Source: Candidatus Woesearchaeota archaeon | GTDB taxonomy: Archaea > Nanobdellota > Nanobdellia > Pacearchaeales > GW2011-AR1 | NCBI GenBank assembly: GCA_964448605.1 | Contig: CAYUZV010000001.1 | Coordinates: 8,693 to 72,692 of the forward strand | Length of the DNA stretch: 64,000 nucleotides | Direction of reading: 5' to 3' | Shown here: piece after piece, positions 1 to 64,000 of the stretch | Layout of the letters: each line of letters opens with the position of its first letter | Numbering within the stretch: the stretch's first letter is position 1 | The notes under the pieces: generated by a model | Database searches by the model: none | What the model saw: only the letters and a program-made list of their open reading frames with translations | What the model was told of the DNA's origin: nothing | Translations under genes and position numbers: made by a program

Positions 1-37
1 TTGAATTGAAGGAAGATTTGAAGAAGGTTTTTTTAGA

Positions 38-1252
38 GTGATGTTTCAAAAACTGAAACAAATTTATATAGGTTGTTTCAACTATTGTAATAATATGAAG
101 AGTAAAATTAAGTCATTTGGATTGATTGGAATAGTTTTTTTAGTTTTATTTTTGAATTTAAATCTTGTTTTGAGTGAGGAACAGAGCATTATGTATGATG
201 TTCATCTTCATGTTTTTTATGGGCAGGGATGTTCTCATTGTTCTAAGTTGTTGAGTTTTTTGGATGATATTAGGGATGATTATCCTACTCTTAAGATTTA
301 CGAGCATGAGGTTTATAATGATTTTGAGGGCAGAGAGCTTTTTCAGGAGTTTGTTGATAAATATGGTACTAAAATGAGAGGTGTTCCTACTTGTTTTATT
401 GATGATAAGGTAATTGTTGGTTTCAGTAATAGTATTGGAGATTCTATTGAAGAGGAGATTAGGAGATGTTTGAAGGAGGATTGTGGTAATCCTTTAATTG
501 AGGGCAAGGGTGATGTTGAGGAGATTGAGGGGCATTCTTCGCCCACTTCGAGGAGGGGTTTAGATAAACTTACTATTCCAATTGTTATTGCAGCCGCTGC
601 TGTTGATGCTATTAATCCTTGTGCTTTTGCTGTTTTGATTATTCTTATGACTGCTGCTTTGTCAATTGCAGATAAAAAAAGAGCTTTGAAATTTGGATTA
701 GCTTTTACTGTTTCAATTTATATTTCTTATTTTTTAATGGGGCTTGGTTTATTTTCTGCCTTGCAGGCAACTGGAATAAGTCATACATTTTATATTATTG
801 TTACTGTTATTGCAGTTATTGTTGGATTATTGAATATTAAAGATTATTTTTGGTATGGTAAGGGTTTTTTGATGGAAGTTCCTGTTTCGTGGAGACCTGC
901 AATGAAAAAATTATTAAAAAGTGTTACCTCTCCTCTTGGTGCTTTTTTAATGGGTTTTGTTATTTCGCTTTTTGAACTTCCCTGCACTGGAGGTCCTTAT
1001 ATTGTTATTTTAGGATTATTGGCTAAAGAAGTTACAAGAACTACAGGGATATTTTATTTGCTTCTTTATAATTTAGTTTTTGTAACTCCTTTGATTATTC
1101 TTTCAATTATTATTTATAGAGGATTATCTACAACTGAAAGGCTTGAAAGAATAAGGCAGAGTAAATTGAGATTATTGCATTTAGTTGCAGGTATTTTGAT
1201 GCTATTAATTGCGAGTGTTATGATTTTTTCTTTGATTTACGGATGGGTTTGA
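38..1252 (+). CDS. DsbD/CcdA-like thiol:disulfide transfer membrane protein. N-terminal signal/TM segment and thioredoxin-like domain with a CSHC motif, followed by a CcdA-type multi-TM domain.
   Basis: Motifs YGQGCSHCSKL (Trx-like CxxC), NPCAF and LPCTGGPY (the paired CcdA/DsbD transmembrane Cys motifs). Several hydrophobic helices. True start may be the internal Met at about nt 98. Confidence 0.55.
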   Translation: MMFQKLKQIYIGCFNYCNNMKSKIKSFGLIGIVFLVLFLNLNLVLSEEQSIMYDVHLHVFYGQGCSHCSKLLSFLDDIRDDYPTLKIYEHEVYNDFEGRELFQEFVDKYGTKMRGVPTCFIDDKVIVGFSNSIGDSIEEEIRRCLKEDCGNPLIEGKGDVEEIEGHSSPTSRRGLDKLTIPIVIAAAAVDAINPCAFAVLIILMTAALSIADKKRALKFGLAFTVSIYISYFLMGLGLFSALQATGISHTFYIIVTVIAVIVGLLNIKDYFWYGKGFLMEVPVSWRPAMKKLLKSVTSPLGAFLMGFVISLFELPCTGGPYIVILGLLAKEVTRTTGIFYLLLYNLVFVTPLIILSIIIYRGLSTTERLERIRQSKLRLLHLVAGILMLLIASVMIFSLIYGWV

Positions 1253-1309
1253 TTTTTTTAGTTTATTTTGTTTTTGAAAGAATTTATAAATAAATTTATC
1301 TTTGTTTAT

Positions 1310-2530
1310 ATGAAAATGAAAGAGGTTGATAGAAATGAGGCATATGAGAATTCCTTGAAATTGCTTTATAATTGTTCTACTCCGAATGGTTTTGTTGCAT
1401 CTTCAGAGGAGAATTATAATTATAAAAGAGTTTGGGGGAGAGATAGTATGATTTGTTCTTTGGGTGCTTTGATGACTAAGGATAAGAATTTGATTAGTCA
1501 GGTTAAAAAATCTCTTTTAACTTTAATAAAATTTCAGCATAAGCAAGGACAGATTCCGAGTAATGTTGAGGTTTCAACGAAAAAAATTAGTTATGGAATG
1601 AGCACTGGAAGAATTGATGCTACACTTTGGTTTTTGATTGTTTTTTCTCAGTACATTAAAAGAACTTCTGATATTAGTTTTTTGAAAAAGTATTATGAGA
1701 ATATCAAGAGGGCTTTGAGTATTTGTCATTTGTATGAATTTAATGACAGAGGATTTATTTATGTTCCAAAAGGCGGTGATTGGGCAGATGAATATATTCA
1801 GGAAGGTTATGTTCTTTATGACCAGCTTCTTTATTATAAAGCAATAGAGGAGTTTATTTATTTAAGAAAAAAGTTGAATAAAGAAATTAAGGATTATGGG
1901 AAAAGATTGGATAATTTGAAAAATAGGATTTTGGTTAATTTTTGGTTTGATAAGGGTAATAAGAATTCAAGTTATGTTTATCATAGGATTTTGTTTGAAA
2001 GGTATTCTGGAAAAAAGAAATATCAGAAAGATTATTTGCTTCCGTATTTTAATCCGTCTGGTTATGGTTTTCGTTTTGATGGTATGGGAAATTCTCTTGC
2101 ACTTTTGTTTGATATTGTTGGGGATAAAAAGGAGAAAAAGATAAGAGATTATATTCAGAATAATTTTTCAAAATCAAGCAAGTATCTTCTTCCTGCTTTT
2201 TATCCCCCGATAACTTCAAAAGATATTGAGTGGGGAGAGTTGAAGTGCAGTTATTCTTCTAAATTTAAGAACAAGCCAAATCAGTATCATAATGGAGGAC
2301 TTTGGCCTGTTGTTACTGGTTTTTATGTTGCTTCTTTGAAAGATAAGGAGATTGCGGGAAAATATCTTGATGGAATAAATAATGCTAATTTTCCAAATGG
2401 TGAGTTTATTTTTCCTGAATTTATAAATAGCAAAACTTTCAAGTCAGGAGGACATAAAAAAATGGCTTGGTCTGGAGTTGCTTCAATTATTGGATTTAAT
2501 CATCTCAAGGGAAGGAGGGTTTTTGTATGA
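1310..2530 (+). CDS. Glycoside hydrolase of (alpha/alpha)6-barrel type, GH63 / glycogen-debranching / mannosylglycerate-hydrolase-like.
   Basis: Motifs GGDWADEY and YHNGGLWP are typical of GH63/GDE-C-like six-hairpin glycosidases. The ORF track starts at a TTG at 1268; the ATG at 1310 lies about 15-25 nt downstream of TATA-like AATTTATAAATAAATTT. Stop overlaps the start of the next gene (ATGA). Confidence 0.5.
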   Translation: MKMKEVDRNEAYENSLKLLYNCSTPNGFVASSEENYNYKRVWGRDSMICSLGALMTKDKNLISQVKKSLLTLIKFQHKQGQIPSNVEVSTKKISYGMSTGRIDATLWFLIVFSQYIKRTSDISFLKKYYENIKRALSICHLYEFNDRGFIYVPKGGDWADEYIQEGYVLYDQLLYYKAIEEFIYLRKKLNKEIKDYGKRLDNLKNRILVNFWFDKGNKNSSYVYHRILFERYSGKKKYQKDYLLPYFNPSGYGFRFDGMGNSLALLFDIVGDKKEKKIRDYIQNNFSKSSKYLLPAFYPPITSKDIEWGELKCSYSSKFKNKPNQYHNGGLWPVVTGFYVASLKDKEIAGKYLDGINNANFPNGEFIFPEFINSKTFKSGGHKKMAWSGVASIIGFNHLKGRRVFV

Positions 2531-3324
2531 AATTAATTGCAACAGATTTGGACAGGACTTTGATTCCAAATGGAAATTCTAAAGAAGATAAAAATTCTAT
2601 GAATATTTTTAAAAGTTTGTTAAAGAAGAATGGAATTAGTTTGATTTTTATTACAGGAAGACCTAAATATTTGGTTAAAGATGCTATTGAAAGGTATAAA
2701 CTTCCTGAACCGATTTATTGTGTTTCAATGGTTGGGACTGTGATTTATGAGGTTAAGGGAGGAAGGTTTGTTGAGTTAAGGGAATGGGAGGATTATCTTG
2801 AGAGTGAGGTTAAAAATTATAATCAAAATAAGATAAAATCGCTTTTGAAAAAAGAAGGTTTTAAATTGCAATCAAAAAAATATCAGAATTCTTTTAAGTT
2901 AAGTTATTATTTTAAGGATTTTAAGAGGGCGGAGAATGTTAAGAGTTTGCTTAGGAAAAATAAGATTTTTTGCAATGTGGTTTTGAGTCATGATTGCAAG
3001 AGAAATGTTGGTTTGCTTGATGTTCTTCATCCAGGTGCTTCTAAGAAAAAAGCATTTGAATTTTTGTTAGAGAAATTGGATGTTAAAAAAAGTGAAGTTG
3101 TTTATTCAGGTGATTCTGGAAATGATTTGAGTATTTTGAAATCTGGAATCAAAGGTATTTTAGTTAAGAATGCTGAAATCGAGGTTAGGAAGAAAATAAA
3201 GAGTGGTTTGTGCAGGATTTATATTGCAAAAGGGAATTTTAAGGTTCCTGATAGAAATGTAAAATTGAATGGAAATTATGTTTCAGGAATAATTGAGGGT
3301 TGTTATCATTGGAGTATTTTTTAA
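2527..3324 (+). CDS. HAD-superfamily class IIB sugar phosphatase (MPGP / SPP / Cof-like).
   Basis: N-terminal IATDLDRTL (HAD motif I, DxD). ITGRP (motif II). SGDSGND (motif IV). Translationally coupled to the upstream GH gene by a 4-nt overlap. Confidence 0.6.
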   Translation: MKLIATDLDRTLIPNGNSKEDKNSMNIFKSLLKKNGISLIFITGRPKYLVKDAIERYKLPEPIYCVSMVGTVIYEVKGGRFVELREWEDYLESEVKNYNQNKIKSLLKKEGFKLQSKKYQNSFKLSYYFKDFKRAENVKSLLRKNKIFCNVVLSHDCKRNVGLLDVLHPGASKKKAFEFLLEKLDVKKSEVVYSGDSGNDLSILKSGIKGILVKNAEIEVRKKIKSGLCRIYIAKGNFKVPDRNVKLNGNYVSGIIEGCYHWSIF

Positions 3325-3405
3325 TTGTTATTTTGAAGGATATTTTTTAATTCTTTAGAAACTCTTTTTGGATTTTTGATTTTTTTGCTATATATTTTTC
3401 TGTAA

Positions 3406-3753
3406 TTATCCATAAAGAATAATACTTATTACCATATAAACATGTAAAATAACCCAGCAGAAATTTGCAAGGATTATTGGTCTGTTTTTAGTGAAAACTC
3501 CCAGAAGAAGCCAAAAGAAAGATATTATTAAATATGATATCCATGTTGTTAATGAAAATCCTGCAACAATATGGGTAGTCCATATTCTGTATATTTGCGG
3601 GAGAGTCATAACAGGCCCTATTATGGCAAAGAAGTAAACAGTTCTTTTTAGAAATTTTGCAATTCTTTTTTGAACTGTATCAGGGAGTGAATCTTTTAAA
3701 TAATAATTCACATATTCATAAAATATTTTTTCTATTTTGTTTTTTATTCTCAT
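3406..3753 (-). CDS. SemiSWEET / PQ-loop (MtN3-like) small membrane transporter.
   Basis: 115 aa with three predicted TM helices and a PQ motif (TLPQIYRIW) in the first helix. Confidence 0.4.
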   Translation of the reverse strand: MRIKNKIEKIFYEYVNYYLKDSLPDTVQKRIAKFLKRTVYFFAIIGPVMTLPQIYRIWTTHIVAGFSLTTWISYLIISFFWLLLGVFTKNRPIILANFCWVILHVYMVISIILYG

Positions 3754-3754
3754 T

Positions 3755-4396
3755 TTATTTGTTAAATCTTTTTGATGCTAAAATATAGCCAATAAATCCA
3801 ATGTTTAATGCCATTCCCAATATAGCTTCAATAGTTGCTATTAGCATATTGATTCCAGTTGGTGCAAAGTCTCCATAACCTACTGTTGTAAATGTAATTG
3901 TGCTGAAGTAGATTGTTTCTTTAAATGTTAATGCTGTGGGATTGTCTGACTCTGTAAATAAATTATTGTTTAGGGCATAGGTTCCTGAAAAGAGGAATAT
4001 AATCGTTACTATAAATAAAATATAACTTAAAATAAATGAAATGACATTTTTTGAATTTGATATTCGTTTTGTAGAGGGTATGACTCCTATTGAATAAAGA
4101 GTTATGAATACTCCAATTACTATTATTGTTGTGTTGATTTTTTGTCCAATTGTGAAAAGACGTAATAGTGTGAAAATTATTAATATGCTTAAGGATATGT
4201 AATCTTCAAAACTGGTTCCTTTGTTTTTAAAAATATGGCTTATTTTTATTAGTATAAAAATTGATAAGAGGACAAGGATTGTGAAAGATGGAAAAAATTC
4301 AAAAAATTCTAATGACAAGAGTGATGCAATAAGAAGTATTGCGATTATTATAGCTAAGATAAATTCTATTGAAATTTTTTTCTTTCCTCTTTTCAT
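3755..4396 (-). CDS. Potassium channel (pore-loop cation channel).
   Basis: Canonical K+ selectivity filter TTVGYGDFAP preceded by a pore helix. Multiple TM helices. 1-nt spacing to the downstream SemiSWEET-like gene. Confidence 0.65.
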   Translation of the reverse strand: MKRGKKKISIEFILAIIIAILLIASLLSLEFFEFFPSFTILVLLSIFILIKISHIFKNKGTSFEDYISLSILIIFTLLRLFTIGQKINTTIIVIGVFITLYSIGVIPSTKRISNSKNVISFILSYILFIVTIIFLFSGTYALNNNLFTESDNPTALTFKETIYFSTITFTTVGYGDFAPTGINMLIATIEAILGMALNIGFIGYILASKRFNK

Positions 4397-4439
4397 TTTA
4401 ATAAATAGTTATTTTAACTTAAAAATGTTTTGAGATTCA

Positions 4440-5696
4440 TTAATTTTTTAGTATATCTCTCAATTTTTTAGAAACTCTTTTTGGATTTTTGTCTTTTGTT
4501 ATTGCTCCTCCAATAGTGATTATGTCTGCATTGTATTCTTGAAGTTTTTTTAATTTTTTTTCATTAATTCCTCCTGCAAGTGCTGTTAAAACTTTTTTTT
4601 CATTGCAGAGTTTTATCATTTTTTTAAGGTTTGAGAATTTGTCTTTTTTCTGAACATCAATTGCAATATGTATGCAAATTATATGAGGAAGATTTTTTAA
4701 TTTGAGTATTTCTTTTAATCTTTTTTCTCTGTCTGATTTTTTTACATCAATTAAATCCACTAATACTTTTTTGTTTTTTTGATTTGCTATTTCAACTGCT
4801 CCTTCAATTGTTTCATCTGCTGAACCTCCTAAAACACTTACAATATCTGCTCCTTCCTTGAATGCTAAATCTGCTTCAAATTTTCCAGTGTCTGCTGTTT
4901 TAATATCTGCCATAATTATCTTTTTATATTTTTGTATTTTTTTTATTATCTTTAATCCATTCTCTTTTATTAGAGGAGTTCCTAATTCAATTATGTCAAT
5001 GTTTTCTGTTGTTTTGTTTATGAGGTTGAGTGCTTTTTTTTCTTGAGCAATATCAACTGCTATTTGGAGAAAACTATTTTTTGGTTTTATGAATGTTTTT
5101 TTAAGTTGTTTGTTGTATCCAACTACAATTAGATTTGGTAATTTAGTGAATAATCCTGAACACCAGTATTTTTCTAATTTGTCCTCTAAATCTTTAGTTT
5201 TTATTTTTTTTGATTTAATCCAGATTTTGTAAAATTCTCCAAAAACTCTGCTTGAATGTTTTATATAAGGTGCTTTTGGTTTTTTTACACTTTTAATCAG
5301 AATTGGATAATCTTTTATATCGTCTATGAATTTTCTTGAATCTGCTAATAGAATTGTTTTTTCTGCCTGATAATCTAATTTTTTTTCTTTTTCAAATGCA
5401 TATCCTCCAAATCCCTTTAAGACATTAAAATTTTTGTCTATTTTATCTGCTCCGTCAAATGAAATATTGGGTTTGTCTTTTTTGGAGATTTTGAGTTTAT
5501 ATTTTTTGCATATTTTTTTTATGTTTTCATTTACTGGAATTATTTTTATTTTGAGATTTTCGAATTTTACTTTTTTTGCTAATTCTTTTATGAAAATTTT
5601 TATTGTGCTTCCTTCTCCAAGTCCAATTGTCATACCGGATTTTACAAAAAACAATGCTTCTTTTGCAACAAGTTTTTTTTCTTTTGTTTTTATCAT
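4440..5696 (-). CDS. Fusion protein: N-terminal ribose-5-phosphate isomerase A-like domain plus C-terminal 3-hexulose-6-phosphate synthase / KGPDC (OMPDC-fold) domain.
   Basis: N-terminus GMTIGLGEGSTI resembles the RpiA GLGTGST motif. C-terminus KIIMADIKTADTG...ADIVSVLGG resembles the HPS/KGPDC family (ADLKTMDAG). 418 aa. Confidence 0.5.
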   Translation of the reverse strand: MIKTKEKKLVAKEALFFVKSGMTIGLGEGSTIKIFIKELAKKVKFENLKIKIIPVNENIKKICKKYKLKISKKDKPNISFDGADKIDKNFNVLKGFGGYAFEKEKKLDYQAEKTILLADSRKFIDDIKDYPILIKSVKKPKAPYIKHSSRVFGEFYKIWIKSKKIKTKDLEDKLEKYWCSGLFTKLPNLIVVGYNKQLKKTFIKPKNSFLQIAVDIAQEKKALNLINKTTENIDIIELGTPLIKENGLKIIKKIQKYKKIIMADIKTADTGKFEADLAFKEGADIVSVLGGSADETIEGAVEIANQKNKKVLVDLIDVKKSDREKRLKEILKLKNLPHIICIHIAIDVQKKDKFSNLKKMIKLCNEKKVLTALAGGINEKKLKKLQEYNADIITIGGAITKDKNPKRVSKKLRDILKN

Positions 5697-5820
5697 TTTT
5701 TTCAGAGTATTTTTAGGTTACTTTTTTCCCACTGAATTCGGCTAATGCCGAAAACCCTCCCTACCTTTTACACCTTGTTCACCCTTCGCCCATTGAGTAA
5801 ATTAGGTAACCTAAAAACAT
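5697..5820 (+). repeat. Conserved intergenic element, copy A. Homologous to 20470-20650.
   Basis: TTCCCACTGAATTCGGCTAATGCCGAAAACCC aligns with TTCTCACTGAATTCGTCTATTGACAAAACTC (26 of 32). Downstream ...CCTTCGCCCATTGAGTAAATTAGGTAA aligns with ...TCTCGTCCATCCTCAATAAAATTAGGAAT. Contains the perfect hairpin TTCGGCTAATGCCGAA at 5737-5752. Confidence 0.45.
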
Positions 5821-6681
5821 TTATTTTTTTATTTTTTTTACAATTGCATTTGCGCAGTCAATTTTGCCTGCTTTATTTGGAATTGTGTTTGTTGTGATTA
5901 CTTTTCCTATTTTTTTTAATTTAGATAGGGCTCCTTCTGCGAAAAGTCCGTGCATTCCGATGAAATAGATGTTTCCTTTTGTGAGTTTTGATGCTTCAAT
6001 TAAAGTGTGTCCTGATGAAATTATGTCGTCGATAATAACTATGTTTTTGTTTTTTGTTTTTTTCCCTTTTATTTTTACTTTTCTTGAATTGAATCTTTGT
6101 TTTTTTAGAATTTTATGTTCGGCATTTAATTTTTTTGCAACTGGAATAACCCATTGTTCGCTTTCTATATCAGGACCTACAATTACTGGATTTTTTATTT
6201 TTCTCTTTATGTAATTTGCTGTTTCATCTGCTAATGAAATTCTTACTGCATTTGGAAAAAATTCCTTAAAGCTGTGGAGTCTGTGAAGGTGAGGTTCTAC
6301 AATATAGACTTTATTGAAAATTTTGCAAAGGTTTACTAAAATTCTATTTGCTACTGCTTCTCCTTTTTTGAAACTCATGTCTTGTCTTAGATATGCAAAA
6401 TAAGGTGAGATTAAATTTATTTTTTTTGCACCTAAGGATTTTGCAGTATGTGCTGCGAATAAAAGTTCTATTAATTTGTCATTTATGTCCAGATTTTTAT
6501 CCTTGTAGAAACTTTGAACAAAGAAAACTTTTTTGTTTTTTATTTCTGCATTTATTCGAACTTTTATTTCAGTGTCTGGAAATCTCTCTATAATTGTTTC
6601 TCCATAAGATGCTTTTAGTTTTTTTGCAATCTTTTTTCCAAGATGTTTTCCACCTGAACAAGAAATTATCACCTCTTTCAT
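5821..6681 (-). CDS. prs: Ribose-phosphate pyrophosphokinase (PRPP synthetase).
   Basis: Archaeal Prs-like N-terminus (VIISCSGGKHLGKKIAKKL). PRPP-binding loop IVIIDDIISSGHT. Length 286 aa. Confidence 0.75.
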   Translation of the reverse strand: MKEVIISCSGGKHLGKKIAKKLKASYGETIIERFPDTEIKVRINAEIKNKKVFFVQSFYKDKNLDINDKLIELLFAAHTAKSLGAKKINLISPYFAYLRQDMSFKKGEAVANRILVNLCKIFNKVYIVEPHLHRLHSFKEFFPNAVRISLADETANYIKRKIKNPVIVGPDIESEQWVIPVAKKLNAEHKILKKQRFNSRKVKIKGKKTKNKNIVIIDDIISSGHTLIEASKLTKGNIYFIGMHGLFAEGALSKLKKIGKVITTNTIPNKAGKIDCANAIVKKIKK

Positions 6682-6803
6682 TTTTTATTTAAGTAATAAG
6701 GATATAAAAAGTTAATTGAAGGTTTGGTTTTATTGGTGGTTGATTAATTTGAATCGACGATTTAATGGATTTTAGTTTTGAGAGATATAAGAAGGATTAA
6801 TAA

Positions 6804-8684
6804 TCAGTTATCATAAAAAACATCTCTATACAAATTCCAGGTTCTTATGAATTCTGCATGAGGCCAGGCAAGAGGAAGAACTGAATAGGCTAATCCCTTG
6901 GTTTTATAGGGTTCTGATTTTCTTATGTTTTTGAGCATGATTTCTCTGTCTTTTCTCATTATTCCTGCTTTTTTGTATTCACTTACCCATTCTTCAAAAT
7001 CTTCTTTTAGTGCAATGTGTTCTGGAAGCAGATTTTTGTGTGCTTTCTCTATTATCCAATTTAGATAAATCTCTGCTTTTTTCTTGTTTTTTAATTTTAT
7101 GAAATGTCTTGCAATCATTAGTGTGAAATGAGGCCAGGGTCCATAACCTCCATTGTTTCTTCCAATGTATTCTTTGTATCTGCAGATTCCTCCTAACTTA
7201 TCATGCCAAAGTTCCTTAATAATCTCCTTAACAGTTTTCTTCACTTTTGAATTATTATCTCCCAAAACATCAAAATCTGCTATGGCATATGTGCTTGCAT
7301 CAATGTCATCTGCTACTGAACTTGATTCTGCAATTCTTATTGTTTTAACAAAACTATCCTCTCCCCAGAAATATTTTTCTATTGCTTGTTTTATTTTTTT
7401 TGTTGGAAATGTTTTTACTCTTATTTTTTTTAATTCTTCTAATGCACTTAGGCAGACAGAGTTTGACCAAATTTCATATCCTGCTTCATAAGGTGGAAAT
7501 TCGTGTATGCTGTTTGGTGTGTAAAAAAGATTTTTTTCATGGAGTTTTGATTTTAAATATTTTACTGCCTTTTCAATTTTTAATTTATTGAATGCGAGAA
7601 ATTCTTTGTCTTTTGTTTCTTGAATATATTTTGCAAATGCATAAATAGTTAGTCCAGTGTTGTCTATTTGTATTGGTTTGTAACTTTTGTCTTTCGCTTT
7701 TTTGTCCATTCTTTGAGGGAAACTTCCGTTTGAGTTTTGTCCTTTTAAAACAAATTGCAATGCTTTTTTTGCTTCTTTATATAATCCTGCTGAAATTAAA
7801 CCTAATATGCAAATTGCATGGTCACGAGGATAAACATAAGGATACCTGCCTTTTGGAAAACTCGCCAGAATTGCTCCATTTTTTAATTGCATTTTTTTCA
7901 GAACTTCTATGCTTTTCCAATATAATTCATCTCCTTTTTTTAGAAGTTTGTTTTCATAATCCATTAATTCTATTACAATCTTGCTCCATTCATTTGGACT
8001 CTTTATTAAAAATGGTTTTTTTACTTTTTTTAACATGGGTTTATCATTGTCTGAATCTCCTAATGCAATTGTTTCAATTTTTCCATATTTGTTCTTATAA
8101 AATTCTGAGAGGATTTTTACTGCCTTTCCTTTGTTGTTATTTCCTAAGATGTGATAGTATCTTCCACCTTTTGTGTATTTTAGTTTGTGTTTTTTTATTA
8201 ATTGGAAAAGTTGTTTTTCATCTTTTTTATTTTCTAATTCAAATGCTTCGTCATATTCTCTTTTTTTTGCAAGTTTTGCTTGTTTTAAATTTAGTCCTGA
8301 ATTTTTACTTAATTCTTTTGCAGACATTTGTGAGAATCCTCTTAAGGGTATTTTCTTTTTTATTTTTTTTAAAGTTTGCACAAGTTTTGAATATTTTGTT
8401 CCGAGTTCTATTATCTTGTATTTTTTTTTAAGTTTGTTTTTGTTTTCTTCTGCAAAATAATTTTGAGGAATAAAAATTGCTCCTCCGTTTTCAGAGATGA
8501 ATGGGTGATTATTTTTTGTTTTTTTTCTGTAAACTTCAATTTCTGCTCTTGTTTTACTGCTTACGAAAATTAGAGGTATGTTGAAATGCTTTGTTATTTC
8601 AATTCCAGGTTCTGCTTTTTTAAAACTATATTTGTCGTCTAATAATGTTCCGTCTAAATCAGTGAATATCACCTTTTTTTCCAT
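6804..8684 (-). CDS. Fusion of an HAD-IIB phosphatase (MPGP-like) with a GH15-type (alpha/alpha)6 glycoside hydrolase (glucoamylase / trehalase-like).
   Basis: N-terminus IFTDLDGTLLD (HAD motif I) and GDSDNDKPM (motif IV). C-terminal half carries GRYPYVYPRDHA and GGYGPWP-type motifs typical of GH15. Confidence 0.55.
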   Translation of the reverse strand: MEKKVIFTDLDGTLLDDKYSFKKAEPGIEITKHFNIPLIFVSSKTRAEIEVYRKKTKNNHPFISENGGAIFIPQNYFAEENKNKLKKKYKIIELGTKYSKLVQTLKKIKKKIPLRGFSQMSAKELSKNSGLNLKQAKLAKKREYDEAFELENKKDEKQLFQLIKKHKLKYTKGGRYYHILGNNNKGKAVKILSEFYKNKYGKIETIALGDSDNDKPMLKKVKKPFLIKSPNEWSKIVIELMDYENKLLKKGDELYWKSIEVLKKMQLKNGAILASFPKGRYPYVYPRDHAICILGLISAGLYKEAKKALQFVLKGQNSNGSFPQRMDKKAKDKSYKPIQIDNTGLTIYAFAKYIQETKDKEFLAFNKLKIEKAVKYLKSKLHEKNLFYTPNSIHEFPPYEAGYEIWSNSVCLSALEELKKIRVKTFPTKKIKQAIEKYFWGEDSFVKTIRIAESSSVADDIDASTYAIADFDVLGDNNSKVKKTVKEIIKELWHDKLGGICRYKEYIGRNNGGYGPWPHFTLMIARHFIKLKNKKKAEIYLNWIIEKAHKNLLPEHIALKEDFEEWVSEYKKAGIMRKDREIMLKNIRKSEPYKTKGLAYSVLPLAWPHAEFIRTWNLYRDVFYDN

Positions 8685-8724
8685 ATATGGAAATGTTTTT
8701 ATAGTTTAAAATAGTTTGGTTTTT

Positions 8725-9345
8725 ATGAGAGTTGTTTTAATTGGACCTGGTGATATTGATTATCATTATGAAAAGTTGTTGGGTTTTGAAAGGAGAGAAT
8801 TTGATAAAGAGTTGGATGGGATTGCTCAGGGATTAGTTGATTTAGGATGTGAATTAGTTGTGCTTCCAGATAGGGGTGTTTCTTTTGAGATTGCTCAGAA
8901 ATATCGTGAGTTAGGAGGTTCTAAGATTATTGCTTCTGTTCCTAAATCTGATAGGACTTTTGGGATTAAGCATTTGGAGAAGTATATGAATAAGATTAAA
9001 TTTGATGAAGTGATTGATACAGGTGATTGGTATAAGCATGATTTGATTAAGGGGCTTTTGGGTGATGCTGTCTTGTATTTGGGTTCTAGTCCTGGAACAA
9101 ATGGTGAGTTGAATTATGCTGTTTATCTTTATAAGTTGTTGAAAGGCAGAAAAGAAGGTGTTAGTGTTGCTGGTAAGTTTATTCATTCTGAGGTTAGGGC
9201 TGGTGATGATTATAAGATATTTGTTTATTCTTGTTTTTTGAAAGGCAAGAAGTTGGATTTTGAAATTGAAAATTATATTAAGAAGTTTGGAATTGATTTG
9301 GTTTATGTTTCTGATAGTGAGAAATTGAGGGAAGTTTTGAGATGA
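8725..9345 (+). CDS. Rossmann-fold LOG/SLOG-like (TIGR00725-type) nucleotide-binding protein.
   Basis: VVLIGPGD N-terminus. Glycine-rich LGSSPGTNGELNYA resembles the LOG-family PGGxGTxxE motif. The ORF track starts at a TTG at 8716; the first ATG is at 8725. Confidence 0.35.
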   Translation: MRVVLIGPGDIDYHYEKLLGFERREFDKELDGIAQGLVDLGCELVVLPDRGVSFEIAQKYRELGGSKIIASVPKSDRTFGIKHLEKYMNKIKFDEVIDTGDWYKHDLIKGLLGDAVLYLGSSPGTNGELNYAVYLYKLLKGRKEGVSVAGKFIHSEVRAGDDYKIFVYSCFLKGKKLDFEIENYIKKFGIDLVYVSDSEKLREVLR

Positions 9346-9349
9346 TTTA

Positions 9350-9598
9350 TTGAACTCGCACCTGACTTTGTCTAAGTGCTCTTTTGATTTTATTGTGATG
9401 AATTTAATACAATGGTTAGTTGAGTTTTTAAAGAAAGATTTTAAAATCTGCGAAGTTTATTTATTCATGGAATTAGAAAATCTTGATTGTCCTTGTTCTT
9501 ATGATTGTGAGAGGCATGGAAAATGTTCTGAATGCAAGGAACACCATCATTCAAAAAGTGAGAAGACTTTTTGTGAGAAGATGGATGATAAGAAATAG
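9350..9598 (+). CDS. Small Cys/His-rich putative metal-binding protein.
   Basis: C-terminus CPCSYDCERHGKCSECKEHHHSKSEKTFCEK. No recognisable family. Confidence 0.25.
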   Translation: MNSHLTLSKCSFDFIVMNLIQWLVEFLKKDFKICEVYLFMELENLDCPCSYDCERHGKCSECKEHHHSKSEKTFCEKMDDKK

Positions 9599-9719
9599 TT
9601 TTATTTACTAATTCATATTTGAATTTTTTAGAATGTTTGTTTTATTTAAAGATATTTTTTCTGTAGTGTCCTAATATTTTTTCCAAAAAATATAAAAAGG
9701 GTTTTTGATTGGTTCTTTC

Positions 9720-9986
9720 ATGGTTAAGGTAAAAAGAGGAATAAATTTTTGGGATGTTCTTGCCTGGATAGTTTTAATTGGGATATTTATTTGGTTGATT
9801 TTGAAGGTTTTTGGGATTATTAATACCCCTGTTCTAATAGAATATGCTCCTTATTTTGGTGCTGTTTATTTGGCTGGTTGGGCTATGCATAAGTTAGAGA
9901 TGGTAAATGAGGATGTTAAAGATTTGAAAAAATTTAGATATGATACTATTACTGAAATTAATAAATTAAAAAGAGGTTTAAAATGA
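9720..9986 (+). CDS. Small membrane protein with two TM helices. Its stop overlaps the RuBisCO start.
   Basis: Hydrophobic helices VLAWIVLIGIFIWLILKVFGII and FGAVYLAGWAM. ATGA overlap with the 9983 start. Confidence 0.35.
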   Translation: MVKVKRGINFWDVLAWIVLIGIFIWLILKVFGIINTPVLIEYAPYFGAVYLAGWAMHKLEMVNEDVKDLKKFRYDTITEINKLKRGLK

Positions 9987-11236
9987 AGGTGTCTGATTTT
10001 ATAGATTTGAAGTATAAACCGAAGTCGTCGGATTTGGTTTGTTTGTTTAGAGTTGAGAGTGCTGGTTTGCCTATGAAGGTGGTGGCTCCTACTATTGCAT
10101 TGGAGTCAAGTGTTGGAACTTGGACAGATGTTCATGAGAAAAAATATGTTAGGCGGTTGGGTGCTAAGGTTTTTTGGATTAGAGGGAATATGGTTAAGAT
10201 TGCTTATCCTAATGAATTATTTGAGAAAGGAAATGCTCCGAATATTCTTTCATCAATTGCTGGCAATATCTTTGGAATGAAGGCTGTTAAGAATCTTAGA
10301 CTCGAAGATGTGAAAATTCCTCCTGAAATATTAAAATCATTTAAAGGTCCTAAGTATGGTGTTGAGGGTGTTCGGAAAATTTTGAAAGTGGGAGACAGGC
10401 CTTTGGTTGGGACAATTGTTAAACCTAAACTTGGTTTAAAGACAAAGGATCATGCTCAGACTGCTTATGATGCTTGGATGGGTGGTTGTGATGTTGTTAA
10501 GGATGATGAGAATTTGGCTAGTCAGAAATTTAATAAATTTGAGAATAGATTGGCTCGGACCTTGGAGAAAGCAAATAAGGCAGAAGAACAGACAGGTGAG
10601 AAAAAAGCTTATTTAGTTAATGTTACTGCAGAGACTTCTGAAATGATTAGGAGGGCTCAATTGGCTGAAGATTTGGGTTGTAAGTATGTTATGATAGATA
10701 TTGTTACTGCTGGTTTTTCGGCTTTGCAGACATTGAGAGATGCTAATTTTAAAATGGCTATTCATGCTCATAGGGCAATGCATGCTGCTTTTACAAGAAA
10801 TGGAAAACATGGAATTAGCATGATGTTTCTTGCTGATATTGCTCGTTTGATTGGTGTTGATCAATTGCATATTGGAACTGTTGTTGGAAAGTTGGAAGGT
10901 AGCTTGGATGAGGTTAGTGAGATAAATGAGGAGATGGAGAAGAAAGTTGTTAAAGGGACTAAAAGACGACTTGCTCAGAATTGGGGGAAGATTAAACCTG
11001 TTTTGTCGGTTTCTTCAGGAGGTTTGCATCCAGGGCATGTTCCTTTTTTAATGAAGCATTTAGGTCGTGATGTTGTTTTGCAGTTTGGAGGTGGAATTCA
11101 TGGACATCCAAATGGGACTTTAAGAGGAGCTATTGCAGCTCGTCAGGCAGTTGATGCTGTAATGCGAGGTATTTCACTTAAGGAGTTTTCTAAAAATCAT
11201 GTTGAATTGAAAGATGCTTTGGAGTTATGGGGTTAG
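9983..11236 (+). CDS. rbcL: Ribulose-1,5-bisphosphate carboxylase/oxygenase, form III (archaeal type, nucleotide-salvage RuBisCO).
   Basis: Motifs TIVKPKLGL (site of carbamylated Lys), GGCDVVKDDENL, MAIHAHRAMHAAF and SGGLHPGH, all characteristic RuBisCO large-subunit motifs. 417 aa fits form II/III. Confidence 0.85.
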   Translation: MKVSDFIDLKYKPKSSDLVCLFRVESAGLPMKVVAPTIALESSVGTWTDVHEKKYVRRLGAKVFWIRGNMVKIAYPNELFEKGNAPNILSSIAGNIFGMKAVKNLRLEDVKIPPEILKSFKGPKYGVEGVRKILKVGDRPLVGTIVKPKLGLKTKDHAQTAYDAWMGGCDVVKDDENLASQKFNKFENRLARTLEKANKAEEQTGEKKAYLVNVTAETSEMIRRAQLAEDLGCKYVMIDIVTAGFSALQTLRDANFKMAIHAHRAMHAAFTRNGKHGISMMFLADIARLIGVDQLHIGTVVGKLEGSLDEVSEINEEMEKKVVKGTKRRLAQNWGKIKPVLSVSSGGLHPGHVPFLMKHLGRDVVLQFGGGIHGHPNGTLRGAIAARQAVDAVMRGISLKEFSKNHVELKDALELWG

Positions 11237-11404
11237 TGAATTGTGAGATTAATAATATAAATTTTTATAAACAATTTTTTATTTAATTGTTATGGTTATG
11301 CAAGAAGGAACTGCTGAATTGGCTGAAAATTTTGGAAAGGATAGTGTAAGAATAGTGGTGGACATGGACTTAGTTACTTTCAAGGATATACGAAACAAGG
11401 AGAT

Positions 11405-11656
11405 ATGCAGGTAAACTGGTATATTCGAGCCCCATCTCCAGAAATAGGTTTTATTGATGAAGATACTAATTTGTATATGGGAAAAGCTCTTATTAGGAAA
11501 GGCAGGGTTCATTTTTATGATAGGTATCCTTGTGGTGGTAGACCTTTCAGGGTTAGTGATTTTACGGATGATGAATTTAGAAAAAGAGCTGAACTGATAT
11601 CTCATAATATAGAATCTTTGCTTGAAACTTTTTCTGAAAAGTTTAAAGTTGAATAA
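11405..11656 (+). CDS. Hypothetical protein. A possible upstream 40-codon ORF (11292-11414) in another frame overlaps it.
   Basis: The plus-strand translation is protein-like, whereas the antisense 131-aa ORF is low-complexity F/K/S/I-rich. No family recognised. Confidence 0.25.
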   Translation: MQVNWYIRAPSPEIGFIDEDTNLYMGKALIRKGRVHFYDRYPCGGRPFRVSDFTDDEFRKRAELISHNIESLLETFSEKFKVE

Positions 11657-11717
11657 TCTTTTGAATTTATTCATTGGATGAGCATAATTTTATAAACACT
11701 TTTCATCTATTTTATTT

Positions 11718-13418
11718 ATGAAAATATTATGTTTGCATTGTGATTATATTAAGTTTAAGGCATTGAAGAAAGCTTTGAGGAATCCTGAGGAGCTTACATC
11801 TGAATGGAAGGAGGGTGTTTTGGTTGAGGATAGTTTGGTTGTGCTTACTGCGATTGAGAAACAAGATGAGGGAAATGTTAATGTTGTTGAGGAGTTTGTT
11901 AATGAGATTGTCAGTGTTAGTGGGCAAGTAGGTTGTAAAAATATTGTGCTTTATCCCTATGCTCATTTATCTGTTTCTTTGTCTTCTCCGAATTTTGCAT
12001 TGGATGTTTTGCAGAAAACAGAGAAAGAATTAAAAGGAAAGAAATTTAGTGTTTCTCGTGCACCTTTTGGATATTATAAAGAGTTTGAGTTGAAGGTTAA
12101 AGGGCATCCTCTTTCAGAGTTGAGTAGGGAGATAAAGTTTTCTGGTTCTTTGGATTCTGGAGAGATTTATGATTATAAGAAATTGTTGAATGAGATTTCT
12201 AAAGGTAAGTTGGATACTCGTAAGTTGAAAGAAAATGACCATAGGATTATTGGACAGAAGATGGATTTGTTTTCATTTTCAGAAACTGCTCCTGGAATGG
12301 TTTTTTGGCATAATAATGGTTTGATTATTTTTAATGAGTTGGTTAAATTTTGGAGAGAGGAGCATAGAAAGTCAGGTTATGAGGAGATTAAAACTCCTCA
12401 AGTTTTAGATAAGAAATTATGGCAGATTTCAGGACATTGGGAAAAGTATCGGGAGAATATTTTTTTGACTGATTATGAAGGGAGAGAGTTTGCTGTGAAG
12501 CCAATGAATTGTCCTGGAGGAATGTTGGTTTATAAAAATTCTACAAAATCTTACAGGGATTTTCCATTGAGAGTAGGAGAATTAGGAGTTGTTCATAGAC
12601 AGGAATTGTCAGGAGTTTTAGGTGGTTTATTTAGAGTTATACAATTTACACAAGATGATGCTCATATTTTTTGCACAGAGAAACAGGTTGAGGGGGAGTT
12701 GGTTGGAGTTATTGATTTGATTGATAGATTTTACAAATTGTTTGGATTTGATTATTTTGTTGAACTTTCTACTCGTCCTGAAAAGAGAATTGGAAGTGAT
12801 AAAATTTGGGATAAAGCAGAAAGTGTTTTAGAGAAAGTTTTGAAAAAAAAGAAAATGAAGTTTAAGGTTAATAAGGGTGATGGGGCTTTTTATGGACCGA
12901 AGATTGATTTTCATATTAAGGATTCGTTGGGAAGGACTTGGCAGATGGGAACTTTGCAGTTGGATTTTGCAATGCCTGAAAGGTTTGATTTGAGTTTTGT
13001 TGATAAAGATAATAAAATTAAAAGACCTGTGATGTTGCACAGAGTTGTTTATGGAAGTATTGAAAGATTTATTGGAATTTTGTTAGAACATTATAAAGGA
13101 CATCTTCCTGTTTGGTTGTCACCTGTTCAAGTTAGAGTGATTAATTATACAGATAGAAATAATAAATCTTGTGAGGATTTTTGTAATGAGTTGAAAGAGA
13201 AAGGTTTGAGATTTGATGTTGATTTATCTCAGGAGCCATTAGGTGGAAAGATAAGACAGGCAGAGGTTGAGAAGATTCCTTATATAATTGTTATTGGTGA
13301 TAAGGAAGAGAAGGCAGGAGAGGTTGCTGTTAGAGTTAAGGGCAAGGTTAAGAATTATAAAAAGGGTGAGTTTGTTGATAGAGTGGTGGAGGAGGTTGAG
13401 GGGCAGAAGGGTTTTTAG
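11718..13418 (+). CDS. thrS: Threonyl-tRNA synthetase, archaeal type with N-terminal editing domain.
   Basis: Class II core motifs (HRKSGYEEIKTPQVLDKKLWQISGHWEKY, FRVIQFTQDDAHIF, HRVVYGSIERFIGILLEH). C-terminal anticodon-binding domain. Distinct N-terminal domain of about 140 aa. Confidence 0.85.
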   Translation: MKILCLHCDYIKFKALKKALRNPEELTSEWKEGVLVEDSLVVLTAIEKQDEGNVNVVEEFVNEIVSVSGQVGCKNIVLYPYAHLSVSLSSPNFALDVLQKTEKELKGKKFSVSRAPFGYYKEFELKVKGHPLSELSREIKFSGSLDSGEIYDYKKLLNEISKGKLDTRKLKENDHRIIGQKMDLFSFSETAPGMVFWHNNGLIIFNELVKFWREEHRKSGYEEIKTPQVLDKKLWQISGHWEKYRENIFLTDYEGREFAVKPMNCPGGMLVYKNSTKSYRDFPLRVGELGVVHRQELSGVLGGLFRVIQFTQDDAHIFCTEKQVEGELVGVIDLIDRFYKLFGFDYFVELSTRPEKRIGSDKIWDKAESVLEKVLKKKKMKFKVNKGDGAFYGPKIDFHIKDSLGRTWQMGTLQLDFAMPERFDLSFVDKDNKIKRPVMLHRVVYGSIERFIGILLEHYKGHLPVWLSPVQVRVINYTDRNNKSCEDFCNELKEKGLRFDVDLSQEPLGGKIRQAEVEKIPYIIVIGDKEEKAGEVAVRVKGKVKNYKKGEFVDRVVEEVEGQKGF

Positions 13419-13579
13419 GGAAGGTGAGAGACGGAAACAATAGTTCTTATAAAATTCATCGACTTTGGAAAGCTGAATTTTTTATCATTCTGAAAAGGTT
13501 CAATTTACTGCGAGAGATTAATAGGTTTTATTTGATTATTCGCAAAATATAAAAACAAGGAATTCTTCTTTTTAGTAAG

Positions 13580-14263
13580 ATGAAAAAATTAGTGATAAGT
13601 TTGGGCGGAAGTTTGATAATTCCTGATAAAATTAATCTGAATTTTTTAGAGGATTTTAAAAAAGTTTTGTTAGGATGTAGGGATTATAGGTTTGTGGGAG
13701 TGTGCGGGGGTGGGATGACTGCAAGGAATTATATTTATGGTTTGGATAATCTTCGGTTAAAAAAGAAAGATTTGTTACAATCTTATTTAGGAATCTCGTG
13801 CACCCGTTTAAATGCTCGTTTTATGACTTATTTTTTTGGGAGTGATGCAAATAAAGGAATGCCTAAAGATATGAAAGATGTTGAGGATTATCTTCGTAGG
13901 AAGAGAATTGTTTTTTGCGGTGCTTTGAGATATTCTTCTAATCAGACCTCTGATTCAACTGCTGTAAAACTTGCGAATTATTTTAATTGTGATTTTGTGA
14001 ATTTGTCTAATGTTAAGGGTTTGTATGATAAAGATCCTAAGAAGTATAAAAGTGCGAAATTTATTCCTAAAATTTCGCATAAGGATTTGTGGAAAATGGT
14101 TAAAGGCAGGAATTTTAAACATGGGCAGAATTTTATTTTAGATTCTAATGCTGTTAAATTGATGAAGAAGTATAAGGTAAGGACTTATATTTTGGGTGGT
14201 GATGTTGATAATTTTAAAAGGTTTTTGAAAGGCGAGCATTTTGTTGGAAGTGTTGTAGGATAG
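13580..14263 (+). CDS. Amino-acid-kinase-family protein, probably UMP kinase.
   Basis: N-terminus KLVISLGGSLI and CGGGMTARNY (glycine-rich loop of the AAK fold). 227 aa matches archaeal PyrH length. Confidence 0.45.
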   Translation: MKKLVISLGGSLIIPDKINLNFLEDFKKVLLGCRDYRFVGVCGGGMTARNYIYGLDNLRLKKKDLLQSYLGISCTRLNARFMTYFFGSDANKGMPKDMKDVEDYLRRKRIVFCGALRYSSNQTSDSTAVKLANYFNCDFVNLSNVKGLYDKDPKKYKSAKFIPKISHKDLWKMVKGRNFKHGQNFILDSNAVKLMKKYKVRTYILGGDVDNFKRFLKGEHFVGSVVG

Positions 14264-14289
14264 TTTTATAAAAATTGATTTATGAATAT

Positions 14290-15075
14290 TTAGTTTATTT
14301 TATCGTGTGATATCACATAAAAAATCTCATTATCTGTCTCAAACTTTTTAAAGGATAGGTTGTTTTTTTTAAGATGATTTTCAAAACCTGTTCTTTGTTT
14401 TAATTGAAATGGTTTTCTTGAGAGTGATTTTGTTGCAAAACTCACTACGATAAAAGGTGATTTTGTTATGAGTTTTTGGAGGATGTTTTTTTTAGTGTTT
14501 TTTTCTAAAAGGTCGTAGAGTTTGAACATTAAAATAATATCTGATTTTTTTATTTTTTTTAGATTGTTTAAATCTGTGATTTCTGCTGTTCCTTTTAGAT
14601 TCATTATATTGAGATATTTTTTAATTATTTTTTGGTCTTGTTTATTTATGTCGTGTGCATAATAGGTTAGAGTTTTTAGATTCATAAAAGGAAAACTAAA
14701 GATATTTAATCCTGCTCCTAAATCTGTTATTGTTTTTGGTTTTCCTGTGATTGAGAAAATTTTTTTGTAGATTTCTTTGTAGTTTTTTAATCTTTCTTTT
14801 GTTGAAAGTGTTGTTTCTAAGAGTTTTGTTGTGCTGTTTTTTGGTTCTTTTAGGTATTTTTCAATTTTATTTTTTTTGTTTGTTTGATAGCTTGAATAAG
14901 TCCTGTGAAGTTTAGCTCTTATGTTTTTTATTATTTGTTTTTGTTTTTGATTAGGATGAAATTTTAGGTAAGAATTGATTTCTTTTTTAATTATGTCGTC
15001 GGAGATTGAAGAGTATTTTTTATGGGATTTAATTTTTTCTAAAAGTTCTTTTTTCTCTGATTTTGGATTTATCAT
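14290..15075 (-). CDS. SAM-dependent methyltransferase, possibly an rRNA/tRNA methyltransferase.
   Basis: Motif I-like ITDLGAGLNIFSF. Rossmann-type alternation. 261 aa. Confidence 0.4.
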   Translation of the reverse strand: MINPKSEKKELLEKIKSHKKYSSISDDIIKKEINSYLKFHPNQKQKQIIKNIRAKLHRTYSSYQTNKKNKIEKYLKEPKNSTTKLLETTLSTKERLKNYKEIYKKIFSITGKPKTITDLGAGLNIFSFPFMNLKTLTYYAHDINKQDQKIIKKYLNIMNLKGTAEITDLNNLKKIKKSDIILMFKLYDLLEKNTKKNILQKLITKSPFIVVSFATKSLSRKPFQLKQRTGFENHLKKNNLSFKKFETDNEIFYVISHDKIN

Positions 15076-15086
15076 AAATAATTAAG

Positions 15087-15100
15087 AATAGAAAAGTTTA
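15087..15100 (+). promoter_or_regulatory. TATA-box-like element (TTTATAAATG) upstream of the EF-1alpha gene.
   Basis: AT-rich TATA consensus in the intergenic region, about 50 nt upstream of the ATG at 15148. Confidence 0.3.
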
Positions 15101-15147
15101 TAAATGCATTTTTTTATGATATACTATTAAAAATTTATATAGATAAA

Positions 15148-16437
15148 ATGGCTGGAGAAAAACCAACAATGAATATAGTATTTGTAGGTCATGTTGACCA
15201 TGGTAAAAGTACTTGTGTAGGTCAGCTTATGTTTGTTAGTGGAATCATACCTGAACAGGAAATGAAGAAACTGAAGGAAGAAGCTGAAAAACAAGGAAAA
15301 CCTGGTTTTGAATTTGCTTATATTATGGACCATATTAAAGAAGAAAGAGAAAGAGGAGTTACTATTGATTTAGCTTATAAGAAAATTATTACACCTAAAA
15401 GACAGATTACAATAATTGATGCACCTGGACACAAGGATTTTGTTAAAAATATGATTACTGGTGCTTCACAAGCTGATGCTGCTTTTTTGACAATTGCTGC
15501 TAAAGAAGGTGTTCAACCACAGACAAAAGAGCACTTATGGTTGTTAAGAACCATGGGTGTTACTGATATTGCAGTAGTTGTGAATAAAATGGATACTGTT
15601 GAATATAAAGAAGAAGCTTTTAATAAGGTTAAGGAAGATGTTTCTAATCTTTTGAAAACTGTAGGAATTAATCCTGAAAAAGTTACTTTTTTAGCTGTTT
15701 CAGGGCTTAAAGGAGATAATATTAAGGAGAAATCTCAGAATATGTCTTGGTATAAAGGACCTACTTTGTTTGAGCAATTGGATTTATTTCCAGAACCTCA
15801 AAAACCTGTTGATTTGCCAATGAGAATGCCTGTTCAGGATGTTTATGAAATTACAGGTATTGGAACTGTTCCTGTTGGTAAAATTGAAACTGGTATTATG
15901 AAAATAGGACAAAAAGTTATTGTTCTTCCAGCTCGTTCTGGTAGAGGGGTTGAAGGAGAAGTTAAGAGTATTGAAATGCATCATGAACAATATCAAGAAG
16001 CAGAACCAGGATATAATGTTGGTATAAATATTAGAGGTATTGGTAAGAAAGATATTGCAAGAGGAGATGTTATTGCAGATGCTGGTAAACCTCCAACAAT
16101 TGCTGAAGAATTTACTGCTCAAGTTGCGATTATAAATCATCCAACTGTTGTTGCTAAAGGTTATACACCTGTTTTCCATGTTCATACTGCTCAAGTTCCT
16201 TGTCAGTTAATAGAGATTGTTCACAAGATTGATCCAACAAGTGGACAACCAATGGAAGGTCAAGTTGATTTCTTAAAGAATGGAGATGTTGCTATTTGCA
16301 AGTTCAAGCCAATGGGTAATTTGGTAATTGAAAAAGCAGGAGAAAATCCACATATGGCAAGATTTGCTATTCGAGATGCTGGTGCAACTGTTGCTGCTGG
16401 TGTATGTCAGGATTTGGTTGAGAAGAAGCTGGGTTAA
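15148..16437 (+). CDS. tuf: Translation elongation factor 1-alpha (aEF-1alpha / EF-Tu family).
   Basis: G1 GHVDHGKST, G3 DAPGH, G4 NKMD. 429 aa. Archaeal-type sequence throughout. Confidence 0.95.
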   Translation: MAGEKPTMNIVFVGHVDHGKSTCVGQLMFVSGIIPEQEMKKLKEEAEKQGKPGFEFAYIMDHIKEERERGVTIDLAYKKIITPKRQITIIDAPGHKDFVKNMITGASQADAAFLTIAAKEGVQPQTKEHLWLLRTMGVTDIAVVVNKMDTVEYKEEAFNKVKEDVSNLLKTVGINPEKVTFLAVSGLKGDNIKEKSQNMSWYKGPTLFEQLDLFPEPQKPVDLPMRMPVQDVYEITGIGTVPVGKIETGIMKIGQKVIVLPARSGRGVEGEVKSIEMHHEQYQEAEPGYNVGINIRGIGKKDIARGDVIADAGKPPTIAEEFTAQVAIINHPTVVAKGYTPVFHVHTAQVPCQLIEIVHKIDPTSGQPMEGQVDFLKNGDVAICKFKPMGNLVIEKAGENPHMARFAIRDAGATVAAGVCQDLVEKKLG

Positions 16438-17056
16438 GAGTTGTTGTAGAGGGTGAGGAGAGATAATATGATTGATGACATAAATAGAATTTTTTGAAGA
16501 TTGGTTCTCAGGAGATGAAATAGATTTTAGTGAGGAGGTAGAATATTATCTTGAGAAATTTTTGTATTATTCTGTAAATCAAGATGAAAGAAGTAAAAGG
16601 AATCTGATAATAGTTTTAAGGAACATCAAAGGTTAATATATTTTGATGAATTAATGAAATTTATGATTAGATGCCAGGAAGATATTGATGGGATGTGTTT
16701 AGGACATTAATCGACATATTCTCATTATATATAAACCTTCCTAAATCTTTTTAAAAGAAAATTTTTTGTGTGGATTTTTATGAGTTTATAAATCTTTAGA
16801 AATGTTTTAAAAAGAAAGTTTATTATGTTTTTATTTAAAATGGAGGTGAATAAATTGGAGTGACCGATTCATGGGGAGCCGTTGTTTCCCAATGATTATG
16901 ACAAGACGATTGGATATTGCAAAAGATGCAAGGTCTGGTATGAGTTTGAAGATTTGCAGAAAGAGAAAGAAGAGTGATGTTTATTTTATTTCACATAAGT
17001 TTATTAATATTGTTTTCTTTTAATTTTATTGAAATTATTTATTATGGGATTTTAAG

Positions 17057-17506
17057 ATGCCACACCAATGTACAAAATGCGGAGAAATGTATCCTGATGC
17101 ATCTGAAGAGTTGTTAAAGGGTTGTAAATGTGGGAGCAGGTTTTTTTATTATATTAGGCAGGATAAATATGATTCATTACGGGAAGAGTATAAGAAAAAG
17201 ATTGTTGAATTGGAAAAGGCAGATAAAGAGCAGATTGAAAAAGATATTCGTGAGTTGACTGGTTTAGATAAAAAACCTGATAAGCCAGTTGTTTTAGATT
17301 TGGAGAGTGTGAGAGTTTTGGAGCCGGGTAAATTTGAAATTGATTTGATTAATTTGTTTGCGAAATCAAGACCTTTGATTTACAAATTAGAGGAAGGAAA
17401 GTATGTTATTGATTTGGAGAATTCTTTTAAGAAAGGAGAGATTTATGAGAGGGATTATTTTGAAGAAGAGGAGAATTCAGAAGAGGGTGATTTTGAAAAA
17501 ACTTAA
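17057..17506 (+). CDS. Zn-ribbon-containing protein (DUF2072-like) with an acidic C-terminus.
   Basis: N-terminus CTKCGEMYPD...CKCGSRFFYY (CxxC...CxC ribbon). Immediately upstream of the SMC-like gene. Confidence 0.4.
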   Translation: MPHQCTKCGEMYPDASEELLKGCKCGSRFFYYIRQDKYDSLREEYKKKIVELEKADKEQIEKDIRELTGLDKKPDKPVVLDLESVRVLEPGKFEIDLINLFAKSRPLIYKLEEGKYVIDLENSFKKGEIYERDYFEEEENSEEGDFEKT

Positions 17507-17568
17507 ATTTGAACAAACTTAAAAACCCTAATTGCTTTTGTTAGTATTATAAATTTATTGAGGTTAAT

Positions 17569-20433
17569 ATGACATATATAAAAAAATTAGGTATGAAAGG
17601 GTTTAAGAGTTTTGCAAGAGAGACTCCAATTTATTTTGACAGGCATGTTGTTTGCATTGTTGGTCCTAATGGTTCTGGAAAGTCGAATGTTCTTGATGCA
17701 CTTTGTTTTGTTTTAGGAAGATTGTCGATAAAGTCGATTCGAGCTTCAAAAGCTTCGCATTTAATTTTTTCAGGAAACAAACATTATAAACCTGCGAATC
17801 AGGCATATGTTGAAATTGTTTTTGATAATTCTGATAAAACTTTTGCATTGGATAATGATGAAATTGCGATTCGGAGAATTGTTAAAAAAAATGGACAGGG
17901 AGTTTATAAAATAAATGGACAGGTAAAAACAAGGCAGGAGGTTTTGGAGTTGTTGGGGCAGGCAGGAATTGACCCTTATGGTTTTAATATTGTTTTGCAA
18001 GGTGAGATTGAAAAATTTGTTAAGATGCCTGCTGAAGAAAGAAGAAAAGTTATTGAAGAAGTTTCTGGAATTTCTATTTATGAAATGAGAAAAGAAAAGT
18101 CTATGAAAGAATTGGATAAAACAAATGAAAAACTTAAACAAATAAATTCAGTTTTGAGAGAGAGGGCGAATTATATTAGAAATCTTGAGAAGGAGAGAGA
18201 GCAGGCATTAAGATATAAAAAACTTCAGGGTTCTATTAAGAGATATAAGGCATCAATTATTCAGAGAAATATTTTAGACAGGGAAAAAGAGCTTAAGGAA
18301 ATTTTGAAAAATATGGAGGGCAAGAATTCTGATGTGAATAAAAAAGATGAGATTATTATTAAATTCAGGAGAGATATTGGGAATTTGAATAAAAGTGTGG
18401 AAGATATTTCCAAAGAGGTTCAGCAGAAATCTGGTTTTGAGCAGGATTCTCTTTTGAATGAAATTTCTGAAATAAAACAAGACATTGCTGGATTAGGTGC
18501 GAGGAAAGAGAATTATGAGAATAATCTTGTTGAATTAGATAGAAGGAAAGAGAGGTTGAATGTTGATATAAAAAATCTTAATGAGGAGATTGATAGAATG
18601 AGTAAGGAGAAGGGTAGAAATGTTAAAAGGGAATTGGAGGTTAAGAAAAATAAACTTGATGAGTTGGAAGAGACGAAAAGGCAGTATTATCTTATAAGGT
18701 CAAATTTGTCTTCTGTGAATAATCAGATTTCAGATAAGATGAGGCAGATTGCAAAATTAAATAATGAGAGTGATTTTATTTTGAATTCAATTGAGAATCT
18801 TGAAGATGAAATTAAAATAAGGGATGGTTTGGAGGAGCATGAAAAGAAAATTGAGAATTTGAATAAGAAGTTAAAGGTTAGTGAGAAAAAGATTGAAGAG
18901 ATGGAGGAGAGTTTGATGGTTAAGGAAAGAGAGTGTGCTATTAATGGAAGATTGATTGAGGATTCTGAAAAAATTAAGAGCCAGATTTCTGAACTTGATG
19001 TTTGTCCTTTGTGCAAGACAAAAGTTACTAAAGAGCATATTAAAGATGTTATTAGAAAAGTTGATGGAGATATTTCTGGTGCTCGGGAAGTTATTGAGAA
19101 TAATGAAAAAGAAATTAAAAAGATGAATTTTGAAATTGAGAAATTGAAGGAATTTATTGAGAAGGGAAATGAGGAAGTTAAAATTCGAGAGATTTGTATT
19201 GTGAAGATAAGAAATATTCGTGAGAAAAAAGATAGTTTGAGGAGAAATAATGAAGAGATGAAGGCGATTAAGAGCGAGTTGAAGGTTCTTGAAGATAAAA
19301 AGAGAATGTATGAGAATAAAGTTTCTTCAATAAAAATAAGTGAAGAGATGTATGAAAATTTGAAGTTGGAAGTTAGCGAACTGCAGAGGAGTGAGGAAAA
19401 AAATCTTGGAATTGAGATTGCGACAAAACAGAGAGAGGTTGACAGGGCTCGTTTAGCAATAAAGCAAATTGTTCGGGACAGAGAAGAGTTAGTTGAAGAA
19501 TTGAAAGATATAAATGAAAGTTTAGAGGAAAAGGAAAGTGTTGTTGAGGAAAAAGAAGAGCAGGCAGAGATTTTAAAGAAAAAGTATCAGAAAATGTTTG
19601 AAGAGAAAAATAAATTGCAGGACAGGGTTAGGAGTATTGAAAGTGATTTGATGAAAGTTCAGAATGAAAAGAGATTGCTTGAAAATGATATTAATAATTT
19701 GAAGATTTCTTGTGCACAGATTAATGCTAAGATTGATTCTTTGAAAGAGGAGATTGAGGAATTTGGGAAATTTGAATTTTTGAATTTGAATATTGATAAA
19801 CTGAAAGAGAAATTGAGAAATGCAGAGGTTATTTTGGAAAGGATTGGAAGTGTTAATATGAAGGCCTTGGAAGTTTATGAAGGTGTTAAAGAAGAGTATG
19901 ATAAAATTCGGGCGAAGGTTGAACAACTTGATAAAGAGAAAGAGGAGATTTTGAAAGTTATTGAACAGATTGACAGGAAAAAGAGGAGGACTTTTATGAG
20001 GACTCTGAAAGGTGTTAATGAATTGTTTTCAAGGAATTTTTCTCAATTAAGTGATAAGGGAGTTGTTAATCTTGAGGTTCAGGATAAAAAAGAGATTTTT
20101 AATGCAGGGCTTGATATTGTGATTAAAGTTGGTGCTGGAAAATATTTTGATATTACTTCATTGTCAGGAGGTGAGCAGACTCTTGTTGCTTTGTCTTTGA
20201 TTTTTGCAATTCAGGAACATCGTCCTTATAGTTTTTATGTTTTTGATGAAATTGATGCTGCTTTGGATAAAAGGAATAGTCAGAGATTAGCTTATCTTTT
20301 GAAAAAGCATATGAAAGAAGGGCAGTATTTGATTATAACTCATAATGATTCTATTATTTCAGAATCTTCTAATGTTCTTTATGGAGTTAGTATGCAGGAA
20401 GGTATTTCTAAGGTTTTGAGTTTGGAGGTTTGA
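17569..20433 (+). CDS. SMC-family ATPase with a Rad50-like CxxC zinc-hook in place of a hinge.
   Basis: N-terminal Walker A head (KGFKSF...IVGPNGSGKSNVLDALCFVLG). C-terminal signature and Walker B (LSGGEQTLVALSLIFAIQEHRPYSFYVFDEIDAALD). About 700 aa of coiled coil. The mid-coil motif DVCPLCKTKV at roughly nt 19000 replaces a Gly-rich SMC hinge. Confidence 0.8.
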   Translation: MTYIKKLGMKGFKSFARETPIYFDRHVVCIVGPNGSGKSNVLDALCFVLGRLSIKSIRASKASHLIFSGNKHYKPANQAYVEIVFDNSDKTFALDNDEIAIRRIVKKNGQGVYKINGQVKTRQEVLELLGQAGIDPYGFNIVLQGEIEKFVKMPAEERRKVIEEVSGISIYEMRKEKSMKELDKTNEKLKQINSVLRERANYIRNLEKEREQALRYKKLQGSIKRYKASIIQRNILDREKELKEILKNMEGKNSDVNKKDEIIIKFRRDIGNLNKSVEDISKEVQQKSGFEQDSLLNEISEIKQDIAGLGARKENYENNLVELDRRKERLNVDIKNLNEEIDRMSKEKGRNVKRELEVKKNKLDELEETKRQYYLIRSNLSSVNNQISDKMRQIAKLNNESDFILNSIENLEDEIKIRDGLEEHEKKIENLNKKLKVSEKKIEEMEESLMVKERECAINGRLIEDSEKIKSQISELDVCPLCKTKVTKEHIKDVIRKVDGDISGAREVIENNEKEIKKMNFEIEKLKEFIEKGNEEVKIREICIVKIRNIREKKDSLRRNNEEMKAIKSELKVLEDKKRMYENKVSSIKISEEMYENLKLEVSELQRSEEKNLGIEIATKQREVDRARLAIKQIVRDREELVEELKDINESLEEKESVVEEKEEQAEILKKKYQKMFEEKNKLQDRVRSIESDLMKVQNEKRLLENDINNLKISCAQINAKIDSLKEEIEEFGKFEFLNLNIDKLKEKLRNAEVILERIGSVNMKALEVYEGVKEEYDKIRAKVEQLDKEKEEILKVIEQIDRKKRRTFMRTLKGVNELFSRNFSQLSDKGVVNLEVQDKKEIFNAGLDIVIKVGAGKYFDITSLSGGEQTLVALSLIFAIQEHRPYSFYVFDEIDAALDKRNSQRLAYLLKKHMKEGQYLIITHNDSIISESSNVLYGVSMQEGISKVLSLEV

Positions 20434-20469
20434 GAGGGGTTTTAGAGTATCTCTGATGAGTTTTTACTA

Positions 20470-20650
20470 TTTTGCAATTCATGGCTCACCATCCTGCTCG
20501 TTATTTTTTTACTTTTCGCAAAATGGTTCGTTTCTCACTGAATTCGTCTATTGACAAAACTCAAGTTCTGACTTTGTTATTTTTAAGATTTAGTCAAAAT
20601 TCTCGTCCATCCTCAATAAAATTAGGAATTACAAAGTTTATTTATAAATA
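20470..20650 (+). repeat. Conserved intergenic element, copy B. Homologous to 5697-5820.
   Basis: Same core CACTGAATTCG and AAATTAGG(T/A)A blocks in the same order and orientation. Overlaps only a dubious 65-aa ORF. Confidence 0.45.
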
Positions 20651-20674
20651 TCGGAGATACTCGTTTTAACTGAA

Positions 20675-21016
20675 ATGTTTATAAGTGCACAATGTGTCTA
20701 TTTTGTATACAAAATGACTGAATTAATATCTACAAGGGCTCCTAAGGAAGTAATAGAAGAAGTTGATAGATTTGCTAAAGAAAAAGGGTTGGGAAGGACA
20801 GTCTTAGTGAAAATTTTACTTACAAAGGGTCTTGAAAAATTCAAGATTGAATATGCTATTGAAAAATACAGAAAGGGAGAAGTATCTCTTTGGAAAGGAG
20901 CTGATTTAGCAGGAGTTTCTTTATGGGTTTTTATGGATGAGGTTAAAAATAAAAAAATATCTCATTACACATTAGAAGATGCTAAGGAAGATATAAAACA
21001 GGTTTTTGGTAAATGA
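20675..21016 (+). CDS. UPF0175-family antitoxin-like protein.
   Basis: Small protein about 110 aa. Overlaps the downstream PIN-like gene by 4 nt. The UPF0175/DUF3368 pairing is a known TA architecture. Confidence 0.5.
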   Translation: MFISAQCVYFVYKMTELISTRAPKEVIEEVDRFAKEKGLGRTVLVKILLTKGLEKFKIEYAIEKYRKGEVSLWKGADLAGVSLWVFMDEVKNKKISHYTLEDAKEDIKQVFGK

Positions 21017-21525
21017 TATCAGTATGTAATTCGAGTCCATTAATTTATTTAGTAAAACTGAATAAACTAAATTTGCTTAAAAAAATTTATGAGAAAGTTT
21101 TTATTCCTGAAGAGGTTTTTGAGGAAGTTGTTTTAGAAGGAAAAAGATTGAATCAAAAAGAAGTTTTATTAATTGAAAAAGAAATAGGAGAAGGTTTTAT
21201 TGTTGTTAAAAAATCTGGAAGAGTTAAGAAACTAAGGGATTTGTCTCATTTGCATAAGGGTGAGATTTGTGCTATTTCTCTTTGTCTGAATTTTAATGAA
21301 AAAAATATTTTAATTGATGATAAAGAGGCTTATAAGATATGTCAACTTCTTGATTTGAATCCTGTTCGGACGAGTGCTATTTTTATTAGATTTTTTAAGG
21401 AAAAATTAATAGGTTTTGAAGAATATAAAAAATTGCTTATAGATTTGAGTAATGAAGGATATTATATTGATATTGAGACTTTTAATTATCTTTTGAATGA
21501 AGCGAGTAGATATGAGAAGGTTTAA
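21013..21525 (+). CDS. DUF3368-type PIN-domain toxin-like nuclease.
   Basis: N-terminus ISVCNSSPLIYLVKLNKLNLL is typical of DUF3368 PIN-like proteins. An acidic residue lies near the N-terminus. 170 aa. Confidence 0.5.
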   Translation: MISVCNSSPLIYLVKLNKLNLLKKIYEKVFIPEEVFEEVVLEGKRLNQKEVLLIEKEIGEGFIVVKKSGRVKKLRDLSHLHKGEICAISLCLNFNEKNILIDDKEAYKICQLLDLNPVRTSAIFIRFFKEKLIGFEEYKKLLIDLSNEGYYIDIETFNYLLNEASRYEKV

Positions 21526-21549
21526 AATACCTGGTTTCTTAGAGAGGTT

Positions 21550-24198
21550 ATGAAAAAGAGTGTATTATTGAGTATATTTGTAATATTAATGAGTTTGAAT
21601 TTTGTATTTGCTGGTTTTGAAGTTGGTGAGCCGTCGCATGAGATTGAGGGTTCTTATGTTTTTGGTCAGTATTTGGAGGGGTGGGTGAATATTAGTTTGA
21701 ATGGAGAGTCAGGTAATTCGCTTTTGACTGCTTTTGATTCTGAAATAACTTTGTATGATTTTTTGAAAAATAGTGATGAGAATTATACTTGTAATCCTTT
21801 TAATTGCAAGAATGATTATATTGGAGAAGATTCAAATGATTATAAGGGTGTGAAAATTGAACCTTATGAAAAGAGTTTGGTGGGTATTGAGTTAAAGGGT
21901 GTTATTGATAGAATTGATGAGTTGAGTTTCAAGGTTGTTCCAGATACATTGGAGTCTTGTTTAAATCCTTTGAAAATAGATTTGCTTGATGATGGTGAGG
22001 TGGAATGGGATGATGCAGATGTTTTGAATGATAGTTTTTGTGATTCTGTTAATCCTGATGGTTGTTTTAATTTAGAAGATTCTGAAGATGAAAGTTCTAT
22101 TTTAGAGGGAGAGATTTATTGTCAGGAGATAAGGTTGGATGTTGCAAAAGGATTTAAAATTGGTGCTGAATTGATTGGAGAAGGTAGTGCTGAAGTTAGC
22201 ATGTCTGTTTCAACTGAAGAAGATTATGAAAAGTGTTCTGTAATTGGGAATGGTGAGATTGGATGTGTTGTTGAATTTGATAGTGAGGTTAAGGATTCTG
22301 AAAAAGCTGAAGTTTGTATGGAGGTTGAAGATTTAGTTGGTGAATTGAGTATAAGATACGAGGATGTTAATCCTTGTGGTTATGTTGGAAGTTATTCGCA
22401 TGATTTTCAGATTTTTGCTAAACCTCTGAAGTATGCTCCTTTAAAAGAATTTTTCTTTAATGAAACTTCATTAGGAATTGATTTAACAGATTATGTTGAG
22501 GATTATGTTTTGATGAATTATGAGGGAGATTGTGGTGAGGGCTGTTTTATTCCTATTTCTTTTTCAGGAATTTCACAAAATGTTATTTTAAGTGATTTGA
22601 AACTTTTTTACAAATCAGAAGGAATTACTATGAATGGTGAATATTTTTATGATATTGAAATGAAGAATTTTACAATTGATTCAGATTTTATTAAACTTGA
22701 TTTAGAGCATGGTGAGTTTGAAGTTACTTCAAGTGATTTGGTTTTTGAGTTAGGAAGTTCAAAGATTTTTGAAGAAGATTTGATTTTTAGCGAGGGTTCT
22801 GGAATCTTTGATATTATTCCTTCTGAAGTTCCTGCTTTGGTTCCTGTAACTTTTGTTGCTGTTACTAATGGTTCAGTAAATAATACTTTTGAGTGGGATT
22901 TTGGAGAGGGTACTAAAAAAATAACTCTTTCTAATAAAGTAGTGCATACTTATCCAAAAACAGGAGATTATACAATTAATCTTGATGTTGGAGGTTCAAG
23001 CAAATCTGTTGAAATAAAAGTTGTTTCTCCAAAGGGTTCTATTGTAAAAAAAATTGGTGAGTTGAGAGATAATATCGAGGATATTGAGGGAAAGATTGAT
23101 GAATTTGATTCATGGATAAAACACGATTTGGTTCAAAGATTGAATTTTGAAGAGATTAAGGGTGATATTGATGAACAGGAGTTAGAGTATAATGTTGAGA
23201 TTAGTGAGGACAAGGCAGTTGAGATTATGACTGCTCTTTATGATTTGAAAGTTCCTGAGGATTTAAGGACAAGTGTTATTATAAATAATGTTGATTTTTT
23301 GCAAGATGATGAAAGAATTGATTTTGCTGTTTTGTCAGAAATAGGTGCAGGTGATATGAATCGGGATTATGTTAATTCAATAAATAGATGGGTTGATAAT
23401 AATCTTGAAATGAAAGTTGAGTCTAAGACCTATTCTCTTGTTTATAATTCTGAAGAGAGTGATTTTGTTTCCCATATTAAGGTTTCTTTGATTCCTAAAA
23501 ATGATTTGAAAGATGTTTATGTAGTTTTGGATGGGAATTCTGATAAAATTACTTCTAAGAAAGTTTTTCAGGGTAAAGGGAATAATTTGTTTAAGGAGTT
23601 AGATTTAGAAGAGAGTTTTGAATTTGAGTTTATTTATCCTGGAAGAGTTGATTTGGGCAGTATTCCTGTTTATGTTGTTCCTGATTCAAGTCAGTTGAGT
23701 GTTATTGATGTTGATGTTTGCAATAATAATGGTGTTTGCGAGGAGGGTGAGACAAATAAGAATTGTCCTAATGACTGCAAGAAATGGTTTAGTACTTTTG
23801 TTATTTTAGGAGTGCTTTTTTTTATTGCTCTTATTGTTTATATTATTTTGCAGGAATGGTATAAAAGGAATTATGAGAAGCATTTGTTTAAGAATAAGAA
23901 TCAGTTGTTTAATCTTGTTAATTTTATGAATATTTCTTTAAAGCATGGTTCTAAGAAAAATACTATTTTTGATAAGTTGAAGGGAGTTGGTTGGACAAAA
24001 GAGCAAATGAATTATGCTTGGAGAAAATTGCATGGCAAGAGAACTGGAATGTGGGAGATTCCTTTGTTTAAATGGTTTGAGAATAGAGAAGTTAAAAAGG
24101 AATTGGCTCAGAGGAATGTAAATCATAAAAACTCTAATAAAGGTTTGAAAAATATCAAGGGTTCTGGATTTAAAGGAAGACATATTAATACTAAATAG
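21550..24198 (+). CDS. Large secreted/cell-surface protein with signal peptide, PKD-like domain, C-terminal TM anchor and cytoplasmic tail of about 110 aa.
   Basis: Signal peptide MKKSVLLSIFVILMSLNFVFAG. PKD-like motif WDFGEGT...HTYPKTGDYTINLDV. Acidic, Cys-containing extracellular region. TM helix FSTFVILGVLFFIALIVYIIL near the C-terminus. Confidence 0.6.
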   Translation: MKKSVLLSIFVILMSLNFVFAGFEVGEPSHEIEGSYVFGQYLEGWVNISLNGESGNSLLTAFDSEITLYDFLKNSDENYTCNPFNCKNDYIGEDSNDYKGVKIEPYEKSLVGIELKGVIDRIDELSFKVVPDTLESCLNPLKIDLLDDGEVEWDDADVLNDSFCDSVNPDGCFNLEDSEDESSILEGEIYCQEIRLDVAKGFKIGAELIGEGSAEVSMSVSTEEDYEKCSVIGNGEIGCVVEFDSEVKDSEKAEVCMEVEDLVGELSIRYEDVNPCGYVGSYSHDFQIFAKPLKYAPLKEFFFNETSLGIDLTDYVEDYVLMNYEGDCGEGCFIPISFSGISQNVILSDLKLFYKSEGITMNGEYFYDIEMKNFTIDSDFIKLDLEHGEFEVTSSDLVFELGSSKIFEEDLIFSEGSGIFDIIPSEVPALVPVTFVAVTNGSVNNTFEWDFGEGTKKITLSNKVVHTYPKTGDYTINLDVGGSSKSVEIKVVSPKGSIVKKIGELRDNIEDIEGKIDEFDSWIKHDLVQRLNFEEIKGDIDEQELEYNVEISEDKAVEIMTALYDLKVPEDLRTSVIINNVDFLQDDERIDFAVLSEIGAGDMNRDYVNSINRWVDNNLEMKVESKTYSLVYNSEESDFVSHIKVSLIPKNDLKDVYVVLDGNSDKITSKKVFQGKGNNLFKELDLEESFEFEFIYPGRVDLGSIPVYVVPDSSQLSVIDVDVCNNNGVCEEGETNKNCPNDCKKWFSTFVILGVLFFIALIVYIILQEWYKRNYEKHLFKNKNQLFNLVNFMNISLKHGSKKNTIFDKLKGVGWTKEQMNYAWRKLHGKRTGMWEIPLFKWFENREVKKELAQRNVNHKNSNKGLKNIKGSGFKGRHINTK

Positions 24199-24246
24199 AT
24201 TTTTTATAATGAAAAAGAACAATATTCTTTATAAACTTAAAAATAT

Positions 24247-24897
24247 TTGTTTTATATGGTTTTTAAAGTATTGACAAATTTTACAAAGAGGATGTTTAAT
24301 TCGCTTTTTAGTCAGAGGAAAGAGATTTCATTAGGTTTTTATGGTCCTCCAAATGGGGGTAAAACTACTTTAGCTAATCGTATTTGTAAGGATTGGACTG
24401 GTGAGGAGATTGGTAAAGTTAGTAAAATGGCACATGAGACAAGGAAAGTTCAGTTTAAGGAAGAAGTTGAAATTAAGTATAAGGAAAAATCTCTGAAATT
24501 TAAACTTGTGGATACTCCTGGAATTGCTACGAAAATTGATTATGAGGATTTTATGAAGTTTAAGATGAAGAAAAAGCAGGCACAGAAAAGGGCTAAGGAG
24601 GCGACACAAGGAATTGTTGAATCAATTAAATGGCTTGATGATATGGATGCTGTTATTGTTGTTGTAGATGCTACTGAGAATCCTTATTCGCAAGTTAATA
24701 TTACCATGGTTGGCAATTTGGTTGCTCGGAAGATTCCTGTGCTTGTTGTTGCAAATAAGATAGATTTAAGAAAGGCGGATATTAAAAAAATTGAATCTGC
24801 TTTTCCTGATTATGATGTGATTGGAATTTCAGCTAAATATGGAAAAAACATGGACGAGTTTTATGAGTCTGTATTTAAGTTAGCTAAAAAAGTTTAA
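24247..24897 (+). CDS. Small GTP-binding protein (P-loop GTPase).
   Basis: G1 GPPNGGKTT, G3 DTPG, G4 NKIDL. True start may be a downstream Met near 24292. Confidence 0.6.
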   Translation: MFYMVFKVLTNFTKRMFNSLFSQRKEISLGFYGPPNGGKTTLANRICKDWTGEEIGKVSKMAHETRKVQFKEEVEIKYKEKSLKFKLVDTPGIATKIDYEDFMKFKMKKKQAQKRAKEATQGIVESIKWLDDMDAVIVVVDATENPYSQVNITMVGNLVARKIPVLVVANKIDLRKADIKKIESAFPDYDVIGISAKYGKNMDEFYESVFKLAKKV

Positions 24898-24921
24898 TGG
24901 ATAACATTTAAATATATATAA

Positions 24922-25341
24922 TTGATTATAGGTATAAAAGAGATGAAAATGGGAAAGAATAAGTTTAGAAAAGGATTGACATTGCACTTTGTGCCTTTTT
25001 CAGAAATATCCGGGCTTGATAGTGTGGATAGGATAAAGAAACTTTTGAGAATTGTTTTAGATAATAAATTGATTGTTCTTCAGGGTCGTTTGAGAGCAGA
25101 AGAGGAAACTCGTTTGATTGAAGATACTATGGTTATGATTGATAATATTAAGGGATTCAAAGGTGTTGAACTTGCTGTGATAACTCCTGACCAGGCTGAA
25201 GAGAGTTTTTTTAGTAAGTTTAAAAGTGGGCTTGCGAATATGTTAACTGGACAGCAAAATGCTTTGACGATTATAGGACCTGCAACAATTGTTAAAGAAA
25301 TGAAAAGAGACCCTTCTAAGCTTGAAGTTATGATGAGGTGA
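24922..25341 (+). CDS. Conserved archaeal hypothetical protein (DUF2073-like), adjacent to the GTPase.
   Basis: 139 aa with no motif. Gene order GTPase then small conserved protein is recurrent in archaea; this is recalled, not verified. Confidence 0.3.
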   Translation: MIIGIKEMKMGKNKFRKGLTLHFVPFSEISGLDSVDRIKKLLRIVLDNKLIVLQGRLRAEEETRLIEDTMVMIDNIKGFKGVELAVITPDQAEESFFSKFKSGLANMLTGQQNALTIIGPATIVKEMKRDPSKLEVMMR

Positions 25342-25344
25342 ATA

Positions 25345-25590
25345 TTATTTAGATTTTAAAGCAGATGCTATACTTGCAATTAGTGATGAAAGCAGTCCAA
25401 ATGCACTTATTAAAAGACCCGTAACATCGAGAACCTCTAATTGTAATAATACTACTGCGAAATAAATGAAAATCATGAAATTAATTATTTGAGAAAAAAT
25501 TGTTAAAGCATCTGCTGTTTTCATTTTAAGAATAGTTCTCTTATTATCCCATAAGATAAGAGTGTGAGGGCAATAAAACCCATTATCCAT
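25345..25590 (-). CDS. Small membrane protein with two TM helices.
   Basis: Helices IINFMIFIYFAVVLL and LLISAFGLLSSLIASIA. Confidence 0.25.
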   Translation of the reverse strand: MDNGFYCPHTLILWDNKRTILKMKTADALTIFSQIINFMIFIYFAVVLLQLEVLDVTGLLISAFGLLSSLIASIASALKSK

Positions 25591-25660
25591 GCAATATATT
25601 GAAATATTTCAATTGTTCTTTTTTTCATGTTATTATCAGGATTTTTTAATTTATAAGTTT

Positions 25661-26233
25661 TTATCCTCGAATATCTAATTCATTATTGATTATTATAAAT
25701 GTTTGAGAAGCAAAATAAGTTTCAGGTCCTATTGAAATTTTTGGATAAGATTTGATTTCTTTTTTTGGCAATCCTTCGTGGTCTCCTATGAGGAAAACTT
25801 TGTTTTTTAGGTTTTTTAGATTTCTTATATTTTCTCCTTTTTTATCTAAAACTAAAATTTCTTTTTCTTGGAAGAGTTCTTTTAGTAGTTTGTTTAAAGA
25901 TTTTTTTTCAATAAAGCAACCTGGAAAAACTTCTGTGTTTTTGTCTTTTTTGTATTTGTAGAGCATTCTTTTTATTAATCCTCCTATGTCTTTTTTGCTG
26001 ATTGTTTCTTTGTTTAATTTTTCTGTGATTAGGGTTAGGTGCATTGGAGGATTTGGAGGTCCGTTGAAAATTAAATGGAGTTTTATGTCTTTTCTGAGTT
26101 TGTTAGATAGAAATAGAGTTTGAATTATTACATTACAAACTATATCCATTCTTCCTGCTTTCATGAGATTTCTCTCTGGAAAGTTTCCAGATGTTCTTGC
26201 TTTTGATGAAAAGTAGATGAATTCTCTTATCAT
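25661..26233 (-). CDS. trmY: tRNA (pseudouridine54-N1)-methyltransferase TrmY-like (SPOUT, DUF358).
   Basis: 190 aa. N-terminus FIYFSSKARTSGNF...GRMDIVCNVIIQTLFLSNKLRKD and GPPNPP closely resemble TrmY. Confidence 0.55.
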   Translation of the reverse strand: MIREFIYFSSKARTSGNFPERNLMKAGRMDIVCNVIIQTLFLSNKLRKDIKLHLIFNGPPNPPMHLTLITEKLNKETISKKDIGGLIKRMLYKYKKDKNTEVFPGCFIEKKSLNKLLKELFQEKEILVLDKKGENIRNLKNLKNKVFLIGDHEGLPKKEIKSYPKISIGPETYFASQTFIIINNELDIRG

Positions 26234-26253
26234 ATAAATTGAAGGATGTAAAT

Positions 26254-26264
26254 CTTTATAAATA
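26254..26264 (+). promoter_or_regulatory. TATA box CTTTATAAATA about 20-29 nt upstream of the ATG at 26283. It lies inside a 42-nt block duplicated at 26753-26794.
   Basis: Canonical archaeal TATA spacing for a leaderless transcript. Duplicated with the downstream paralog. Confidence 0.4.
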
Positions 26265-26282
26265 ATTTTGTTTTTATTTTGG

Positions 26283-26747
26283 ATGGTTGAAAAAAAATAT
26301 GATATAATGGAATTTATGCCTGATTATTTTCATTATAGGGATAATGGGTTGGGTGAATTAGCTCTCATGGCTGCTGTTTCAATAAATTCTTATGGAAGAG
26401 ATACTTCTACAGATATTCGTCCTGTTATTAGGTTGGGAAGAATCATGCAGGTTTCAACTCAATCTGATGAGGATTGTCCTTATGAATCTGGAGGTATTCC
26501 TCTTAAAGATGATATTAATTTGGGTTGTTTTATGTATGATGTTTTTAGTTCATTAGGTAAAAGATATGAAACTGCTGATGAAATCATTGAGGAAACAAAA
26601 AAGATATCATTATCTTTGTTAGATTTTCAAAGGAGTGATAGGAATCAAAGAAAAGATTTAATTGATTTTTGCACTAATCTATCTCAAAAGGCTGAATCCT
26701 GGTGGCATTGGGAAAATCCAAATGGTTTCAGAAAATATATTGCTTGA
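26283..26747 (+). CDS. Hypothetical protein, first of two tandem paralogs sharing an identical promoter and 5' end.
   Basis: Begins MVEKKYDIMEF. The ORF track starts at an in-frame TTG at 26268. Confidence 0.4.
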   Translation: MVEKKYDIMEFMPDYFHYRDNGLGELALMAAVSINSYGRDTSTDIRPVIRLGRIMQVSTQSDEDCPYESGGIPLKDDINLGCFMYDVFSSLGKRYETADEIIEETKKISLSLLDFQRSDRNQRKDLIDFCTNLSQKAESWWHWENPNGFRKYIA

Positions 26748-26781
26748 GTAATCTTTATAAATAATTTTGTTTTTGTTTTGG

Positions 26782-27186
26782 ATGGTTGAAAATAATTTAG
26801 ATATTTATCCAGAGAGATTTGATTTGGAAGATGGAAGGTTTTCTTTTCTTTTTGCTTCAGTAGGTTGTAGTATTGAGGGTTATTTGAATGGGCAAGATGT
26901 TGATTATAAAGATTTGGAAAGGGCAGGAAATATTTTAAAAGATTTTGGAGAGAGTGATTCAGAAAGTTTTTATTTGGAATTTTTATCAAATATTATTGAG
27001 GAGTGCGAAGATTCTGAAATTAATTATAGGCATGTGAGAGATTATGTTTTTGGAAGAGGTTTAGATTTTTTAAAATTTGATAGATTAGAAGATGATTCTA
27101 AGGAACGTTTAAGGGATTTTTCAATTGTTTTATCAAGAAAAGCAAGAGAATATAGAAATTATTATTTTAAAGGCGTTAGTTTGTGA
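26782..27186 (+). CDS. Hypothetical protein, second tandem paralog.
   Basis: Begins MVENNLDIYPERF. The same 42-nt upstream and start sequence as the first paralog, with 1 mismatch. Confidence 0.4.
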   Translation: MVENNLDIYPERFDLEDGRFSFLFASVGCSIEGYLNGQDVDYKDLERAGNILKDFGESDSESFYLEFLSNIIEECEDSEINYRHVRDYVFGRGLDFLKFDRLEDDSKERLRDFSIVLSRKAREYRNYYFKGVSL

Positions 27187-27544
27187 TTATTTTGGGATAT
27201 TTTGTTGAAAGAGGTTTGATTATGTTTTGGAGTATGTCTTCTTTTAAGTCAGGAGATTTAATATTTTTTAATTTGTTTTTTATAAATTTCCAAGTTTTGA
27301 TATCAAATTCTTTTTTGTAAAGTTTTAGGGTTTGTATTGCAAGTGTTTTTTCAAGTTCTTTTGAAGAATTCCAGAGTTTGTTGAAAATTTTGTAGAATTC
27401 TTCTAAAGAATGTTCCTCGTATAATATTTTTGAAAGTGTTTTTAATTCTGGAAGTTTTGTTTTGTAGAATTTATGATTTGTTTTAATGTAATCTTTTATA
27501 TCTTTTTCAATCTCTTTATTATTCAATTTCTGCAATGATTTCAT
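27176..27544 (-). CDS. Hypothetical helical protein.
   Basis: 122 aa, K/E-rich. Tightly packed upstream of the L31e gene. Confidence 0.3.
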   Translation of the reverse strand: MKSLQKLNNKEIEKDIKDYIKTNHKFYKTKLPELKTLSKILYEEHSLEEFYKIFNKLWNSSKELEKTLAIQTLKLYKKEFDIKTWKFIKNKLKNIKSPDLKEDILQNIIKPLSTKYPKIITN

Positions 27545-27545
27545 C

Positions 27546-28094
27546 TTATTTTGCTATTGGATCTTGGTCAACCACTTTTTTATCTTTGGAAATATGCTTT
27601 TTTTCCTTAGCTTCTTTGTCTGCCTTTTTTTCTGATTCTTCTTCTGATGATTCTATTGCTTCTTTTTCAGTTTTTTCTTCAGCAGGTTTTATTTTCTCTT
27701 CTATTGCCTTTCTTTCATCTGCTTTTTCTTTTACTTTCTTTTTTATTTTTTCAGATTTTTTTTCATCTCTTGTTTTTTTGAATTTTAAAGGGTCTGGAAG
27801 TTTTGCAAGTTCTACATTCACTATTCCGTCTGAAGATTTTTTTGCTTTTACTTCAATTTTTGCAGGCGGTTTTTTCATACCTTTATATCGTATTTCATTG
27901 TTTAAATTTATGTCAAGTTTTACTTTTTTTAAATCTCTATCATAAATCTTCATATGTTTTGCAATAAATTTTTTTAATGCTTTAACTGCTTTTGTTGCTC
28001 TTTTATATTCAGGAACTTTTAACCATTCTTTTCTAAGTGGAACTATATAAGTTCTTTCAGATTCTATTTTTGGAGTTTCTGGTTTAGTTGCCAT
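27546..28094 (-). CDS. rpl31e: Ribosomal protein L31e with a K/E-rich C-terminal extension.
   Basis: N-terminal 90 aa match L31e (ERTYIVPLRK...KATKAVKALKKFIAKHMK...LNNEIRYKG). Remaining 90 aa are a low-complexity K/E tail. Sits in the conserved archaeal L39e-L31e neighbourhood. Confidence 0.65.
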   Translation of the reverse strand: MATKPETPKIESERTYIVPLRKEWLKVPEYKRATKAVKALKKFIAKHMKIYDRDLKKVKLDINLNNEIRYKGMKKPPAKIEVKAKKSSDGIVNVELAKLPDPLKFKKTRDEKKSEKIKKKVKEKADERKAIEEKIKPAEEKTEKEAIESSEEESEKKADKEAKEKKHISKDKKVVDQDPIAK

Positions 28095-28095
28095 T

Positions 28096-28302
28096 TTATC
28101 CTAATTGTTTTTTTCTTTGTCTTCTTGGTTTAATTTTTAATTTTGTTCTTCTCCAGTTTCTTCTATTTGATGTGATTGATGAAGGATGCATTCTTTTTCC
28201 TGGTCCGAATTTTTTTAGAATTGTCCAGACAGGAGCCCATCTGGTTCTTTTATTTGCTTTGCTTAATTTTATTTTCTTTTGATATCTTCTTTTTATTGGC
28301 AT
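28096..28302 (-). CDS. rpl39e: Ribosomal protein L39e.
   Basis: Basic protein of 68 aa (KKIKLSKANKRTRWAPVWTILKKFG...RRNWRRTKLKI). Adjacent to L31e as in most archaea. Confidence 0.65.
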   Translation of the reverse strand: MPIKRRYQKKIKLSKANKRTRWAPVWTILKKFGPGKRMHPSSITSNRRNWRRTKLKIKPRRQRKKQLG

Positions 28303-28475
28303 TTTATTATTCTTTCCTGTGTTTTAGTATTCTTCCTCCCTTCTTTGATATTTTTAGTGCTTCTTTCTTCTCTTGAACCTATTTCTCCCTGAACAATATG
28401 AAAATATAGGTTTGTTCCAGTAACAAATCCGTAATAACCTTCTTCTTTTTTTCTGTTCATACATAAGCATCCCAT
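28293..28475 (-). CDS. Small hypothetical protein between S19e and L39e.
   Basis: 60-aa ORF in the position where many archaea carry a small conserved gene. No motif recognised. Confidence 0.2.
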   Translation of the reverse strand: MGCLCMNRKKEEGYYGFVTGTNLYFHIVQGEIGSREERSTKNIKEGRKNTKTQERIIKCQ

Positions 28476-28476
28476 T

Positions 28477-28890
28477 TTATTTAACTCCCTCTAAAAGTTC
28501 TTTTCCTTTATCAGTAAGTTTTCTGCCTGCTCTTTTTCCTGACTCTTTTGATTTTTCTAAAACTCCAGCATTTTCTGCTTGTTGGATAATTGTTCTTATT
28601 ATTTTTCCACTTGCTTTTTTAAATCTTTCAGGTTTATATCCTCTGTTTTTTTTGCTCCCATATCTTGTTCTTAATCTGTTAACTCCAACTACATTATTTA
28701 GATAAATCTGTCTTAGAATACTTGATGCTCTTTTGTGCCAGAAATTTTTTTCTTGAGGAGGTCTTTTTTTACTTGTTCCTGTTTTAACAAAAAAACTCCA
28801 TTCAGGTTGTTCAAATTCAGGCATACTTTTCAGTATTTCTGCTAATTTTTGATTATATTCTCCTGCTTGTAATTCATATACTGGATTCAT
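28477..28890 (-). CDS. rps19e: Ribosomal protein S19e.
   Basis: 137 aa. PEWSFFVKTGTSKKRPPQ...WHKRASSILRQIYLNNVVGVNRLRTRYG is a close match to S19e. Confidence 0.75.
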   Translation of the reverse strand: MNPVYELQAGEYNQKLAEILKSMPEFEQPEWSFFVKTGTSKKRPPQEKNFWHKRASSILRQIYLNNVVGVNRLRTRYGSKKNRGYKPERFKKASGKIIRTIIQQAENAGVLEKSKESGKRAGRKLTDKGKELLEGVK

Positions 28891-29021
28891 TTTAATTAGG
28901 CATTCCTTTCGGAATTAGATAAGTTTTTAACTTAAACCTGAGTATAGGTTAGAAAGAAGGTTTATAAATGTTGTTGTTGAGGTGAAATTTGTTTTTAAAT
29001 TAATGATGTTGTAAATTATAT

Positions 29022-31082
29022 CTATTTCTCAGCACTCTGTTCTTTCTTTTGTCTCTCTAAAAAATTTCTTATAAATTCTTTGTTTTTTTCATAATCAATT
29101 ACCTTTTTTATTTCATAAACCTCTCCTTCACCAATCTCTTTTTTATCTGCTTTTATTTCAGAGATTCCTTTTTTGTAAGATTCTTTTGTTACTAAGATTT
29201 GTTTATCAGATGCATCTGCTAATCTCTTTGCAGTGCTTATAAAATTGCCTAATGCTGTAAATTTTAATTTTTTATTTTCTATTTTGCTTACAATATCTCC
29301 TGAATTTATTCCAATCCCAAATTCAAACTTGTCATTGAATTTTTTATTGTGTTCTTTTAAGAAAAGTGCTATTTTTTCAGCACATTTTGCTGCGACTCCT
29401 TCATTTTTGTTTGATTTTGTCATTACAGGACTGAAAATCATATATAAATAATCTCCTTGTTCATAAATCGCTCCTTTGTTTTTGTAAACACATTCAACTG
29501 CTTTTTCCAAACTTTTTTTAGAATTATCATTTATTTTATTTTTTATTTTTAAAACAATTGCTACTGCCTTGTTTTTATCTCCTTTTGCAACTAATCCTTG
29601 TTCTGCTTGATTTGGTGCTTTTAGAGTTTCTTTTGTTTTTACAGATGTTTTGTTTTTTTTCTTTTTAAAAAAAGGATATGCAAATGATTTTTTCTTAAAT
29701 ATATTTCTGAATAGGAATAGTGTTCCTGCTCCAAGAATAAGAATGAAAAAAATCCAGACAATTGGTGTTTTTAGTGCCATTGAACCTGTTTCTTTAATGT
29801 CTCTTACACTAACTGCATTTCCAGTTAAAACAACTCCTCCTTGGTTTAGTTCGTTTTCTCCATCACTTATTCTTATATTATATTCTTCTCCTGAACCTGT
29901 TAATTTGAATTCTTTGCTGTTTCCTAATTCAAGTTCAACTTTTTTTACAAAAGGTTTGCCATTTAATTCTATTTGAATGTCTTTTTGGTAAGGTATGTTT
30001 CCAATGTTTTTGACAATTAAGCTATTGTTAATTAATTCAAAAGAAGCTATTTCTTTTTCATTTATGTAGAATTTTTTTATATTGTTTACATCTTTGCTTG
30101 ATGCTTCTATTTCATAATATCCTGATGTTTGATTGAATGGTATTTTGAAAAATACTGTTTCGTCTGATTGGACTATTTTTTCAAATATTCTTTCAGATTG
30201 TGAGTTTCTTATAATTACAGAAATTTCGTCTGGAATTAGGTTTCCAGTTTGGTCTAAAAGTATTGGTTTGAATTGGAGTTCTTCTCCAGGGTTAATGTTT
30301 TGATTATTTAATGCGATGTCTGCTTCTGTTAGTATCTGAAAGATTTCCAGATTTGCCATTGCTATTCCCTCGCTTGCTCTTGTTCCTGAAACTTGCTCGT
30401 AAACAAGTGCATCTATTCGATATTCTCCTGCCGGAGATTCATAAGGAATTTGAATATCTACTGAAAAAAAACCTTCGTCTACTTTTCCATAAAATTTTCC
30501 AGCTTCAATATCAGGAGTTATTGAATTTGTTGTTTCTTCTGTTTGATTTGTTTGATTGTTTTCTTCCTGGATTTCAGGTTCTTCTGTGATTGTTTCTAGA
30601 ATAGTTAAAAGAGGAATTGTTACTTCAACATTTCCATTTGCTGGAGCTCCATTTATTTTTTTTGCATTTCCTGAGATTGTTAGAGTTTCTCCAGGATTTG
30701 CATAAAATGATTCTGTGTCTAAATAAACTTCTAATGCATTTGAGATTTTGAATTTTCGGCTTTCTTGTGATTCTTGGTCATACTCTGTGTAGAGGTGACA
30801 TTCTCCGTTTGCTTCATTTATTGTATGAAAATTTAAAGGTAATTTAATTTCGACTATTCCCTCTTCTGAAGGGAGTAGATTAAAACTTATTACATTAGTG
30901 CCAGTGCATATTAAATCAGTTTTAATTAAGTGTCCTTCTTTTATTAAGTCTACATTTACTTCAACATCAATTCTATCACCGAGATTGTAAGTTGGCTGAA
31001 TATTATCATAGTAAATTCCTGCCTGTATAAACTGGATTACTAAGGACAAGATTATAATTATTAACAAACTTCTCTTTTTCAT
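29022..31082 (-). CDS. Receptor-like membrane protein. Signal peptide, extracellular domain of about 430 aa, one TM helix, and an intracellular class III nucleotidyl-cyclase-homology (CHD) domain that looks degenerate.
   Basis: Signal MKKRSLLIIIILSLVIQFIQAG. TM helix TPIVWIFFILILGAGTLFLF. C-terminal region aligns by eye to the CHD consensus: AVAIVLKIKN vs VxxLFADIxGFT (first metal Asp replaced by Lys), QGDYLYMIF vs IGDAYMVAF, FEFGIGINSGDIV vs LRIGIHTGPVV, KFTALGNFISTAKRLAD vs EYTVIGDTVNLASRLE. Confidence 0.5.
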   Translation of the reverse strand: MKKRSLLIIIILSLVIQFIQAGIYYDNIQPTYNLGDRIDVEVNVDLIKEGHLIKTDLICTGTNVISFNLLPSEEGIVEIKLPLNFHTINEANGECHLYTEYDQESQESRKFKISNALEVYLDTESFYANPGETLTISGNAKKINGAPANGNVEVTIPLLTILETITEEPEIQEENNQTNQTEETTNSITPDIEAGKFYGKVDEGFFSVDIQIPYESPAGEYRIDALVYEQVSGTRASEGIAMANLEIFQILTEADIALNNQNINPGEELQFKPILLDQTGNLIPDEISVIIRNSQSERIFEKIVQSDETVFFKIPFNQTSGYYEIEASSKDVNNIKKFYINEKEIASFELINNSLIVKNIGNIPYQKDIQIELNGKPFVKKVELELGNSKEFKLTGSGEEYNIRISDGENELNQGGVVLTGNAVSVRDIKETGSMALKTPIVWIFFILILGAGTLFLFRNIFKKKSFAYPFFKKKKNKTSVKTKETLKAPNQAEQGLVAKGDKNKAVAIVLKIKNKINDNSKKSLEKAVECVYKNKGAIYEQGDYLYMIFSPVMTKSNKNEGVAAKCAEKIALFLKEHNKKFNDKFEFGIGINSGDIVSKIENKKLKFTALGNFISTAKRLADASDKQILVTKESYKKGISEIKADKKEIGEGEVYEIKKVIDYEKNKEFIRNFLERQKKEQSAEK

Positions 31083-31121
31083 AGTTAATTAAAATAAGAG
31101 GTATATTTAAAGGTTGCGAAG

Positions 31122-31460
31122 TTATTTATCAGAATCAATTAATGCAATTATTCCACCAATTAGTGCAAGAATTCCAATAAGTGAGCTTATTGATAAAACA
31201 CCTACAACTATAGCAATTATTGCACCTGTTCTGACTGTTTTGGGATTTTTCATTTTTTCAGATGCATTCCAAAGCAATAATCCTATTGCAAAGATTATTA
31301 GAGAGATTAGTAAAATTATAAATATTAAATTAAAAGGCAGTCCTTGGTATAGGGACAATCCTATGATTAATATTATTCCTAATAATAGGATTATTCCTGC
31401 AGTTATGAGATTTATGATTGCTGCGATTTTTGTTAATAGAGCACCTGTTTTGCTTTTCAT
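31122..31460 (-). CDS. Small integral membrane protein with 3-4 TM helices.
   Basis: Strongly hydrophobic helices. Preferred over the overlapping plus-strand ORF on genomic context. Confidence 0.3.
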   Translation of the reverse strand: MKSKTGALLTKIAAIINLITAGIILLLGIILIIGLSLYQGLPFNLIFIILLISLIIFAIGLLLWNASEKMKNPKTVRTGAIIAIVVGVLSISSLIGILALIGGIIALIDSDK

Positions 31461-31490
31461 AATTGTGTAGGGAGAATAAAGTTTATAAAA

Positions 31491-31709
31491 TTAAGGTTTC
31501 ACTAAATTTTCTAATTCTCCTCTTATTTCTTCTAAAGATGTTTCTTGATTTATTTCATTTAAAATATGATTTATTGCTAAGGTGTATCCATAATAGCATG
31601 CTCGGGTGTATGCTCCTGTTCCAGTCATTACCTTTGTTCCTTTTTCATTTGGTTTTGTTTCTTGTTTTATTTTTCTTTTATAGAAATCTATTTGGTTGGT
31701 GAAAATCAT
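31491..31709 (-). CDS. Hypothetical small protein.
   Basis: 72 aa of diverse composition. Same strand as neighbours. Confidence 0.2.
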   Translation of the reverse strand: MIFTNQIDFYKRKIKQETKPNEKGTKVMTGTGAYTRACYYGYTLAINHILNEINQETSLEEIRGELENLVKP

Positions 31710-32048
31710 TTTTAATAAACCTCCTTTCAGATATTTTTAGAGAATTCAGAAACAGGTTATAAATCTTAGAGAACATTTTATTCAGAGAGATTAATTAAGA
31801 TTAATCTATAATAGAAGTAAAGCTAGTAAATTTAGTTTTTTTAGAACTTGGTTTTTACTAAGCATTATTTTTTTAGGCGAAGAGAGTTTTTAAGTTTGTT
31901 GGTTTTGAAATTGTATGGTTTCACATTTGACATTTGTTGAACTGTTTCGCAAAAATATCTGTATCTGGTAAATATTATTCGTTTCGTTAGGAACTCTTAT
32001 GAAAGGGCTTGGTTGGACTTATCTTTTAGATAACTGATATAATCAGTT

Positions 32049-33995
32049 TTATTGATTTGGTGTTCCTGACATTCGGCTTCCGCCTCCTGGAATTTCTCCA
32101 CCTAATTCCATTGGCAGTGTATGGAATCCTGCTCCGTATGTTTGGTGATGTATTGATGGATTTATTGTTCCGTGTCCTCCATAATATGGTCCGAAAGATG
32201 CCATTGCCTGATTCCAGAAAGGACCTGCCATTCCAGAGTATATTGGTGAACCTCCACTTTCTAATGTATAAATAAATGGGCTTGTTTGGAAATGCTGGAA
32301 AAAATTTCCACCTTCAAAAATCCTTTTACCCTTGAATCCACCTTTTTTTAATTCTTCTAAAATATCTTTCATTGGAAGATTTCCCATTCCAGGGGGGAGG
32401 TCTGTGTGTGTTGAACCAAAATTGTCATTGTAGTGGAGGTGTTTTACAAATGGTGCAATTTCCTTTGTCTCTTTTGTAATTTGTTCAGGACCAAAACCTT
32501 GTTTTCTCATCATAGAAATGTGAGAGGTGTCCCATGTGGCTCCAATTAATCTTTTTGCTGCTGCTTCTGCTTCTTTTTTTGATTTACCTTGCTTGATTAA
32601 TTTGTCTTGGAAATTTTTTCTTGTTTTTTGGATTAATTCTTTTAATTCTTTTCCTGATGAAAGAGCATATCCGTAAAGTGGATTTTCAACACTCAGTATT
32701 GGTGCTTTTTCTCCGTATTTTTCATAAGCATGAAGTGCAGTATTTGCCAGAGTTTCACTTGATTTTTCATTTGTGAATTTTTCTATTGGGACGAATTGTT
32801 GGGGAATTGGTATACTTCCAAAACCTTCCAGAGTTTCATCAAATAATTGAGATTGTTTTAAAATAATTTCAGGTTTTCTTTTTCTGTATTCTTGAGGGTT
32901 ATTATATTGTAAATTAAACTCTTCTTCAGAATTTTTATTCCATTTCCTTTGTATTACCTTTAAATAGTCTCTTACTTTTACTACTTTTCCAGTCTTAGGG
33001 TCTTTTATACCTTCTCCTGTTTGAGGGTTTCTTAATAAAGGGTCATCTAATTCACTAAATCTTGCAGCTTTTTCAAAGGTATTCTGCAAACTCATTTGAA
33101 CATTTTCTAAAAATCTTTCTGCTCTGTCTAATTCTTTTAATGCAGGTTGATAATATTCTTGTTCTTCTGTTGTTATTTTTTCACCCTTTGATACTTTTTC
33201 TAAATAAGGGATTAATTGAGGTTGGACTCTTCGTATTATTTCATCTGCCTCTTTTTTATAAAAATCAATTTCCCGAATATTATTCCTCCATTGGCTTGTA
33301 TTTACCATTTTTAATCTTCTTTCTGGGTCAAATATTTGTCCTTTTGCTTTTTTTCCTTCTAAATTTGTTTCTTCTGGGAAATAAGTGTAATCTCTTTCTA
33401 ATGCAGTTGGTTTTCCTGTTTGTTGGTCAATTACAACTAATCTTCCTATTTCAGGACCTTTTCCTTTTTTTTGTTCTGGAATTAATTCTGTTCCAGGAAG
33501 TTCGTGAGATGCATGGACTGTTACAGGCATGTTTCCTTTTGGACTTAGCTCTTGTGCTCTTGCTATTATTGTTTTAAATTGTTCTTCTGCTGATTCTCTA
33601 TTTTGCTCTGACCATCCTTGCTGTGTGATTCCAGAAGGTTCAATTAGAGGTGCATGAAGTGTTGATTCTGCTCCTGTTAATTCATTTAATCTTTTAATTT
33701 CATTTAAATGTCCTTTGGGCATCATTTCAAAAACTTCAGGGTTGATTACAGAAACTTCAGTTGTTTTCATTCCTTGATTAAGTAGTTTAGAAACTTCTTT
33801 TAATTGATTAGAGGTTTGAATTGAAGTTGTTCCTCCCATTTCTCCAACTGGAACTCTGTAACCCATAAAGTTATAACTAGGGTCAAGAAGATAAGTTGTG
33901 CCTGGATAAATAGATTCATATGATACCATCTTTTTATTAAAAGGTTTGGATTGTTTATATATTTTTGGGAGTAGATTATAGAAATATTTAAACAT
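32049..33995 (-). CDS. Large uncharacterised protein with a divergent xylose-isomerase-like / endonuclease-IV-like TIM-barrel split by an insertion of about 300 aa, plus a G/P-rich C-terminal tail. Last gene of the five-gene operon.
   Basis: By-eye correspondence to AP-endonuclease-2 / sugar-phosphate-isomerase TIM-barrel motifs: YRVPVGEMGG (~VGAHVSAAGG), TLHAPL, VTVHASHE, TWDTSH (~DTCH), VKHLHYNDNFG...PPGMGNLPMKDILEELKKGGFKGKRIFE (~HLHLND...GEG.I.........GY.G....E). C-terminal tail GGEIPGGGSRMSGTPNQ. No overall family match recognised. Confidence 0.4.
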   Translation of the reverse strand: MFKYFYNLLPKIYKQSKPFNKKMVSYESIYPGTTYLLDPSYNFMGYRVPVGEMGGTTSIQTSNQLKEVSKLLNQGMKTTEVSVINPEVFEMMPKGHLNEIKRLNELTGAESTLHAPLIEPSGITQQGWSEQNRESAEEQFKTIIARAQELSPKGNMPVTVHASHELPGTELIPEQKKGKGPEIGRLVVIDQQTGKPTALERDYTYFPEETNLEGKKAKGQIFDPERRLKMVNTSQWRNNIREIDFYKKEADEIIRRVQPQLIPYLEKVSKGEKITTEEQEYYQPALKELDRAERFLENVQMSLQNTFEKAARFSELDDPLLRNPQTGEGIKDPKTGKVVKVRDYLKVIQRKWNKNSEEEFNLQYNNPQEYRKRKPEIILKQSQLFDETLEGFGSIPIPQQFVPIEKFTNEKSSETLANTALHAYEKYGEKAPILSVENPLYGYALSSGKELKELIQKTRKNFQDKLIKQGKSKKEAEAAAKRLIGATWDTSHISMMRKQGFGPEQITKETKEIAPFVKHLHYNDNFGSTHTDLPPGMGNLPMKDILEELKKGGFKGKRIFEGGNFFQHFQTSPFIYTLESGGSPIYSGMAGPFWNQAMASFGPYYGGHGTINPSIHHQTYGAGFHTLPMELGGEIPGGGSRMSGTPNQ

Positions 33996-34494
33996 CTCTT
34001 AATCTGAAATCCTTTTCTTTTTGTTCAAATGGAAGAGGTCCTGAATCTTGTTGAAATCCTGGTGTGTAGTTTTGGTTTTGATTGTTCATTCCTGGATAAT
34101 TTGTTGCTGAAGCTCTCATATCAACATCTCTTTGAAATCCAGGTGCTCCTCGATTTATTGCACTTATTCCTGTATTTTGAGGAGAGGTTTCATATTCTGT
34201 ATTGTTGTTTTCTTCATAAGGATTGTTTGTTTCCTGATAAGTATTCTGAATTCCTGTGTAAGGGTTTAAATTGTTTTCTTCTTGTTCATCATTTCTTCTT
34301 ATTCTTACATTTCTTAATCCTTGTTCTAAATCTGTAATTGGTTCTGTGTCCAGAGTGTGTTGGGGATTTTCAGTTCTTCTGAATGGAGTGAATGTTGTAG
34401 TTTCATCTATGATGTTTTCTAGTTCTTCGTCAAGGTCTTCATCTTCAGATTCCTCTTCAAAATCTTCATCCTCTTGTGATTCTTCTTCTTCCAT
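33988..34494 (-). CDS. Highly acidic, N/Q/E-rich intrinsically disordered protein. Fourth gene of the operon.
   Basis: MEEEESQEDEDFEEESEDEDLDEELEN... then N/Q/T/Y/P-rich low complexity. 8-nt overlap with the downstream gene. Confidence 0.4.
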   Translation of the reverse strand: MEEEESQEDEDFEEESEDEDLDEELENIIDETTTFTPFRRTENPQHTLDTEPITDLEQGLRNVRIRRNDEQEENNLNPYTGIQNTYQETNNPYEENNNTEYETSPQNTGISAINRGAPGFQRDVDMRASATNYPGMNNQNQNYTPGFQQDSGPLPFEQKEKDFRLRDV

Positions 34495-34524
34495 GATTAA
34501 TTAAAGATATACAAATATAAATAA

Positions 34525-36003
34525 TTATCGTCCACCCATTCCCAGATGAACTTTTCCAAATGTTGAAGGTGATTCTTTTGAGCCTTTTTCTCCACCTGTT
34601 CTTACTGATGCCATTCCCATTGATTTCTTGAAAATATCATAAACTGTGAATCCAGCATCCATTGAATCAGCTTCAGCATAATTTCTCAAAAATTGTTCAT
34701 AATAATTATCTGGTTTGATTCCTTTTTCTTTTATTATTTTTAATTTTTCTTTTTCTTTATCTTCTTCTGATTTTTTTGGTTTTTTTTCAGAAGTAAATGC
34801 AAAAAGGGCTGAAAATGGATTTGTATCATCTTTGTTTTTTAATTTTTCTTCTTCTTTATCTTCTTCTAAAAATTCCTTTATGTCATCAGATAATTGTGCA
34901 AGAGAGTCGTCTGTCACTCCTTTTACAAGTTTCAGTGAATCTTCTAAATCTGACTCGTTTAATTTATCTTTTAGTAACATTATTTCTTCATGGTTTAAGC
35001 AATATGATTTGAAGGATATGTCTGCTCGTCCTCCAAAAACATAATGTTGTCCTGCTTTTTGAGGTATTCCTCTAAATGTGAATGTTACAAAAAGAACCTG
35101 AAAATATTCTCTTAATGCTTTTTTTTCTTCTAGTTTTAGGAATTTTTCTGGAAGGTCTTCATTGATAACTGCTCCTTGTATGTTGAATTTTTTTGTTCCC
35201 ATTAAAGTTAATTCTAAAAGTATTGTATTGAATGCAGTTACTAATGCTGCATCTTTTTGAAGTCCTTCGTCTTCTGAAAGTTGTTCTGCTGCTCTTAAAT
35301 ATGGCTTTGCCCATTTTGAGTAGAGTTTTAAAGAGTCTACTTCACTTTTTAAGTATCTTTTTTCAATTTCATATCTTTTTCTTAATTCTTGTTCACTTCT
35401 TTTTTTCCATTCAAAAAATTCCTGGAGTCTTGGTTTTAGTATTCTTTTTACTCTATCATTTAAATCCATACCATCTACTGCTTTTACTGATTTTGCTGAT
35501 AAAAATGCATCTCTTAGGGTTACAAAACTTAGTTCTCCTGCTGTGAGTGCATTTATGCTTCCTTGTCCTCTTTGGACATCAACTTTATCCATCCATATTT
35601 GTTTTAATGCTAATAGTCCTGCTTCTGCTTTTTGAGGGTCTTTTGATTTTGCAGTTTCATAATGGCTTAATCTTATTTTGAATTCTTTTAAGTCGTAAAT
35701 AATATTCATTGTTCCTTTTAGAACATTATTTACATTTCCTAAAATTCTTGCTGCTTCTTGTTGCATCTGAGTTGCTTTTCCTCTTAGTTCTGAAAAATGC
35801 CCACTTCCAGGTGATGAAGCAAAATTGTCTGTGATTTTTTCAACTTTTTTAAAACTATTATTCATAAAATCAAGAATCCAGAAATAAACTGGTTCTAATG
35901 TTTCAGATGCTGAATCAAAAGTTAGTTTATGCTCTATTGCAGGATTGCCTTTTTTATATCTTGGACTTATTTTACTAATGATTTTTCCTATTTCCATTTT
36001 CAC
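34525..36003 (-). CDS. Uncharacterised 492-aa predicted alpha-helical/coiled-coil protein with an acidic K/E-rich C-terminal region. Third gene of the operon.
   Basis: Long ORF with protein-like composition. No recognisable catalytic motif. Central heptad-like region (KKRSEQELRKRYEIEKRYLKSEVDSLKLYSKWAKPYL). Confidence 0.45.
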   Translation of the reverse strand: MKMEIGKIISKISPRYKKGNPAIEHKLTFDSASETLEPVYFWILDFMNNSFKKVEKITDNFASSPGSGHFSELRGKATQMQQEAARILGNVNNVLKGTMNIIYDLKEFKIRLSHYETAKSKDPQKAEAGLLALKQIWMDKVDVQRGQGSINALTAGELSFVTLRDAFLSAKSVKAVDGMDLNDRVKRILKPRLQEFFEWKKRSEQELRKRYEIEKRYLKSEVDSLKLYSKWAKPYLRAAEQLSEDEGLQKDAALVTAFNTILLELTLMGTKKFNIQGAVINEDLPEKFLKLEEKKALREYFQVLFVTFTFRGIPQKAGQHYVFGGRADISFKSYCLNHEEIMLLKDKLNESDLEDSLKLVKGVTDDSLAQLSDDIKEFLEEDKEEEKLKNKDDTNPFSALFAFTSEKKPKKSEEDKEKEKLKIIKEKGIKPDNYYEQFLRNYAEADSMDAGFTVYDIFKKSMGMASVRTGGEKGSKESPSTFGKVHLGMGGR

Positions 36004-36047
36004 CTTTTTATGTTATAGATAAGAAGAAGATATTTATAAGGTTTTGT

Positions 36048-36632
36048 TTAGAGGCATCTGAATGTTTGTTTTAATTTTTTTGATGCTCTTCTTATTAATT
36101 CTATGTCTGATTTTCCTGCTTCAAGCATGTATGTTAGTTCTTCTAAACTTTCTGATTGAGGCATAAAAGACATTGAGGGAAGTTCGACTAAATGAATTAG
36201 TTTTCCCAGATTTTTGTAAGTTTCATCTTCTATTAAATAGGCTCTTTCATTTTCAGGCTCTGATATTTCAATTGTTTCTTTTTGCCATTCCTGTTGTTCT
36301 TGGGAAATACCCTCTGTTATTTGCATTGGTGTCCAGAGTGTTTTAGTTGCATGTTCAGGAGTTTTTATTTCACAGTATTTGAAACGACCTGTTTTTAAAT
36401 TGTTAGAAATGCAAAATCCAATATATGATGGACTGAATTGAACATATGGAAAATCATCAAATTTTATAAAAGTAGGTTGTGTATGAACATGAGTTGCATA
36501 TTTTAATTTTACATCATCAGATTTTGGATAAACCATTCCTAATACATCTCCTGTTACAACTTCAACAGGAGTGTGAATTCTTTTTCCTATTTCTAATAGG
36601 AATAAATCTCTGTTGTCTGTTTTTTTGTTCAT
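36048..36632 (-). CDS. Uncharacterised 194-aa protein. Second gene of the operon.
   Basis: 4-nt overlap with the upstream gene. No family recognised. Contains YATHVHTQP but not a canonical JAMM motif. Confidence 0.4.
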   Translation of the reverse strand: MNKKTDNRDLFLLEIGKRIHTPVEVVTGDVLGMVYPKSDDVKLKYATHVHTQPTFIKFDDFPYVQFSPSYIGFCISNNLKTGRFKYCEIKTPEHATKTLWTPMQITEGISQEQQEWQKETIEISEPENERAYLIEDETYKNLGKLIHLVELPSMSFMPQSESLEELTYMLEAGKSDIELIRRASKKLKQTFRCL

Positions 36633-37123
36633 TTCTTTTTCACCAAATCCATCATTGATTTTCTTTCAAATTTTAGGATATTGCCTGTTTCTGAATCAAT
36701 TAAAATATGAAGAATTATTAGTCCTTCTAACATGCAGGTTAGATTCCAGACTTGTTTTTCTTGGTGAGTTTGTAGGACTGCGATTATTTTGTTAATTTTT
36801 GCTGAAATTCCATTGTCAAGTGCTTTTATTCCAACTAATCCTTTTAGGTCCTGGAGTTCGGTTTTTACTTCTGGTTTTATTGGATTCAGAGGTTTTGTTG
36901 AATCAAGAATTTTATCTTCTTTTATAATTACTTCATTATTTTTATTTAAATCAAATGTGAAGATTTTATCTTCTACTTTGTAATCTAAGTTTTTTTTAAT
37001 ATCATTACTTAAAAAATCAATTATAAAAAATCCTGCACATAATTCTGCATTTGGATGTTTTTCTCTGAAGTTTTTGAATGTTTGCGATTCTGTTATTTTT
37101 TGGTATGTTTGTGTGAATGACAT
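36629..37123 (-). CDS. Uncharacterised 164-aa protein. First gene of the operon.
   Basis: First gene of the co-directional cluster. Upstream AT-rich promoter region at 37124-37197. No family recognised. Confidence 0.4.
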   Translation of the reverse strand: MSFTQTYQKITESQTFKNFREKHPNAELCAGFFIIDFLSNDIKKNLDYKVEDKIFTFDLNKNNEVIIKEDKILDSTKPLNPIKPEVKTELQDLKGLVGIKALDNGISAKINKIIAVLQTHQEKQVWNLTCMLEGLIILHILIDSETGNILKFERKSMMDLVKKK

Positions 37124-37197
37124 ATTAGAATAAAAAAATTGTTGTTTATAAGATTAATTATTCTAAAACTTTATAAATTTCCTTTATCTTTCAATCA

Positions 37198-38502
37198 ATG
37201 GTAAAAGAGATAATAAAAGCAAAAAGTTTCGCAGTAGTAGGTGCTTCTGATGATGGGAGGAAGGTTGGACATATTGTTTTTAAAAATTTGTTTGATAAAA
37301 GGGTTAAAGTTTATCCTGTGAATAATAAGGGCGGGGAAGTTTTAGGAGAGAAATGTTTTAAGAATCTTAGAGAGATTAATGAAAAAGTTGATTGTGTGAT
37401 TGTTGCTATTCCTTCTAAATTTGTTTTGGAAGTTTTAAAAGAAGCAGGAGAAAATAAAATAAAAAATATTGTGATTATTAGTGCTGGTTTTTCTGAATCA
37501 GGTGATGGTGAGTTGAGTGAAGAGGTTGAGAAAGTTGCTAAAAAGTATGATTTGAAGATTGTTGGTCCAAATACTCTGGGTTTTATTAATCCTTATACAA
37601 ATGTTAATGCGAGTTTTTTTGATGGAAGGATTGTTAAAGGAGATGTAGCTTTTTTGAGTCAGTCAGGTGCAATTGGAGTTGGTGTTTTGGATAAGGGTGT
37701 TGGGTTATCTGGTTTTGTTTCATTGGGAAATTCTTTGATAAATGATGTTAGTGATTTTATTGAGTATTATGGTAAAGATGAGAATACTAAAAAGATTGCT
37801 GTTTATTTGGAGTCTTTGGGTGTTGGTTGTGGTAAAAGATTTATTGATGTTTGTAAAAAATGTGAGAAACCAATTTATATTTTGAAGGCAGGTAAGAGTT
37901 CTGAAGGGCAGAAGGCAGCGAGTTCTCATACTGCTGCACTTGCTTCTGAAAAAGGAATTTATGAAGGTGTTTTTAAGCAGTGTGGAATCAAGGAAGTTGA
38001 TTCTATTTCAGAGTTGTTTGGTTTTAATTTTGAAAGAGTTGAGGGAGACTTTAAGGTTAAGGGCAATCGGAGTTTGATTATTACAAATGCAGGAGGTTTG
38101 GGTGTTTTGGTTTCTGATTATTGTTCTGAAAATGGAATTGAGATTTCTGATTTGCCTTCTGATATTAAGGTTGAGCTTGGGAAAGTTTTACCTCGTGCAT
38201 GGAGTAAAGGAAATCCTATTGATGTTTTAGGTGATGCACAGGCAGATAGGTTTGAAAAAAGTTTTGAGATTTTGGAAAAAGGTGATTTTTTTGATTTTTA
38301 TATTGTTCTTTTAACTCCTCAATATATGACAGAACCTGAAAAAACTGCTGAAATTTTATTAGATTTGAAAAAGCCAGTTGTTGCTTGTTTTTTAGGTGGT
38401 GAGAAAGTTGTTAGTGCTTTTGGGGTTTTGAAGGGCAAGATTCCTGTTTTTAAGGAGCCGAAGGAGATGTGTGAGTGGGTTGGGAGAAAAATCATTCTCT
38501 AA
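37198..38502 (+). CDS. Acetyl-CoA synthetase (ADP-forming) alpha-type subunit, with CoA-binding and succinyl-CoA-synthetase-like domains.
   Basis: N-terminal CoA-binding domain (KSFAVVGASDDGRKVGHIVFKNL). ISAGFSESG. IVGPNTLGFINP. 434 aa. Confidence 0.65.
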   Translation: MVKEIIKAKSFAVVGASDDGRKVGHIVFKNLFDKRVKVYPVNNKGGEVLGEKCFKNLREINEKVDCVIVAIPSKFVLEVLKEAGENKIKNIVIISAGFSESGDGELSEEVEKVAKKYDLKIVGPNTLGFINPYTNVNASFFDGRIVKGDVAFLSQSGAIGVGVLDKGVGLSGFVSLGNSLINDVSDFIEYYGKDENTKKIAVYLESLGVGCGKRFIDVCKKCEKPIYILKAGKSSEGQKAASSHTAALASEKGIYEGVFKQCGIKEVDSISELFGFNFERVEGDFKVKGNRSLIITNAGGLGVLVSDYCSENGIEISDLPSDIKVELGKVLPRAWSKGNPIDVLGDAQADRFEKSFEILEKGDFFDFYIVLLTPQYMTEPEKTAEILLDLKKPVVACFLGGEKVVSAFGVLKGKIPVFKEPKEMCEWVGRKIIL

Positions 38503-39058
38503 AAAGATATTCTCCACTTTGCTCATAAAAAATTTCTCCTTTAAACTGCTCTCCTTCCTGATATAATGGAGATTGATAGGCTTGATTTAAAACTGATGCT
38601 ACTTCGTCAGCAGTTTGTTTATTTGTTGAGTTAGGATAAGTTGCTTCCATAACATACTTAGTCCCGCTTTCCTTACCGATATCAATTATTTGGACAAGTC
38701 TAGCAAATCTTGAAAAATTTTCATCTAAATCTATTTCATCTTTTATTGCACGAATAACTGAAGAATATTCGCTATTAAATGAGTTCCCTTCAGAAGCAGA
38801 TTTTGCTATACTCATCAAACTTTCATCAGGGTTTTCTGTTAAAGAAAGCTCTAATTCAGAAGGAGTCTTAACAGCAGTTCTAATATTGGGTAATTCTGCC
38901 TCAATTTGTTCATAATTAGCACTACAATCAAAAAATGCATATGCCTTACCTATCTTTGCAGATTTTCTTGCATCATAGTCTTTTTTGCTAGGATGAACTA
39001 CATTGCCTTGTCTATCAACAAAAGACATATCTCTTGGAAATTCTTTTTTATTTGTCAT
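38492..39058 (-). CDS. Hypothetical protein.
   Basis: 188 aa, acidic. Sits between the ACD alpha and beta genes. Confidence 0.3.
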   Translation of the reverse strand: MTNKKEFPRDMSFVDRQGNVVHPSKKDYDARKSAKIGKAYAFFDCSANYEQIEAELPNIRTAVKTPSELELSLTENPDESLMSIAKSASEGNSFNSEYSSVIRAIKDEIDLDENFSRFARLVQIIDIGKESGTKYVMEATYPNSTNKQTADEVASVLNQAYQSPLYQEGEQFKGEIFYEQSGEYLFRE

Positions 39059-39122
39059 ATTTTATATACGCATAACTACTATTTAAACCTTTCCTTTTGT
39101 AACTACTTGATAATTAAAACAT

Positions 39123-39683
39123 TTATCCACTCCTTGCATCAACAATAATCGCCTTGTCTTTTGTAAGAATTACAGGATTTAAATCTAATTCATTAAAATT
39201 TAATTTAGATATTTTGTATGCAAGTTCTGTGAATTTGGTTAGGGGTTGAGTTTTGTTTTTTATTTGATTGTAGTTTTTGAGTTGTTCTATTGCTTGTTTT
39301 ATTTCTTCTTTGTTTATTGGAATCGCTCTGAATTCAACATCTTTTTTTTCTTCAATACTTGAACCTCCAAAACCTATCATTAACATTTTTCCAAAAACTT
39401 TATTTTCTTTTATTCCAATAACCATTTCTGTCCCTTTAATTTCTTTCTGAATTATTATATTTGTTTTTGGAAATTTTTCTTTTAATTTTTTTAGATTTTT
39501 TGTTGCTTCTTTTTGATTGTTTATTTTTATTACCCCTCCTGATTTTAATTTGTGTTTTCCTGAATCTATTTTCATGTAATAAGGAGTTGGAATTTTGCTT
39601 AGGTCTTTTTCTGATTTTATTAATAGAGTTTTAGCTAAAGGTAGATTTTTTAGTTTGTTGAATGTTTGAAGTAGTGTTTCCAT
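39123..39683 (-). CDS. Acetyl-CoA synthetase (ADP-forming) beta-type subunit, ATP-grasp domain.
   Basis: 186 aa. C-terminus LDLNPVILTKDKAIIVDARSG matches the ACD beta ATP-grasp end (EINPL...AVDARI). Confidence 0.55.
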   Translation of the reverse strand: METLLQTFNKLKNLPLAKTLLIKSEKDLSKIPTPYYMKIDSGKHKLKSGGVIKINNQKEATKNLKKLKEKFPKTNIIIQKEIKGTEMVIGIKENKVFGKMLMIGFGGSSIEEKKDVEFRAIPINKEEIKQAIEQLKNYNQIKNKTQPLTKFTELAYKISKLNFNELDLNPVILTKDKAIIVDARSG

Positions 39684-39742
39684 TTTTTATTAAAGTATTT
39701 TTATTATATAAATATTTATAAGTTTAGATATTTTAATATTTA

Positions 39743-40063
39743 ATGGAAGAGAGATATTTTATGCCTTTAATTAGGAGAGAGGGTAATGAGGATTTTGAAT
39801 CTGTTTGGAGTTATTGTGTTAGAGTGGATTTGCCTTGGATGTATGGTGCAAGTTCTGAAGATGCTGTTGAATGTGCAAAAGATATTATTGATGTTCTTTC
39901 TTCTAAGAGCAATGATGATTTTAACATAGGAGATGTGATTGAATATGGTTCAAAAGATGTGACACATTTGGTTAAGGATGGATTTTTTGAAGGTAGGAGA
40001 TTGGTTACATATGGAGAGGTTGATAAAGAAATGATTGAAATGGGTTTTGTTTTAAGGGATTAA
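39743..40063 (+). CDS. Hypothetical protein.
   Basis: 106 aa, acidic. No motif. Confidence 0.25.
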   Translation: MEERYFMPLIRREGNEDFESVWSYCVRVDLPWMYGASSEDAVECAKDIIDVLSSKSNDDFNIGDVIEYGSKDVTHLVKDGFFEGRRLVTYGEVDKEMIEMGFVLRD

Positions 40064-40064
40064 T

Positions 40065-40493
40065 TCACTTCAAAATTTTATTAAAATATCTTAAACATTT
40101 TCTTTGGTTAGTCCAGGTTAAAAGTTTAAGTGCTGTTTTATAATCAACCCATTTATAATTTGAATGTTCTTTTTTGTCTATTTTTATTTTTTCTGTTTTT
40201 ATTTCTGCTGAATAAAGTATGTATGACTGGTGAGTTATGTTTGGTCTGTCTGTTAATTTTTTGTCGTATTTGTATTTTCCTTTTAGTTTGGAATTTTTTA
40301 TGTTGATTGGTTTTTGCCCTGTTTCTTCTTTTACTTCTCTTTTTAATGCTTTAAGTATAGATTCGTTTTTTTCAATTCCTCCTTTTAGTAATTCCCAGCC
40401 CTTCCAATGAAGTTTTCTTTTTAGTAAAAGATATTTTATTTTATTTTTTTCTTTTCTGTATATTATACAAAAAAAACCTTTTCTTGTTTTCAT
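40065..40493 (-). CDS. NUDIX hydrolase.
   Basis: Nudix box GGIEKNESILKALKREVKEETG (Gx5Ex7REUxEExGU). Confidence 0.7.
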   Translation of the reverse strand: MKTRKGFFCIIYRKEKNKIKYLLLKRKLHWKGWELLKGGIEKNESILKALKREVKEETGQKPINIKNSKLKGKYKYDKKLTDRPNITHQSYILYSAEIKTEKIKIDKKEHSNYKWVDYKTALKLLTWTNQRKCLRYFNKILK

Positions 40494-40580
40494 GGTTGAA
40501 AATAGTTGTAGAGGATTATAAAGTTAATTGTTGAAGGGAATTACGCAAAGATTTAATAATCTAAGAGTTTAATATTTAAG

Positions 40581-41126
40581 ATGGGAAAAAGGTTTCGGAG
40601 ATTTATTTTTACATTGCTTTTGTTAGTTGGACTGATTATTTGTCTGTTGAATTACAATTTTTTGTCTAGTTTTGCAGAGAATTATTTGGAGACACAGATT
40701 GAGAATCTTGGTTATCTTGGAGTTATTTTTTCGGTTTTTGTTTTAGAGTTGATTCCTCAACCTTTTTTAAGTGCTTTGATTCCTTTTACAACAGGACTTT
40801 TGTTTAATCTTAATGCATATTATCTTCTTTTTATGGTGATTGTTACTTCAATAGTCGCGAATTATCTTGCTTATTTTCTTGGTTTTAGATATGGAGATTC
40901 AATTGCTAATTTTTTTGTAAGTGAAAAAAATTATGAGAAAACTACAAAGTGGTTTGATAAATATGGAAAAATTTCAATTACGATTTTGGCTTTGACACCT
41001 CTTCCTTATTTTCCGATTATGGGGGGTATTTTTAAAATGACTTTTAAGGAATTTACTACTTATGCGATTGTTCCAAGAATGTTTCATTTCATTATTTTTT
41101 CATCATTAATAATCTGGATATTGTAA
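40581..41126 (+). CDS. DedA / SNARE-associated (TVP38) family membrane protein.
   Basis: 181 aa with multiple TM helices. LELIPQPF...PFTTGLLF pattern typical of DedA. Confidence 0.45.
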   Translation: MGKRFRRFIFTLLLLVGLIICLLNYNFLSSFAENYLETQIENLGYLGVIFSVFVLELIPQPFLSALIPFTTGLLFNLNAYYLLFMVIVTSIVANYLAYFLGFRYGDSIANFFVSEKNYEKTTKWFDKYGKISITILALTPLPYFPIMGGIFKMTFKEFTTYAIVPRMFHFIIFSSLIIWIL

Positions 41127-41187
41127 AAATATAAAAAGGAAGGAAAATATAAAATAAAATGAGATTAACAAAAAGACAAGGATATTT

Positions 41188-41436
41188 TTGATAGTTGTAA
41201 TTTTATTAGTTGGTTTGCTTATTTTTTTGTTGATAAATATGAGTTTGTTTTATAATAAAATTGATGTTTTTAAGGATGCTGAAAAGTGTTGCGAGTCTTT
41301 GGAAGAAGGTGAGGAATGTAGTTTTTATTTAGATGATAAATCAATAGAGGGTTTTTGTGAGAGAGGTAAGAAAGATGTTTTGATTTGTAAACCTCTGGAA
41401 CCTTCTCCCAATCTGGAGAGATTTTTTAGAAAGTAG
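41188..41436 (+). CDS. Small secreted/membrane-anchored Cys-rich protein.
   Basis: N-terminal TM/signal helix, then CCESLEEGEECSFY...CERGKKDVLIC. Confidence 0.25.
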   Translation: MIVVILLVGLLIFLLINMSLFYNKIDVFKDAEKCCESLEEGEECSFYLDDKSIEGFCERGKKDVLICKPLEPSPNLERFFRK

Positions 41437-41648
41437 ATTTTTAGTTTATCTTGTTATGGAGATGGAAAACTTAGAGAAGAATATGTATTTAGGATAGAGA
41501 TTTTGGTGATAGAATGAAGGGGCCAAGTGGTTTTTGAAAGGGTGAGTATCCTTGTAATTTTAAATAATTTTTTTTGTTTTGGAAATGGATTTGAAGTCTA
41601 TTTTTAAGAGGAGTAAGATTTAAATAAGGGTGTTTTTTTTGGAAGTTT

Positions 41649-42227
41649 ATGGCATCTCCAAGTTCTAATGGGAAAAGTAAAGTTGATTTTCTTTTGCATA
41701 GTTCTGGACCTCTTCCTAAGGATTATTTTAGGGAATTGGGCGATTATCTTAGGAGAGATGGTTTTAGATTGAAATTTTTTGATGGGAATTGTGATTCTGC
41801 AATTGAAAAGATTGAAAAATATAAGCCTAAAGCTGTTTATCTTAATGGGATTATTCATCAGGCATGTGAAATTGAATATTGTAATAGAGGAGTTTTTGGT
41901 GTTGAGAAGGCAAGTTGGAATTCAAGAAAACCAAGTAGGAAAAATTATGAATTAATAGATTCAGTATGGCAGAATAAATTAAAGTTTCCTGAAGTTGTAA
42001 AAGATGCTGCAAATACCTTGGATGTTGTTGATTTTTTACTTGAAAGAGATGCATTGGTTTTTTATAGTGATATGTGGAAAGGTAGACATTCTCCAATACC
42101 TCATTTGTCAACTTTAATTGGAAGAAGAAAGAGAGCTTTTTGCATTCCTTATAGAGATATTATGTTTTCTCCAGAAGAACTTTATTATTTTTTTACAGAT
42201 AATTTAGAAGTTTTTGAATCTGGTTAA
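41649..42227 (+). CDS. Hypothetical protein.
   Basis: 192 aa with no motif. Followed by a double stem-loop at 42238-42345. Confidence 0.3.
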   Translation: MASPSSNGKSKVDFLLHSSGPLPKDYFRELGDYLRRDGFRLKFFDGNCDSAIEKIEKYKPKAVYLNGIIHQACEIEYCNRGVFGVEKASWNSRKPSRKNYELIDSVWQNKLKFPEVVKDAANTLDVVDFLLERDALVFYSDMWKGRHSPIPHLSTLIGRRKRAFCIPYRDIMFSPEELYYFFTDNLEVFESG

Positions 42228-42237
42228 ATATTAAACA

Positions 42238-42345
42238 TAGAGAAATCTCTCATTTTTAAGTGAGGGTGAGGAATTTCTCTAGCATCACAAAACCCTAAAC
42301 AAACCCCTGCCTTTTGGTTGGGGTTGAAACTGAAGGTTTTGTGAT
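42238..42345 (+). terminator. Two consecutive strong stem-loops. Candidate terminator or structured RNA.
   Basis: GAGAAAT(42240)...ATTTCTC(42273) inverted repeat. Then ATCACAAAACC(42284-42294)...GGTTTTGTGAT(42335-42345), enclosing AACCCC(42302)/GGGGTT(42320). Confidence 0.35.
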
Positions 42346-42562
42346 ATTTAGATTTTATTTTAGCTTAGAAAAAGTATGGATAAAATGCTCTGATTCCTAA
42401 TGTTAGTGCAATTAATCTAATTATGAATGGTTATTTTTTCTTTTTGTTCTTTTTTTGAGAATTCTTATTCATCTTTTTGCTTGTATTTTTTCAATTGATG
42501 AACTCATTGCAATTAGATATTTCAAAAAGATTTAAAAGTATTTTGTTTTTGTTATAAGTGAG

Positions 42563-43573
42563 GTGAAAATGAAAAAGAGGAAGTTTTATCATCCCAGAGG
42601 GAAATTGCTTTGGGATATTTGGTTTTTGAGAGATAAGAATGGATTTGATATGTTTCATCTTCAGAACAATATGAGTATTGCGAAGAAGGAAAAGAATCGT
42701 ATAAATGGTGTTTCAGTTGGACATGCTTTTTCAAAAAATTTGATTAAATGGAAAGAGTTTCCTAGTGCATTAGAGCCAGGTGAAAAGGGTGAGTGGGATG
42801 ATTTGTCAATTTGGACTGGAAGTGCAATAAAGAAAGGTAAAAAATGTTATATGTTTTATACTGGAAGAGGGAGTCGAAGGAAAGAGGAATGGGTGCAGAG
42901 AATAGGGTTGGCGATTTCAAAAAATAAAAAAGATTGGGAAAAATATTCTGGAAATCCTGTTTTAAAAGCAGATGGAAAATATTATTCAACTTCTAAGATG
43001 AAAAATCGATTAAGGAAAATTCCTGCATTTAGAGACCCTTATGTTTTTAAGGATCCTAAATCTAAAAAGTTTTACATGATATTTTTTGCTCGTAAGAGAG
43101 GTTTTAAATCTGTTTATAATGCTTGTATTGGTATTGCAGAGTCAGAGAATTTGATTAATTGGAAGTTAAAAAAACCAATTTTGTCTCCTGGAAGATATGA
43201 TGAAATGGAATGTCCTCAAATGGTTGTTCATAAAGGTAAATATTATGTTTTCTTTTTGGTTCCTTGGGAAATTTGTTATGAGCCTCGTTGGGGAGAAGAG
43301 AATGGAGCTTTTCCTGGATTGCATTGTTATGTTGCAAATTCTCTTTTTGGAGAATATAAACCTGTTAATGTTAATGGAGTTGTCATAAGTAATGGAAGAT
43401 ATATTTATGGAACAAGATTGCTTAAAAATAAAAGAGATGTTTATACTGCAATTGGATGGTATAATCTTGATAATGAAAGTAATTTTATTGGGAAACTTTC
43501 TCATCCTTATGAAATTGTCATTAAAGGAATGAGTGTTAAAAAGAGAGAGATTGAGTTAACAAAAAGTTTTTAA
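42563..43573 (+). CDS. Five-bladed beta-propeller glycoside hydrolase, GH32/GH43/GH68-like.
   Basis: WDIWFLRDKNG (nucleophile-region-like), FRDPYVFKD (RDP motif), DEMECPQMV (EC motif). 336 aa. Confidence 0.45.
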   Translation: MKMKKRKFYHPRGKLLWDIWFLRDKNGFDMFHLQNNMSIAKKEKNRINGVSVGHAFSKNLIKWKEFPSALEPGEKGEWDDLSIWTGSAIKKGKKCYMFYTGRGSRRKEEWVQRIGLAISKNKKDWEKYSGNPVLKADGKYYSTSKMKNRLRKIPAFRDPYVFKDPKSKKFYMIFFARKRGFKSVYNACIGIAESENLINWKLKKPILSPGRYDEMECPQMVVHKGKYYVFFLVPWEICYEPRWGEENGAFPGLHCYVANSLFGEYKPVNVNGVVISNGRYIYGTRLLKNKRDVYTAIGWYNLDNESNFIGKLSHPYEIVIKGMSVKKREIELTKSF

Positions 43574-43606
43574 ATGAAATTTTATTATATTTAAAAAAGG
43601 TGTAAA

Positions 43607-44209
43607 ATGATTCAGTATATAATAGCTTTTTTAGTGATGTTAAATCCTTTTGCAATGTTTCTTTATCTTCGTCCTGTTATGAAAGAATTGGATGATAAAA
43701 CTTTTTATAAAGTTTTGTGGAAAGCGAGTTTTATTTCTTTTATAATTTTTGCTTTGTTTTTATTTTCTGGAAATTTTCTTTTTGAAAATGTATTTCATAT
43801 TAATTTTGAATCATTTAGAGTTTTTGGGGGGATAATTATTTTTTCATTTTCTTATTTGTTTATTGTTGGTGGTAGAAAAGCATTGGTTCAGTTGAAAGAG
43901 GATTTGGATGATTTAGCTTCAGAGATTGCTCTGCCTTTTATGATTGGGGCTGGAACAATTTCTTTGACACTTTTAATGGCTTATGAAATTAGTATGATGG
44001 CTGCTTTTTTGGGAATTATTTTAATTTTGTCTTTGAATTTTTTGACTATTGGTTTTTTGAAATTTTTCAAGGATCATATAAGGTCTAAAAATTTCCAGAT
44101 TGCTTTTGATAAAAATATGGAATTGTTATTAAGATTGAATGGTTTTTTTCTTGGTGCTATTGGTATTAATATGATTGTTACTGGATTGAATAATTTGGGT
44201 GTTTTTTAG
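43607..44209 (+). CDS. MarC-family (UPF0056) integral membrane protein.
   Basis: 200 aa with about 6 TM helices. N-terminus IIAFLVMLNPFAMFLYL is typical of MarC. Confidence 0.45.
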   Translation: MIQYIIAFLVMLNPFAMFLYLRPVMKELDDKTFYKVLWKASFISFIIFALFLFSGNFLFENVFHINFESFRVFGGIIIFSFSYLFIVGGRKALVQLKEDLDDLASEIALPFMIGAGTISLTLLMAYEISMMAAFLGIILILSLNFLTIGFLKFFKDHIRSKNFQIAFDKNMELLLRLNGFFLGAIGINMIVTGLNNLGVF

Positions 44210-44327
44210 TTTAGAAGCGAAAGGATATATTTTTTGCATCTAAATTTTGAAAGTATTCTTTGATAAATATTTTTTAATAGCAAGGTTTATATGCTTTGAA
44301 TTTAGAATTATTTAGGGGGAAATTCAA

Positions 44328-44417
44328 ATGCCAAGAAATAGAGTTACAAGAAAGGTTAAGGCTCGGAGTAAGCAGGCTCAGAGACGGAAGTCTAAATTGA
44401 GAAAGTTAAAGAAGTGA
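44328..44417 (+). CDS. Very small basic protein of 29 aa (MPRNRVTRKVKARSKQAQRRKSKLRKLKK), possibly a small ribosomal-type protein.
   Basis: Preceded by a GGGGG Shine-Dalgarno-like run 8 nt upstream. Extremely K/R-rich. Not in the ORF track because it is under 60 aa. Confidence 0.25.
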   Translation: MPRNRVTRKVKARSKQAQRRKSKLRKLKK

Positions 44418-44493
44418 TTTATAAAGTTTTTAAAATGAGTAGTTTTTTTGATGGTAGAGTTGCAAAAATTTTGTAGTTAATAGAAAATAATAA

Positions 44494-44853
44494 TCAATAC
44501 AATGAGGCAAGATATTTTGGTAAATTTTCATTTTGAGCGAGTAATTTTTGTGTAATAGTTTCTTGCCGAGCAGGTCTAGTTCCAACTGCTGTTTTAACAT
44601 CGCCAGTGATAACTTTACCCTCAGCAACATAAGTAACTCTTTGATTGACTAATTCACTTCCAATATATGCACGAAAATCAATTGGAATTGTCTTACCCCT
44701 ATCAGTTAGTATTTCTAATTTAGTAGTAATTCTTGTATCTTTTAAAGAATGTCCAGAAGGACCTGTTGTAGAGTTATGATATGTTTCATAGGATATTATT
44801 CTTTTTAATAAACCTGTTACACTAAATTTCTCAGGTATTTCTTGTTCAGTCAT
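44494..44853 (-). CDS. Hypothetical protein.
   Basis: 119 aa with no motif. Confidence 0.3.
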   Translation of the reverse strand: MTEQEIPEKFSVTGLLKRIISYETYHNSTTGPSGHSLKDTRITTKLEILTDRGKTIPIDFRAYIGSELVNQRVTYVAEGKVITGDVKTAVGTRPARQETITQKLLAQNENLPKYLASLY

Positions 44854-44981
44854 CTCAATATAATTTAAACAGAATTTTTAAAGATTTATATACTTTGTAA
44901 TATTATTAAAATTCAGTAAGCTCTACAAAATATAGACCTTCTTGCTAAGATAGGTTACAGAAATGTAACACTTAGTAGATT

Positions 44982-45239
44982 TTATTTCAACATCTTCTTT
45001 AAATCAGGTAATTGTTCTTCAATAAATTCTATTATTTCTTTTTTGTATTTTGTATTCAAAGATATCCCAGTATAATTTGGTTTCTTTTTGATTAATAGCC
45101 AACCCATCTTATTTAACTCTTTTATTATTTTATCTAGATTTTGAAATCTTCTGAAATGTTCTAATCTATCATATTTTGCTCCCCAGTTCTTTTTTGAAAA
45201 TGCTAGTTTAAACATTAATTTCGCTTTCTCTTTTTCCAT
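44982..45239 (-). CDS. Hypothetical small protein.
   Basis: 85 aa, basic. Confidence 0.25.
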   Translation of the reverse strand: MEKEKAKLMFKLAFSKKNWGAKYDRLEHFRRFQNLDKIIKELNKMGWLLIKKKPNYTGISLNTKYKKEIIEFIEEQLPDLKKMLK

Positions 45240-45365
45240 TATTTTGGCAAGTTTTGATATTATTTAAATATTTCTCATCTTGATAGTTTAAATGTTTAAA
45301 AGAGAAATATTTAAATAGTTTAAATAATTTGAATATCCATAAAAGTTTGAATTGAGTGAAATAAG

Positions 45366-45716
45366 ATGGAAAAAAGCCAATCTGCATTTTTAGAATATTT
45401 TGGAGATACTCCTAAATTGAGATTTTTAGATTTCTTAATTGGAAATCATTTTTTTGATTTCAATATGACTGATATGGCTAGAGAGGCAAATATTAGTTAT
45501 AATTCTCTTATAAGTTTTTTTGATGAGTTTTTAGAAAAAGGAATAATTATTAAGACAAGAAGAGTTGGAAAGTCTGATATGTATAAATTGAATTTAGATA
45601 ATTCTATTTCAAAGAGATTTTTACAATTTGCTTGGTTTTTGACTAAGCAGGATTTGGATGTTGGGAGTGATGATGATTCTTCTTTAGTTGATAATAGAGA
45701 AGTTGTTAGAGTTTAA
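45366..45716 (+). CDS. Winged-helix DNA-binding transcriptional regulator.
   Basis: FNMTDMAREANISYNSLISFFDEFLEKGIIIKTRRVGKSDMYKL is an HTH plus wing pattern. Confidence 0.4.
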   Translation: MEKSQSAFLEYFGDTPKLRFLDFLIGNHFFDFNMTDMAREANISYNSLISFFDEFLEKGIIIKTRRVGKSDMYKLNLDNSISKRFLQFAWFLTKQDLDVGSDDDSSLVDNREVVRV

Positions 45717-45909
45717 TGATTTTAAAAATTAAAATACCCCTTCGGCAAGTCAAACCTGCCGATAAAGGATTTGAACCTTGGGGAACCAGCAACATGGCAT
45801 TGGTTTATTTTTACCAGTTTATACCCTTAGCACATGGCTATTTAATTTTTTTACAGGGTGATGAGATTAAAAATCTCGATTCATATTATGTTTAATATAT
45901 AAACTATGA

Positions 45910-46257
45910 TTAAGTCTGTATTGTTGGTGAGATTTTGCTAATTTCTTCTATTGATTTTAATGCTTCTTCTATTGCTTTAATCTGCTCGTTAAAAACAGCT
46001 TCTTTATCTTTTAATTGCTCCTGTGCATTTTCATATTCTTGAGAAGTTCTTTCTATTTCTATTTCTAATTTCCTTTGCTCTCTTTTAATATCTTCTTGAA
46101 TATCTTTTTTCCAGTTTTCTAAATCTTTTTTAAGTTTTTCAACATTCTGCTCTTTAGCAGTAACATTCTCCTTAAGTTTAGATTTACTACTCATTATTTC
46201 TAGTTTTCTGGTTGTTAATCTTTCAACTATACTATATCTTGATTGACTTTCTGCCAT
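45910..46257 (-). CDS. Coiled-coil protein.
   Basis: 115 aa of heptad-rich K/E sequence. Confidence 0.3.
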   Translation of the reverse strand: MAESQSRYSIVERLTTRKLEIMSSKSKLKENVTAKEQNVEKLKKDLENWKKDIQEDIKREQRKLEIEIERTSQEYENAQEQLKDKEAVFNEQIKAIEEALKSIEEISKISPTIQT

Positions 46258-46420
46258 CTTAGATTTAGAGAAAATACCTTTTTAAAATTTTATGTTTTTG
46301 GGTTAGAGGTATTTTAATGTCACAGGAATTTTAGAATAGTGATACTCTACAATTGGCAAAATAGAATTATTGAAAGTTGTTGAAATAGGTAACCTTATAA
46401 ATTATTAAATATCTTTATAT

Positions 46421-46455
46421 TTCGCTTCGCATACAGAGATTGAAAATCTCTGTCT
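46421..46455 (+). repeat. Hairpin-containing repeat unit, copy 1 (TTCGCTTCGCATACAGAGATTGAAAATCTCTG).
   Basis: Perfect 8-bp stem CAGAGATT/AATCTCTG with a GAAA loop. Related copy at 46873-46916. Confidence 0.4.
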
Positions 46456-46697
46456 TCTTGGTTCTTACGACCTTTGGATAAAGGTATTGCCGAGCAATTT
46501 GCAATTGACAATTTATGAGAATAACAATTGTAAATTGGGAGTAGAGCAAAAGCAATTTTACTAAAAACTCAATAATAAGAAATTGCTTTTGGGAGCAGGA
46601 TTGTTAAAATAGTAAGATAAAAATGGGCACTATGTTAAAAACAGATAATTATTTAAGGATTAGATTACTAATATTTTAGAAAATGGAAAAACAAATA

Positions 46698-46838
46698 ATG
46701 GATTTTAGTGTGTTTATAGAACAAGATGGAGATGGAATTTATGTAGCAAAGGTCCCTGAAATTGAAGGTTGTTATACTCAAGGTAAAACTTTAGAAGAAG
46801 TTATGGAGAGAATAGTAAAGAAGAGTACGAAGAATTGA
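46698..46838 (+). pseudogene. Truncated HicB-like (UPF0150) antitoxin fragment.
   Basis: 46-aa ORF MDFSVFIEQDGDGIYVAKVPEIEGCYTQGKTLEEVMERIVKKSTKN matches the N-terminal HicB/UPF0150 fold motif. No cognate HicA recognisable upstream. Confidence 0.45.
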
Positions 46839-46872
46839 GGGAAAGGTTTAAAACTACATTATTTTTATCATA

Positions 46873-46916
46873 TTCGTATGCCAACATCGCATCCAGAGAA
46901 TCTTTGATTCTCTGCC
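46873..46916 (+). repeat. Hairpin-containing repeat unit, copy 2 (TTCGTATGCCAACATCGCATCCAGAGAATCTTTGATTCTCTG).
   Basis: 9-bp stem CAGAGAATC/GATTCTCTG. Shares a CGCAT[A/C]CAGAGA(A)T core with copy 1. Confidence 0.4.
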
Positions 46917-46941
46917 TCATTCAAATTCATAGAATTTGAAT

Positions 46942-46968
46942 ATAATGGTATTGCACCAGATTGCTAAG
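46942..46968 (+). repeat. Partial copy of the tRNA-Ser 5' region (D-arm through anticodon loop).
   Basis: ATAATGGTATTGCACCAGATTGCTAA is identical to positions 47438-47463 of the intact tRNA, then diverges. Confidence 0.5.
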
Positions 46969-47233
46969 ATGGTTGAACAAAATAGGGCAATTAGTAAAAA
47001 TGAAAAAACAAAATAAAAAACTGACTCATATTAATTTTTTGCTTTATTTTGGAATCCCTCTACTTTTATTAGGAATATTACTTTCAATAACTCATTTTTA
47101 TCTGGGTAGTTGGATTAATCTAATACCTTCATCTTCTGCACCTATTATTGCTTCGTTAGTTATGATTATTGGTGGTTTAATTTTAGTTATTGGATGGTTA
47201 AAACACTTTTTAAAAGGAACAAAATATATTTAA
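46961..47233 (+). CDS. Small membrane protein lying between the two tRNA-fragment repeats.
   Basis: 90 aa with 2 TM helices. Likely ATG at 46969. Confidence 0.25.
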   Translation: MLRWLNKIGQLVKMKKQNKKLTHINFLLYFGIPLLLLGILLSITHFYLGSWINLIPSSSAPIIASLVMIIGGLILVIGWLKHFLKGTKYI

Positions 47234-47280
47234 GATAAGAATAGTAAGCTTTAAATCTCCTTAATTTCTTTTATTTTTAT

Positions 47281-47318
47281 GCCCACTTCGTATAATGGTA
47301 TTGCACTTGGTTGCTAAG
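47281..47318 (+). repeat. Second, more divergent partial tRNA 5' copy (GCCCACTTCGTATAATGGTATTGCACTTGGTTGCTAAG).
   Basis: Acceptor/D-arm-like 5' end similar to the tRNA-Ser (GCCGCAGTCGCATAATGGTATTGCA). The anticodon stem cannot pair. No 3' half found downstream. Confidence 0.45.
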
Positions 47319-47427
47319 AAGGACTACAAAGTGTTACACTGGTTAGAAATTAGTTATAAAATAATAACGAAAAAATCATAATCACTAACACAAAACTTTA
47401 AATCATCAAAAGGACACAGAAATATAT

Positions 47428-47508
47428 GCCGCAGTCGCATAATGGTATTGCACCAGATTGCTAATCTGGACCCTTCGGGGTGCGTAGGTTCGATTCCTGC
47501 CTGCGGCG
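47428..47508 (+). tRNA. tRNA-Ser (anticodon GCU), type II with long variable arm. No encoded CCA.
   Basis: Manually folded. Acceptor GCCGCAG/CTGCGGC. D-arm GCAT-AATGGTA-TTGC. Anticodon stem CCAGA/TCTGG with loop TTGCTAA. Variable arm ACCCTTCGGGGTG. T-arm GTAGG-TTCGATT-CCTGC. Discriminator G. Followed by a T-rich tract. Confidence 0.8.
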
Positions 47509-47567
47509 TTTTTATTTTAAATTCATTAACTTTAAATAATCTATATATTTTTGAATTTAATAAAAAG

Positions 47568-49088
47568 ATGAAACTTAATATTTTAATTGGTGGAAAAGCA
47601 GGACAAGGAATTAATAAGATATCAGAGATTATTTCAAATGTTTTTACTAAAAATGGATATTTTGTTTTTAATTATCGGGATTATCCTTCGTTGATTCGGG
47701 GAGGACATAATTTTAATGTTCTTACGATTTCTGATTCAGAGGTTTTTTCAAATGAGTCTAAATTTGATGCTGTGATTGCTATGGATGAGAATAGTGTTAA
47801 GGTTCACGAAGGTGAGTTGAAAAAGGAGGGTGTTGTTTTTAAGGGAGATGATTATAAGGATTTGGGAAGAGATTTGAATATTGCTCTTGCTTCTGCTTAT
47901 CTTAAGAGTATTGGTATTTCTAAGGAAGTTGTGGTTGAAGAAGTTAAATCTCATTTTGAACATGAGGGTGCTAGAAATGCTGTTGAGGAAGGTTATTCAT
48001 TTGAGGGAGATATTGATGATTGTGGTTTTTGTAAGAGGGATGGTGATATTGTGAAAATGACTGGAAGTGTGGGGATTTCTGAAGGTGCAATTAATTCAGG
48101 TATTGATGTTTATCTTGCTTATCCAATGACTCCTGCAACAGGAGTTTTGCATGATTTAGCGAGTAAGCAGGAGAAACATGGTTTTTTGGTTTTTCAACCT
48201 GAAAATGAGATTGCTGTTGCAAATGCTTCTTTGGGTTGCAGTTTTGCTGGTGCTAAAACAATGGTTGGGAGTTCAGGAGGAGGTTATGATTTGATGACAG
48301 AGGCATTGAGTATGCAGGGGATGGCTGAAATTCCTTTAGTTGTTTATCTTGCTTCAAGACCCGGACCTGGTACAGGTGTTCCAACTTATTCATTACAAGA
48401 TGATTTAGATGTTGCTTTAAGGGGAGGGCATGGAGAATTTCCAAGAGTAGTGATTGCTCCTGGAGACCCTGTTGAATGTATTGAAAATACTAATGAGGCA
48501 TTTTATTTATCTGAGAAATTTGGAGTTTTGAGTATTGTTTTAAGTGATAAACATCTGGCTGAAAGTGAATTTAGTTCTGATAGAGATTTAAAAAAATCTT
48601 TGAAGGTTGAGGTTAAAAGAAAAGTTCCAGGTGAGGGAATTGTTAAGTCAAGCAGTTATGAACACGATAAGAATTGGAACACTATTGAAGATGCTGAAAC
48701 TGCTAAGGAATTTGCTGATAAGAGGGTTGCTCGTTATGGTTTGATTAAGGATGAGTGTAAGAAGTTTGATATGATTAAAATTCATGGGAAAACGGATAGT
48801 AAGAATTTGGTGATTGGTTGGGGTTCTACTAAAGGAGCTATTTTAGATGCTATTCGGGGAGAGGATTTTAAATTTTTGCAGGTTTTATATTTGAAACCTT
48901 TGAGCGATGAGATAAGGAAAGAGATAGAGAGTGCTAATAAGATAATTTTGGTTGAACAAAATGTTACAGGGCAGTTGGGCAGGTTGATTAGAGAGAAAAC
49001 TGGAATTAAGATTGATAAAAGGATTTTGAGATATGATACTCGTCCTTTTAATAGTGATGAGTTAAAGGTGGAGTTATTGAAAATTTAA
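47568..49088 (+). CDS. 2-oxoacid:ferredoxin oxidoreductase, fused gamma-alpha subunit (PorG/PorA-like).
   Basis: N-terminus MKLNILIGGKAGQGINKISEII (gamma-subunit GGxGGQG motif). Alpha-domain motifs AYPMTPATG and GGGYDLM. The ORF-track start at 47442 lies inside the tRNA and is rejected. No beta subunit is adjacent. Confidence 0.7.
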   Translation: MKLNILIGGKAGQGINKISEIISNVFTKNGYFVFNYRDYPSLIRGGHNFNVLTISDSEVFSNESKFDAVIAMDENSVKVHEGELKKEGVVFKGDDYKDLGRDLNIALASAYLKSIGISKEVVVEEVKSHFEHEGARNAVEEGYSFEGDIDDCGFCKRDGDIVKMTGSVGISEGAINSGIDVYLAYPMTPATGVLHDLASKQEKHGFLVFQPENEIAVANASLGCSFAGAKTMVGSSGGGYDLMTEALSMQGMAEIPLVVYLASRPGPGTGVPTYSLQDDLDVALRGGHGEFPRVVIAPGDPVECIENTNEAFYLSEKFGVLSIVLSDKHLAESEFSSDRDLKKSLKVEVKRKVPGEGIVKSSSYEHDKNWNTIEDAETAKEFADKRVARYGLIKDECKKFDMIKIHGKTDSKNLVIGWGSTKGAILDAIRGEDFKFLQVLYLKPLSDEIRKEIESANKIILVEQNVTGQLGRLIREKTGIKIDKRILRYDTRPFNSDELKVELLKI

Positions 49089-49427
49089 CAGATGATTTTA
49101 AAAACCGAAGGTTTTGGAGTATTTTGGGAAGCTATACTATTCTGAAATTTTTATTTGATTGGTAACTTAAATCTATATTGTATTTAGCATTAGAGAATAC
49201 TTTTATTTCTAAAAATAAAAAATTTCATCGCTCATTTTATATCTATATAATTTGTAAAATACTTTTTTCATAAACTACAAGGGATTTTTAAAATTCCCAA
49301 TCTCATTTTGTTGTTTATGTTTATTAGTCAAATGTAATTGCTCACCCCTAACTGAATCGTCTCTTTTCTCAGAGCAAACTCCGGAGTATAAGATTCATTC
49401 GGAGCAATTAATAAAATAAAAATTTAA

Positions 49428-49631
49428 TTAGTTAAAACTATTTCTTTTCTTTTCAAAACATTCTTTACAATAAACTGGTCTGCCTTCTGTGGGTTTGAAT
49501 GGAACTTCGCATTCTTTTTTGCATTCATCACAAGTTGCTTTGTGCATTTCTCTTGGTCCAAAATTTCTATTAAAGCCACGATTGGAATTATCTCTTTGTC
49601 TATTGTTTCTTTGATTGTCAAAATTTTTCAT
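49428..49631 (-). CDS. Small zinc-ribbon protein with an R/N/G-rich N-terminal tail.
   Basis: CDECKKECEVPFKPTEGRPVYCKECF (CxxC...CxxC). N-terminus NQRNNRQRDNSNRGFNRNFGPR. Confidence 0.4.
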   Translation of the reverse strand: MKNFDNQRNNRQRDNSNRGFNRNFGPREMHKATCDECKKECEVPFKPTEGRPVYCKECFEKKRNSFN

Positions 49632-49792
49632 ATTTTTTCCTCCTGATTATTTATTTGAATTATCGTAGAATTATAAATTCTAAGATTATTAAACAAAATT
49701 AAAGGCATTTTTAAATGTTTGTGATAGGAAGATTTATCCAATCAGTGATTAACCCGAACCTTTTTAAACCCCTTTTTTTTAGATATTTTAGA

Positions 49793-51595
49793 ATGGTAGA
49801 TAAAGAAAATAAAGATTCTGAATCAACTCTTGATGCACGACAATATCAGAGTCCTGATTTGAAAAATGTTCCTCAAAATATTAAGGGTCCGACTCTTGAA
49901 GAGCAAAAGGAAATGGACAGGGTTAGGGCTAAGCTTGAGGTTTTGAAGAAGTGGATTTGTTCAAAAATTAAGGGTGTTAATGCAATTGGAATTATTCCTC
50001 CACAGGCTGCTGAAAAGTTTGACGAGGAAAATGAGTTGAATGAAGAGGAGAAATCTAAGAAACCGATGCATCTTGTTGTTGTTCTTGAAAATGAAAAGGA
50101 GAAAGAATTTAATCAGATTAGAGGAGAGATAATTAAGAAGATTGCAGAAGAGAAGCAGAACATTTGGTTGAATTTGTTTATTGAGAAAGATATTTGGGAG
50201 ATTTGTCTTGACAGCAAGTATGATATTTCAGAAGCAATTGGAATGTCTTATCCTTTGTTTGACAAGGGAATTTTAGGTGCTTTGAGAGTTGCACAGATTC
50301 ATAAGTCATTAGTTTTAAAGAAATTTGAGAAATATGTTTATAGTTATGTTATTGGGGGGAGTATTGTGAGAGGTGAGGCAATCAAAACAAGTGATGTTGA
50401 TGCTTATATTATAATTGATGATACTGATGTTAAAAGAATGCCTCGTCTTGAGTTAAAGGAGAAGTTAAGGAATATTATTTATTCTTATATTATGCAGGCA
50501 GGTGAGTTGGCTGGTGTTAAAAATAAGTTGAGTGTGCAGGTTTATTTGTTGACTGAATTTTGGGAAGGTGTAAAAGATACTAATCCTATTTTTTATACTT
50601 TTTTGAGAGATGGTATTCCTCTTTATGATAGGGGAGGATTTTTGCCATGGAAGTTGTTATTAAGAATGGGAAAGATTAAACCAAGTCCAGAGGCAATTGA
50701 TATGTTTATGAATTCAGGTGATAAAACAAGAGATATGGTTAAAAGAAGGTCTATTGATATTATGATTGATATTTTTTATGGTGTTTCAATGCCGAGTCAG
50801 GGGCTTTTGATGTTGTATGGTGTTCCACCTACAAATGTTAAAGAGACTGTTGCTGAAATGAAAAGGATTTTTGTTGATAAGGAAAAATTATTGGAGAAAA
50901 AGTATATTGATATTTTAGAAGAGATTATGATAAAGTATTACAAAGGTTATGAGCATGGGAAGGTTAAAGAGTTGAGTGGTGCTGAAATTGATAAACTTTT
51001 GAAAAATTTTGATGAGTATCAAAAAAGATTGAAGCAGTTGAAAGAACAGATTGAGAAGAGAATGATGGAAAAGAATTTTAAGAAGATTTACGAGGATATT
51101 TTTAAGATTTTGAAAAATATGTTTGGTTCTAAGAGCGATAGTGCTTTGATTAATGAGTATGAAAGTGAGATTGTGAATAAGGCAAAAGGAAATCCAAAGT
51201 ATTTGCATACTCTGAATCAGTTAGTTGATATGAAGAAGAAATACAAGGACAAGAAGATTCCGAGTCGTTATGATTTTGAGAGATTGAAAAGAGATGCTAT
51301 TTATATGACTCAGGAGTTGATAGAGTATGCTCAAAGAAAGGATATGGGGCTTTTGCAAAAGACAAAGGTTGTTGTGACATTTAAAGGCGGACATAAGGAA
51401 TTGTTTTTGACTAAACCTGCCTTTTTAGTTGATGATAAAGAAGTTAAAAAGATTGAAGGTGGGGAGATTATGAATAGTGATATGAATGAGATGAATGAAG
51501 TTTTAAGTAAGTATAAAGGTAGTCGTGTGGTTTTAGATGGTGAAATTATGAATGCTTTAAAAAAAGAGTTTGGAGAGTTTGGAGTTAGTTTGTAA
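49793..51595 (+). CDS. Pol-beta-superfamily nucleotidyltransferase-domain protein with N- and C-terminal coiled-coil extensions. Paralog of 61154-61990.
   Basis: NTase motif YVIGGSIVRGEAIKTSDVDAYIIIDD (GS...[DE]x[DE]). The shared downstream motif MGKIKPSPEAID aligns with DGKIKPTPESI in the paralog. The ORF track begins at 49715; the first ATG is at 49793. Confidence 0.5.
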   Translation: MVDKENKDSESTLDARQYQSPDLKNVPQNIKGPTLEEQKEMDRVRAKLEVLKKWICSKIKGVNAIGIIPPQAAEKFDEENELNEEEKSKKPMHLVVVLENEKEKEFNQIRGEIIKKIAEEKQNIWLNLFIEKDIWEICLDSKYDISEAIGMSYPLFDKGILGALRVAQIHKSLVLKKFEKYVYSYVIGGSIVRGEAIKTSDVDAYIIIDDTDVKRMPRLELKEKLRNIIYSYIMQAGELAGVKNKLSVQVYLLTEFWEGVKDTNPIFYTFLRDGIPLYDRGGFLPWKLLLRMGKIKPSPEAIDMFMNSGDKTRDMVKRRSIDIMIDIFYGVSMPSQGLLMLYGVPPTNVKETVAEMKRIFVDKEKLLEKKYIDILEEIMIKYYKGYEHGKVKELSGAEIDKLLKNFDEYQKRLKQLKEQIEKRMMEKNFKKIYEDIFKILKNMFGSKSDSALINEYESEIVNKAKGNPKYLHTLNQLVDMKKKYKDKKIPSRYDFERLKRDAIYMTQELIEYAQRKDMGLLQKTKVVVTFKGGHKELFLTKPAFLVDDKEVKKIEGGEIMNSDMNEMNEVLSKYKGSRVVLDGEIMNALKKEFGEFGVSL

Positions 51596-51626
51596 AACTT
51601 TATAATCTTGTTTAGATTGTTATTTT

Positions 51627-51893
51627 ATGCTGAAAAAATATATGAGTTTAGGTATTTTGGGGTTGAGTTTTTTTAGTGGTGATTGTCTTGATAAGGATTA
51701 TTCTCGGGTTGTTCCGAAGAGTAGGGGAGTTAGTGAGAATTATGTTATTTTGAGAGAGGGTTCTGTTTTGAGGGGTGTTGATGTTAGTGTTTCTCGTGGG
51801 GAGGGTATTTTTGAAATAGAAGGATGTTATATTAAAGGAGAGTATTCTTTTCTTTCTAATTCTGTTTATATTGAGGAGATTGAGAGAAGATGA
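51627..51893 (+). CDS. Small hypothetical protein, possibly secreted.
   Basis: 88 aa with an N-terminal hydrophobic segment. Confidence 0.2.
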   Translation: MLKKYMSLGILGLSFFSGDCLDKDYSRVVPKSRGVSENYVILREGSVLRGVDVSVSRGEGIFEIEGCYIKGEYSFLSNSVYIEEIERR

Positions 51894-51937
51894 TTTTCGC
51901 AAAGCTTTAAAAACCTAATTTTTCTTTAATTTTCAAG

Positions 51938-52192
51938 ATGAAAGGCAAGGTTGTTCAGTTTAGAAGAGGAAAGAAAAGAATACATGAAAGGCACTTTTTG
52001 TTAGATGTAGGTGCGAAGAGTCGGGAAGAGGCTTCTCAATTAGTTGGGAAAGAAGTTTCGTGGAAAAGTTCTGGTGATAAAGTGATTAATGGAAAAATAA
52101 GTTCTGCTCATGGGAATAAAGGGCTTGTTAGGGCGATTTTTGAAAAAGGTTTGCCTGGGCAGGCGAGAAATGAGGAGGTGGAAGTGAAATGA
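51938..52192 (+). CDS. rpl35ae: Ribosomal protein L35Ae.
   Basis: GKVVQFRRGKKRIHERHFLLDV...EEASQLVGKEVSW...GKISSAHGNKGLVRAIFEKGLP closely parallels L35Ae. Confidence 0.75.
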   Translation: MKGKVVQFRRGKKRIHERHFLLDVGAKSREEASQLVGKEVSWKSSGDKVINGKISSAHGNKGLVRAIFEKGLPGQARNEEVEVK

Positions 52193-52371
52193 GTGTTGAA
52201 TATCCAAGTCAAAATAAAACATTGAGAAATAATTTAGAAAGGTTTTATGTTATAGGTGAAATGAGAGATGATATATTTGGAAAAGAAGATTCAGAAGCTG
52301 TGAGTATTGTGTTTGAATCAATGAGGAAAGGAAGTTATTTTACTTATGAAGATTATGTAAATGTAAATTAA
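52189..52371 (+). CDS. Small hypothetical protein, start overlapping the L35Ae stop.
   Basis: 60 aa with ATGA coupling. Confidence 0.2.
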   Translation: MSVEYPSQNKTLRNNLERFYVIGEMRDDIFGKEDSEAVSIVFESMRKGSYFTYEDYVNVN

Positions 52372-52395
52372 TAATTAAATTTAGGAAAAGATAAA

Positions 52396-52938
52396 ATGGC
52401 AAGCAAACGAAAAGCATCGGCATATTCAAAGAGAAAACCTATTAGTAATACTCGTAGAAGTAAAAAACAACAAAAGAGTTATATTAAGACGATTCCACCT
52501 CAAAAGATTGTTAAATTCAATATGGGGAATTACAAGGATTTTGAGGCTGGGAAATACAAGATAAAAGTTACGATTTTTGCTGAAGAGAATATTCAGATTC
52601 GGGATTTTGCACTTGAGGCTGTTCGTCAGTCATTAAATAAAGATTTCACTAAATTATTGCCTAAAAACTTTTTTTTAAGATGCAATGTTTATCCTCATAA
52701 TATTTTGAGGAACAATAAGATTTTTTCAGGAGGTAGCAAGGGTGAAAGAATTCAGACAGGAATGAGAAATAGTTTTGGAAGTCCTGAAGGCAGGGCTGCG
52801 GTGATTAAAAAAGGAAATCCTATCTTCACTGCTTATTTTAATGGTGAGGAACATTTGCCTAAGGTTCGATTAGCTTTTAAGAAAGTTACTCCTAAACTTG
52901 CTTGTAAGACTAAGGTAATTGTTGAGAAGATGAAGTAA
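52396..52938 (+). CDS. rpl10e: Ribosomal protein L10e (uL16).
   Basis: 180 aa. Basic N-terminus. RIQTGMRNSFGSPEGRAAVIKKGNPIF and KVRLAFKKV match the L10e core. Confidence 0.65.
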   Translation: MASKRKASAYSKRKPISNTRRSKKQQKSYIKTIPPQKIVKFNMGNYKDFEAGKYKIKVTIFAEENIQIRDFALEAVRQSLNKDFTKLLPKNFFLRCNVYPHNILRNNKIFSGGSKGERIQTGMRNSFGSPEGRAAVIKKGNPIFTAYFNGEEHLPKVRLAFKKVTPKLACKTKVIVEKMK

Positions 52939-52940
52939 AA

Positions 52941-53201
52941 ATGGAAAATATACCTCATGAAAAAAGTTATCGATTGAGAGTTCTTGAAAAAAGATTAGAT
53001 GAAGCAAATTCTGAATTAGAATGGGCTGAAAGATGGGCTTATGATAGCAGTGTTAGATTAGATATAAGATTGGGTGTTAGATTTTTGCTTCTTCCTCTTT
53101 GTAAGGCGAGTAGTTGTCTTAGTTCATTTTTACATAAATTTGAAAGTTATATTGATAGGTGTGAGGGCGAAGAGTATTTGAAGGATGTTTTAAGGGATTA
53201 G
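52941..53201 (+). CDS. Hypothetical small protein.
   Basis: 86 aa. Confidence 0.2.
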   Translation: MENIPHEKSYRLRVLEKRLDEANSELEWAERWAYDSSVRLDIRLGVRFLLLPLCKASSCLSSFLHKFESYIDRCEGEEYLKDVLRD

Positions 53202-53207
53202 ATTCCA

Positions 53208-53549
53208 TTATTCAAACTCTCCGAGACCTATTTTGATTAGTATTCTTTTGATTTCATTGATTGTTTGTTGTTGGCGTTTCTTATCTGACATTCTTATAAA
53301 TCTTATAAGAAGTTCTGTTAATTTTGAATTATCCATTATCTTTAATTTGTGCCCATCTGTAATGAAATAGAATCTGAAATTTTTGTATTTTATTTCTTTA
53401 ATTACAATTCCTCCAACATTTCCTAATAGTTTTCCTTTTTTTGGATTGTCTTTTAAAGAATACATTTGTTTGAATATTAATTTAGATTTTTGTTTGAATT
53501 TTTTATAAATCTCTTGTTTTAAAGTTTCTGCTATTTTTACTTCTGCCAT
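53208..53549 (-). CDS. RelE/HigB (Gp49)-like toxin candidate.
   Basis: 113 aa. IKEIKYKNFRFYFITDGHKLKI...FIRMSDKKRQQQTINEIKRI resembles Gp49/HigB-type toxins. 13-nt overlap with the upstream small gene. Confidence 0.35.
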   Translation of the reverse strand: MAEVKIAETLKQEIYKKFKQKSKLIFKQMYSLKDNPKKGKLLGNVGGIVIKEIKYKNFRFYFITDGHKLKIMDNSKLTELLIRFIRMSDKKRQQQTINEIKRILIKIGLGEFE

Positions 53550-53806
53550 TTTTGCTCTGCCTCTTTTATGGCTTCTTCAATTGGAACGAATCCTTCATCA
53601 GACATTAGAAATTCTTTTAATTGTTCTTTTAAGGCCAAGGAGTAAATTCTCTTTATGATGTCTTCGTAGCTTTCTCCCTTAAGTCCGAATGAACTTATTT
53701 TATCTTTTGTTTCTTTGCTTAATTGAATTGTTGTTATTTCCATTCTATAGATTCTATAGTTGCTATGGTTTATAAATTTTTTCTTTGATGATTTTAATAT
53801 TTTCAA
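53537..53806 (-). CDS. Small antitoxin-like protein paired with the downstream toxin candidate.
   Basis: Probable true start at MEITTIQLSKETKDKISSFG (about nt 53743). Coupled to the toxin-like ORF. Confidence 0.3.
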   Translation of the reverse strand: MKILKSSKKKFINHSNYRIYRMEITTIQLSKETKDKISSFGLKGESYEDIIKRIYSLALKEQLKEFLMSDEGFVPIEEAIKEAEQKWQK

Positions 53807-53846
53807 ACCCCATAAACTTTAAATATTGTTATCTGTTTTTGTTTAA

Positions 53847-56800
53847 ATGGAATTTAAAAAAGGGATGAATTCATTTATAGATGATGCTATTAAAAATCTG
53901 AATGAGAGTGCAGAAAATTCAGATGATTTAGATGAATCAAGGGATATTAGTGTTGATGAGTTTTTTAATGATAAAAAGGCAGAACTTTCAGGTTATGCAA
54001 AAACTTCGCCACAACCTGATTTGGTAAAATGGTTTTCAGAAGTTAATAACAAAGATGTTCAGACAGTAGGAGGGAAAGGTGCTTCCCTTGGTGAGATGTA
54101 TAATTCTAAGTTTCCAGTTCCACCTGGTTTTGTTATAACTGCACAAGCTTTTGATTTTTTTATAACTAAAAGTGGGATTAAGGATGATATAAAGAAAATT
54201 ATGGAAAGCATTGATTTGGAAGATACAGGGGATTTGCATGAGGCATCTAAAAAAATTCGGAGTTTAATTGAGAGCAAGGAGATTCCTGAAGAGCTTGAAA
54301 AAGAGATTTTGGAATCTTATAATATTTTGAGCAGTGAGGATATTGATGAGATTGGTGTTTCACAGGATGCTTTGAATATTTTGAAAAATTCGCAGGAGCC
54401 AGTTTTTGTTTCAGTTAGAAGTTCTGCAACAACTGAAGATTTAGCTGATGCAAGTTTTGCAGGACAGCAGGAAAGTTTTTTGAATGTAAAAGGAAATTCT
54501 CAATTGATTGAAAAGGTTCGAAAATGTTTTTCTTCTCTTTATACTCCTCGTGCAATTTATTATAGAGGGAGCAAAGGATTTAAGGAAAGTGAAGCACTTT
54601 TAGCTGTTGTTGTTCAAAAGATGATTGATTCTGAAAAGTCAGGTGTTGTTTTTTCAAGAGACCCTGTTAATCTTGATGATAAGGTTGCTATTGAAGCTGT
54701 TTTTGGTTTAGGTGAGGGAATTGTGGGAGGTAAAATTAAACCAGACCATTATATTGTTTCAAGAGATTTAGAAATAAAAGATATGAAAGTTTTTGATAAG
54801 AAGATTGCTATTGTTCGGACAGGGAGTGGTGAGAATGGAATTGTAAAACTTAGTCCTGAAAAAAGTAAGACTCAGGTTTTGAGTCGTGGTGAATTGAAGG
54901 AGATTGCAGATTATGCAGTCAGATTAGAAGAGCATTATAAAAAACCGCAGGATATTGAATTTGCAGTTGAAAATGGTGAGGTTTATATTTTGCAATCAAG
55001 ACCAATTACAACTCTGAATAAAGAGAGTAAAAAAAGTGAGATTAAAGGCAATGTTATTTTGCAGGGACAGAGTGCGAGTTCAGGTGTTGGTTCTGGTGTT
55101 GTTAAAATAATTGAATCAATGGATGATTTGCCTAAGGTGAAAAAAGGTGATGTTTTGGTTACTGAAATGACCAATCCTGATATGGTTGTGGCTATGCAAA
55201 AATCTTCAGCAATTGTTACAAATGAAGGAGGCATGACTTCGCATGCTGCTATTGTTAGTCGTGAAATGGGCATACCTTGTGTTGTTGGAACTGATAATGC
55301 GACAGAAGTTTTGAAGGAAGGTATGAGAATAACTGTTGAAGGTTCATCTGGAAAGATTTTTGAAGGGCAGGTTGCTGAATCAAAATCTGTTGAAATTAAA
55401 AAAGCTGTTTCAACTGAAAAAATAAAAATAAAAGTTATTGTTGATTTGCCTGAATTTTCTGACAGAGCTGCTGAATCAGGTGTTGAAGCAATTGGACTGA
55501 CTCGTCTTGAAGGAATTATCGCAAGTATGAAAAAACACCCTTTGAAGTATGAGAAAGAAAAAAAATTAGATGATTATACAAAAGTTTTAGAAGAAGGTAT
55601 TGCTAAGATTATTAAAAATTTTAAATCAATGTGGGTTCGTGCTTCGGATATTCGGACTGATGAATATAGTTCATTAGAAGGTGCTCCTGAAAAAGAGATT
55701 AATCCTATGCTTGGTTTTCATGGTATTAGGTTTAGTTTAAAACATCCTGAAATTTTGAAAGCAGAATTACAGGCAATTAGAAATATTGCTGATAAGTTTC
55801 CAGAGAAGAAAATAGGGATTATGTTTCCACAGGTTATTTCAATTGAGGAAGTTAAAGATGTTAAAAAAATCTTTGATGAATTCAGAACAGAGAATATGGA
55901 ATTTGGTGCTATGATTGAGACACCTGCAAGTGTTCAGATAATTGATGATATTTGCAAGGAGGTTGATTTTATTTCTTTTGGAACTAATGATTTGACTCAG
56001 TTTACATTAGGAGTTGATAGGAATAATGAAGATGTTCAGTATTTGTATAATGAGATGCATCCTGCAATTTTTTCACAGATTAAAAAAGTTCTTGATGCTT
56101 GTAGGGAGAATGATGTTGAGTCAAGTATTTGCGGGCAGGCAGGTTCTAAAAAAGAAATGGCTGAATTTTTGTTTAAAGAAGGTATTAAAAGTATTTCTGT
56201 TAATGCTGATGCTGCTCATGATATTTCGATTTTGATTAGTGAATTAGAAGGGAATTGGAAAAAAGGAGAGGATGAAAGATTGGAGAATGAGAGGAAGGTT
56301 AAGGAAGAAGAATTTGAAAAAGAGAGATTAGAAAAAGAAAGGGTTGAAAGAGAGGAGCAGGAAAGACAGGAGAGAGAAAGAATTGAAAAAGAAAATATAG
56401 AAGGAGAAGAAAGAGAGAGACAGGAAAAAGAGAGATTAGAAGCAATTGAGAGAGAAAGGCTGGAGAATGAAAAAAAAGGAGAGATGGAAAAATTTGAAGA
56501 AGAAAGGAAAAAGTTTGAAAAAGAGAAATTAGCATTTGATGAAGAAAAAAAGAAATTTGAAGAGGAGAAGTTAGAAAGGGAGAAATTGAAGAGTGAGGAG
56601 ATTGAAAAAGAAGAGCAGGAAAATGAAGTAAGTGAAGAGGAAAAATTGAAAGCACTTGAAAAAGAAAAAGAGGAAAGTGAAAGATTGGAGAGGAAGAAAG
56701 AGGAGGCAATTGAAAGAGAGAAATCTGAAAGTGGTGAGAGTTCCGGAGAATCTGTTGAAGAAGTTTCTGAATCTTTTGATTCTATAAAAGATTTAAAAAA

Positions 56801-57371
56801 GAAATTATGGAAATTAAAAAAACAAAGAAAATGGAAGGAGTTTAAGGAATTGAAAAAAAAGTTGAAGAAAATGGATAATTGGAATAAAAAAGCAGAGCTT
56901 ACTCCTATGAATGTGGAAGGGCAGAAGGTTGAACCTGTTAAAAAAGATGTTGTTGTGCATAATGAAGTTGCTTCTAAAGAAGTTGTTGAAAAAAGGCCTG
57001 GAGTTGAGGAAAGTGTGGAGCCTGAAGTTCCTCGTCCAGATAATTCTTTTAATGTTGAAAAGAATATTCATAAAGTTGATGATGATAAAAGAATTGATAA
57101 GGAAAGTGAGGAAATTCATCAGAGAGTTGAGAGGGAGAATGATGCTGAAGTGAAGGCAATGGATGAAGGTATTGAAGTTAGTAAAGAAGATTATGCTGAT
57201 GTTCCTATTGAGGAGAGAACTAAGGAGATTGGTGGAGAAGAATCTGAAAAAAATGAGCAAGAAGATTCTGTTGATGAGAAAAAAGTGGAAGAGAATGTAG
57301 GAGTTTATAAGCCTGATTTAGAAGAAAAGAAAGAGAAATTTAATTATAATTTTAGTGATTGGGAGGATTAG
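53847..57371 (+). CDS. ppsA: Phosphoenolpyruvate synthase (pyruvate, water dikinase) with a C-terminal E/K/R-rich low-complexity extension of about 370 aa.
   Basis: PEP/pyruvate-utilising domains with a phosphohistidine motif GGMTSHAAIVSREMGIPCVVG. The N-terminal ATP-grasp nucleotide-binding region is ppsA-like. Homology ends around aa 800 (about nt 56250). Thereafter ERLENERKVKEEEFEKERLEKERVEREEQ... is charged low complexity. Confidence 0.85.
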   Translation: MEFKKGMNSFIDDAIKNLNESAENSDDLDESRDISVDEFFNDKKAELSGYAKTSPQPDLVKWFSEVNNKDVQTVGGKGASLGEMYNSKFPVPPGFVITAQAFDFFITKSGIKDDIKKIMESIDLEDTGDLHEASKKIRSLIESKEIPEELEKEILESYNILSSEDIDEIGVSQDALNILKNSQEPVFVSVRSSATTEDLADASFAGQQESFLNVKGNSQLIEKVRKCFSSLYTPRAIYYRGSKGFKESEALLAVVVQKMIDSEKSGVVFSRDPVNLDDKVAIEAVFGLGEGIVGGKIKPDHYIVSRDLEIKDMKVFDKKIAIVRTGSGENGIVKLSPEKSKTQVLSRGELKEIADYAVRLEEHYKKPQDIEFAVENGEVYILQSRPITTLNKESKKSEIKGNVILQGQSASSGVGSGVVKIIESMDDLPKVKKGDVLVTEMTNPDMVVAMQKSSAIVTNEGGMTSHAAIVSREMGIPCVVGTDNATEVLKEGMRITVEGSSGKIFEGQVAESKSVEIKKAVSTEKIKIKVIVDLPEFSDRAAESGVEAIGLTRLEGIIASMKKHPLKYEKEKKLDDYTKVLEEGIAKIIKNFKSMWVRASDIRTDEYSSLEGAPEKEINPMLGFHGIRFSLKHPEILKAELQAIRNIADKFPEKKIGIMFPQVISIEEVKDVKKIFDEFRTENMEFGAMIETPASVQIIDDICKEVDFISFGTNDLTQFTLGVDRNNEDVQYLYNEMHPAIFSQIKKVLDACRENDVESSICGQAGSKKEMAEFLFKEGIKSISVNADAAHDISILISELEGNWKKGEDERLENERKVKEEEFEKERLEKERVEREEQERQERERIEKENIEGEERERQEKERLEAIERERLENEKKGEMEKFEEERKKFEKEKLAFDEEKKKFEEEKLEREKLKSEEIEKEEQENEVSEEEKLKALEKEKEESERLERKKEEAIEREKSESGESSGESVEEVSESFDSIKDLKKKLWKLKKQRKWKEFKELKKKLKKMDNWNKKAELTPMNVEGQKVEPVKKDVVVHNEVASKEVVEKRPGVEESVEPEVPRPDNSFNVEKNIHKVDDDKRIDKESEEIHQRVERENDAEVKAMDEGIEVSKEDYADVPIEERTKEIGGEESEKNEQEDSVDEKKVEENVGVYKPDLEEKKEKFNYNFSDWED

Positions 57372-57381
57372 TTTGGAATAT

Positions 57382-58353
57382 CTAAATTGGAAGATTGTCT
57401 TTATTTGTGTAGATTCTTTTTCCAAAACTCATGATTTCAAATTTTTTTAGAACATTTGGAAATTTTTCTTTTATGTCTTCAATTTCCTGTTGCAGTTCTC
57501 TTATTGAGGGATAGATGAAATTTAGTTCATAATCCCATACACCTGACATTCTCATGAGTATTTTTATGTTTTTGTTCTGACTTAAATATTCTTCAAATTC
57601 TTTTTCTTTTTTTAGGTTTTTAACTTGTATGAATAGGATGAAAGGAGTGTGATTGAATTTTGCAGTATCAAGAGTCATAAAATATCCCATTATTACTTTG
57701 TTTTTTTCAAGTTCTTTTAATCTTGTTGCAATTGTTTTTAGAGATAGTCTGGTTTTATCACTAATTGTTACAATGTTCATTCTTGGATGATGTGCAATTA
57801 TTTTGAGTATTTTTTTATCAGCTTTATTTAGTTTTATTTTTTCACTTGTATTTTCAATTGAATATATTTCTTTTACTGGTTTTTCATGAATAAAATTATA
57901 TCTGAAATAGAAACTTCTGCATATTATTTGAGTGTGTTTTTGATTTATTTTACTGGAGAATCTTTCATTGAATTTGCTAAACTGTTCTATGAAATCCTGA
58001 AGATTTTTTATTAAAAAACAAACTCCTAAATCATAAGGTCCGTAAAATCTCGCAGCCCAAATAACATTTTTTGATTTTTTTAATTCTTTGATGATTGCTT
58101 TTTCAGTTTCTTCATTGTAAAAATCAAATGAATAATAAACTCTTATTTCTGTGAATCCAAGTCTTTTATTATTTATTCCTACAAGATTATGCAACATATA
58201 TTTTTTTAATTTTTCAAATCTTAATGAAACTGAATTTTTTGAAAGTTTTACTTTTTTTCCTATTTTAGAAAAATTTTGTCTGAAATTTATGTCAAGTTCT
58301 CTTAAAATTTCGTAATCTTTTGTATCTAATTTTAAGGAACTCTGATTTTCCAT
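57382..58353 (-). CDS. Tandem-duplicated Lrp/AsnC-family transcriptional regulator (two HTH plus two RAM-like halves).
   Basis: Two repeats of the pattern DxKDYEILRELDINFRQNFSKIGKKVKLS / DKKILKIIAHHPRMNIVTISDKTRLS. Confidence 0.5.
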   Translation of the reverse strand: MENQSSLKLDTKDYEILRELDINFRQNFSKIGKKVKLSKNSVSLRFEKLKKYMLHNLVGINNKRLGFTEIRVYYSFDFYNEETEKAIIKELKKSKNVIWAARFYGPYDLGVCFLIKNLQDFIEQFSKFNERFSSKINQKHTQIICRSFYFRYNFIHEKPVKEIYSIENTSEKIKLNKADKKILKIIAHHPRMNIVTISDKTRLSLKTIATRLKELEKNKVIMGYFMTLDTAKFNHTPFILFIQVKNLKKEKEFEEYLSQNKNIKILMRMSGVWDYELNFIYPSIRELQQEIEDIKEKFPNVLKKFEIMSFGKRIYTNKDNLPI

Positions 58354-58592
58354 TTTTAATAAAGAGTTTTCTTTTTAAAAAACCTTTCTGTTTTTCTTAG
58401 GATTTTTATGTAAATTATTTAAATTATTTACTTTAATGTCATTTGTATTTAAATTATTGTATGATAATATTATAAAAATGTTTTAAATTTTACTTTTTAT
58501 TATGACAGATGGGTAATAATTTTATAATAACTTCAGGTTTGTTTTAATTTTTTATGTTGTTCTTTTTTATATTTTATTTTCTTGTTTATTTT

Positions 58593-58808
58593 ATGAAAAA
58601 TAATTTAGAATCAATAGGATGTTTTAATGTTCCTGCAAGAATTGAAGGTGGAGAAAGGAAATGTCCAAAGTGTAATGAAAGCACCCTTAGAGAAATTGAC
58701 TGGGTTGAAAGTGCAGGGGGCAGTGGTGATAATGTTACAACTTTTTATAGCTGTCGTAAATGTGACTATAGAGAAAAGGGAGAAACTTTTTTTACAAATG
58801 ATTATTAA
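58593..58808 (+). CDS. Small Zn-ribbon protein (CPKC...CRKC).
   Basis: GERKCPKCNESTLREIDWVESAGGSGDNVTTFYSCRKCDYRE. Paralog of the next gene. Confidence 0.35.
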   Translation: MKNNLESIGCFNVPARIEGGERKCPKCNESTLREIDWVESAGGSGDNVTTFYSCRKCDYREKGETFFTNDY

Positions 58809-58889
58809 TGTATTTTTTTATTTGATTCTATTAAATTGTCCTAAATTTTTTGGTTTTGGTTTTATATATTTTTTTGATTTAATTAATTT

Positions 58890-59114
58890 ATGAGTTTAAG
58901 AAATAATGAAAGTTTGGAAATGATTGATAGTTTTGAGTCAGGTATTAGAATGGAAGGAAGTTATCAGGAAAGATGCAGGAAGTGTGGAGAGTTAGTTGTT
59001 GTTAAAAAATATTTGGAAAAAGGAGGTGGTTCAGATAATCTTGTTGGAGAGTATTCTTGCAGAGAGTGTGGTTTTTATCACAGAGAGGAACATATGAATA
59101 CTGATTTTTGGTAA
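58890..59114 (+). CDS. Small Zn-ribbon protein (CRKC...CREC), paralog of 58593-58808.
   Basis: QERCRKCGELVVVKKYLEKGGGSDNLVGEYSCRECGFYHRE. Same architecture as the upstream paralog. Confidence 0.35.
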   Translation: MSLRNNESLEMIDSFESGIRMEGSYQERCRKCGELVVVKKYLEKGGGSDNLVGEYSCRECGFYHREEHMNTDFW

Positions 59115-59115
59115 A

Positions 59116-60297
59116 ATGGTTTTGAGTTTGTCAAGGGAAAATTTAACAAAACTTTATCGTCCTGTTCATGGTTTGGAAGATATTTTTGAAGTTGTAAAAA
59201 AATGCGAGGATGTTATGGGTAATGGACCGAGTTATGTTACAATTGATCCCCGGGATTTTGAAGTTAATGTTTATTCAGATAAAAGGAGATTGAGACCTTA
59301 TGATATTTCTGAACAAAAAAAGAAAGATGAATCTGAGAGTAATGTTAGAAAAGATATTCTTGAAAAAGGAGAGTGTGTGATTTGCAAGGGTTTTTTTGAT
59401 TCAGGAAATCCAACAACAACTCCGGTAATTAGTTATGATAATTTTTCTGATGAGAGTTATTCTTTTACAAATATTAATAAATTTCCTGTTGCAGTTCCTG
59501 AAAAAATTCCTATTCATGGCAGGATTCCTGAAATATTTTTTAGATTTAATGATGATATAAATAGTCAGTTTGGAGTTCATTTGTTATCATGGGCAACTAA
59601 TTTTCATAGAGATGTTCATCAGATGAGTTCTGAAGAGCATGTAAATTGTCTTGAAAATATTTTGAAGACTCAAGAACTATTGTTTTCTGGAAATGGGAAT
59701 GTTCGTTTTTATTCTCAATTAATTAAGAATACGGGAGGGATTGCTGGATGTAGTCTTGAACATGGACATTATCAAATGGTTTTTTCAAATATTCCTTCTG
59801 GAAAAAATATTTCAGATTTTAAATTTAGAATTGATAATGGAATTAGTTTTGCAGAACATGTAAGAAAAGAGAATCCTTCGGATTTGGAAATTGAAGGGAA
59901 TTATGGTTCAGTTAGGTTAGTTGTTCCTTATGTAACTGAAAAACCTTTTGAATTAATGATATTTCCGAAAAATAGTGGAATAAGTAATTTTAGGGATATT
60001 TCTGATGAGAGGACTTTTTCTGGTTTGTCTCAGGCGATTATAGATTGTGCAAGGGTTTTTTATTATTTTGCAGATTTTTCAAATAAACCTTTTGGTTATA
60101 ATATTGAATTTCATGAGGGTTTGACAAAAGATGATGAAATGTATGTTGAACTTATTCCAAGCACTCAAATAACTGCCGGGCTTGAACTTTTGGGTTATAA
60201 TGTTTGTCAGCAGACACCTGAAAGCTCTTCAAAATTATTTAATGAAATTTTGAAAGAATTGCCTGAAAATCCTGAGGAGTATTCTATTGTTCCTTAA
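59116..60297 (+). CDS. GalT-like (HIT superfamily branch III) nucleotidyltransferase / phosphorylase.
   Basis: HGHYQ motif (CSLEHGHYQMVF) analogous to the GalT HPHGQ. N-terminal Zn-type CVICKGFF. Two-half domain length of 393 aa. Confidence 0.4.
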   Translation: MVLSLSRENLTKLYRPVHGLEDIFEVVKKCEDVMGNGPSYVTIDPRDFEVNVYSDKRRLRPYDISEQKKKDESESNVRKDILEKGECVICKGFFDSGNPTTTPVISYDNFSDESYSFTNINKFPVAVPEKIPIHGRIPEIFFRFNDDINSQFGVHLLSWATNFHRDVHQMSSEEHVNCLENILKTQELLFSGNGNVRFYSQLIKNTGGIAGCSLEHGHYQMVFSNIPSGKNISDFKFRIDNGISFAEHVRKENPSDLEIEGNYGSVRLVVPYVTEKPFELMIFPKNSGISNFRDISDERTFSGLSQAIIDCARVFYYFADFSNKPFGYNIEFHEGLTKDDEMYVELIPSTQITAGLELLGYNVCQQTPESSSKLFNEILKELPENPEEYSIVP

Positions 60298-60374
60298 GGT
60301 TTTTGTCCTAACTTTTAAGTAATTACAAATAGAAAGATTTATAAAGGTTTGAGGGTTGTATAGTGTAAGAGAAA

Positions 60375-61157
60375 ATGGCGCAGATATTACCTGAACCAAA
60401 TGTAATTGATATATTAGGAAAATATTCTGATACAAAGAGAGATTTTTTAAGAGCAGCTAGTGCTGTAGTAACTTTAGAAGAATTAGCTAATGGAAAAGAT
60501 TGGTCAAATCCTGAAGATAGGCAGAGTTTGGGAAAAATGATTTATCCTGAAAATCCTGGTCTTTTTGAAGGAAGGGCTGTTGATGTTTTTAGAAATGATG
60601 TTTCAGTTCTTAGTTCTGTTGTTCCTGCTCAATTAAGTGCTTATATGTCAAATGGCGATAATAGGGATGATATATTTGGAGAGTTAGTTGATGAAGATGT
60701 AATTTTTGAACTTCCTATGGAATTGCCTTTTGTTGAGACAGGAGATGAAAAAAAGGATAGATTGGGAATAAGTGCTGTTAAATATAAACAGGTTTCAAGA
60801 GTTTTGGAAATGAGAGAAGAAGAAAGACAAAGATATGTTTTAAATAGGCTTCAAAAAAGTAAAATTCCTGAAGCTTGGTTGTATGGTTTTAATCCTAGTA
60901 ATTCTAATGATATTTATATGACTTTAAATTCTTATAGGTTATCTGATGGAGCTACTTACAAAAGAAATGTTTTTTCTGCCGGAGCTAATGGTGTTATAGA
61001 TTATGCTAAGAGAGTTTTAGAAGTTATTAAAGGTGAGAATAAAGATAGAGAATTGGTTCTTTTTGATAGAGGTTTAGCTAAAACAGCTTTAGGTCAGTTT
61101 GGTTATACTCAAAGAAAGGAAGAAGCTGAAAAATCTAAAGAGAATAAGTCAGATTAA
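60375..61157 (+). CDS. Hypothetical protein.
   Basis: 260 aa with no motif. Convergent with the NTase paralog. Confidence 0.3.
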   Translation: MAQILPEPNVIDILGKYSDTKRDFLRAASAVVTLEELANGKDWSNPEDRQSLGKMIYPENPGLFEGRAVDVFRNDVSVLSSVVPAQLSAYMSNGDNRDDIFGELVDEDVIFELPMELPFVETGDEKKDRLGISAVKYKQVSRVLEMREEERQRYVLNRLQKSKIPEAWLYGFNPSNSNDIYMTLNSYRLSDGATYKRNVFSAGANGVIDYAKRVLEVIKGENKDRELVLFDRGLAKTALGQFGYTQRKEEAEKSKENKSD

Positions 61158-61990
61158 ACAATCTCCTTAATTAATTTCATAGTTACATTAAAGAATTCTT
61201 CTGCTTTGTCTTGCCACATGTCAATTACATTTCCTGAAATGTCTTTGATTTCTCCGTGCATGATTTTTTTGTGGAGTTCGTAGATTTCTTTGAAGTCTTT
61301 TACATATTTTGATTTTAAAAGATTTTTATTTACAAAATGTTCATTTAGAAATGCTGTTAAATGTTCATATGAAGGAGGAGTTACATTAACTGCCATAAGA
61401 AGTGCTTGTGCAGAATCTACCATTGCCCAGAAGCTTCCTTCAATTGCAGATATTTCTGACTGCTTGCTTCTTATAATGTGGAATGGAACTCTGTTTAAGC
61501 AGGCATGGATTGATTCAGGTGTTGGTTTTATTTTTCCATCTTGTAAAAGTAATTTCAAAGGATTAAAAAAACCTCCAAAGTCAATTAGGACTTCTCCGTA
61601 TCTTAAAACATTAATTACAGTCGGGTCTCCGTTTGTTAAATCCTGCCACCATGTTGTGAGTTTTATTGTGTTTATGTGCAAATCTCTTTTGTATGGGTTT
61701 GATTTCATTATTTTTCCTAATTCATCTCTATACCATGCAATAAGTTTTTCATCAAATTTTATAGAGGCATCATCTATGATAATTATTATGTCAATATCAG
61801 AACCAGTTACCATTGTTTGTTTTGTTGCTGAACCAAAAAGGACGATTGACTTCACCATTTTGTCAAATTTTGTGTAAACTTTTTGAGCAAAATCCATTGC
61901 AATATCTCTTTCTGATTTTATGTGCAGGGTTGGATGTTTAGTAGATTTTGTTTTAGTTACTTCTTTTTTTTCAGATTTTTTCTTTTTCAT
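61154..61990 (-). CDS. Pol-beta-superfamily nucleotidyltransferase fused to a C-terminal helical (HEPN-like) domain, KNTase-like architecture. Paralog of 49793-51595.
   Basis: VLFGSATKQTMVTGSDIDIIIIIDD (NTase motif). DGKIKPTPESIHACLNRVPFHIIR. Confidence 0.5.
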   Translation of the reverse strand: MKKKKSEKKEVTKTKSTKHPTLHIKSERDIAMDFAQKVYTKFDKMVKSIVLFGSATKQTMVTGSDIDIIIIIDDASIKFDEKLIAWYRDELGKIMKSNPYKRDLHINTIKLTTWWQDLTNGDPTVINVLRYGEVLIDFGGFFNPLKLLLQDGKIKPTPESIHACLNRVPFHIIRSKQSEISAIEGSFWAMVDSAQALLMAVNVTPPSYEHLTAFLNEHFVNKNLLKSKYVKDFKEIYELHKKIMHGEIKDISGNVIDMWQDKAEEFFNVTMKLIKEIV

Positions 61991-62213
61991 GTTCGCCTCT
62001 TTATTATATATAAAATAATTTAGTATTTAAAATGTTTGTGTTTTTGTGTTTTGTTTATTCGCATCCAGACTTCATCACAGATGCTTGTATTATTAAGAGG
62101 TAACTTATAATTCGATAGATGATTTTTTAGGGTTGAGTTTGTTAGATTTGATTGGTGTAAATTTAATCTTTTCAAATCAACATCTTTAAATATAGAGGGT
62201 TATAATTATATTT

Positions 62214-63320
62214 ATGAAAAATGTTGTGAATCCGTGGGAAGTTAAGGGAAGTGTGAATTATGAAAAGTTGATGAAGGAGTTTGGAATTTCTGCTATGAAG
62301 AAACTGCCGAATGTTTTTGATAAGGAGCTTCTTTTTAGAAGGAGAATTATTTTTGCTCATAGAGATATTCAAAGGATTTTAGAGGCAATTAAAAATAAGA
62401 AAAAGTTTGTGATGATGACTGGTTTGATGCCTACTGGGAAGTTTCATTTAGGGCATGCGATTTTGGCTAAGCAGTTTGTTTTTTATCAGAATTTGGGTGC
62501 TAAGATTTATATTGCTGTTGCTGATTTAGAGGCATATAATGCTCGTGGGCAATCTTTGGAAGATTCGCGGAAGATTGCGATTGAAGAATATATTACAAAT
62601 TATATTGCTCTTGGTTTGAAGCCTGAGAATTGTGAAATTTATTTTCAGAGTGAAAGGTCTAAAGATGGAAAGAAAGCGAATGCTTATTATAGATTGCAGA
62701 ATCTATTGGCTCGCCATGTGACTTTTTCAGAATTTAAAGCTGTTTATGGAGATATTAGTTCTGGAAAAATGTTAGCTTCATTGTTGCAGGCATCGGATAT
62801 GTTGCATCCTCAACTTTCTGAATTTGAAGGAGAGTGTCCTGTTTTAGTTCCTGTTGGAATTGACCAAGACCCTCATTTAAGACTGGCAAGAGATATTTCA
62901 AAAAGATTTAAAGTTTATAATTTTACTCAACTTTCGTCTACTTATCATCTTTTTGCACCTGGTTTAAAGGGTGATAAGATGTCTGCATCTGATGCTAATT
63001 CATATATTGCTTTAACTGATGATGAAAAAACTGTTAAAAATAAAATAAACAAATATGCTTTTTCAGGAGGACAACCTACATTAGAAGAACACAAGAAAAA
63101 AGGCGGTAATCCGAATATTGATGTTTCATTTCAGTATTTGAAAATGTTTTTAGAAGAAGATGATTCTAAGTTAGAGGATATTTATGAGAAATATAAGAAA
63201 GGTGAGATGTCTACTGGTGAATTGAAGAAATATACTATTGAGAAATTGAATGAATTTTTGAAGGAGCATAGGGCTAATCGGGAGAAGGCTAAAGGTGCTG
63301 TTGAGAGAGTTGTTGAGTGA
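62214..63320 (+). CDS. trpS: Tryptophanyl-tRNA synthetase, archaeal/eukaryotic type.
   Basis: Class I HIGH-type motif (PTGKFHLGHA). KMSAS (KMSKS variant). N-terminus NPWEVKGSVNYEKLMKEFGIS resembles the euk/arch TrpRS N-terminus. Confidence 0.7.
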   Translation: MKNVVNPWEVKGSVNYEKLMKEFGISAMKKLPNVFDKELLFRRRIIFAHRDIQRILEAIKNKKKFVMMTGLMPTGKFHLGHAILAKQFVFYQNLGAKIYIAVADLEAYNARGQSLEDSRKIAIEEYITNYIALGLKPENCEIYFQSERSKDGKKANAYYRLQNLLARHVTFSEFKAVYGDISSGKMLASLLQASDMLHPQLSEFEGECPVLVPVGIDQDPHLRLARDISKRFKVYNFTQLSSTYHLFAPGLKGDKMSASDANSYIALTDDEKTVKNKINKYAFSGGQPTLEEHKKKGGNPNIDVSFQYLKMFLEEDDSKLEDIYEKYKKGEMSTGELKKYTIEKLNEFLKEHRANREKAKGAVERVVE

Positions 63321-63463
63321 TTTTTTTAGATGATTTGGAATGTGAAAATAATTGTATGATTTTTACCAATAAAAACATTTATTAACTTATATTTTTTTAA
63401 TATTTTAATGCAAAACAATTATGCAATTAGGGGTGAATTAATTAATTTACAGGTAGGTAGAAG

Positions 63464-63796
63464 ATGGTTGCAAGGAACGACCCAGAGTCAGAAATCACAA
63501 TTGAAGAGTTTAATGAAATCATTAATAATTCTCATAGATTAGTTGTTGTTGATTTTTATGCTGAGTGGTGCATGCCCTGCCTGATGTTGTCTCCGATTAT
63601 TGAAGAATTAGCTGAAAAATTAAAAGAAATAAAATTTGTTAAGATAAATATTGATGAGAATAAGGAACTTGCTAATAAGCATGGTATTTCAAGCATTCCT
63701 TGTTTGATTATTTTTAAGGATGGTGTTGAGGTTGACAGGATTATTGGGGCGCAGACTGGAGAGGAGATTGAGGAAAAATTAAGAAGGTTTTTGTGA
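63464..63796 (+). CDS. trx: Thioredoxin.
   Basis: 110 aa. Active site WCMPC (CxxC). Typical Trx fold spacing. Confidence 0.7.
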   Translation: MVARNDPESEITIEEFNEIINNSHRLVVVDFYAEWCMPCLMLSPIIEELAEKLKEIKFVKINIDENKELANKHGISSIPCLIIFKDGVEVDRIIGAQTGEEIEEKLRRFL

Positions 63797-63856
63797 TTAA
63801 TTTTTATTATCTTTTAGAATAACAATTATTATAAAGTTTTATTGAGGATTTTTTTA

Positions 63857-64000
63857 TGGTTAGAAAGAAAAAAACTGCAATGAAGTCTACTCGGGAATCT
63901 TTTGATAATGAAAAATTATTGAGAGAGATTGCAAATTCAAGAATTATGTATTTTGAAAGTCTTGGAGATTATTGTGATAGACCTTCGTGGAATGAGATAT
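63857..64000 (+). CDS. Hypothetical protein, 5' partial; continues beyond the window.
   Basis: Open frame from the ATG at 63857 to the window end. Confidence 0.2.

Follow-up and report, generated by a model that had tools for sequence, protein, structure and literature searches.

The only solved structure that a PDB profile search retrieves by sequence with the protein family described here is that of MJ1311 from Methanocaldococcus jannaschii (PDB 3WQO), an entry described as a 'D-tagatose 3-epimerase-like protein'. The MJ1311 structure of Uechi et al. 2014 reportedly keeps the nine metal ligands of endonuclease IV and lacks the DNA-binding groove, and we know of no activity or function that has been assigned to the protein. 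MJ1311 has been listed as a predicted homolog of the endonuclease IV Nfo in a study that mentions nine catalytic residues (Kiyonari 2009; PMC2770678). Endonuclease IV (Nfo/Apn1) belongs to the same Pfam superfamily as the protein described here, and the DNA-recognition loops of E. coli Nfo insert Arg37, Tyr72 and Leu73, with Tyr72 and Leu73 lying three and four residues after the ligand His69. CbiR, a cobamide-remodelling enzyme, is in this superfamily as well.

We analyzed a window of 64,000 nucleotides from a contig of a Candidatus Woesearchaeota archaeon (CAYUZV010000001.1), in which positions 32049-33995 of the minus strand form an unbroken ORF of 648 codons. The probability that 648 codons remain free of stops by chance is ~1e-21, as computed from the local base composition, and a plus-strand reading of the same interval was rejected, since its translation contains many stops. 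The ATG at 33995 is the first in frame and adds 22 residues that are absent from all homologs. Because the homologs and the database copy P0001 (626 aa, 100% identical) begin at M23, the CDS probably starts there (Table 1). All of the motifs that the original prediction had quoted are found in the 648-aa translation; elsewhere, residue numbers refer to the 626-aa protein unless stated.

Table 1. Features of the split-barrel gene and its neighbors, with positions in the window.
Feature	Position	Strand	Residues	Remarks
CDS, split TIM-barrel protein	32049..33929	-	626 aa from M23, plus stop	probable start
N-terminal extension	33873..33929	-	1-19	
First barrel half, beta1-beta4	33492..33872	-	20-146	holds invariant His92 (LHAPL) and His139 (VTVHAS)
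Inserted domain, beta4-alpha4 loop	32799..33491	-	147-377	small beta-hairpin region, then four long helices
Second barrel half, alpha4 to alpha8	32205..32798	-	378-575	site of original Pfam PF01261 match; ligands Glu415 (SVENP), Asp467/His470 (WDTSH), His499 (HLHYND), His508/Asp510 (THTD), Glu539 (IFEGG)
C-terminal Gly/Pro/aromatic tail	32052..32204	-	576-626 (51 aa)	
YRVPVGEMGG			46-55	648-aa numbering
LHAPL			113-117	648-aa numbering
VHASHE			160-165	648-aa numbering
DTSH			489-492	648-aa numbering
HLHYND			519-524	648-aa numbering
PPGMG...RIFE			534-561	648-aa numbering
Tail string quoted in the original prediction			606-640	648-aa numbering
Acidic protein, upstream neighbor	33988..34494	-	168 aa	pI 4.05, N/Q/E-rich, fast-evolving
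c2, upstream neighbor	34525..36003	-	490-492 aa	highly conserved orphan
c0, kanamycin-nucleotidyltransferase-like nucleotidyltransferase	61154..61990	-		PF01909 + PF18765

The Pfam family PF01261 (AP_endonuc_2 / xylose isomerase-like TIM barrel) scored the protein at 39.3 bits, above its gathering score of 31.1, and it also matched 47/47 homologs. Excision of the insert in silico yielded 44.7 bits over one collinear stretch that covers profile positions 27-228 of 249 and includes both halves. An AlphaFold2 model (pLDDT 83.2, pTM 0.81) features eight beta-alpha units and places both halves in one closed barrel, while the insert forms a beta plus helical-bundle domain of its own. In a Foldseek search with this model, D-allulose/psicose 3-epimerases aligned end to end over 520-550 columns with a TM score of 0.65 normalised to the target (best matches 7ern, 3vni, 8xix and 6wn6; E 7e-4 to 6e-3), whereas endonuclease IV structures aligned over only ~125 columns. 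In a BFVD fold search, AP endonucleases of giant viruses were the only matches, and these were weak. Taken together, the profile match, the insert excision, the predicted model and the structural search support a TIM barrel split in two, and the two halves are modeled as a single (beta/alpha)8 barrel of the xylose-isomerase-like superfamily. The original prediction had proposed both this fold and its division into halves, and the profile and structural similarity on which it depended was found; its boundaries, however, needed revision, since it had begun the second half at about residue 500. The second half starts at about residue 400 (648-aa numbering), and therefore the insertion comprises about 235-240 aa rather than ~300 aa.

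The unusual domain order, and nothing else, could be taken to mean that the architecture is an artefact, arising from mis-assembly or from two gene fragments fused around an unrelated ORF. We assign this explanation a negligible probability, since an architecture of 590-660 aa recurs in hundreds of independent assemblies, shorter matches reflect truncation at contig ends, and AlphaFold2 closes a single barrel from both halves; the recurrence and the barrel closure refute it. The description of the architecture as unusual, which was also part of the original prediction, holds within PF01261 but not within the family itself, for which it is the fixed arrangement of a large and already labeled group.

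In the AlphaFold2 model, the insert lies between beta4 (135-139) and alpha4 (382-408), which precedes beta5 (411-415), and its four helices span residues 202-248, 254-291, 319-343 and 345-370. Its sequence is variable (majority-residue frequency 0.26), yet every full-length member carries it, and the spacing from H139 to E415 is 216-302 aa across the family in comparison to 36 between their counterparts in E. coli Nfo. Searching the insert alone against Pfam gave nothing significant, and in a search of PDB with the full-length family profile the insert region gave only coiled-coil noise. The beta4-alpha4 loop would place the insert on the catalytic side of the barrel, where an arm over the active site may serve in substrate binding, capping or oligomerisation. 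The protein would be a clean natural case in which a TIM barrel has taken up a large domain on its catalytic face.

We scored the conservation of the putative metal ligands over 256 homologs. H92, H139, E415, D467 and E539 were present in 256/256 sequences, H499 in 255/256 and H470 in 252/256. Positions 508 and 510 were occupied by (D,H) in 102 of the 256, by (H,D) in 100 and by (H,E) in 41, and by H,H or D,D in none, and therefore one residue of the pair is a His and the other an acid, as for D229/H231 of Nfo. The order is H-x-D/E, the inverse of that in Nfo, in 55% of members, including the protein described here. Minimum Fitch counts for the swap, obtained on rough trees, were 8 (UPGMA, with irregular pairs as wildcards) and <=13 (NJ, with irregular pairs counted), and few independent events underlie it. 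The motif context and spacing of these positions parallel H69, H109, E145, D179, H182, H216, D229, H231 and E261 of E. coli Nfo, and a local and weak hhalign alignment to the single Nfo sequence paired D467, H470 and H499 with D179, H182 and H216. Judged by motif context and spacing, with direct hhalign support for three of them, the nine His/Asp/Glu ligands of the three-metal site of endonuclease IV are all retained, with the 508/510 pair inverted in this protein. The metal ligands in the blocks listed in the original prediction are invariant or nearly so; it had overlooked the SVENP block (Glu437 in 648-aa numbering, which is E415 here).

With the insert excised, the match to MJ1311 (3WQO) scored 52.8 bits (E 3.6e-13) and ran collinearly through both barrel halves in two segments, and the excision junction, which falls after beta4, aligned with 'YIPELW' of MJ1311. 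The two proteins share the HAP and H-x-G strands, the D-x-x-H and H-x-H-x-x-D-N-x-G motifs, the D-x-H loop ahead of G-x-G-N, and the closing Glu. MJ1311 differs in that it is a single domain of 293 aa, whereas the protein described here measures 626 aa and carries the ~235-aa insert as well as conserved extensions at both termini. The original prediction had left an endonuclease-IV-type enzyme and a sugar-isomerase-type enzyme undistinguished, and the ligand pattern favors the endonuclease-IV/MJ1311 type. With moderate confidence, we therefore regard the protein as a multi-metal TIM-barrel enzyme that resembles MJ1311, is of the endonuclease IV type and belongs to a Pacearchaeota/Woesearchaeota family. 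Its function is most likely that of a multi-metal phosphoesterase, as predicted from these features, with nucleic acid as its probable target. Like endonuclease IV, such an enzyme would attack phosphate esters by means of a metal-activated water, and lesions or 3' ends of nucleic acids would be its most likely substrates.

The similarity to endonuclease IV has limits. An NCBIfam search gave no match to the nfo model at E <= 0.01, the PDB profile search retrieved no canonical Nfo chain at E <= 10, and sequence models thus do not assign the protein to canonical Nfo. Nfo lacks the large insert and the tail, and in the homolog alignment the counterparts of Tyr72/Leu73, three and four residues after His92, are variable aliphatics with no conserved aromatic residue.

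We also considered whether the protein is a sugar or sugar-phosphate isomerase/epimerase, with a single-metal Glu-Asp-His-Glu site and an insert that provides an oligomerisation or lid domain. The D-psicose, D-allulose and D-tagatose 3-epimerases and YcjR, to which this core is common, are the top full-length structural matches, with TM scores of 0.64-0.67 normalised to the target and an identity of only 8-10%, and the quartet that PF01261 places at the ends of strands beta5-beta8 is kept as E415, D467, H499 and E539. A barrel HMM scores YcjR (8.1 bits) slightly over E. coli Nfo (2.3 bits), and the best NCBIfam match is fructoselysine 3-epimerase, although this match is very weak (16.7 bits vs a cutoff of 305) and no curated ketose 3-epimerase or sugar-phosphate isomerase subfamily model in NCBIfam matched above its cutoff. 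Databases already name the homologs 'TIM barrel protein' or 'sugar phosphate isomerase/epimerase', but they derive such names automatically from the Pfam domain. The 256 sequences conserve five extra ligand-type positions (H92, H139, H470 and the 508/510 pair). Of the three extra ligands that could be read in E. coli YcjR, it has 0/3, since it lacks the His of beta3, that of beta4 and the D/H loop pair, and E. coli UlaE retains a His near beta3 but neither a His at beta4 nor the loop pair. In addition, the ketose epimerases of PF01261 have neither the insert nor the tail, and the conserved neighborhood is without sugar-metabolism genes. Taken together, these observations lead us to regard an epimerase as unlikely.

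The evidence from the metal site applies equally to a phosphodiesterase or phosphatase that, in the manner of CbiR, does not act on nucleic acid but on, for example, lipid head groups, cofactors or nucleotide-sugars. DPANN archaea rely on scavenged lipids and nucleotides, MJ1311 is said to lack a DNA groove, and the sequence alignment has no evident DNA-groove signature, all of which we counted toward such a substrate. However, the conserved neighbors include no lipid or cofactor genes, and the nucleotidyltransferase that is usually encoded downstream weakly favors nucleic-acid end chemistry, which makes this substrate class quite unlikely in our judgment.

Both ends of the protein carry flexible extensions, which are predicted to be disordered (pLDDT <50 in each) and are under strong purifying selection. 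In the N-terminal extension, Y8 and G10 are invariant in alignment A1 and are kept in 226/256 and 208/256 sequences of the larger alignment. The tail contains the conserved motif Y-G-x-G-F-x-x-L-P-x-E-L-G-G...S-R-x-S-G-x-P, and its majority-residue frequency of 0.60 compares to 0.60-0.62 for the barrel halves. In comparison to the rest of the protein, the last 80 residues are rich in Gly and Pro (30% vs 13%) and in F/Y/W/H (19% vs 11%) and poor in charged residues (5% vs 29%). The bias toward Gly, Pro and aromatic residues noted in the original prediction is therefore real, but the tail is a conserved motif and more than low complexity. Processing of the ELGG motif in the manner of a ubiquitin-like 'GG' was considered and dropped, since no beta-grasp domain precedes the motif. 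For the putative phosphoesterase, the conserved tail may dock on a partner or on an adjacent subunit.

The family comprises 302 cluster representatives below E 1e-30 and 556 loci among GTDB species representatives, and it appears confined to Pacearchaeota and Woesearchaeota, which are DPANN archaea. Members are 35-60% identical, the gene is single-copy in every locus, and a scan of viral contigs found no relative. A literature search found no paper that joins Pacearchaeota or DPANN with a TIM barrel, a xylose isomerase-like protein or endonuclease IV.

The original prediction had placed the gene in an operon of unknown proteins, which is apt for the two upstream genes, as both are conserved neighbors, but not for the downstream genes in the window, which are not conserved. 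An equivalent of the acidic ORF lies directly upstream in 71/81 loci, and the composition of the 168-aa protein suggests that it is disordered. The c2 gene lies upstream on the same strand in 58/60 of the loci that carry it. Its product is predicted to consist of long helical hairpins and a beta sheet, shows no profile similarity to the split-barrel protein, and had no match in Pfam (including a per-member scan), PDB sequences or Foldseek. In 60/70 loci of relatives, the c0 nucleotidyltransferase gene is the next gene after the target and shares its strand, although in this window it is ~27 kb away. The conserved order is thus c2, the disordered protein, the split barrel and, usually, the nucleotidyltransferase. 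Neither PHROGs nor PADLOC gave a match for the split-barrel protein, c2 or the acidic protein, and a role in phage or in a defence system is therefore unsupported. Genes for GluRS, L10e and L35Ae are likewise conserved near the target, and the neighborhood may therefore partly be general synteny.

The tight linkage to a coiled-coil-rich orphan and a disordered protein, the long helical bundles in the model, and termini that are conserved yet disordered and resemble docking motifs would also fit a mainly structural or scaffold role, in which the coiled-coil arm and sticky termini assemble with c2 and the acidic protein around a structural metal site. We consider this role very unlikely, since nine ligand positions of catalytic type are conserved at 35-60% identity, which argues for retained catalysis, and there is no direct sign of assembly. 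For the phosphoesterase that we favor, the adjacent genes point to c2 and the acidic disordered protein as probable co-workers, joined in most genomes by a nucleotidyltransferase.

DPANN archaea have tiny genomes. Comparative genomics has found DNA repair and recombination enzymes to be extensively missing from them (PMC8407392). One speculative and rather doubtful extension of our proposal is that c2, the acidic protein, the split barrel and, usually, the nucleotidyltransferase constitute an unrecognised nucleic-acid repair or end-processing machine of Pacearchaeota and Woesearchaeota, with an endonuclease-IV-type site on a coiled-coil arm that would supply AP-site or 3'-end repair, which is presumed missing from these reduced genomes. 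The barrel split by an arm could then be likened to Rad50/SbcC, in which an ATPase head is split by a coiled coil. Should the protein be a nuclease or a 3'-end phosphoesterase, then some of the repair that seems 'missing' from these lineages would simply have been overlooked, as 556 species-level genomes hold the full ligand set of endonuclease IV under the labels 'TIM barrel protein' or 'sugar phosphate isomerase'. The two linked orphan proteins, one of which has no detectable fold relative, are furthermore candidates for lineage-specific biology.

An open reading frame of 648 codons lies where originally predicted, on the minus strand, and at the base composition of the window DNA such a run without a stop would arise by chance with a probability of ~1e-21. 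Because all homologs and the 626-aa database copy P0001 start at Met23 (MVSYESIYPG), the coding sequence most likely begins at this codon. An AT-rich, TATA-like element is found ~27 nt 5' of the Met23 ATG and, judging by its sequence, may act as one. We number residues by the 626-aa scheme, to which 22 is added to reach the 648-aa scheme. Each of the metal-ligand motifs quoted in the original prediction is present in the order claimed, and the Gly/Pro/aromatic-rich tail is borne out, with the last 80 residues containing 30% Gly+Pro, 19% aromatic/His and 5% charged residues in comparison to 13%, 11% and 29% in the rest of the protein. The insertion between the barrel halves also exists, but it spans ~235 aa rather than ~300 aa, because the second half begins near residue 380, not ~480, and includes a ligand block that had been overlooked, SVENP (Glu415).

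Several approaches address whether the two halves form one barrel. Residues 450-539 score 39.3 bits with the Pfam family PF01261 (xylose isomerase-like TIM barrel), above its gathering score of 31.1, and the match recurs in 47/47 aligned homologs. Excising the insert (residues 147-377) in silico yielded a single 44.7-bit match that spans positions 27-228 of the 249-position profile, which indicates that the N-terminal part supplies this domain's first half in the correct register. When 27 homologs with the insert excised were combined into a profile, one solved protein was matched convincingly, MJ1311 of Methanocaldococcus jannaschii (PDB 3WQO; E 3.6e-13); the alignment falls into two collinear segments and takes in the HAP and H-x-G strands in addition to the C-terminal half. 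The MJ1311 structure of Uechi et al. in 2014 reportedly has the same nine ligands as endonuclease IV and lacks the DNA-binding groove. An AlphaFold2 model from a 47-sequence alignment (mean pLDDT 83.2, pTM 0.81) assembles both halves into eight beta-alpha units, which include β3 (88-92), β4 (135-139), α4 (382-408), β5 (411-415), β6 (462-467), β7 (495-499) and β8 (536-538). In a Foldseek search of the PDB, D-allulose/psicose 3-epimerases and the E. coli sugar epimerase YcjR aligned with this model over 520-550 columns (TM 0.64-0.67 normalised to the target), which means that the alignment runs across the insert, whereas endonuclease IV structures aligned over only ~125 columns within the C-terminal half. 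Taken together, these results agree and support the predicted TIM barrel split in two by an insertion. The explanation that the split is an assembly artefact is refuted; 686 cluster representatives were found at E <= 1e-3, of which 302 reach E <= 1e-30; almost all measure 590-660 aa, and the shorter matches are fragments at contig ends.

We also examined the metal site, for which conservation among homologs had been left to check. In an alignment of 256 sequences, residues H92, H139, E415, D467, D502 and E539 are invariant, and two others are nearly so (H499 in 255, H470 in 252). At positions 508/510, 102 of the 256 sequences have (D,H), 100 have (H,D), 41 have (H,E) and none has (H,H) or (D,D), so that the pair always gives one His and one carboxylate. 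For switches in their order, Fitch parsimony gives a minimum of 8 if irregular pairs are wildcards on a UPGMA tree and <=13 if they form a third state on an NJ tree; because both trees are rough, the number of independent switches, a handful, is small and uncertain. A mainly structural role for a protein with this site is very unlikely in our judgement.

When compared with E. coli endonuclease IV (Nfo; sequence from the K-12 genome), the ligand motifs correspond as ILP-H69-DSY to STL-H92-APL, LNF-H109-PGS to VTV-H139-ASH, VI-E145-NTA to SV-E415-NPL, CI-D179-TC-H182 to TW-D467-TS-H470, GM-H216-LND to HL-H499-YND, V-D229-R-H231-HSLGEGNI to T-H508-T-D510-LPPGMGNL and LIL-E261-T to RIF-E539-G, with similar spacing once the insert is discounted. 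In an independent hhalign comparison, D467, H470 and H499 paired with Nfo D179, H182 and H216, at low probability. Kiyonari et al. (2009, PMC2770678) refer to nine catalytically important residues in the E. coli enzyme and list MJ1311 as the Nfo homolog predicted for M. jannaschii. In contrast, YcjR and a second E. coli sugar epimerase, UlaE, lack the His/acid loop pair and the His at the β4 position; at β3, YcjR has no His and UlaE has only 'SAHRR'. From the nine-ligand match and the lack of several of these ligands in the epimerases, the site appears to be of the endonuclease IV/MJ1311 type and not the four-ligand epimerase type. A sugar isomerase or epimerase, which is the present database label and is favored by the best structural match, is thus a reading that we consider unlikely. 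By sequence models the family is not canonical Nfo either: the NCBIfam nfo models did not match, and the barrel HMM scores are 2.3 bits for Nfo, 5.2 for UlaE and 8.1 for YcjR. The family alignment revealed no conserved counterpart of the DNA-inserting residues of Nfo; a phosphodiesterase with a substrate outside the nucleic acids is nonetheless distinctly unlikely in our estimation.

In the model, the insert lies between β4, which ends at ligand H139, and α4. The beta-to-alpha loops of a TIM barrel form its catalytic face, on which the insert would accordingly be predicted to sit. It is modelled with high confidence, beginning with a small region of beta-hairpin (148-200) that is followed by four long helices (202-248, 254-291, 319-343, 345-370), and in isolation it matched no Pfam family. 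Within the protein, conservation is lowest in the insert (majority-residue frequency 0.26 versus 0.60-0.62 in the barrel halves), which is nevertheless always present, with H139 and E415 spaced by 216-302 residues in the 256 sequences as compared to 36 between H109 and E145 of Nfo; a few positions of the insert are nearly invariant, including N210 (253/256). The excision junction aligns with 'YIPELW' of MJ1311, which we take to be a loop that extends over the metal site of the partner subunit; the insert would therefore be in a good position to cap or enlarge the active site. Disorder is predicted for the C-terminal 51 residues (pLDDT <50), which are as conserved as the catalytic core (0.60) and contain the motif Y-G-x-G-F-x-x-L-P-x-E-L-G-G...S-R-x-S-G-x-P; P606, G610 and G611 of this motif are near-invariant. 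Like the tail, the N-terminal 19 residues are conserved yet predicted to be disordered. Docking onto a partner or neighbouring subunit is the usual role of conserved segments that do not fold by themselves, and these termini may act in this way.

The family has 556 loci among GTDB species representatives, and the 80 listed are almost all titled Pacearchaeota, Woesearchaeota, Nanoarchaeota or Nanoarchaeia, with a few bacterial labels that probably reflect binning. It is single-copy in every locus examined and absent from the viral contigs scanned; ribosomal proteins S19e and L31e mark the window as archaeal, and its GC content is ~30%. In databases, members of the family are already named 'TIM barrel protein' or 'sugar phosphate isomerase/epimerase', and our literature searches retrieved no paper about the family. 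Its fold and metal site are known ones, set in a fixed, lineage-specific architecture with uncharacterised partners.

Across 81 loci, the same-strand gene order is c2 (a highly conserved orphan protein), an acidic protein, the split-barrel protein and a kanamycin-nucleotidyltransferase-like protein (NTase). c2 (about 485 aa) is found in 60/81 loci, 58 of them on the same strand; the fast-evolving acidic protein (170-230 aa) is directly upstream of the split-barrel gene in 71/81; and the NTase (~280 aa) is <=2 kb downstream of it in 60/70. c2 has >2500 homologs with a mean column identity of 59% and no functional name from any source ('hypothetical' or 'uncharacterised' where named). It matched nothing in Pfam, PDB, PHROG or PADLOC, and its AlphaFold2 model (pLDDT 74; long helical hairpins and a beta sheet) had no significant Foldseek match; c2 is an orphan family genetically linked to the split-barrel gene. 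Composition suggests that the acidic protein is disordered, and its equivalents share only short motifs, such as a C-terminal LPFE..K..KY. Because the GluRS, L10e, L35Ae and PPDK genes are also syntenic nearby, part of the linkage may be plain synteny. The trio of c2, acidic protein and split-barrel protein stays together despite rearrangement in the window. The two small ORFs directly downstream are not kept beside the split-barrel gene in other loci.

Positions of features in the window
Feature	Position	Strand	Remarks
Split-barrel open reading frame	32049-33995	-
Split-barrel coding sequence (most likely)	32049-33929	-
Acidic protein	33988-34494	-	168 aa, pI 4.05, N/Q/E-rich; in place
c2	34525-36003	-	490-492 aa; in place upstream
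NTase	61154-61990	-	PF01909 + PF18765; moved ~27 kb from split-barrel gene
NTase-domain paralog	49715-51595		larger
ORF	31491-31709	-	72 aa; sub-threshold match (E 1e-3) to Sulfolobus virus coat protein C-terminal domain
ORF	31122-31460	-	112 aa; looks multi-pass membrane protein
MG2/cyclase-like protein	29022-31082	-	686 aa; signal-like N-terminus, apparent membrane segment
Acetate-CoA ligase (ADP-forming), piece	37198-38502	+
Acetate-CoA ligase (ADP-forming), piece	39123-39683	-
tRNA-Ser(GCT)	47427-47509	+	sole tRNA call
Pyruvate:ferredoxin-oxidoreductase-like ORF	47442-49088
Pyruvate phosphate dikinase (PPDK)	53847-57371	+	1174 aa

The split-barrel protein is modelled as a single barrel with the full set of endonuclease-IV-type ligands and an insert that follows β4; its flexible termini and its gene cluster are conserved. 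We regard as evenly balanced the proposal that it acts as a two- or three-metal phosphoesterase, in which the insert would bind or enclose substrate or mediate oligomerisation and the C-terminal tail would dock on a partner. Because of the ligand set and the adjoining nucleotidyltransferase, the most plausible substrate would be a nucleic-acid lesion or 3' end, a part of the proposal that we hold more tentatively. Much of DNA repair is reportedly absent from DPANN genomes (PMC8407392), and the protein matters mostly because it could be an overlooked repair-type enzyme.

Other features of the window were also observed. The 686-aa protein carries an MG2 (alpha-2-macroglobulin-type) domain (PF01835, E 2.6e-9) and a C-terminal adenylate/guanylate-cyclase-like domain (PF00211, E 2.2e-5), which is an unusual combination for a DPANN archaeon. 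PPDK exceeds the 857-911 aa of related loci; its Pfam domains stop near residue 798, with ~370 C-terminal residues beyond. The acetate-CoA ligase is split into an alpha subunit (TIGR02717, E 5e-124) and an ATP-grasp beta-like piece on opposite strands, with an uncharacterised 188-aa ORF between them. The tRNA overlaps the start of the oxidoreductase-like ORF, and one start assignment is probably wrong. Plus-strand GC skew reaches 0.64 in 2-kb windows and stays strongly positive over nearly all of the DNA apart from stretches with minus-strand genes, which suggests a strong G-over-C bias in the coding strands of this ~30% GC genome.

Follow-up and report, generated by a model that had tools for sequence, protein, structure and literature searches.

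The window, by which we mean the whole 64-kb stretch of DNA that was analysed, contains a single tRNA, a tRNA-Ser(GCU) gene placed at 47427-47509 by ARAGORN and at 47428-47508 by Rfam (61.4 bits), in agreement with an initial annotation that had read an intact gene at the latter position. The gene lies on the plus strand, has a long variable arm, and is fully paired in its acceptor (7/7) and anticodon stems (5/5). Its promoter region, which we call the X arm, occupies 47391-47427 on the same strand (ACTTTAAATCATCAAAAGGACACAGAAATATAT). Run with permissive thresholds on the window and on the locus, Rfam returned only the tRNA, plus snoRNA-like matches at chance level, and a T-arm-like sequence at 45767 on the minus strand (GGTTCAAATCC) was discarded after giving no tRNA signal. 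Downstream, the deposited 548-aa oxidoreductase protein has its start within the tRNA-Ser gene. In none of 10 genome loci that carry a relative of this oxidoreductase gene (60-77% identity) did tRNA-Ser lie upstream of it.

At least three promoter-bearing 5' halves of tRNA-Ser precede the intact gene on the same strand, with starts at 46420, 46880 and 47281. Two same-strand copies had been annotated previously, one (46942-46968) identical to the gene over 26 nt and the other (47281-47318) divergent; both repeats were recovered, but the copies proved to be longer and to number at least three. A 26-nt core (ATAATGGTATTGCACCAGATTGCTAA) occurs exactly at 46942-46967 and at 47439-47464, and with 3 mismatches at 47292-47317, while 100 shuffles gave an expectation of 0. 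Direct tRNA repeats of 26-47 nt are thereby found at 46942, 47292 and 47439, the intact gene being the 3'-most. The pattern TATGCC-NNNN-TCG[C/T]AT, which covers the start site, the 5' acceptor strand and the D stem, recurs at 46877, 47278 and 47425 (0.12 matches expected across the whole window). As read from the sequence, each copy has a TTTAAA-type or TATA-like box ~25-35 nt to its 5' side, and every 5' half stops exactly at the anticodon loop (TTGCTAA or TTGTTAA), to be followed by a conserved arm of ~35 nt, the Y arm. G+C content showed no island signal at the array. An independent Logan assembly of run SRR7048218 reproduced positions 43751-47455 of the window at 100% identity, which indicates that the array is not a chimera of the metagenome-assembled genome.

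The modules are all on the plus strand and differ in preservation. Module A (46393-46626), delimited from sequence and profile matches, is the oldest recognisable 5' half and consists of a TATA-like box (46393-46402, CCTTATAAAT), a remnant of nt 1-13 (TTTCGCT-TCGCAT, 46420-46432), an insertion after nt 13 (46433-46477) with one hairpin, H1 (46433-46453), and a second that has decayed, nt 14-26 (46478-46491, ATAAAGGTATTGCC), two hairpin units at position 26 (46492-46541 and 46544-46595), CAGGA with the loop TTGTTAA (46596-46607) and a short Y-arm remnant (46608-46626); it matched positions 60-139 of contig L130 with 84% identity over 82 nt. Module 1 (46845-47001), recognised by the core repeat, the start pattern and profile matches, comprises a TATA-like box (46845-46854, GGTTTAAAAC), nt 1-13 (GCCAACA-TCGCAT, 46880-46892), a two-hairpin insertion (46893-46941, with stems CAGAGAATC/GATTCTCTG and TTCAAATTC/GAATTTGAA), nt 14-38 in the same sequence as in the intact gene (46942-46967) and a Y arm (46968-47001, Y-arm profile E=7e-6). 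Module 2 (47248-47351), recognised by the core repeat, the start pattern and the Y-arm profile, has a TATA-like box (47248-47257, GCTTTAAATC), a 5' half free of insertions (47281-47317) with acceptor GCCCACT, D stem TCGTAT, anticodon stem CTTGG and loop TTGCTAA, and a Y arm (47318-47351, E=1e-6).

Beyond the span annotated before, an isolated relic at 44920-44981 (plus strand) combines a decayed 5' half (GCTCTAC...), the loop TTGCTAA (44942-44948) and a Y arm (44949-44981, E=2e-8). A conserved host gene pair, o85/o116 (44982-45716), stands between this relic and the array, on which ground the 2.5-kb segment 44920-47427 was rejected as a single island; the relation of the relic to the array is uncertain.

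The two hairpin units reported upstream by the initial annotation do exist, but they are internal to tRNA 5' half copies rather than separate elements. The one at 46893-46941 separates nt 13 from nt 14 in the 46880 copy, and the one at 46433-46453 is the same nt 13/14 insertion in a fourth, more decayed copy (46420-46607) that also holds two further hairpins at position 26. Using nhmmer, a D-insert profile matched 46433-46455 and the Module 1 insertion (E=4e-8), and a position-26 profile matched 46492-46541 (E=2e-5) and 46544-46595 (E=3e-7). Across the window and 130 loci, the nt-13 and position-26 profiles matched only inside pseudo-tRNA modules, and a MITE or other dispersed repeat was therefore rejected. 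The hairpins covaried, with 94.7% of cells paired and a covariation score that was reached in 0 of 500 shuffles, although the six sequences underlying this result are too few to prove selection.

Insertions within tRNA sequence might alternatively be archaeal tRNA introns, with the copies as exons of a multi-intron tRNA-Ser gene, and ~13 related tRNA-Ser(GCU) genes do carry canonical introns of 50-100 nt at 37/38. Those introns end GCAA-NN|A with H=4 and h=5, however, and the window insertions do not. Taking a BHB to be a 4-bp helix between two 3-nt bulges, with boundaries that yield a normal tRNA, our scoring script recovered the real intron of contig L056 (H=4, h=5). The nt-13 insertion, by contrast, did not exceed H=3 at the boundaries tested, and the position-26 hairpin reached H=4 only where a normal tRNA would not result. 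The copies are also followed by no 3' exon, and their acceptor strands are unpaired with the only 3' strand available, such that an intronic origin is improbable in the extreme.

The Y arms of the window belong to a family (nhmmer E=2e-8 to 7e-6) for which the profile covers 11 instances in 8 contigs and the window, all directly 3' of the loop and in one orientation; the profile found no inverted Y arm in the window. Window arms were 72-91% identical to an arm in another contig, compared to 53-68% to their neighbours in the window, with the Module 2 arm nearest to those of L074b (73%) and L042 (72%) and the relic arm 91% identical to that of L105. Other readings of the arm were set aside: inspection gave no consistent pairing, either within the arm, as a conserved RNA hairpin would require, or with the acceptor strand, coding sequence was excluded by a stop codon in L062, and a transposon-like arrangement of terminal inverted repeats and 7-bp target duplications was rejected because inverted arms occur only in L105, with 0 in the window. 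Scans of IMG/VR with the tRNA core and a Y-arm 15-mer found no element with these arms, the 63 matches to the 15-mer being without loop context and resembling chance.

These similarities bear on the alternative offered by the initial annotation, in which the fragments are pseudo-tRNAs that owe nothing to mobile elements but arose by local duplication and decay. The copies do share one strand and a span of 1.1 kb, and one has 26 nucleotides identical to the gene, as local duplication would have it. Yet the flanking arms are nearer to those of other contigs than to their neighbours, and the differences among copies fall at positions that vary among functional tRNA-Ser genes (acceptor nt 4-7 and the anticodon stem) and leave the invariant D arm untouched; the acceptor strands are different functional-looking variants. 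The same modules were moreover present in ~12 of ~120 Nanoarchaeota/Pacearchaeota contigs, and composite modules, hairpin insertions included, occurred in contigs from unrelated samples. We accordingly hold local duplication to be very unlikely.

Measured from loop end to loop end, the array divides into cassettes of 360 bp (46608-46967), 350 bp (46968-47317) and 147 bp (47318-47464). Cassette 1 carries a 3'-truncated hicB with 46 nt of conserved leader and no hicA (46637-46838, plus strand). The 51-aa ORF (46683-46838) matched HicB_lk_antitox (E=2e-5) and PHROG 497 (E=9e-8), with a Pfam score of 25.2 that is under the cut-off of 27, and its truncation, already proposed in the initial annotation, is evident from 91% amino acid identity over 44 aa to a full-length HicB in metagenome contig L129. 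Including the leader, nucleotide identity to L129 was 83% over 178 nt. In L129 the tRNA-Ser(GCU) gene is immediately preceded by an intact pair, hicB (39 bits) and hicA (71.7 bits), while a full-length HicB with adjacent HicA was absent from the window locus. Host proteins had no relative above 70% amino acid identity, compared to the 83% nucleotide identity of the hicB fragment to the L129 hicBA. Cassette 2 contains a 77-aa ORF (47000-47233, plus strand) that matched only itself among 5.8 billion proteins and had no Pfam or PHROG match; what had been described as a small membrane ORF is thus a real ORF, with two hydrophobic stretches by eye, but one without homologues. The third cassette (47318-47464) has no cargo at all. 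Toxin-antitoxin genes also accompany the arrays in contigs L080, L105 and L081.

The nearest relative of the window's own lineage in the collections was 70% identical (OFOR), and occupied and empty sites were instead compared for homologous modules. Contigs L023, L050, L115, L021 and L076 represent the empty state, with tRNA-Met, a promoter and an intact tRNA-Ser. In L042, from the same sequencing project as these siblings, flanks that are 98-100% identical to theirs are separated by ~810 bp of extra DNA. This insert, placed directly after TTGCTAA at the end of the anticodon loop, is made up of two cassettes in tandem, 459 and 382 bp long when measured between loop ends. Both begin with a Y arm and continue with a single small ORF, a promoter and a tRNA 5' half. 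The order is thus the host promoter fused to ...GATTGCTAA, a Y' arm, a 72-aa ORF, a promoter with a 5' half, a Y arm, a 100-aa ORF, and a promoter with the intact tRNA, where the complete upstream 5' half is 100% identical to the intact gene over 39 nt. The X arm of the window is of the 'GACACA' type, which was seen elsewhere only in L042 and L062, at the right end of the last cassette, and that of L042 is element-derived, as the sequence upstream differs in the empty-site relatives. A second pair, L127 and L116 (flank 89.5% identical), begins to diverge exactly after TTGCTAA.

The initial annotation had proposed successive integration and excision, or decay, at the 5' part of the tRNA. The L042 and L127 comparisons support integration, whereas nothing shows excision, and the small size of the fresh L042 cassettes suggests that these elements are tiny by nature rather than large elements that have decayed. 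Insertion at the 3' end of the tRNA also varied among contigs with 99% identical flanks, of which L018 was empty, L035 held a 565-bp insert and L078 an integrase. In L017 and L051 the whole tRNA is nested between matching outer halves, and in L105 a 3' orphan is preceded by inverted Y arms; these arrangements suggest that DNA has inserted at the tRNA-Ser gene in at least one further way.

No integrase was found in the window by tblastn with four tRNA-Ser-linked integrases or by a profile built from them (best E=0.1), consistent with the earlier statement that none remains. Four other contigs did have a tyrosine integrase adjoining this tRNA. That of L050 has 371 aa, and 12 nt of the tRNA 3' end recur there as a direct repeat at a distance of 10.8 kb; the others are in L078 (361 aa), L081 (386 aa) and L074, where a frameshifted gene adjoins an array (PF00589, E=2e-11). 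The L042 cassettes contain no integrase, and we found no cassette-sized element with both its own integrase and a Y arm.

Taken together, we consider it probable that 46393-47464 holds three miniature integrative cassettes in tandem, with an older fourth module to the left. Each cassette, in which a Y arm is followed by at most one small ORF and then by a promoter and a tRNA 5' half that runs to the anticodon loop, would enter by site-specific recombination with its junction at the end of the loop TTGCTAA. As in 'reverse-orientation' tRNA integration, the incoming promoter and 5' half would be joined to the 3' half already in place, which preserves an intact gene, while the earlier promoter and 5' half would be displaced upstream as an orphan, followed by the Y arm of the newcomer. 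Repeated insertion would then stack orphan 5' halves, with recombination presumably due to a tyrosine recombinase supplied in trans. With the resident 3' strand, the acceptors of the orphans (GCCAACA and GCCCACT) make no more than 3 of 7 pairs, which a simple chain of productive integrations into a functional gene does not predict; in L042 and L112, unlike the window, the displaced 5' half is compatible with the resident remainder. Copies with non-matching acceptors may have inserted at orphan sites, or arrived together as a block, instead of passing through the functional gene.

The same halves could instead be working split-tRNA genes, trans-spliced to a 3' half encoded elsewhere through pairing of the Y arm with a complementary leader, in the manner of the Nanoarchaeum equitans split tRNAs (Randau et al. 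2005, via bioRxiv 10.64898/2026.05.13.725050), which as described there are likewise stand-alone, promoter-bearing 5' halves near 37/38 in the same phylum. All window copies have a promoter-like box and terminate a single nucleotide away from the customary 37/38 split or intron site, the host belongs to the phylum in which split tRNAs were found (bioRxiv 10.64898/2026.05.13.725050), and the L105 3' half is preceded by an inverted Y-arm-like sequence. Against this, the adjoining intact tRNA-Ser(GCU) makes the halves redundant, and unlike their N. equitans counterparts they have no complementary leader or BHB and no partner in the 64-kb window, where neither a T arm or 3' half with a matching acceptor nor an inverted Y arm occurs. 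Furthermore, the L105 3' half has a full second copy of the loop, such that the central 4-bp BHB helix is impossible (UUGC against UUGC), two window copies are broken by a 45-49-nt insertion after nt 13 that fails the BHB test, and the L042 copies are demonstrably insertions. There is accordingly very little chance that the halves function as split tRNAs.

Returning to the tandem cassettes, the array could also serve as an integron-like platform for capture and expression, where orphan tRNA promoters drive the ORFs and the hairpins are folded recombination sites. Promoter boxes are retained in all copies, the next ORF lies on the same strand right after the Y arm in 6 of ~10 cases, cassettes measure 350-800 bp and are as small when fresh in L042, toxin-antitoxin genes and small membrane proteins abound among the cargo, and the hairpins covary, all of which would suit such a platform. 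Conversely, window cargo amounts to a truncated hicB, an ORF with no homologue and nothing in the third cassette, several cargo ORFs elsewhere are on the opposite strand, the only dedicated integrase found next to arrays is the frameshifted one of L074, and the hairpin sequences are few. We find this role unlikely. Integron cassette arrays similarly gather small single-ORF cassettes at one site, commonly with toxin-antitoxin cargo and with covarying structured elements between cassettes, but the tRNA-Ser array has no IntI-type integrase, attI or attC and adds a promoter and tRNA half with every cassette; the resemblance is one of function only.

Integration into tRNA genes is long known, and its 5'-side version is rare but described. 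The concept of CIMEs stems from streptococcal ICEs. In tandem accretion, including integrase-less derivatives, one tRNA site is likewise re-used and members that lack an integrase depend on one supplied in trans, but cassettes of the window type are an order of magnitude smaller and their trans-mobilisation is our inference. Integration into the 5'-distal part of tRNA genes, including tRNA-Ser, has been documented, as has re-use of one att site to give att-element-att-element arrays (PMC6563490). Such elements (Zhao & Williams 2002, via PMC6563490) resemble those of the window in supplying the promoter-proximal tRNA part and leaving a partial 5' copy upstream, and one of them, CalSub-E1 of Ca. 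Caldiarchaeum subterraneum, also shares the archaeal tRNA-Ser target. Known 5'-distal elements are of kilobase scale and encode their own integrase, whereas window-type units span 150-460 bp, hold at most one small ORF, lack an integrase and feature a conserved ~35-nt arm. Caldiarchaeum subterraneum tRNA-Thr offers a further parallel, since a 5' fragment with its upstream region precedes the intact gene, at a distance of 1.8 kb, in a heterogeneous population where extra intra-tRNA sequence is tied to integration (Sugahara et al. 2012, PMC3293823). The 1.8-kb insert between fragment and gene, however, encodes a recombinase, is present six times in the genome and interrupts the tRNA at nt 24-27 (PMC3293823), while the window units break at the end of the anticodon loop, lack a recombinase and are stacked.

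The event is hence of a known kind, 5'-side tRNA integration with tandem accretion, in a miniature integrase-less form that is undescribed. Three aspects appear to be new: units of a few hundred bases even when freshly inserted, as in L042 with its perfect repeats and its siblings whose site is empty; arms and structured insertions that are conserved in many uncultured DPANN lineages; and repeated replacement of promoter and 5' half in a tRNA gene that is essential and single-copy. The findings also reveal a gene-exchange site in organisms with very small genomes, and have a consequence for annotation, as pseudo-tRNA halves escape standard tools. More tentatively, Nanoarchaeota (Pace-/Woesearchaeales) may host a family of autonomous-looking, integrase-less mini-cassettes of ~150-800 bp, each with a Y arm, a small ORF, a promoter and a tRNA-Ser 5' half, that pile up at the tRNA-Ser(GCU) anticodon loop and give the tRNA a new promoter each time, which would make the locus an integron-like capture site that generates 5' halves ending beside 37/38. 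For the phylum in which split tRNAs first came to light, mobile-element integration would offer a concrete route to free-standing tRNA halves and, if such a mini-cassette family exists, its promoter-bearing 5' halves would be the raw material that has been proposed for the origin of split tRNA genes.

The tRNA-Ser(GCU) gene at 47428–47508 (acceptor 5′ strand GCCGCAG) was the sole tRNA that ARAGORN and Rfam found in the 64 kb, and an independent Logan assembly of run SRR7048218 was 100% identical to the window over 43751–47455. Both partial copies of its 5′ portion listed in the initial annotation were confirmed: the 26-nt core from D loop to anticodon loop is exact at 46942–46967 and recurs with three mismatches at 47292–47317, where none was expected by chance. 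Read outward from these cores, the copies are complete 5′ halves. The motif TATGCC-NNNN-TCG(C/T)AT is present at 46877, 47278 and 47425, a TTTAAA-type box lies 25–35 nt upstream of each copy, and every copy ends at the anticodon loop, followed by a related stretch of ~35 nt (the Y arm). The copy starting at 46880 has a 49-nt interruption between nt 13 and 14 of the tRNA, and a fourth, more decayed copy (46420–46607) carries the nt-13 insertion, two long hairpins at position 26 and the end CAGGA-TTGTTAA. The two hairpin units described earlier exist, though not as separate elements, the one at 46873–46916 being part of the 49-nt insertion, beside a second hairpin, and the one at 46421–46455 the same insertion inside the decayed copy. 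A dispersed small repeat was ruled out, as hairpin profiles matched only within such pseudo-tRNA modules. Measured from loop end to loop end as Y arm, none or one small ORF, promoter and 5′ half, the window units span 360, 350 and 147 bp.

We considered whether the orphan 5′ halves could belong to split tRNA genes, but the window has neither a 3′ half nor a T arm, nor an inverted arm; an intact tRNA-Ser adjoins; and in a bulge-helix-bulge test able to recover a true intron, the nt-13 insertion did not qualify. The acceptor strands of the two copies differ from each other (GCCAACA and GCCCACT) and pair with the resident 3′ strand at only 3/7 positions, so the orphans are not former working halves of the resident gene. 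Pseudo-tRNAs from local duplication, the alternative offered in the initial annotation, were not borne out either: the nearest relative of each Y arm is in another contig (91%, 77% and 73% identity, vs. 53–68% within the window), and the acceptor differences resemble those between functional genes. The mismatched acceptors could be explained by foreign cassettes that entered at an orphan site, with nothing functional to lose, or by transfer of a block.

Scanning metagenome contigs for the core, with anticodon-stem positions left free, yielded 120 loci (L-numbers), most with a normal tRNA-Ser(GCU). About 13 had a canonical 37/38 intron of 50–100 nt with a matching 3′ exon, and about 12 had orphan 5′ halves ending in TTGCTAA and followed by a Y arm (L042, L062, L074 with three, L080/L130 with three, L105, L112, L059, L088 and L127). 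In L067 and the genome contig L003, an orphan 5′ start with the nt-13 insertion ends short of the anticodon loop and has no Y arm. All 11 instances matching the Y-arm profile were directly 3′ of the loop in one orientation, and the nt-13 insertion and position-26 hairpins recurred in other contigs, confined to the corresponding positions. Pairing in the nt-13 hairpins is kept by compensatory changes, with 94.7% of cells paired across six sequences and both partners altered in four pairs, and none of 500 shuffles of these six reached the observed covariation score, which is only suggestive of selection on the two hairpins. Separately, the 37/38 introns (L012, L040, L056, L069, L085, L094, L096, L107, L109, L112, L113, L120 and L125) share a G+C-rich palindrome (e.g. 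GAAGAACCAAGGTTCTTC) and the ending GCAA-NN; related sequence after nt 13 in L042 hints that intron-like sequence may move between tRNA positions.

The mobile-element interpretation of the initial annotation was supported by comparing L042 with contigs that retain an empty site. The tRNA-Met flank of L042 is 98–100% identical to those of L023, L050, L115, L021 and L076 (L021, L050 and L042 come from one sequencing project), and the tRNA-Ser is likewise common to all. The five empty-site contigs have tRNA-Met, a promoter, ~25 nt and the intact tRNA-Ser, while L042 has ~810 bp extra between the shared flank and the tRNA, the insert breaking after TTGCTAA. It comprises the promoter of the host joined to ...GATTGCTAA, a deletion between two TGGATT repeats having taken out most of the host 5′ half; a Y′ arm of a type also in L059 and L080; a 72-aa ORF on the opposite strand; a promoter with nt 1–13, then 62 nt and a full 5′ half; a Y arm; a 100-aa ORF; and a promoter with the intact tRNA. 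From loop end to loop end, these form a tandem pair of 459 and 382 bp, a scale matching the window units, each unit having a Y arm, one small ORF, a promoter and a 5′ half; the 39-nt repeats are perfect and neither unit contains an integrase. An empty site in relatives, an earlier proposed check, was thus seen for homologous modules. L127 and L116, with upstream flanks 89.5% identical, likewise diverge exactly after TTGCTAA. Upstream of the intact window gene, the promoter region (…AAAGGACACAGAAATATAT) has a type shared solely with L042 and L062, where it forms the right end of the final unit.

Cargo differed among units. The window hicB ORF with 46 nt of its leader is 83% identical in DNA to L129, where intact hicB (Pfam 39 bits) and hicA (71.7 bits) lie directly upstream of tRNA-Ser; the window ORF is cut short after residue 44, with no hicA, in agreement with the truncation first described. 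No homologue of the window 77-aa ORF was found, and the third unit has no ORF. Usual cargo in other contigs consisted of toxin-antitoxin genes, an NYN nuclease and small membrane proteins.

This layout is that of site-specific integration by an element carrying the 5′ part of its target tRNA, a rare but real class that includes a tRNA-Ser case and arrays from repeated use of one site (PMC6563490). In Caldiarchaeum, a partial 5′ tRNA copy was reported to lie ahead of the gene, with a recombinase-bearing insert between the two (PMC3293823). Among the sampled contigs, tyrosine recombinases were linked to the same tRNA: 371 aa directly after the tRNA in L050, 361 aa in L078 (69% identical to the L050 enzyme), 386 aa in L081, and a frameshifted L050-family member adjoining the three-module array of L074. 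In L050, 12 nt of the tRNA 3′ end (TGCCGTGGGCGT) are repeated 10.8 kb away, and the ~10.8-kb element that this repeat bounds has a resolvase-like gene and encodes a 502-aa protein in addition to the integrase. Within 99% identical flanks, the 3′ end of tRNA-Ser(GCU) is empty in L018, has a 565-bp insert with a 21-bp repeat in L035, and has an integrase-bearing element in L078. Because recombinases are linked to this tRNA and its 3′ end is polymorphic, tRNA-Ser is a two-sided hotspot, and we infer that an enzyme of the L050, L078, L081 or L074 type could move the mini-units in trans.

Other arrangements were observed at tRNA-Ser. L017 1491–1720 (identical in L051) is a tRNA within a tRNA, with a 5′ half (GCCCAGT), AAA, a complete different tRNA-Ser(GCU) and a 3′ half; the outer halves match 7/7 at the acceptor, and the variable arm of the 3′ half contains a hairpin insertion of ~50 nt. 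Downstream of the intact tRNA-Ser in L105 (8201–8330), two inverted Y-arm copies precede an orphan 3′ half beginning with a second TTGCTAA, followed by a decayed T-arm/acceptor fragment; the orphan acceptor, TGTTGGC, is complementary to GCCAACA of the window orphan. These loci point to a further mode of insertion at the nucleotide used by the array units. Elsewhere the intact tRNA-Ser is preceded by a copy of its initial 13 nt (69 nt in L003), with 36–86 nt of hairpin-containing sequence between (L003 13900–14123; L062 3444–3513; L129 1551–1613; L042 485–571, reverse strand), an arrangement suggestive of a second point of recombination or insertion, after TCGCAT. In L074 (4322–5621), grpE-dnaK directly follows the array's final orphan 5′ half and its Y arm; that contig has no intact tRNA-Ser, and the chaperone operon may lie within inserted DNA.

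The host is a DPANN archaeon of low G+C (~29% in the window), whose 2-oxoacid:ferredoxin oxidoreductase was 60–77% identical to proteins of Pacearchaeota, Nanoarchaeota and Woesearchaeota; no relatives more than 70% identical were found among 5.8 billion proteins. The deposited alpha subunit of this enzyme, P0001 (47442–49088; 548 aa), starts at an ATG within the tRNA-Ser gene; since homologues have 502–520 aa and the ATG at 47568 is the likely start, the annotation is ~42 aa too long and overlaps the tRNA. A divergent host gene pair at 44982–45716 encodes an 85-aa protein and a winged-helix protein of 116 aa. With 71% and up to 89% identity across hundreds of contigs of Nanoarchaeota, it is conserved far above nearby metabolic genes and is probably a phylum-wide core regulator pair. 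On its far side from the array, between two minus-strand ORFs, a decayed tRNA-Ser 5′ half at 44920–44981, with TTGCTAA as its loop and a Y arm sharing 91% identity with that of L105, may mark an old rearrangement. On the plus strand at 45852–45920, the Rfam family snoR12 gave a weak C/D-box-like match (19.5 bits; E ~2.5) that includes a GUGAUGA box and the terminal stem UACAG/CUGUA; it overlaps the ends of two doubtful small ORFs and is probably due to chance.

The window array is a miniature, integrase-less variant of 5′-side tRNA integration, and such miniature integration is apparently widespread. In itself the finding is of moderate interest, and it would gain more were the cassettes shown to capture genes actively or to give rise to split tRNA genes.
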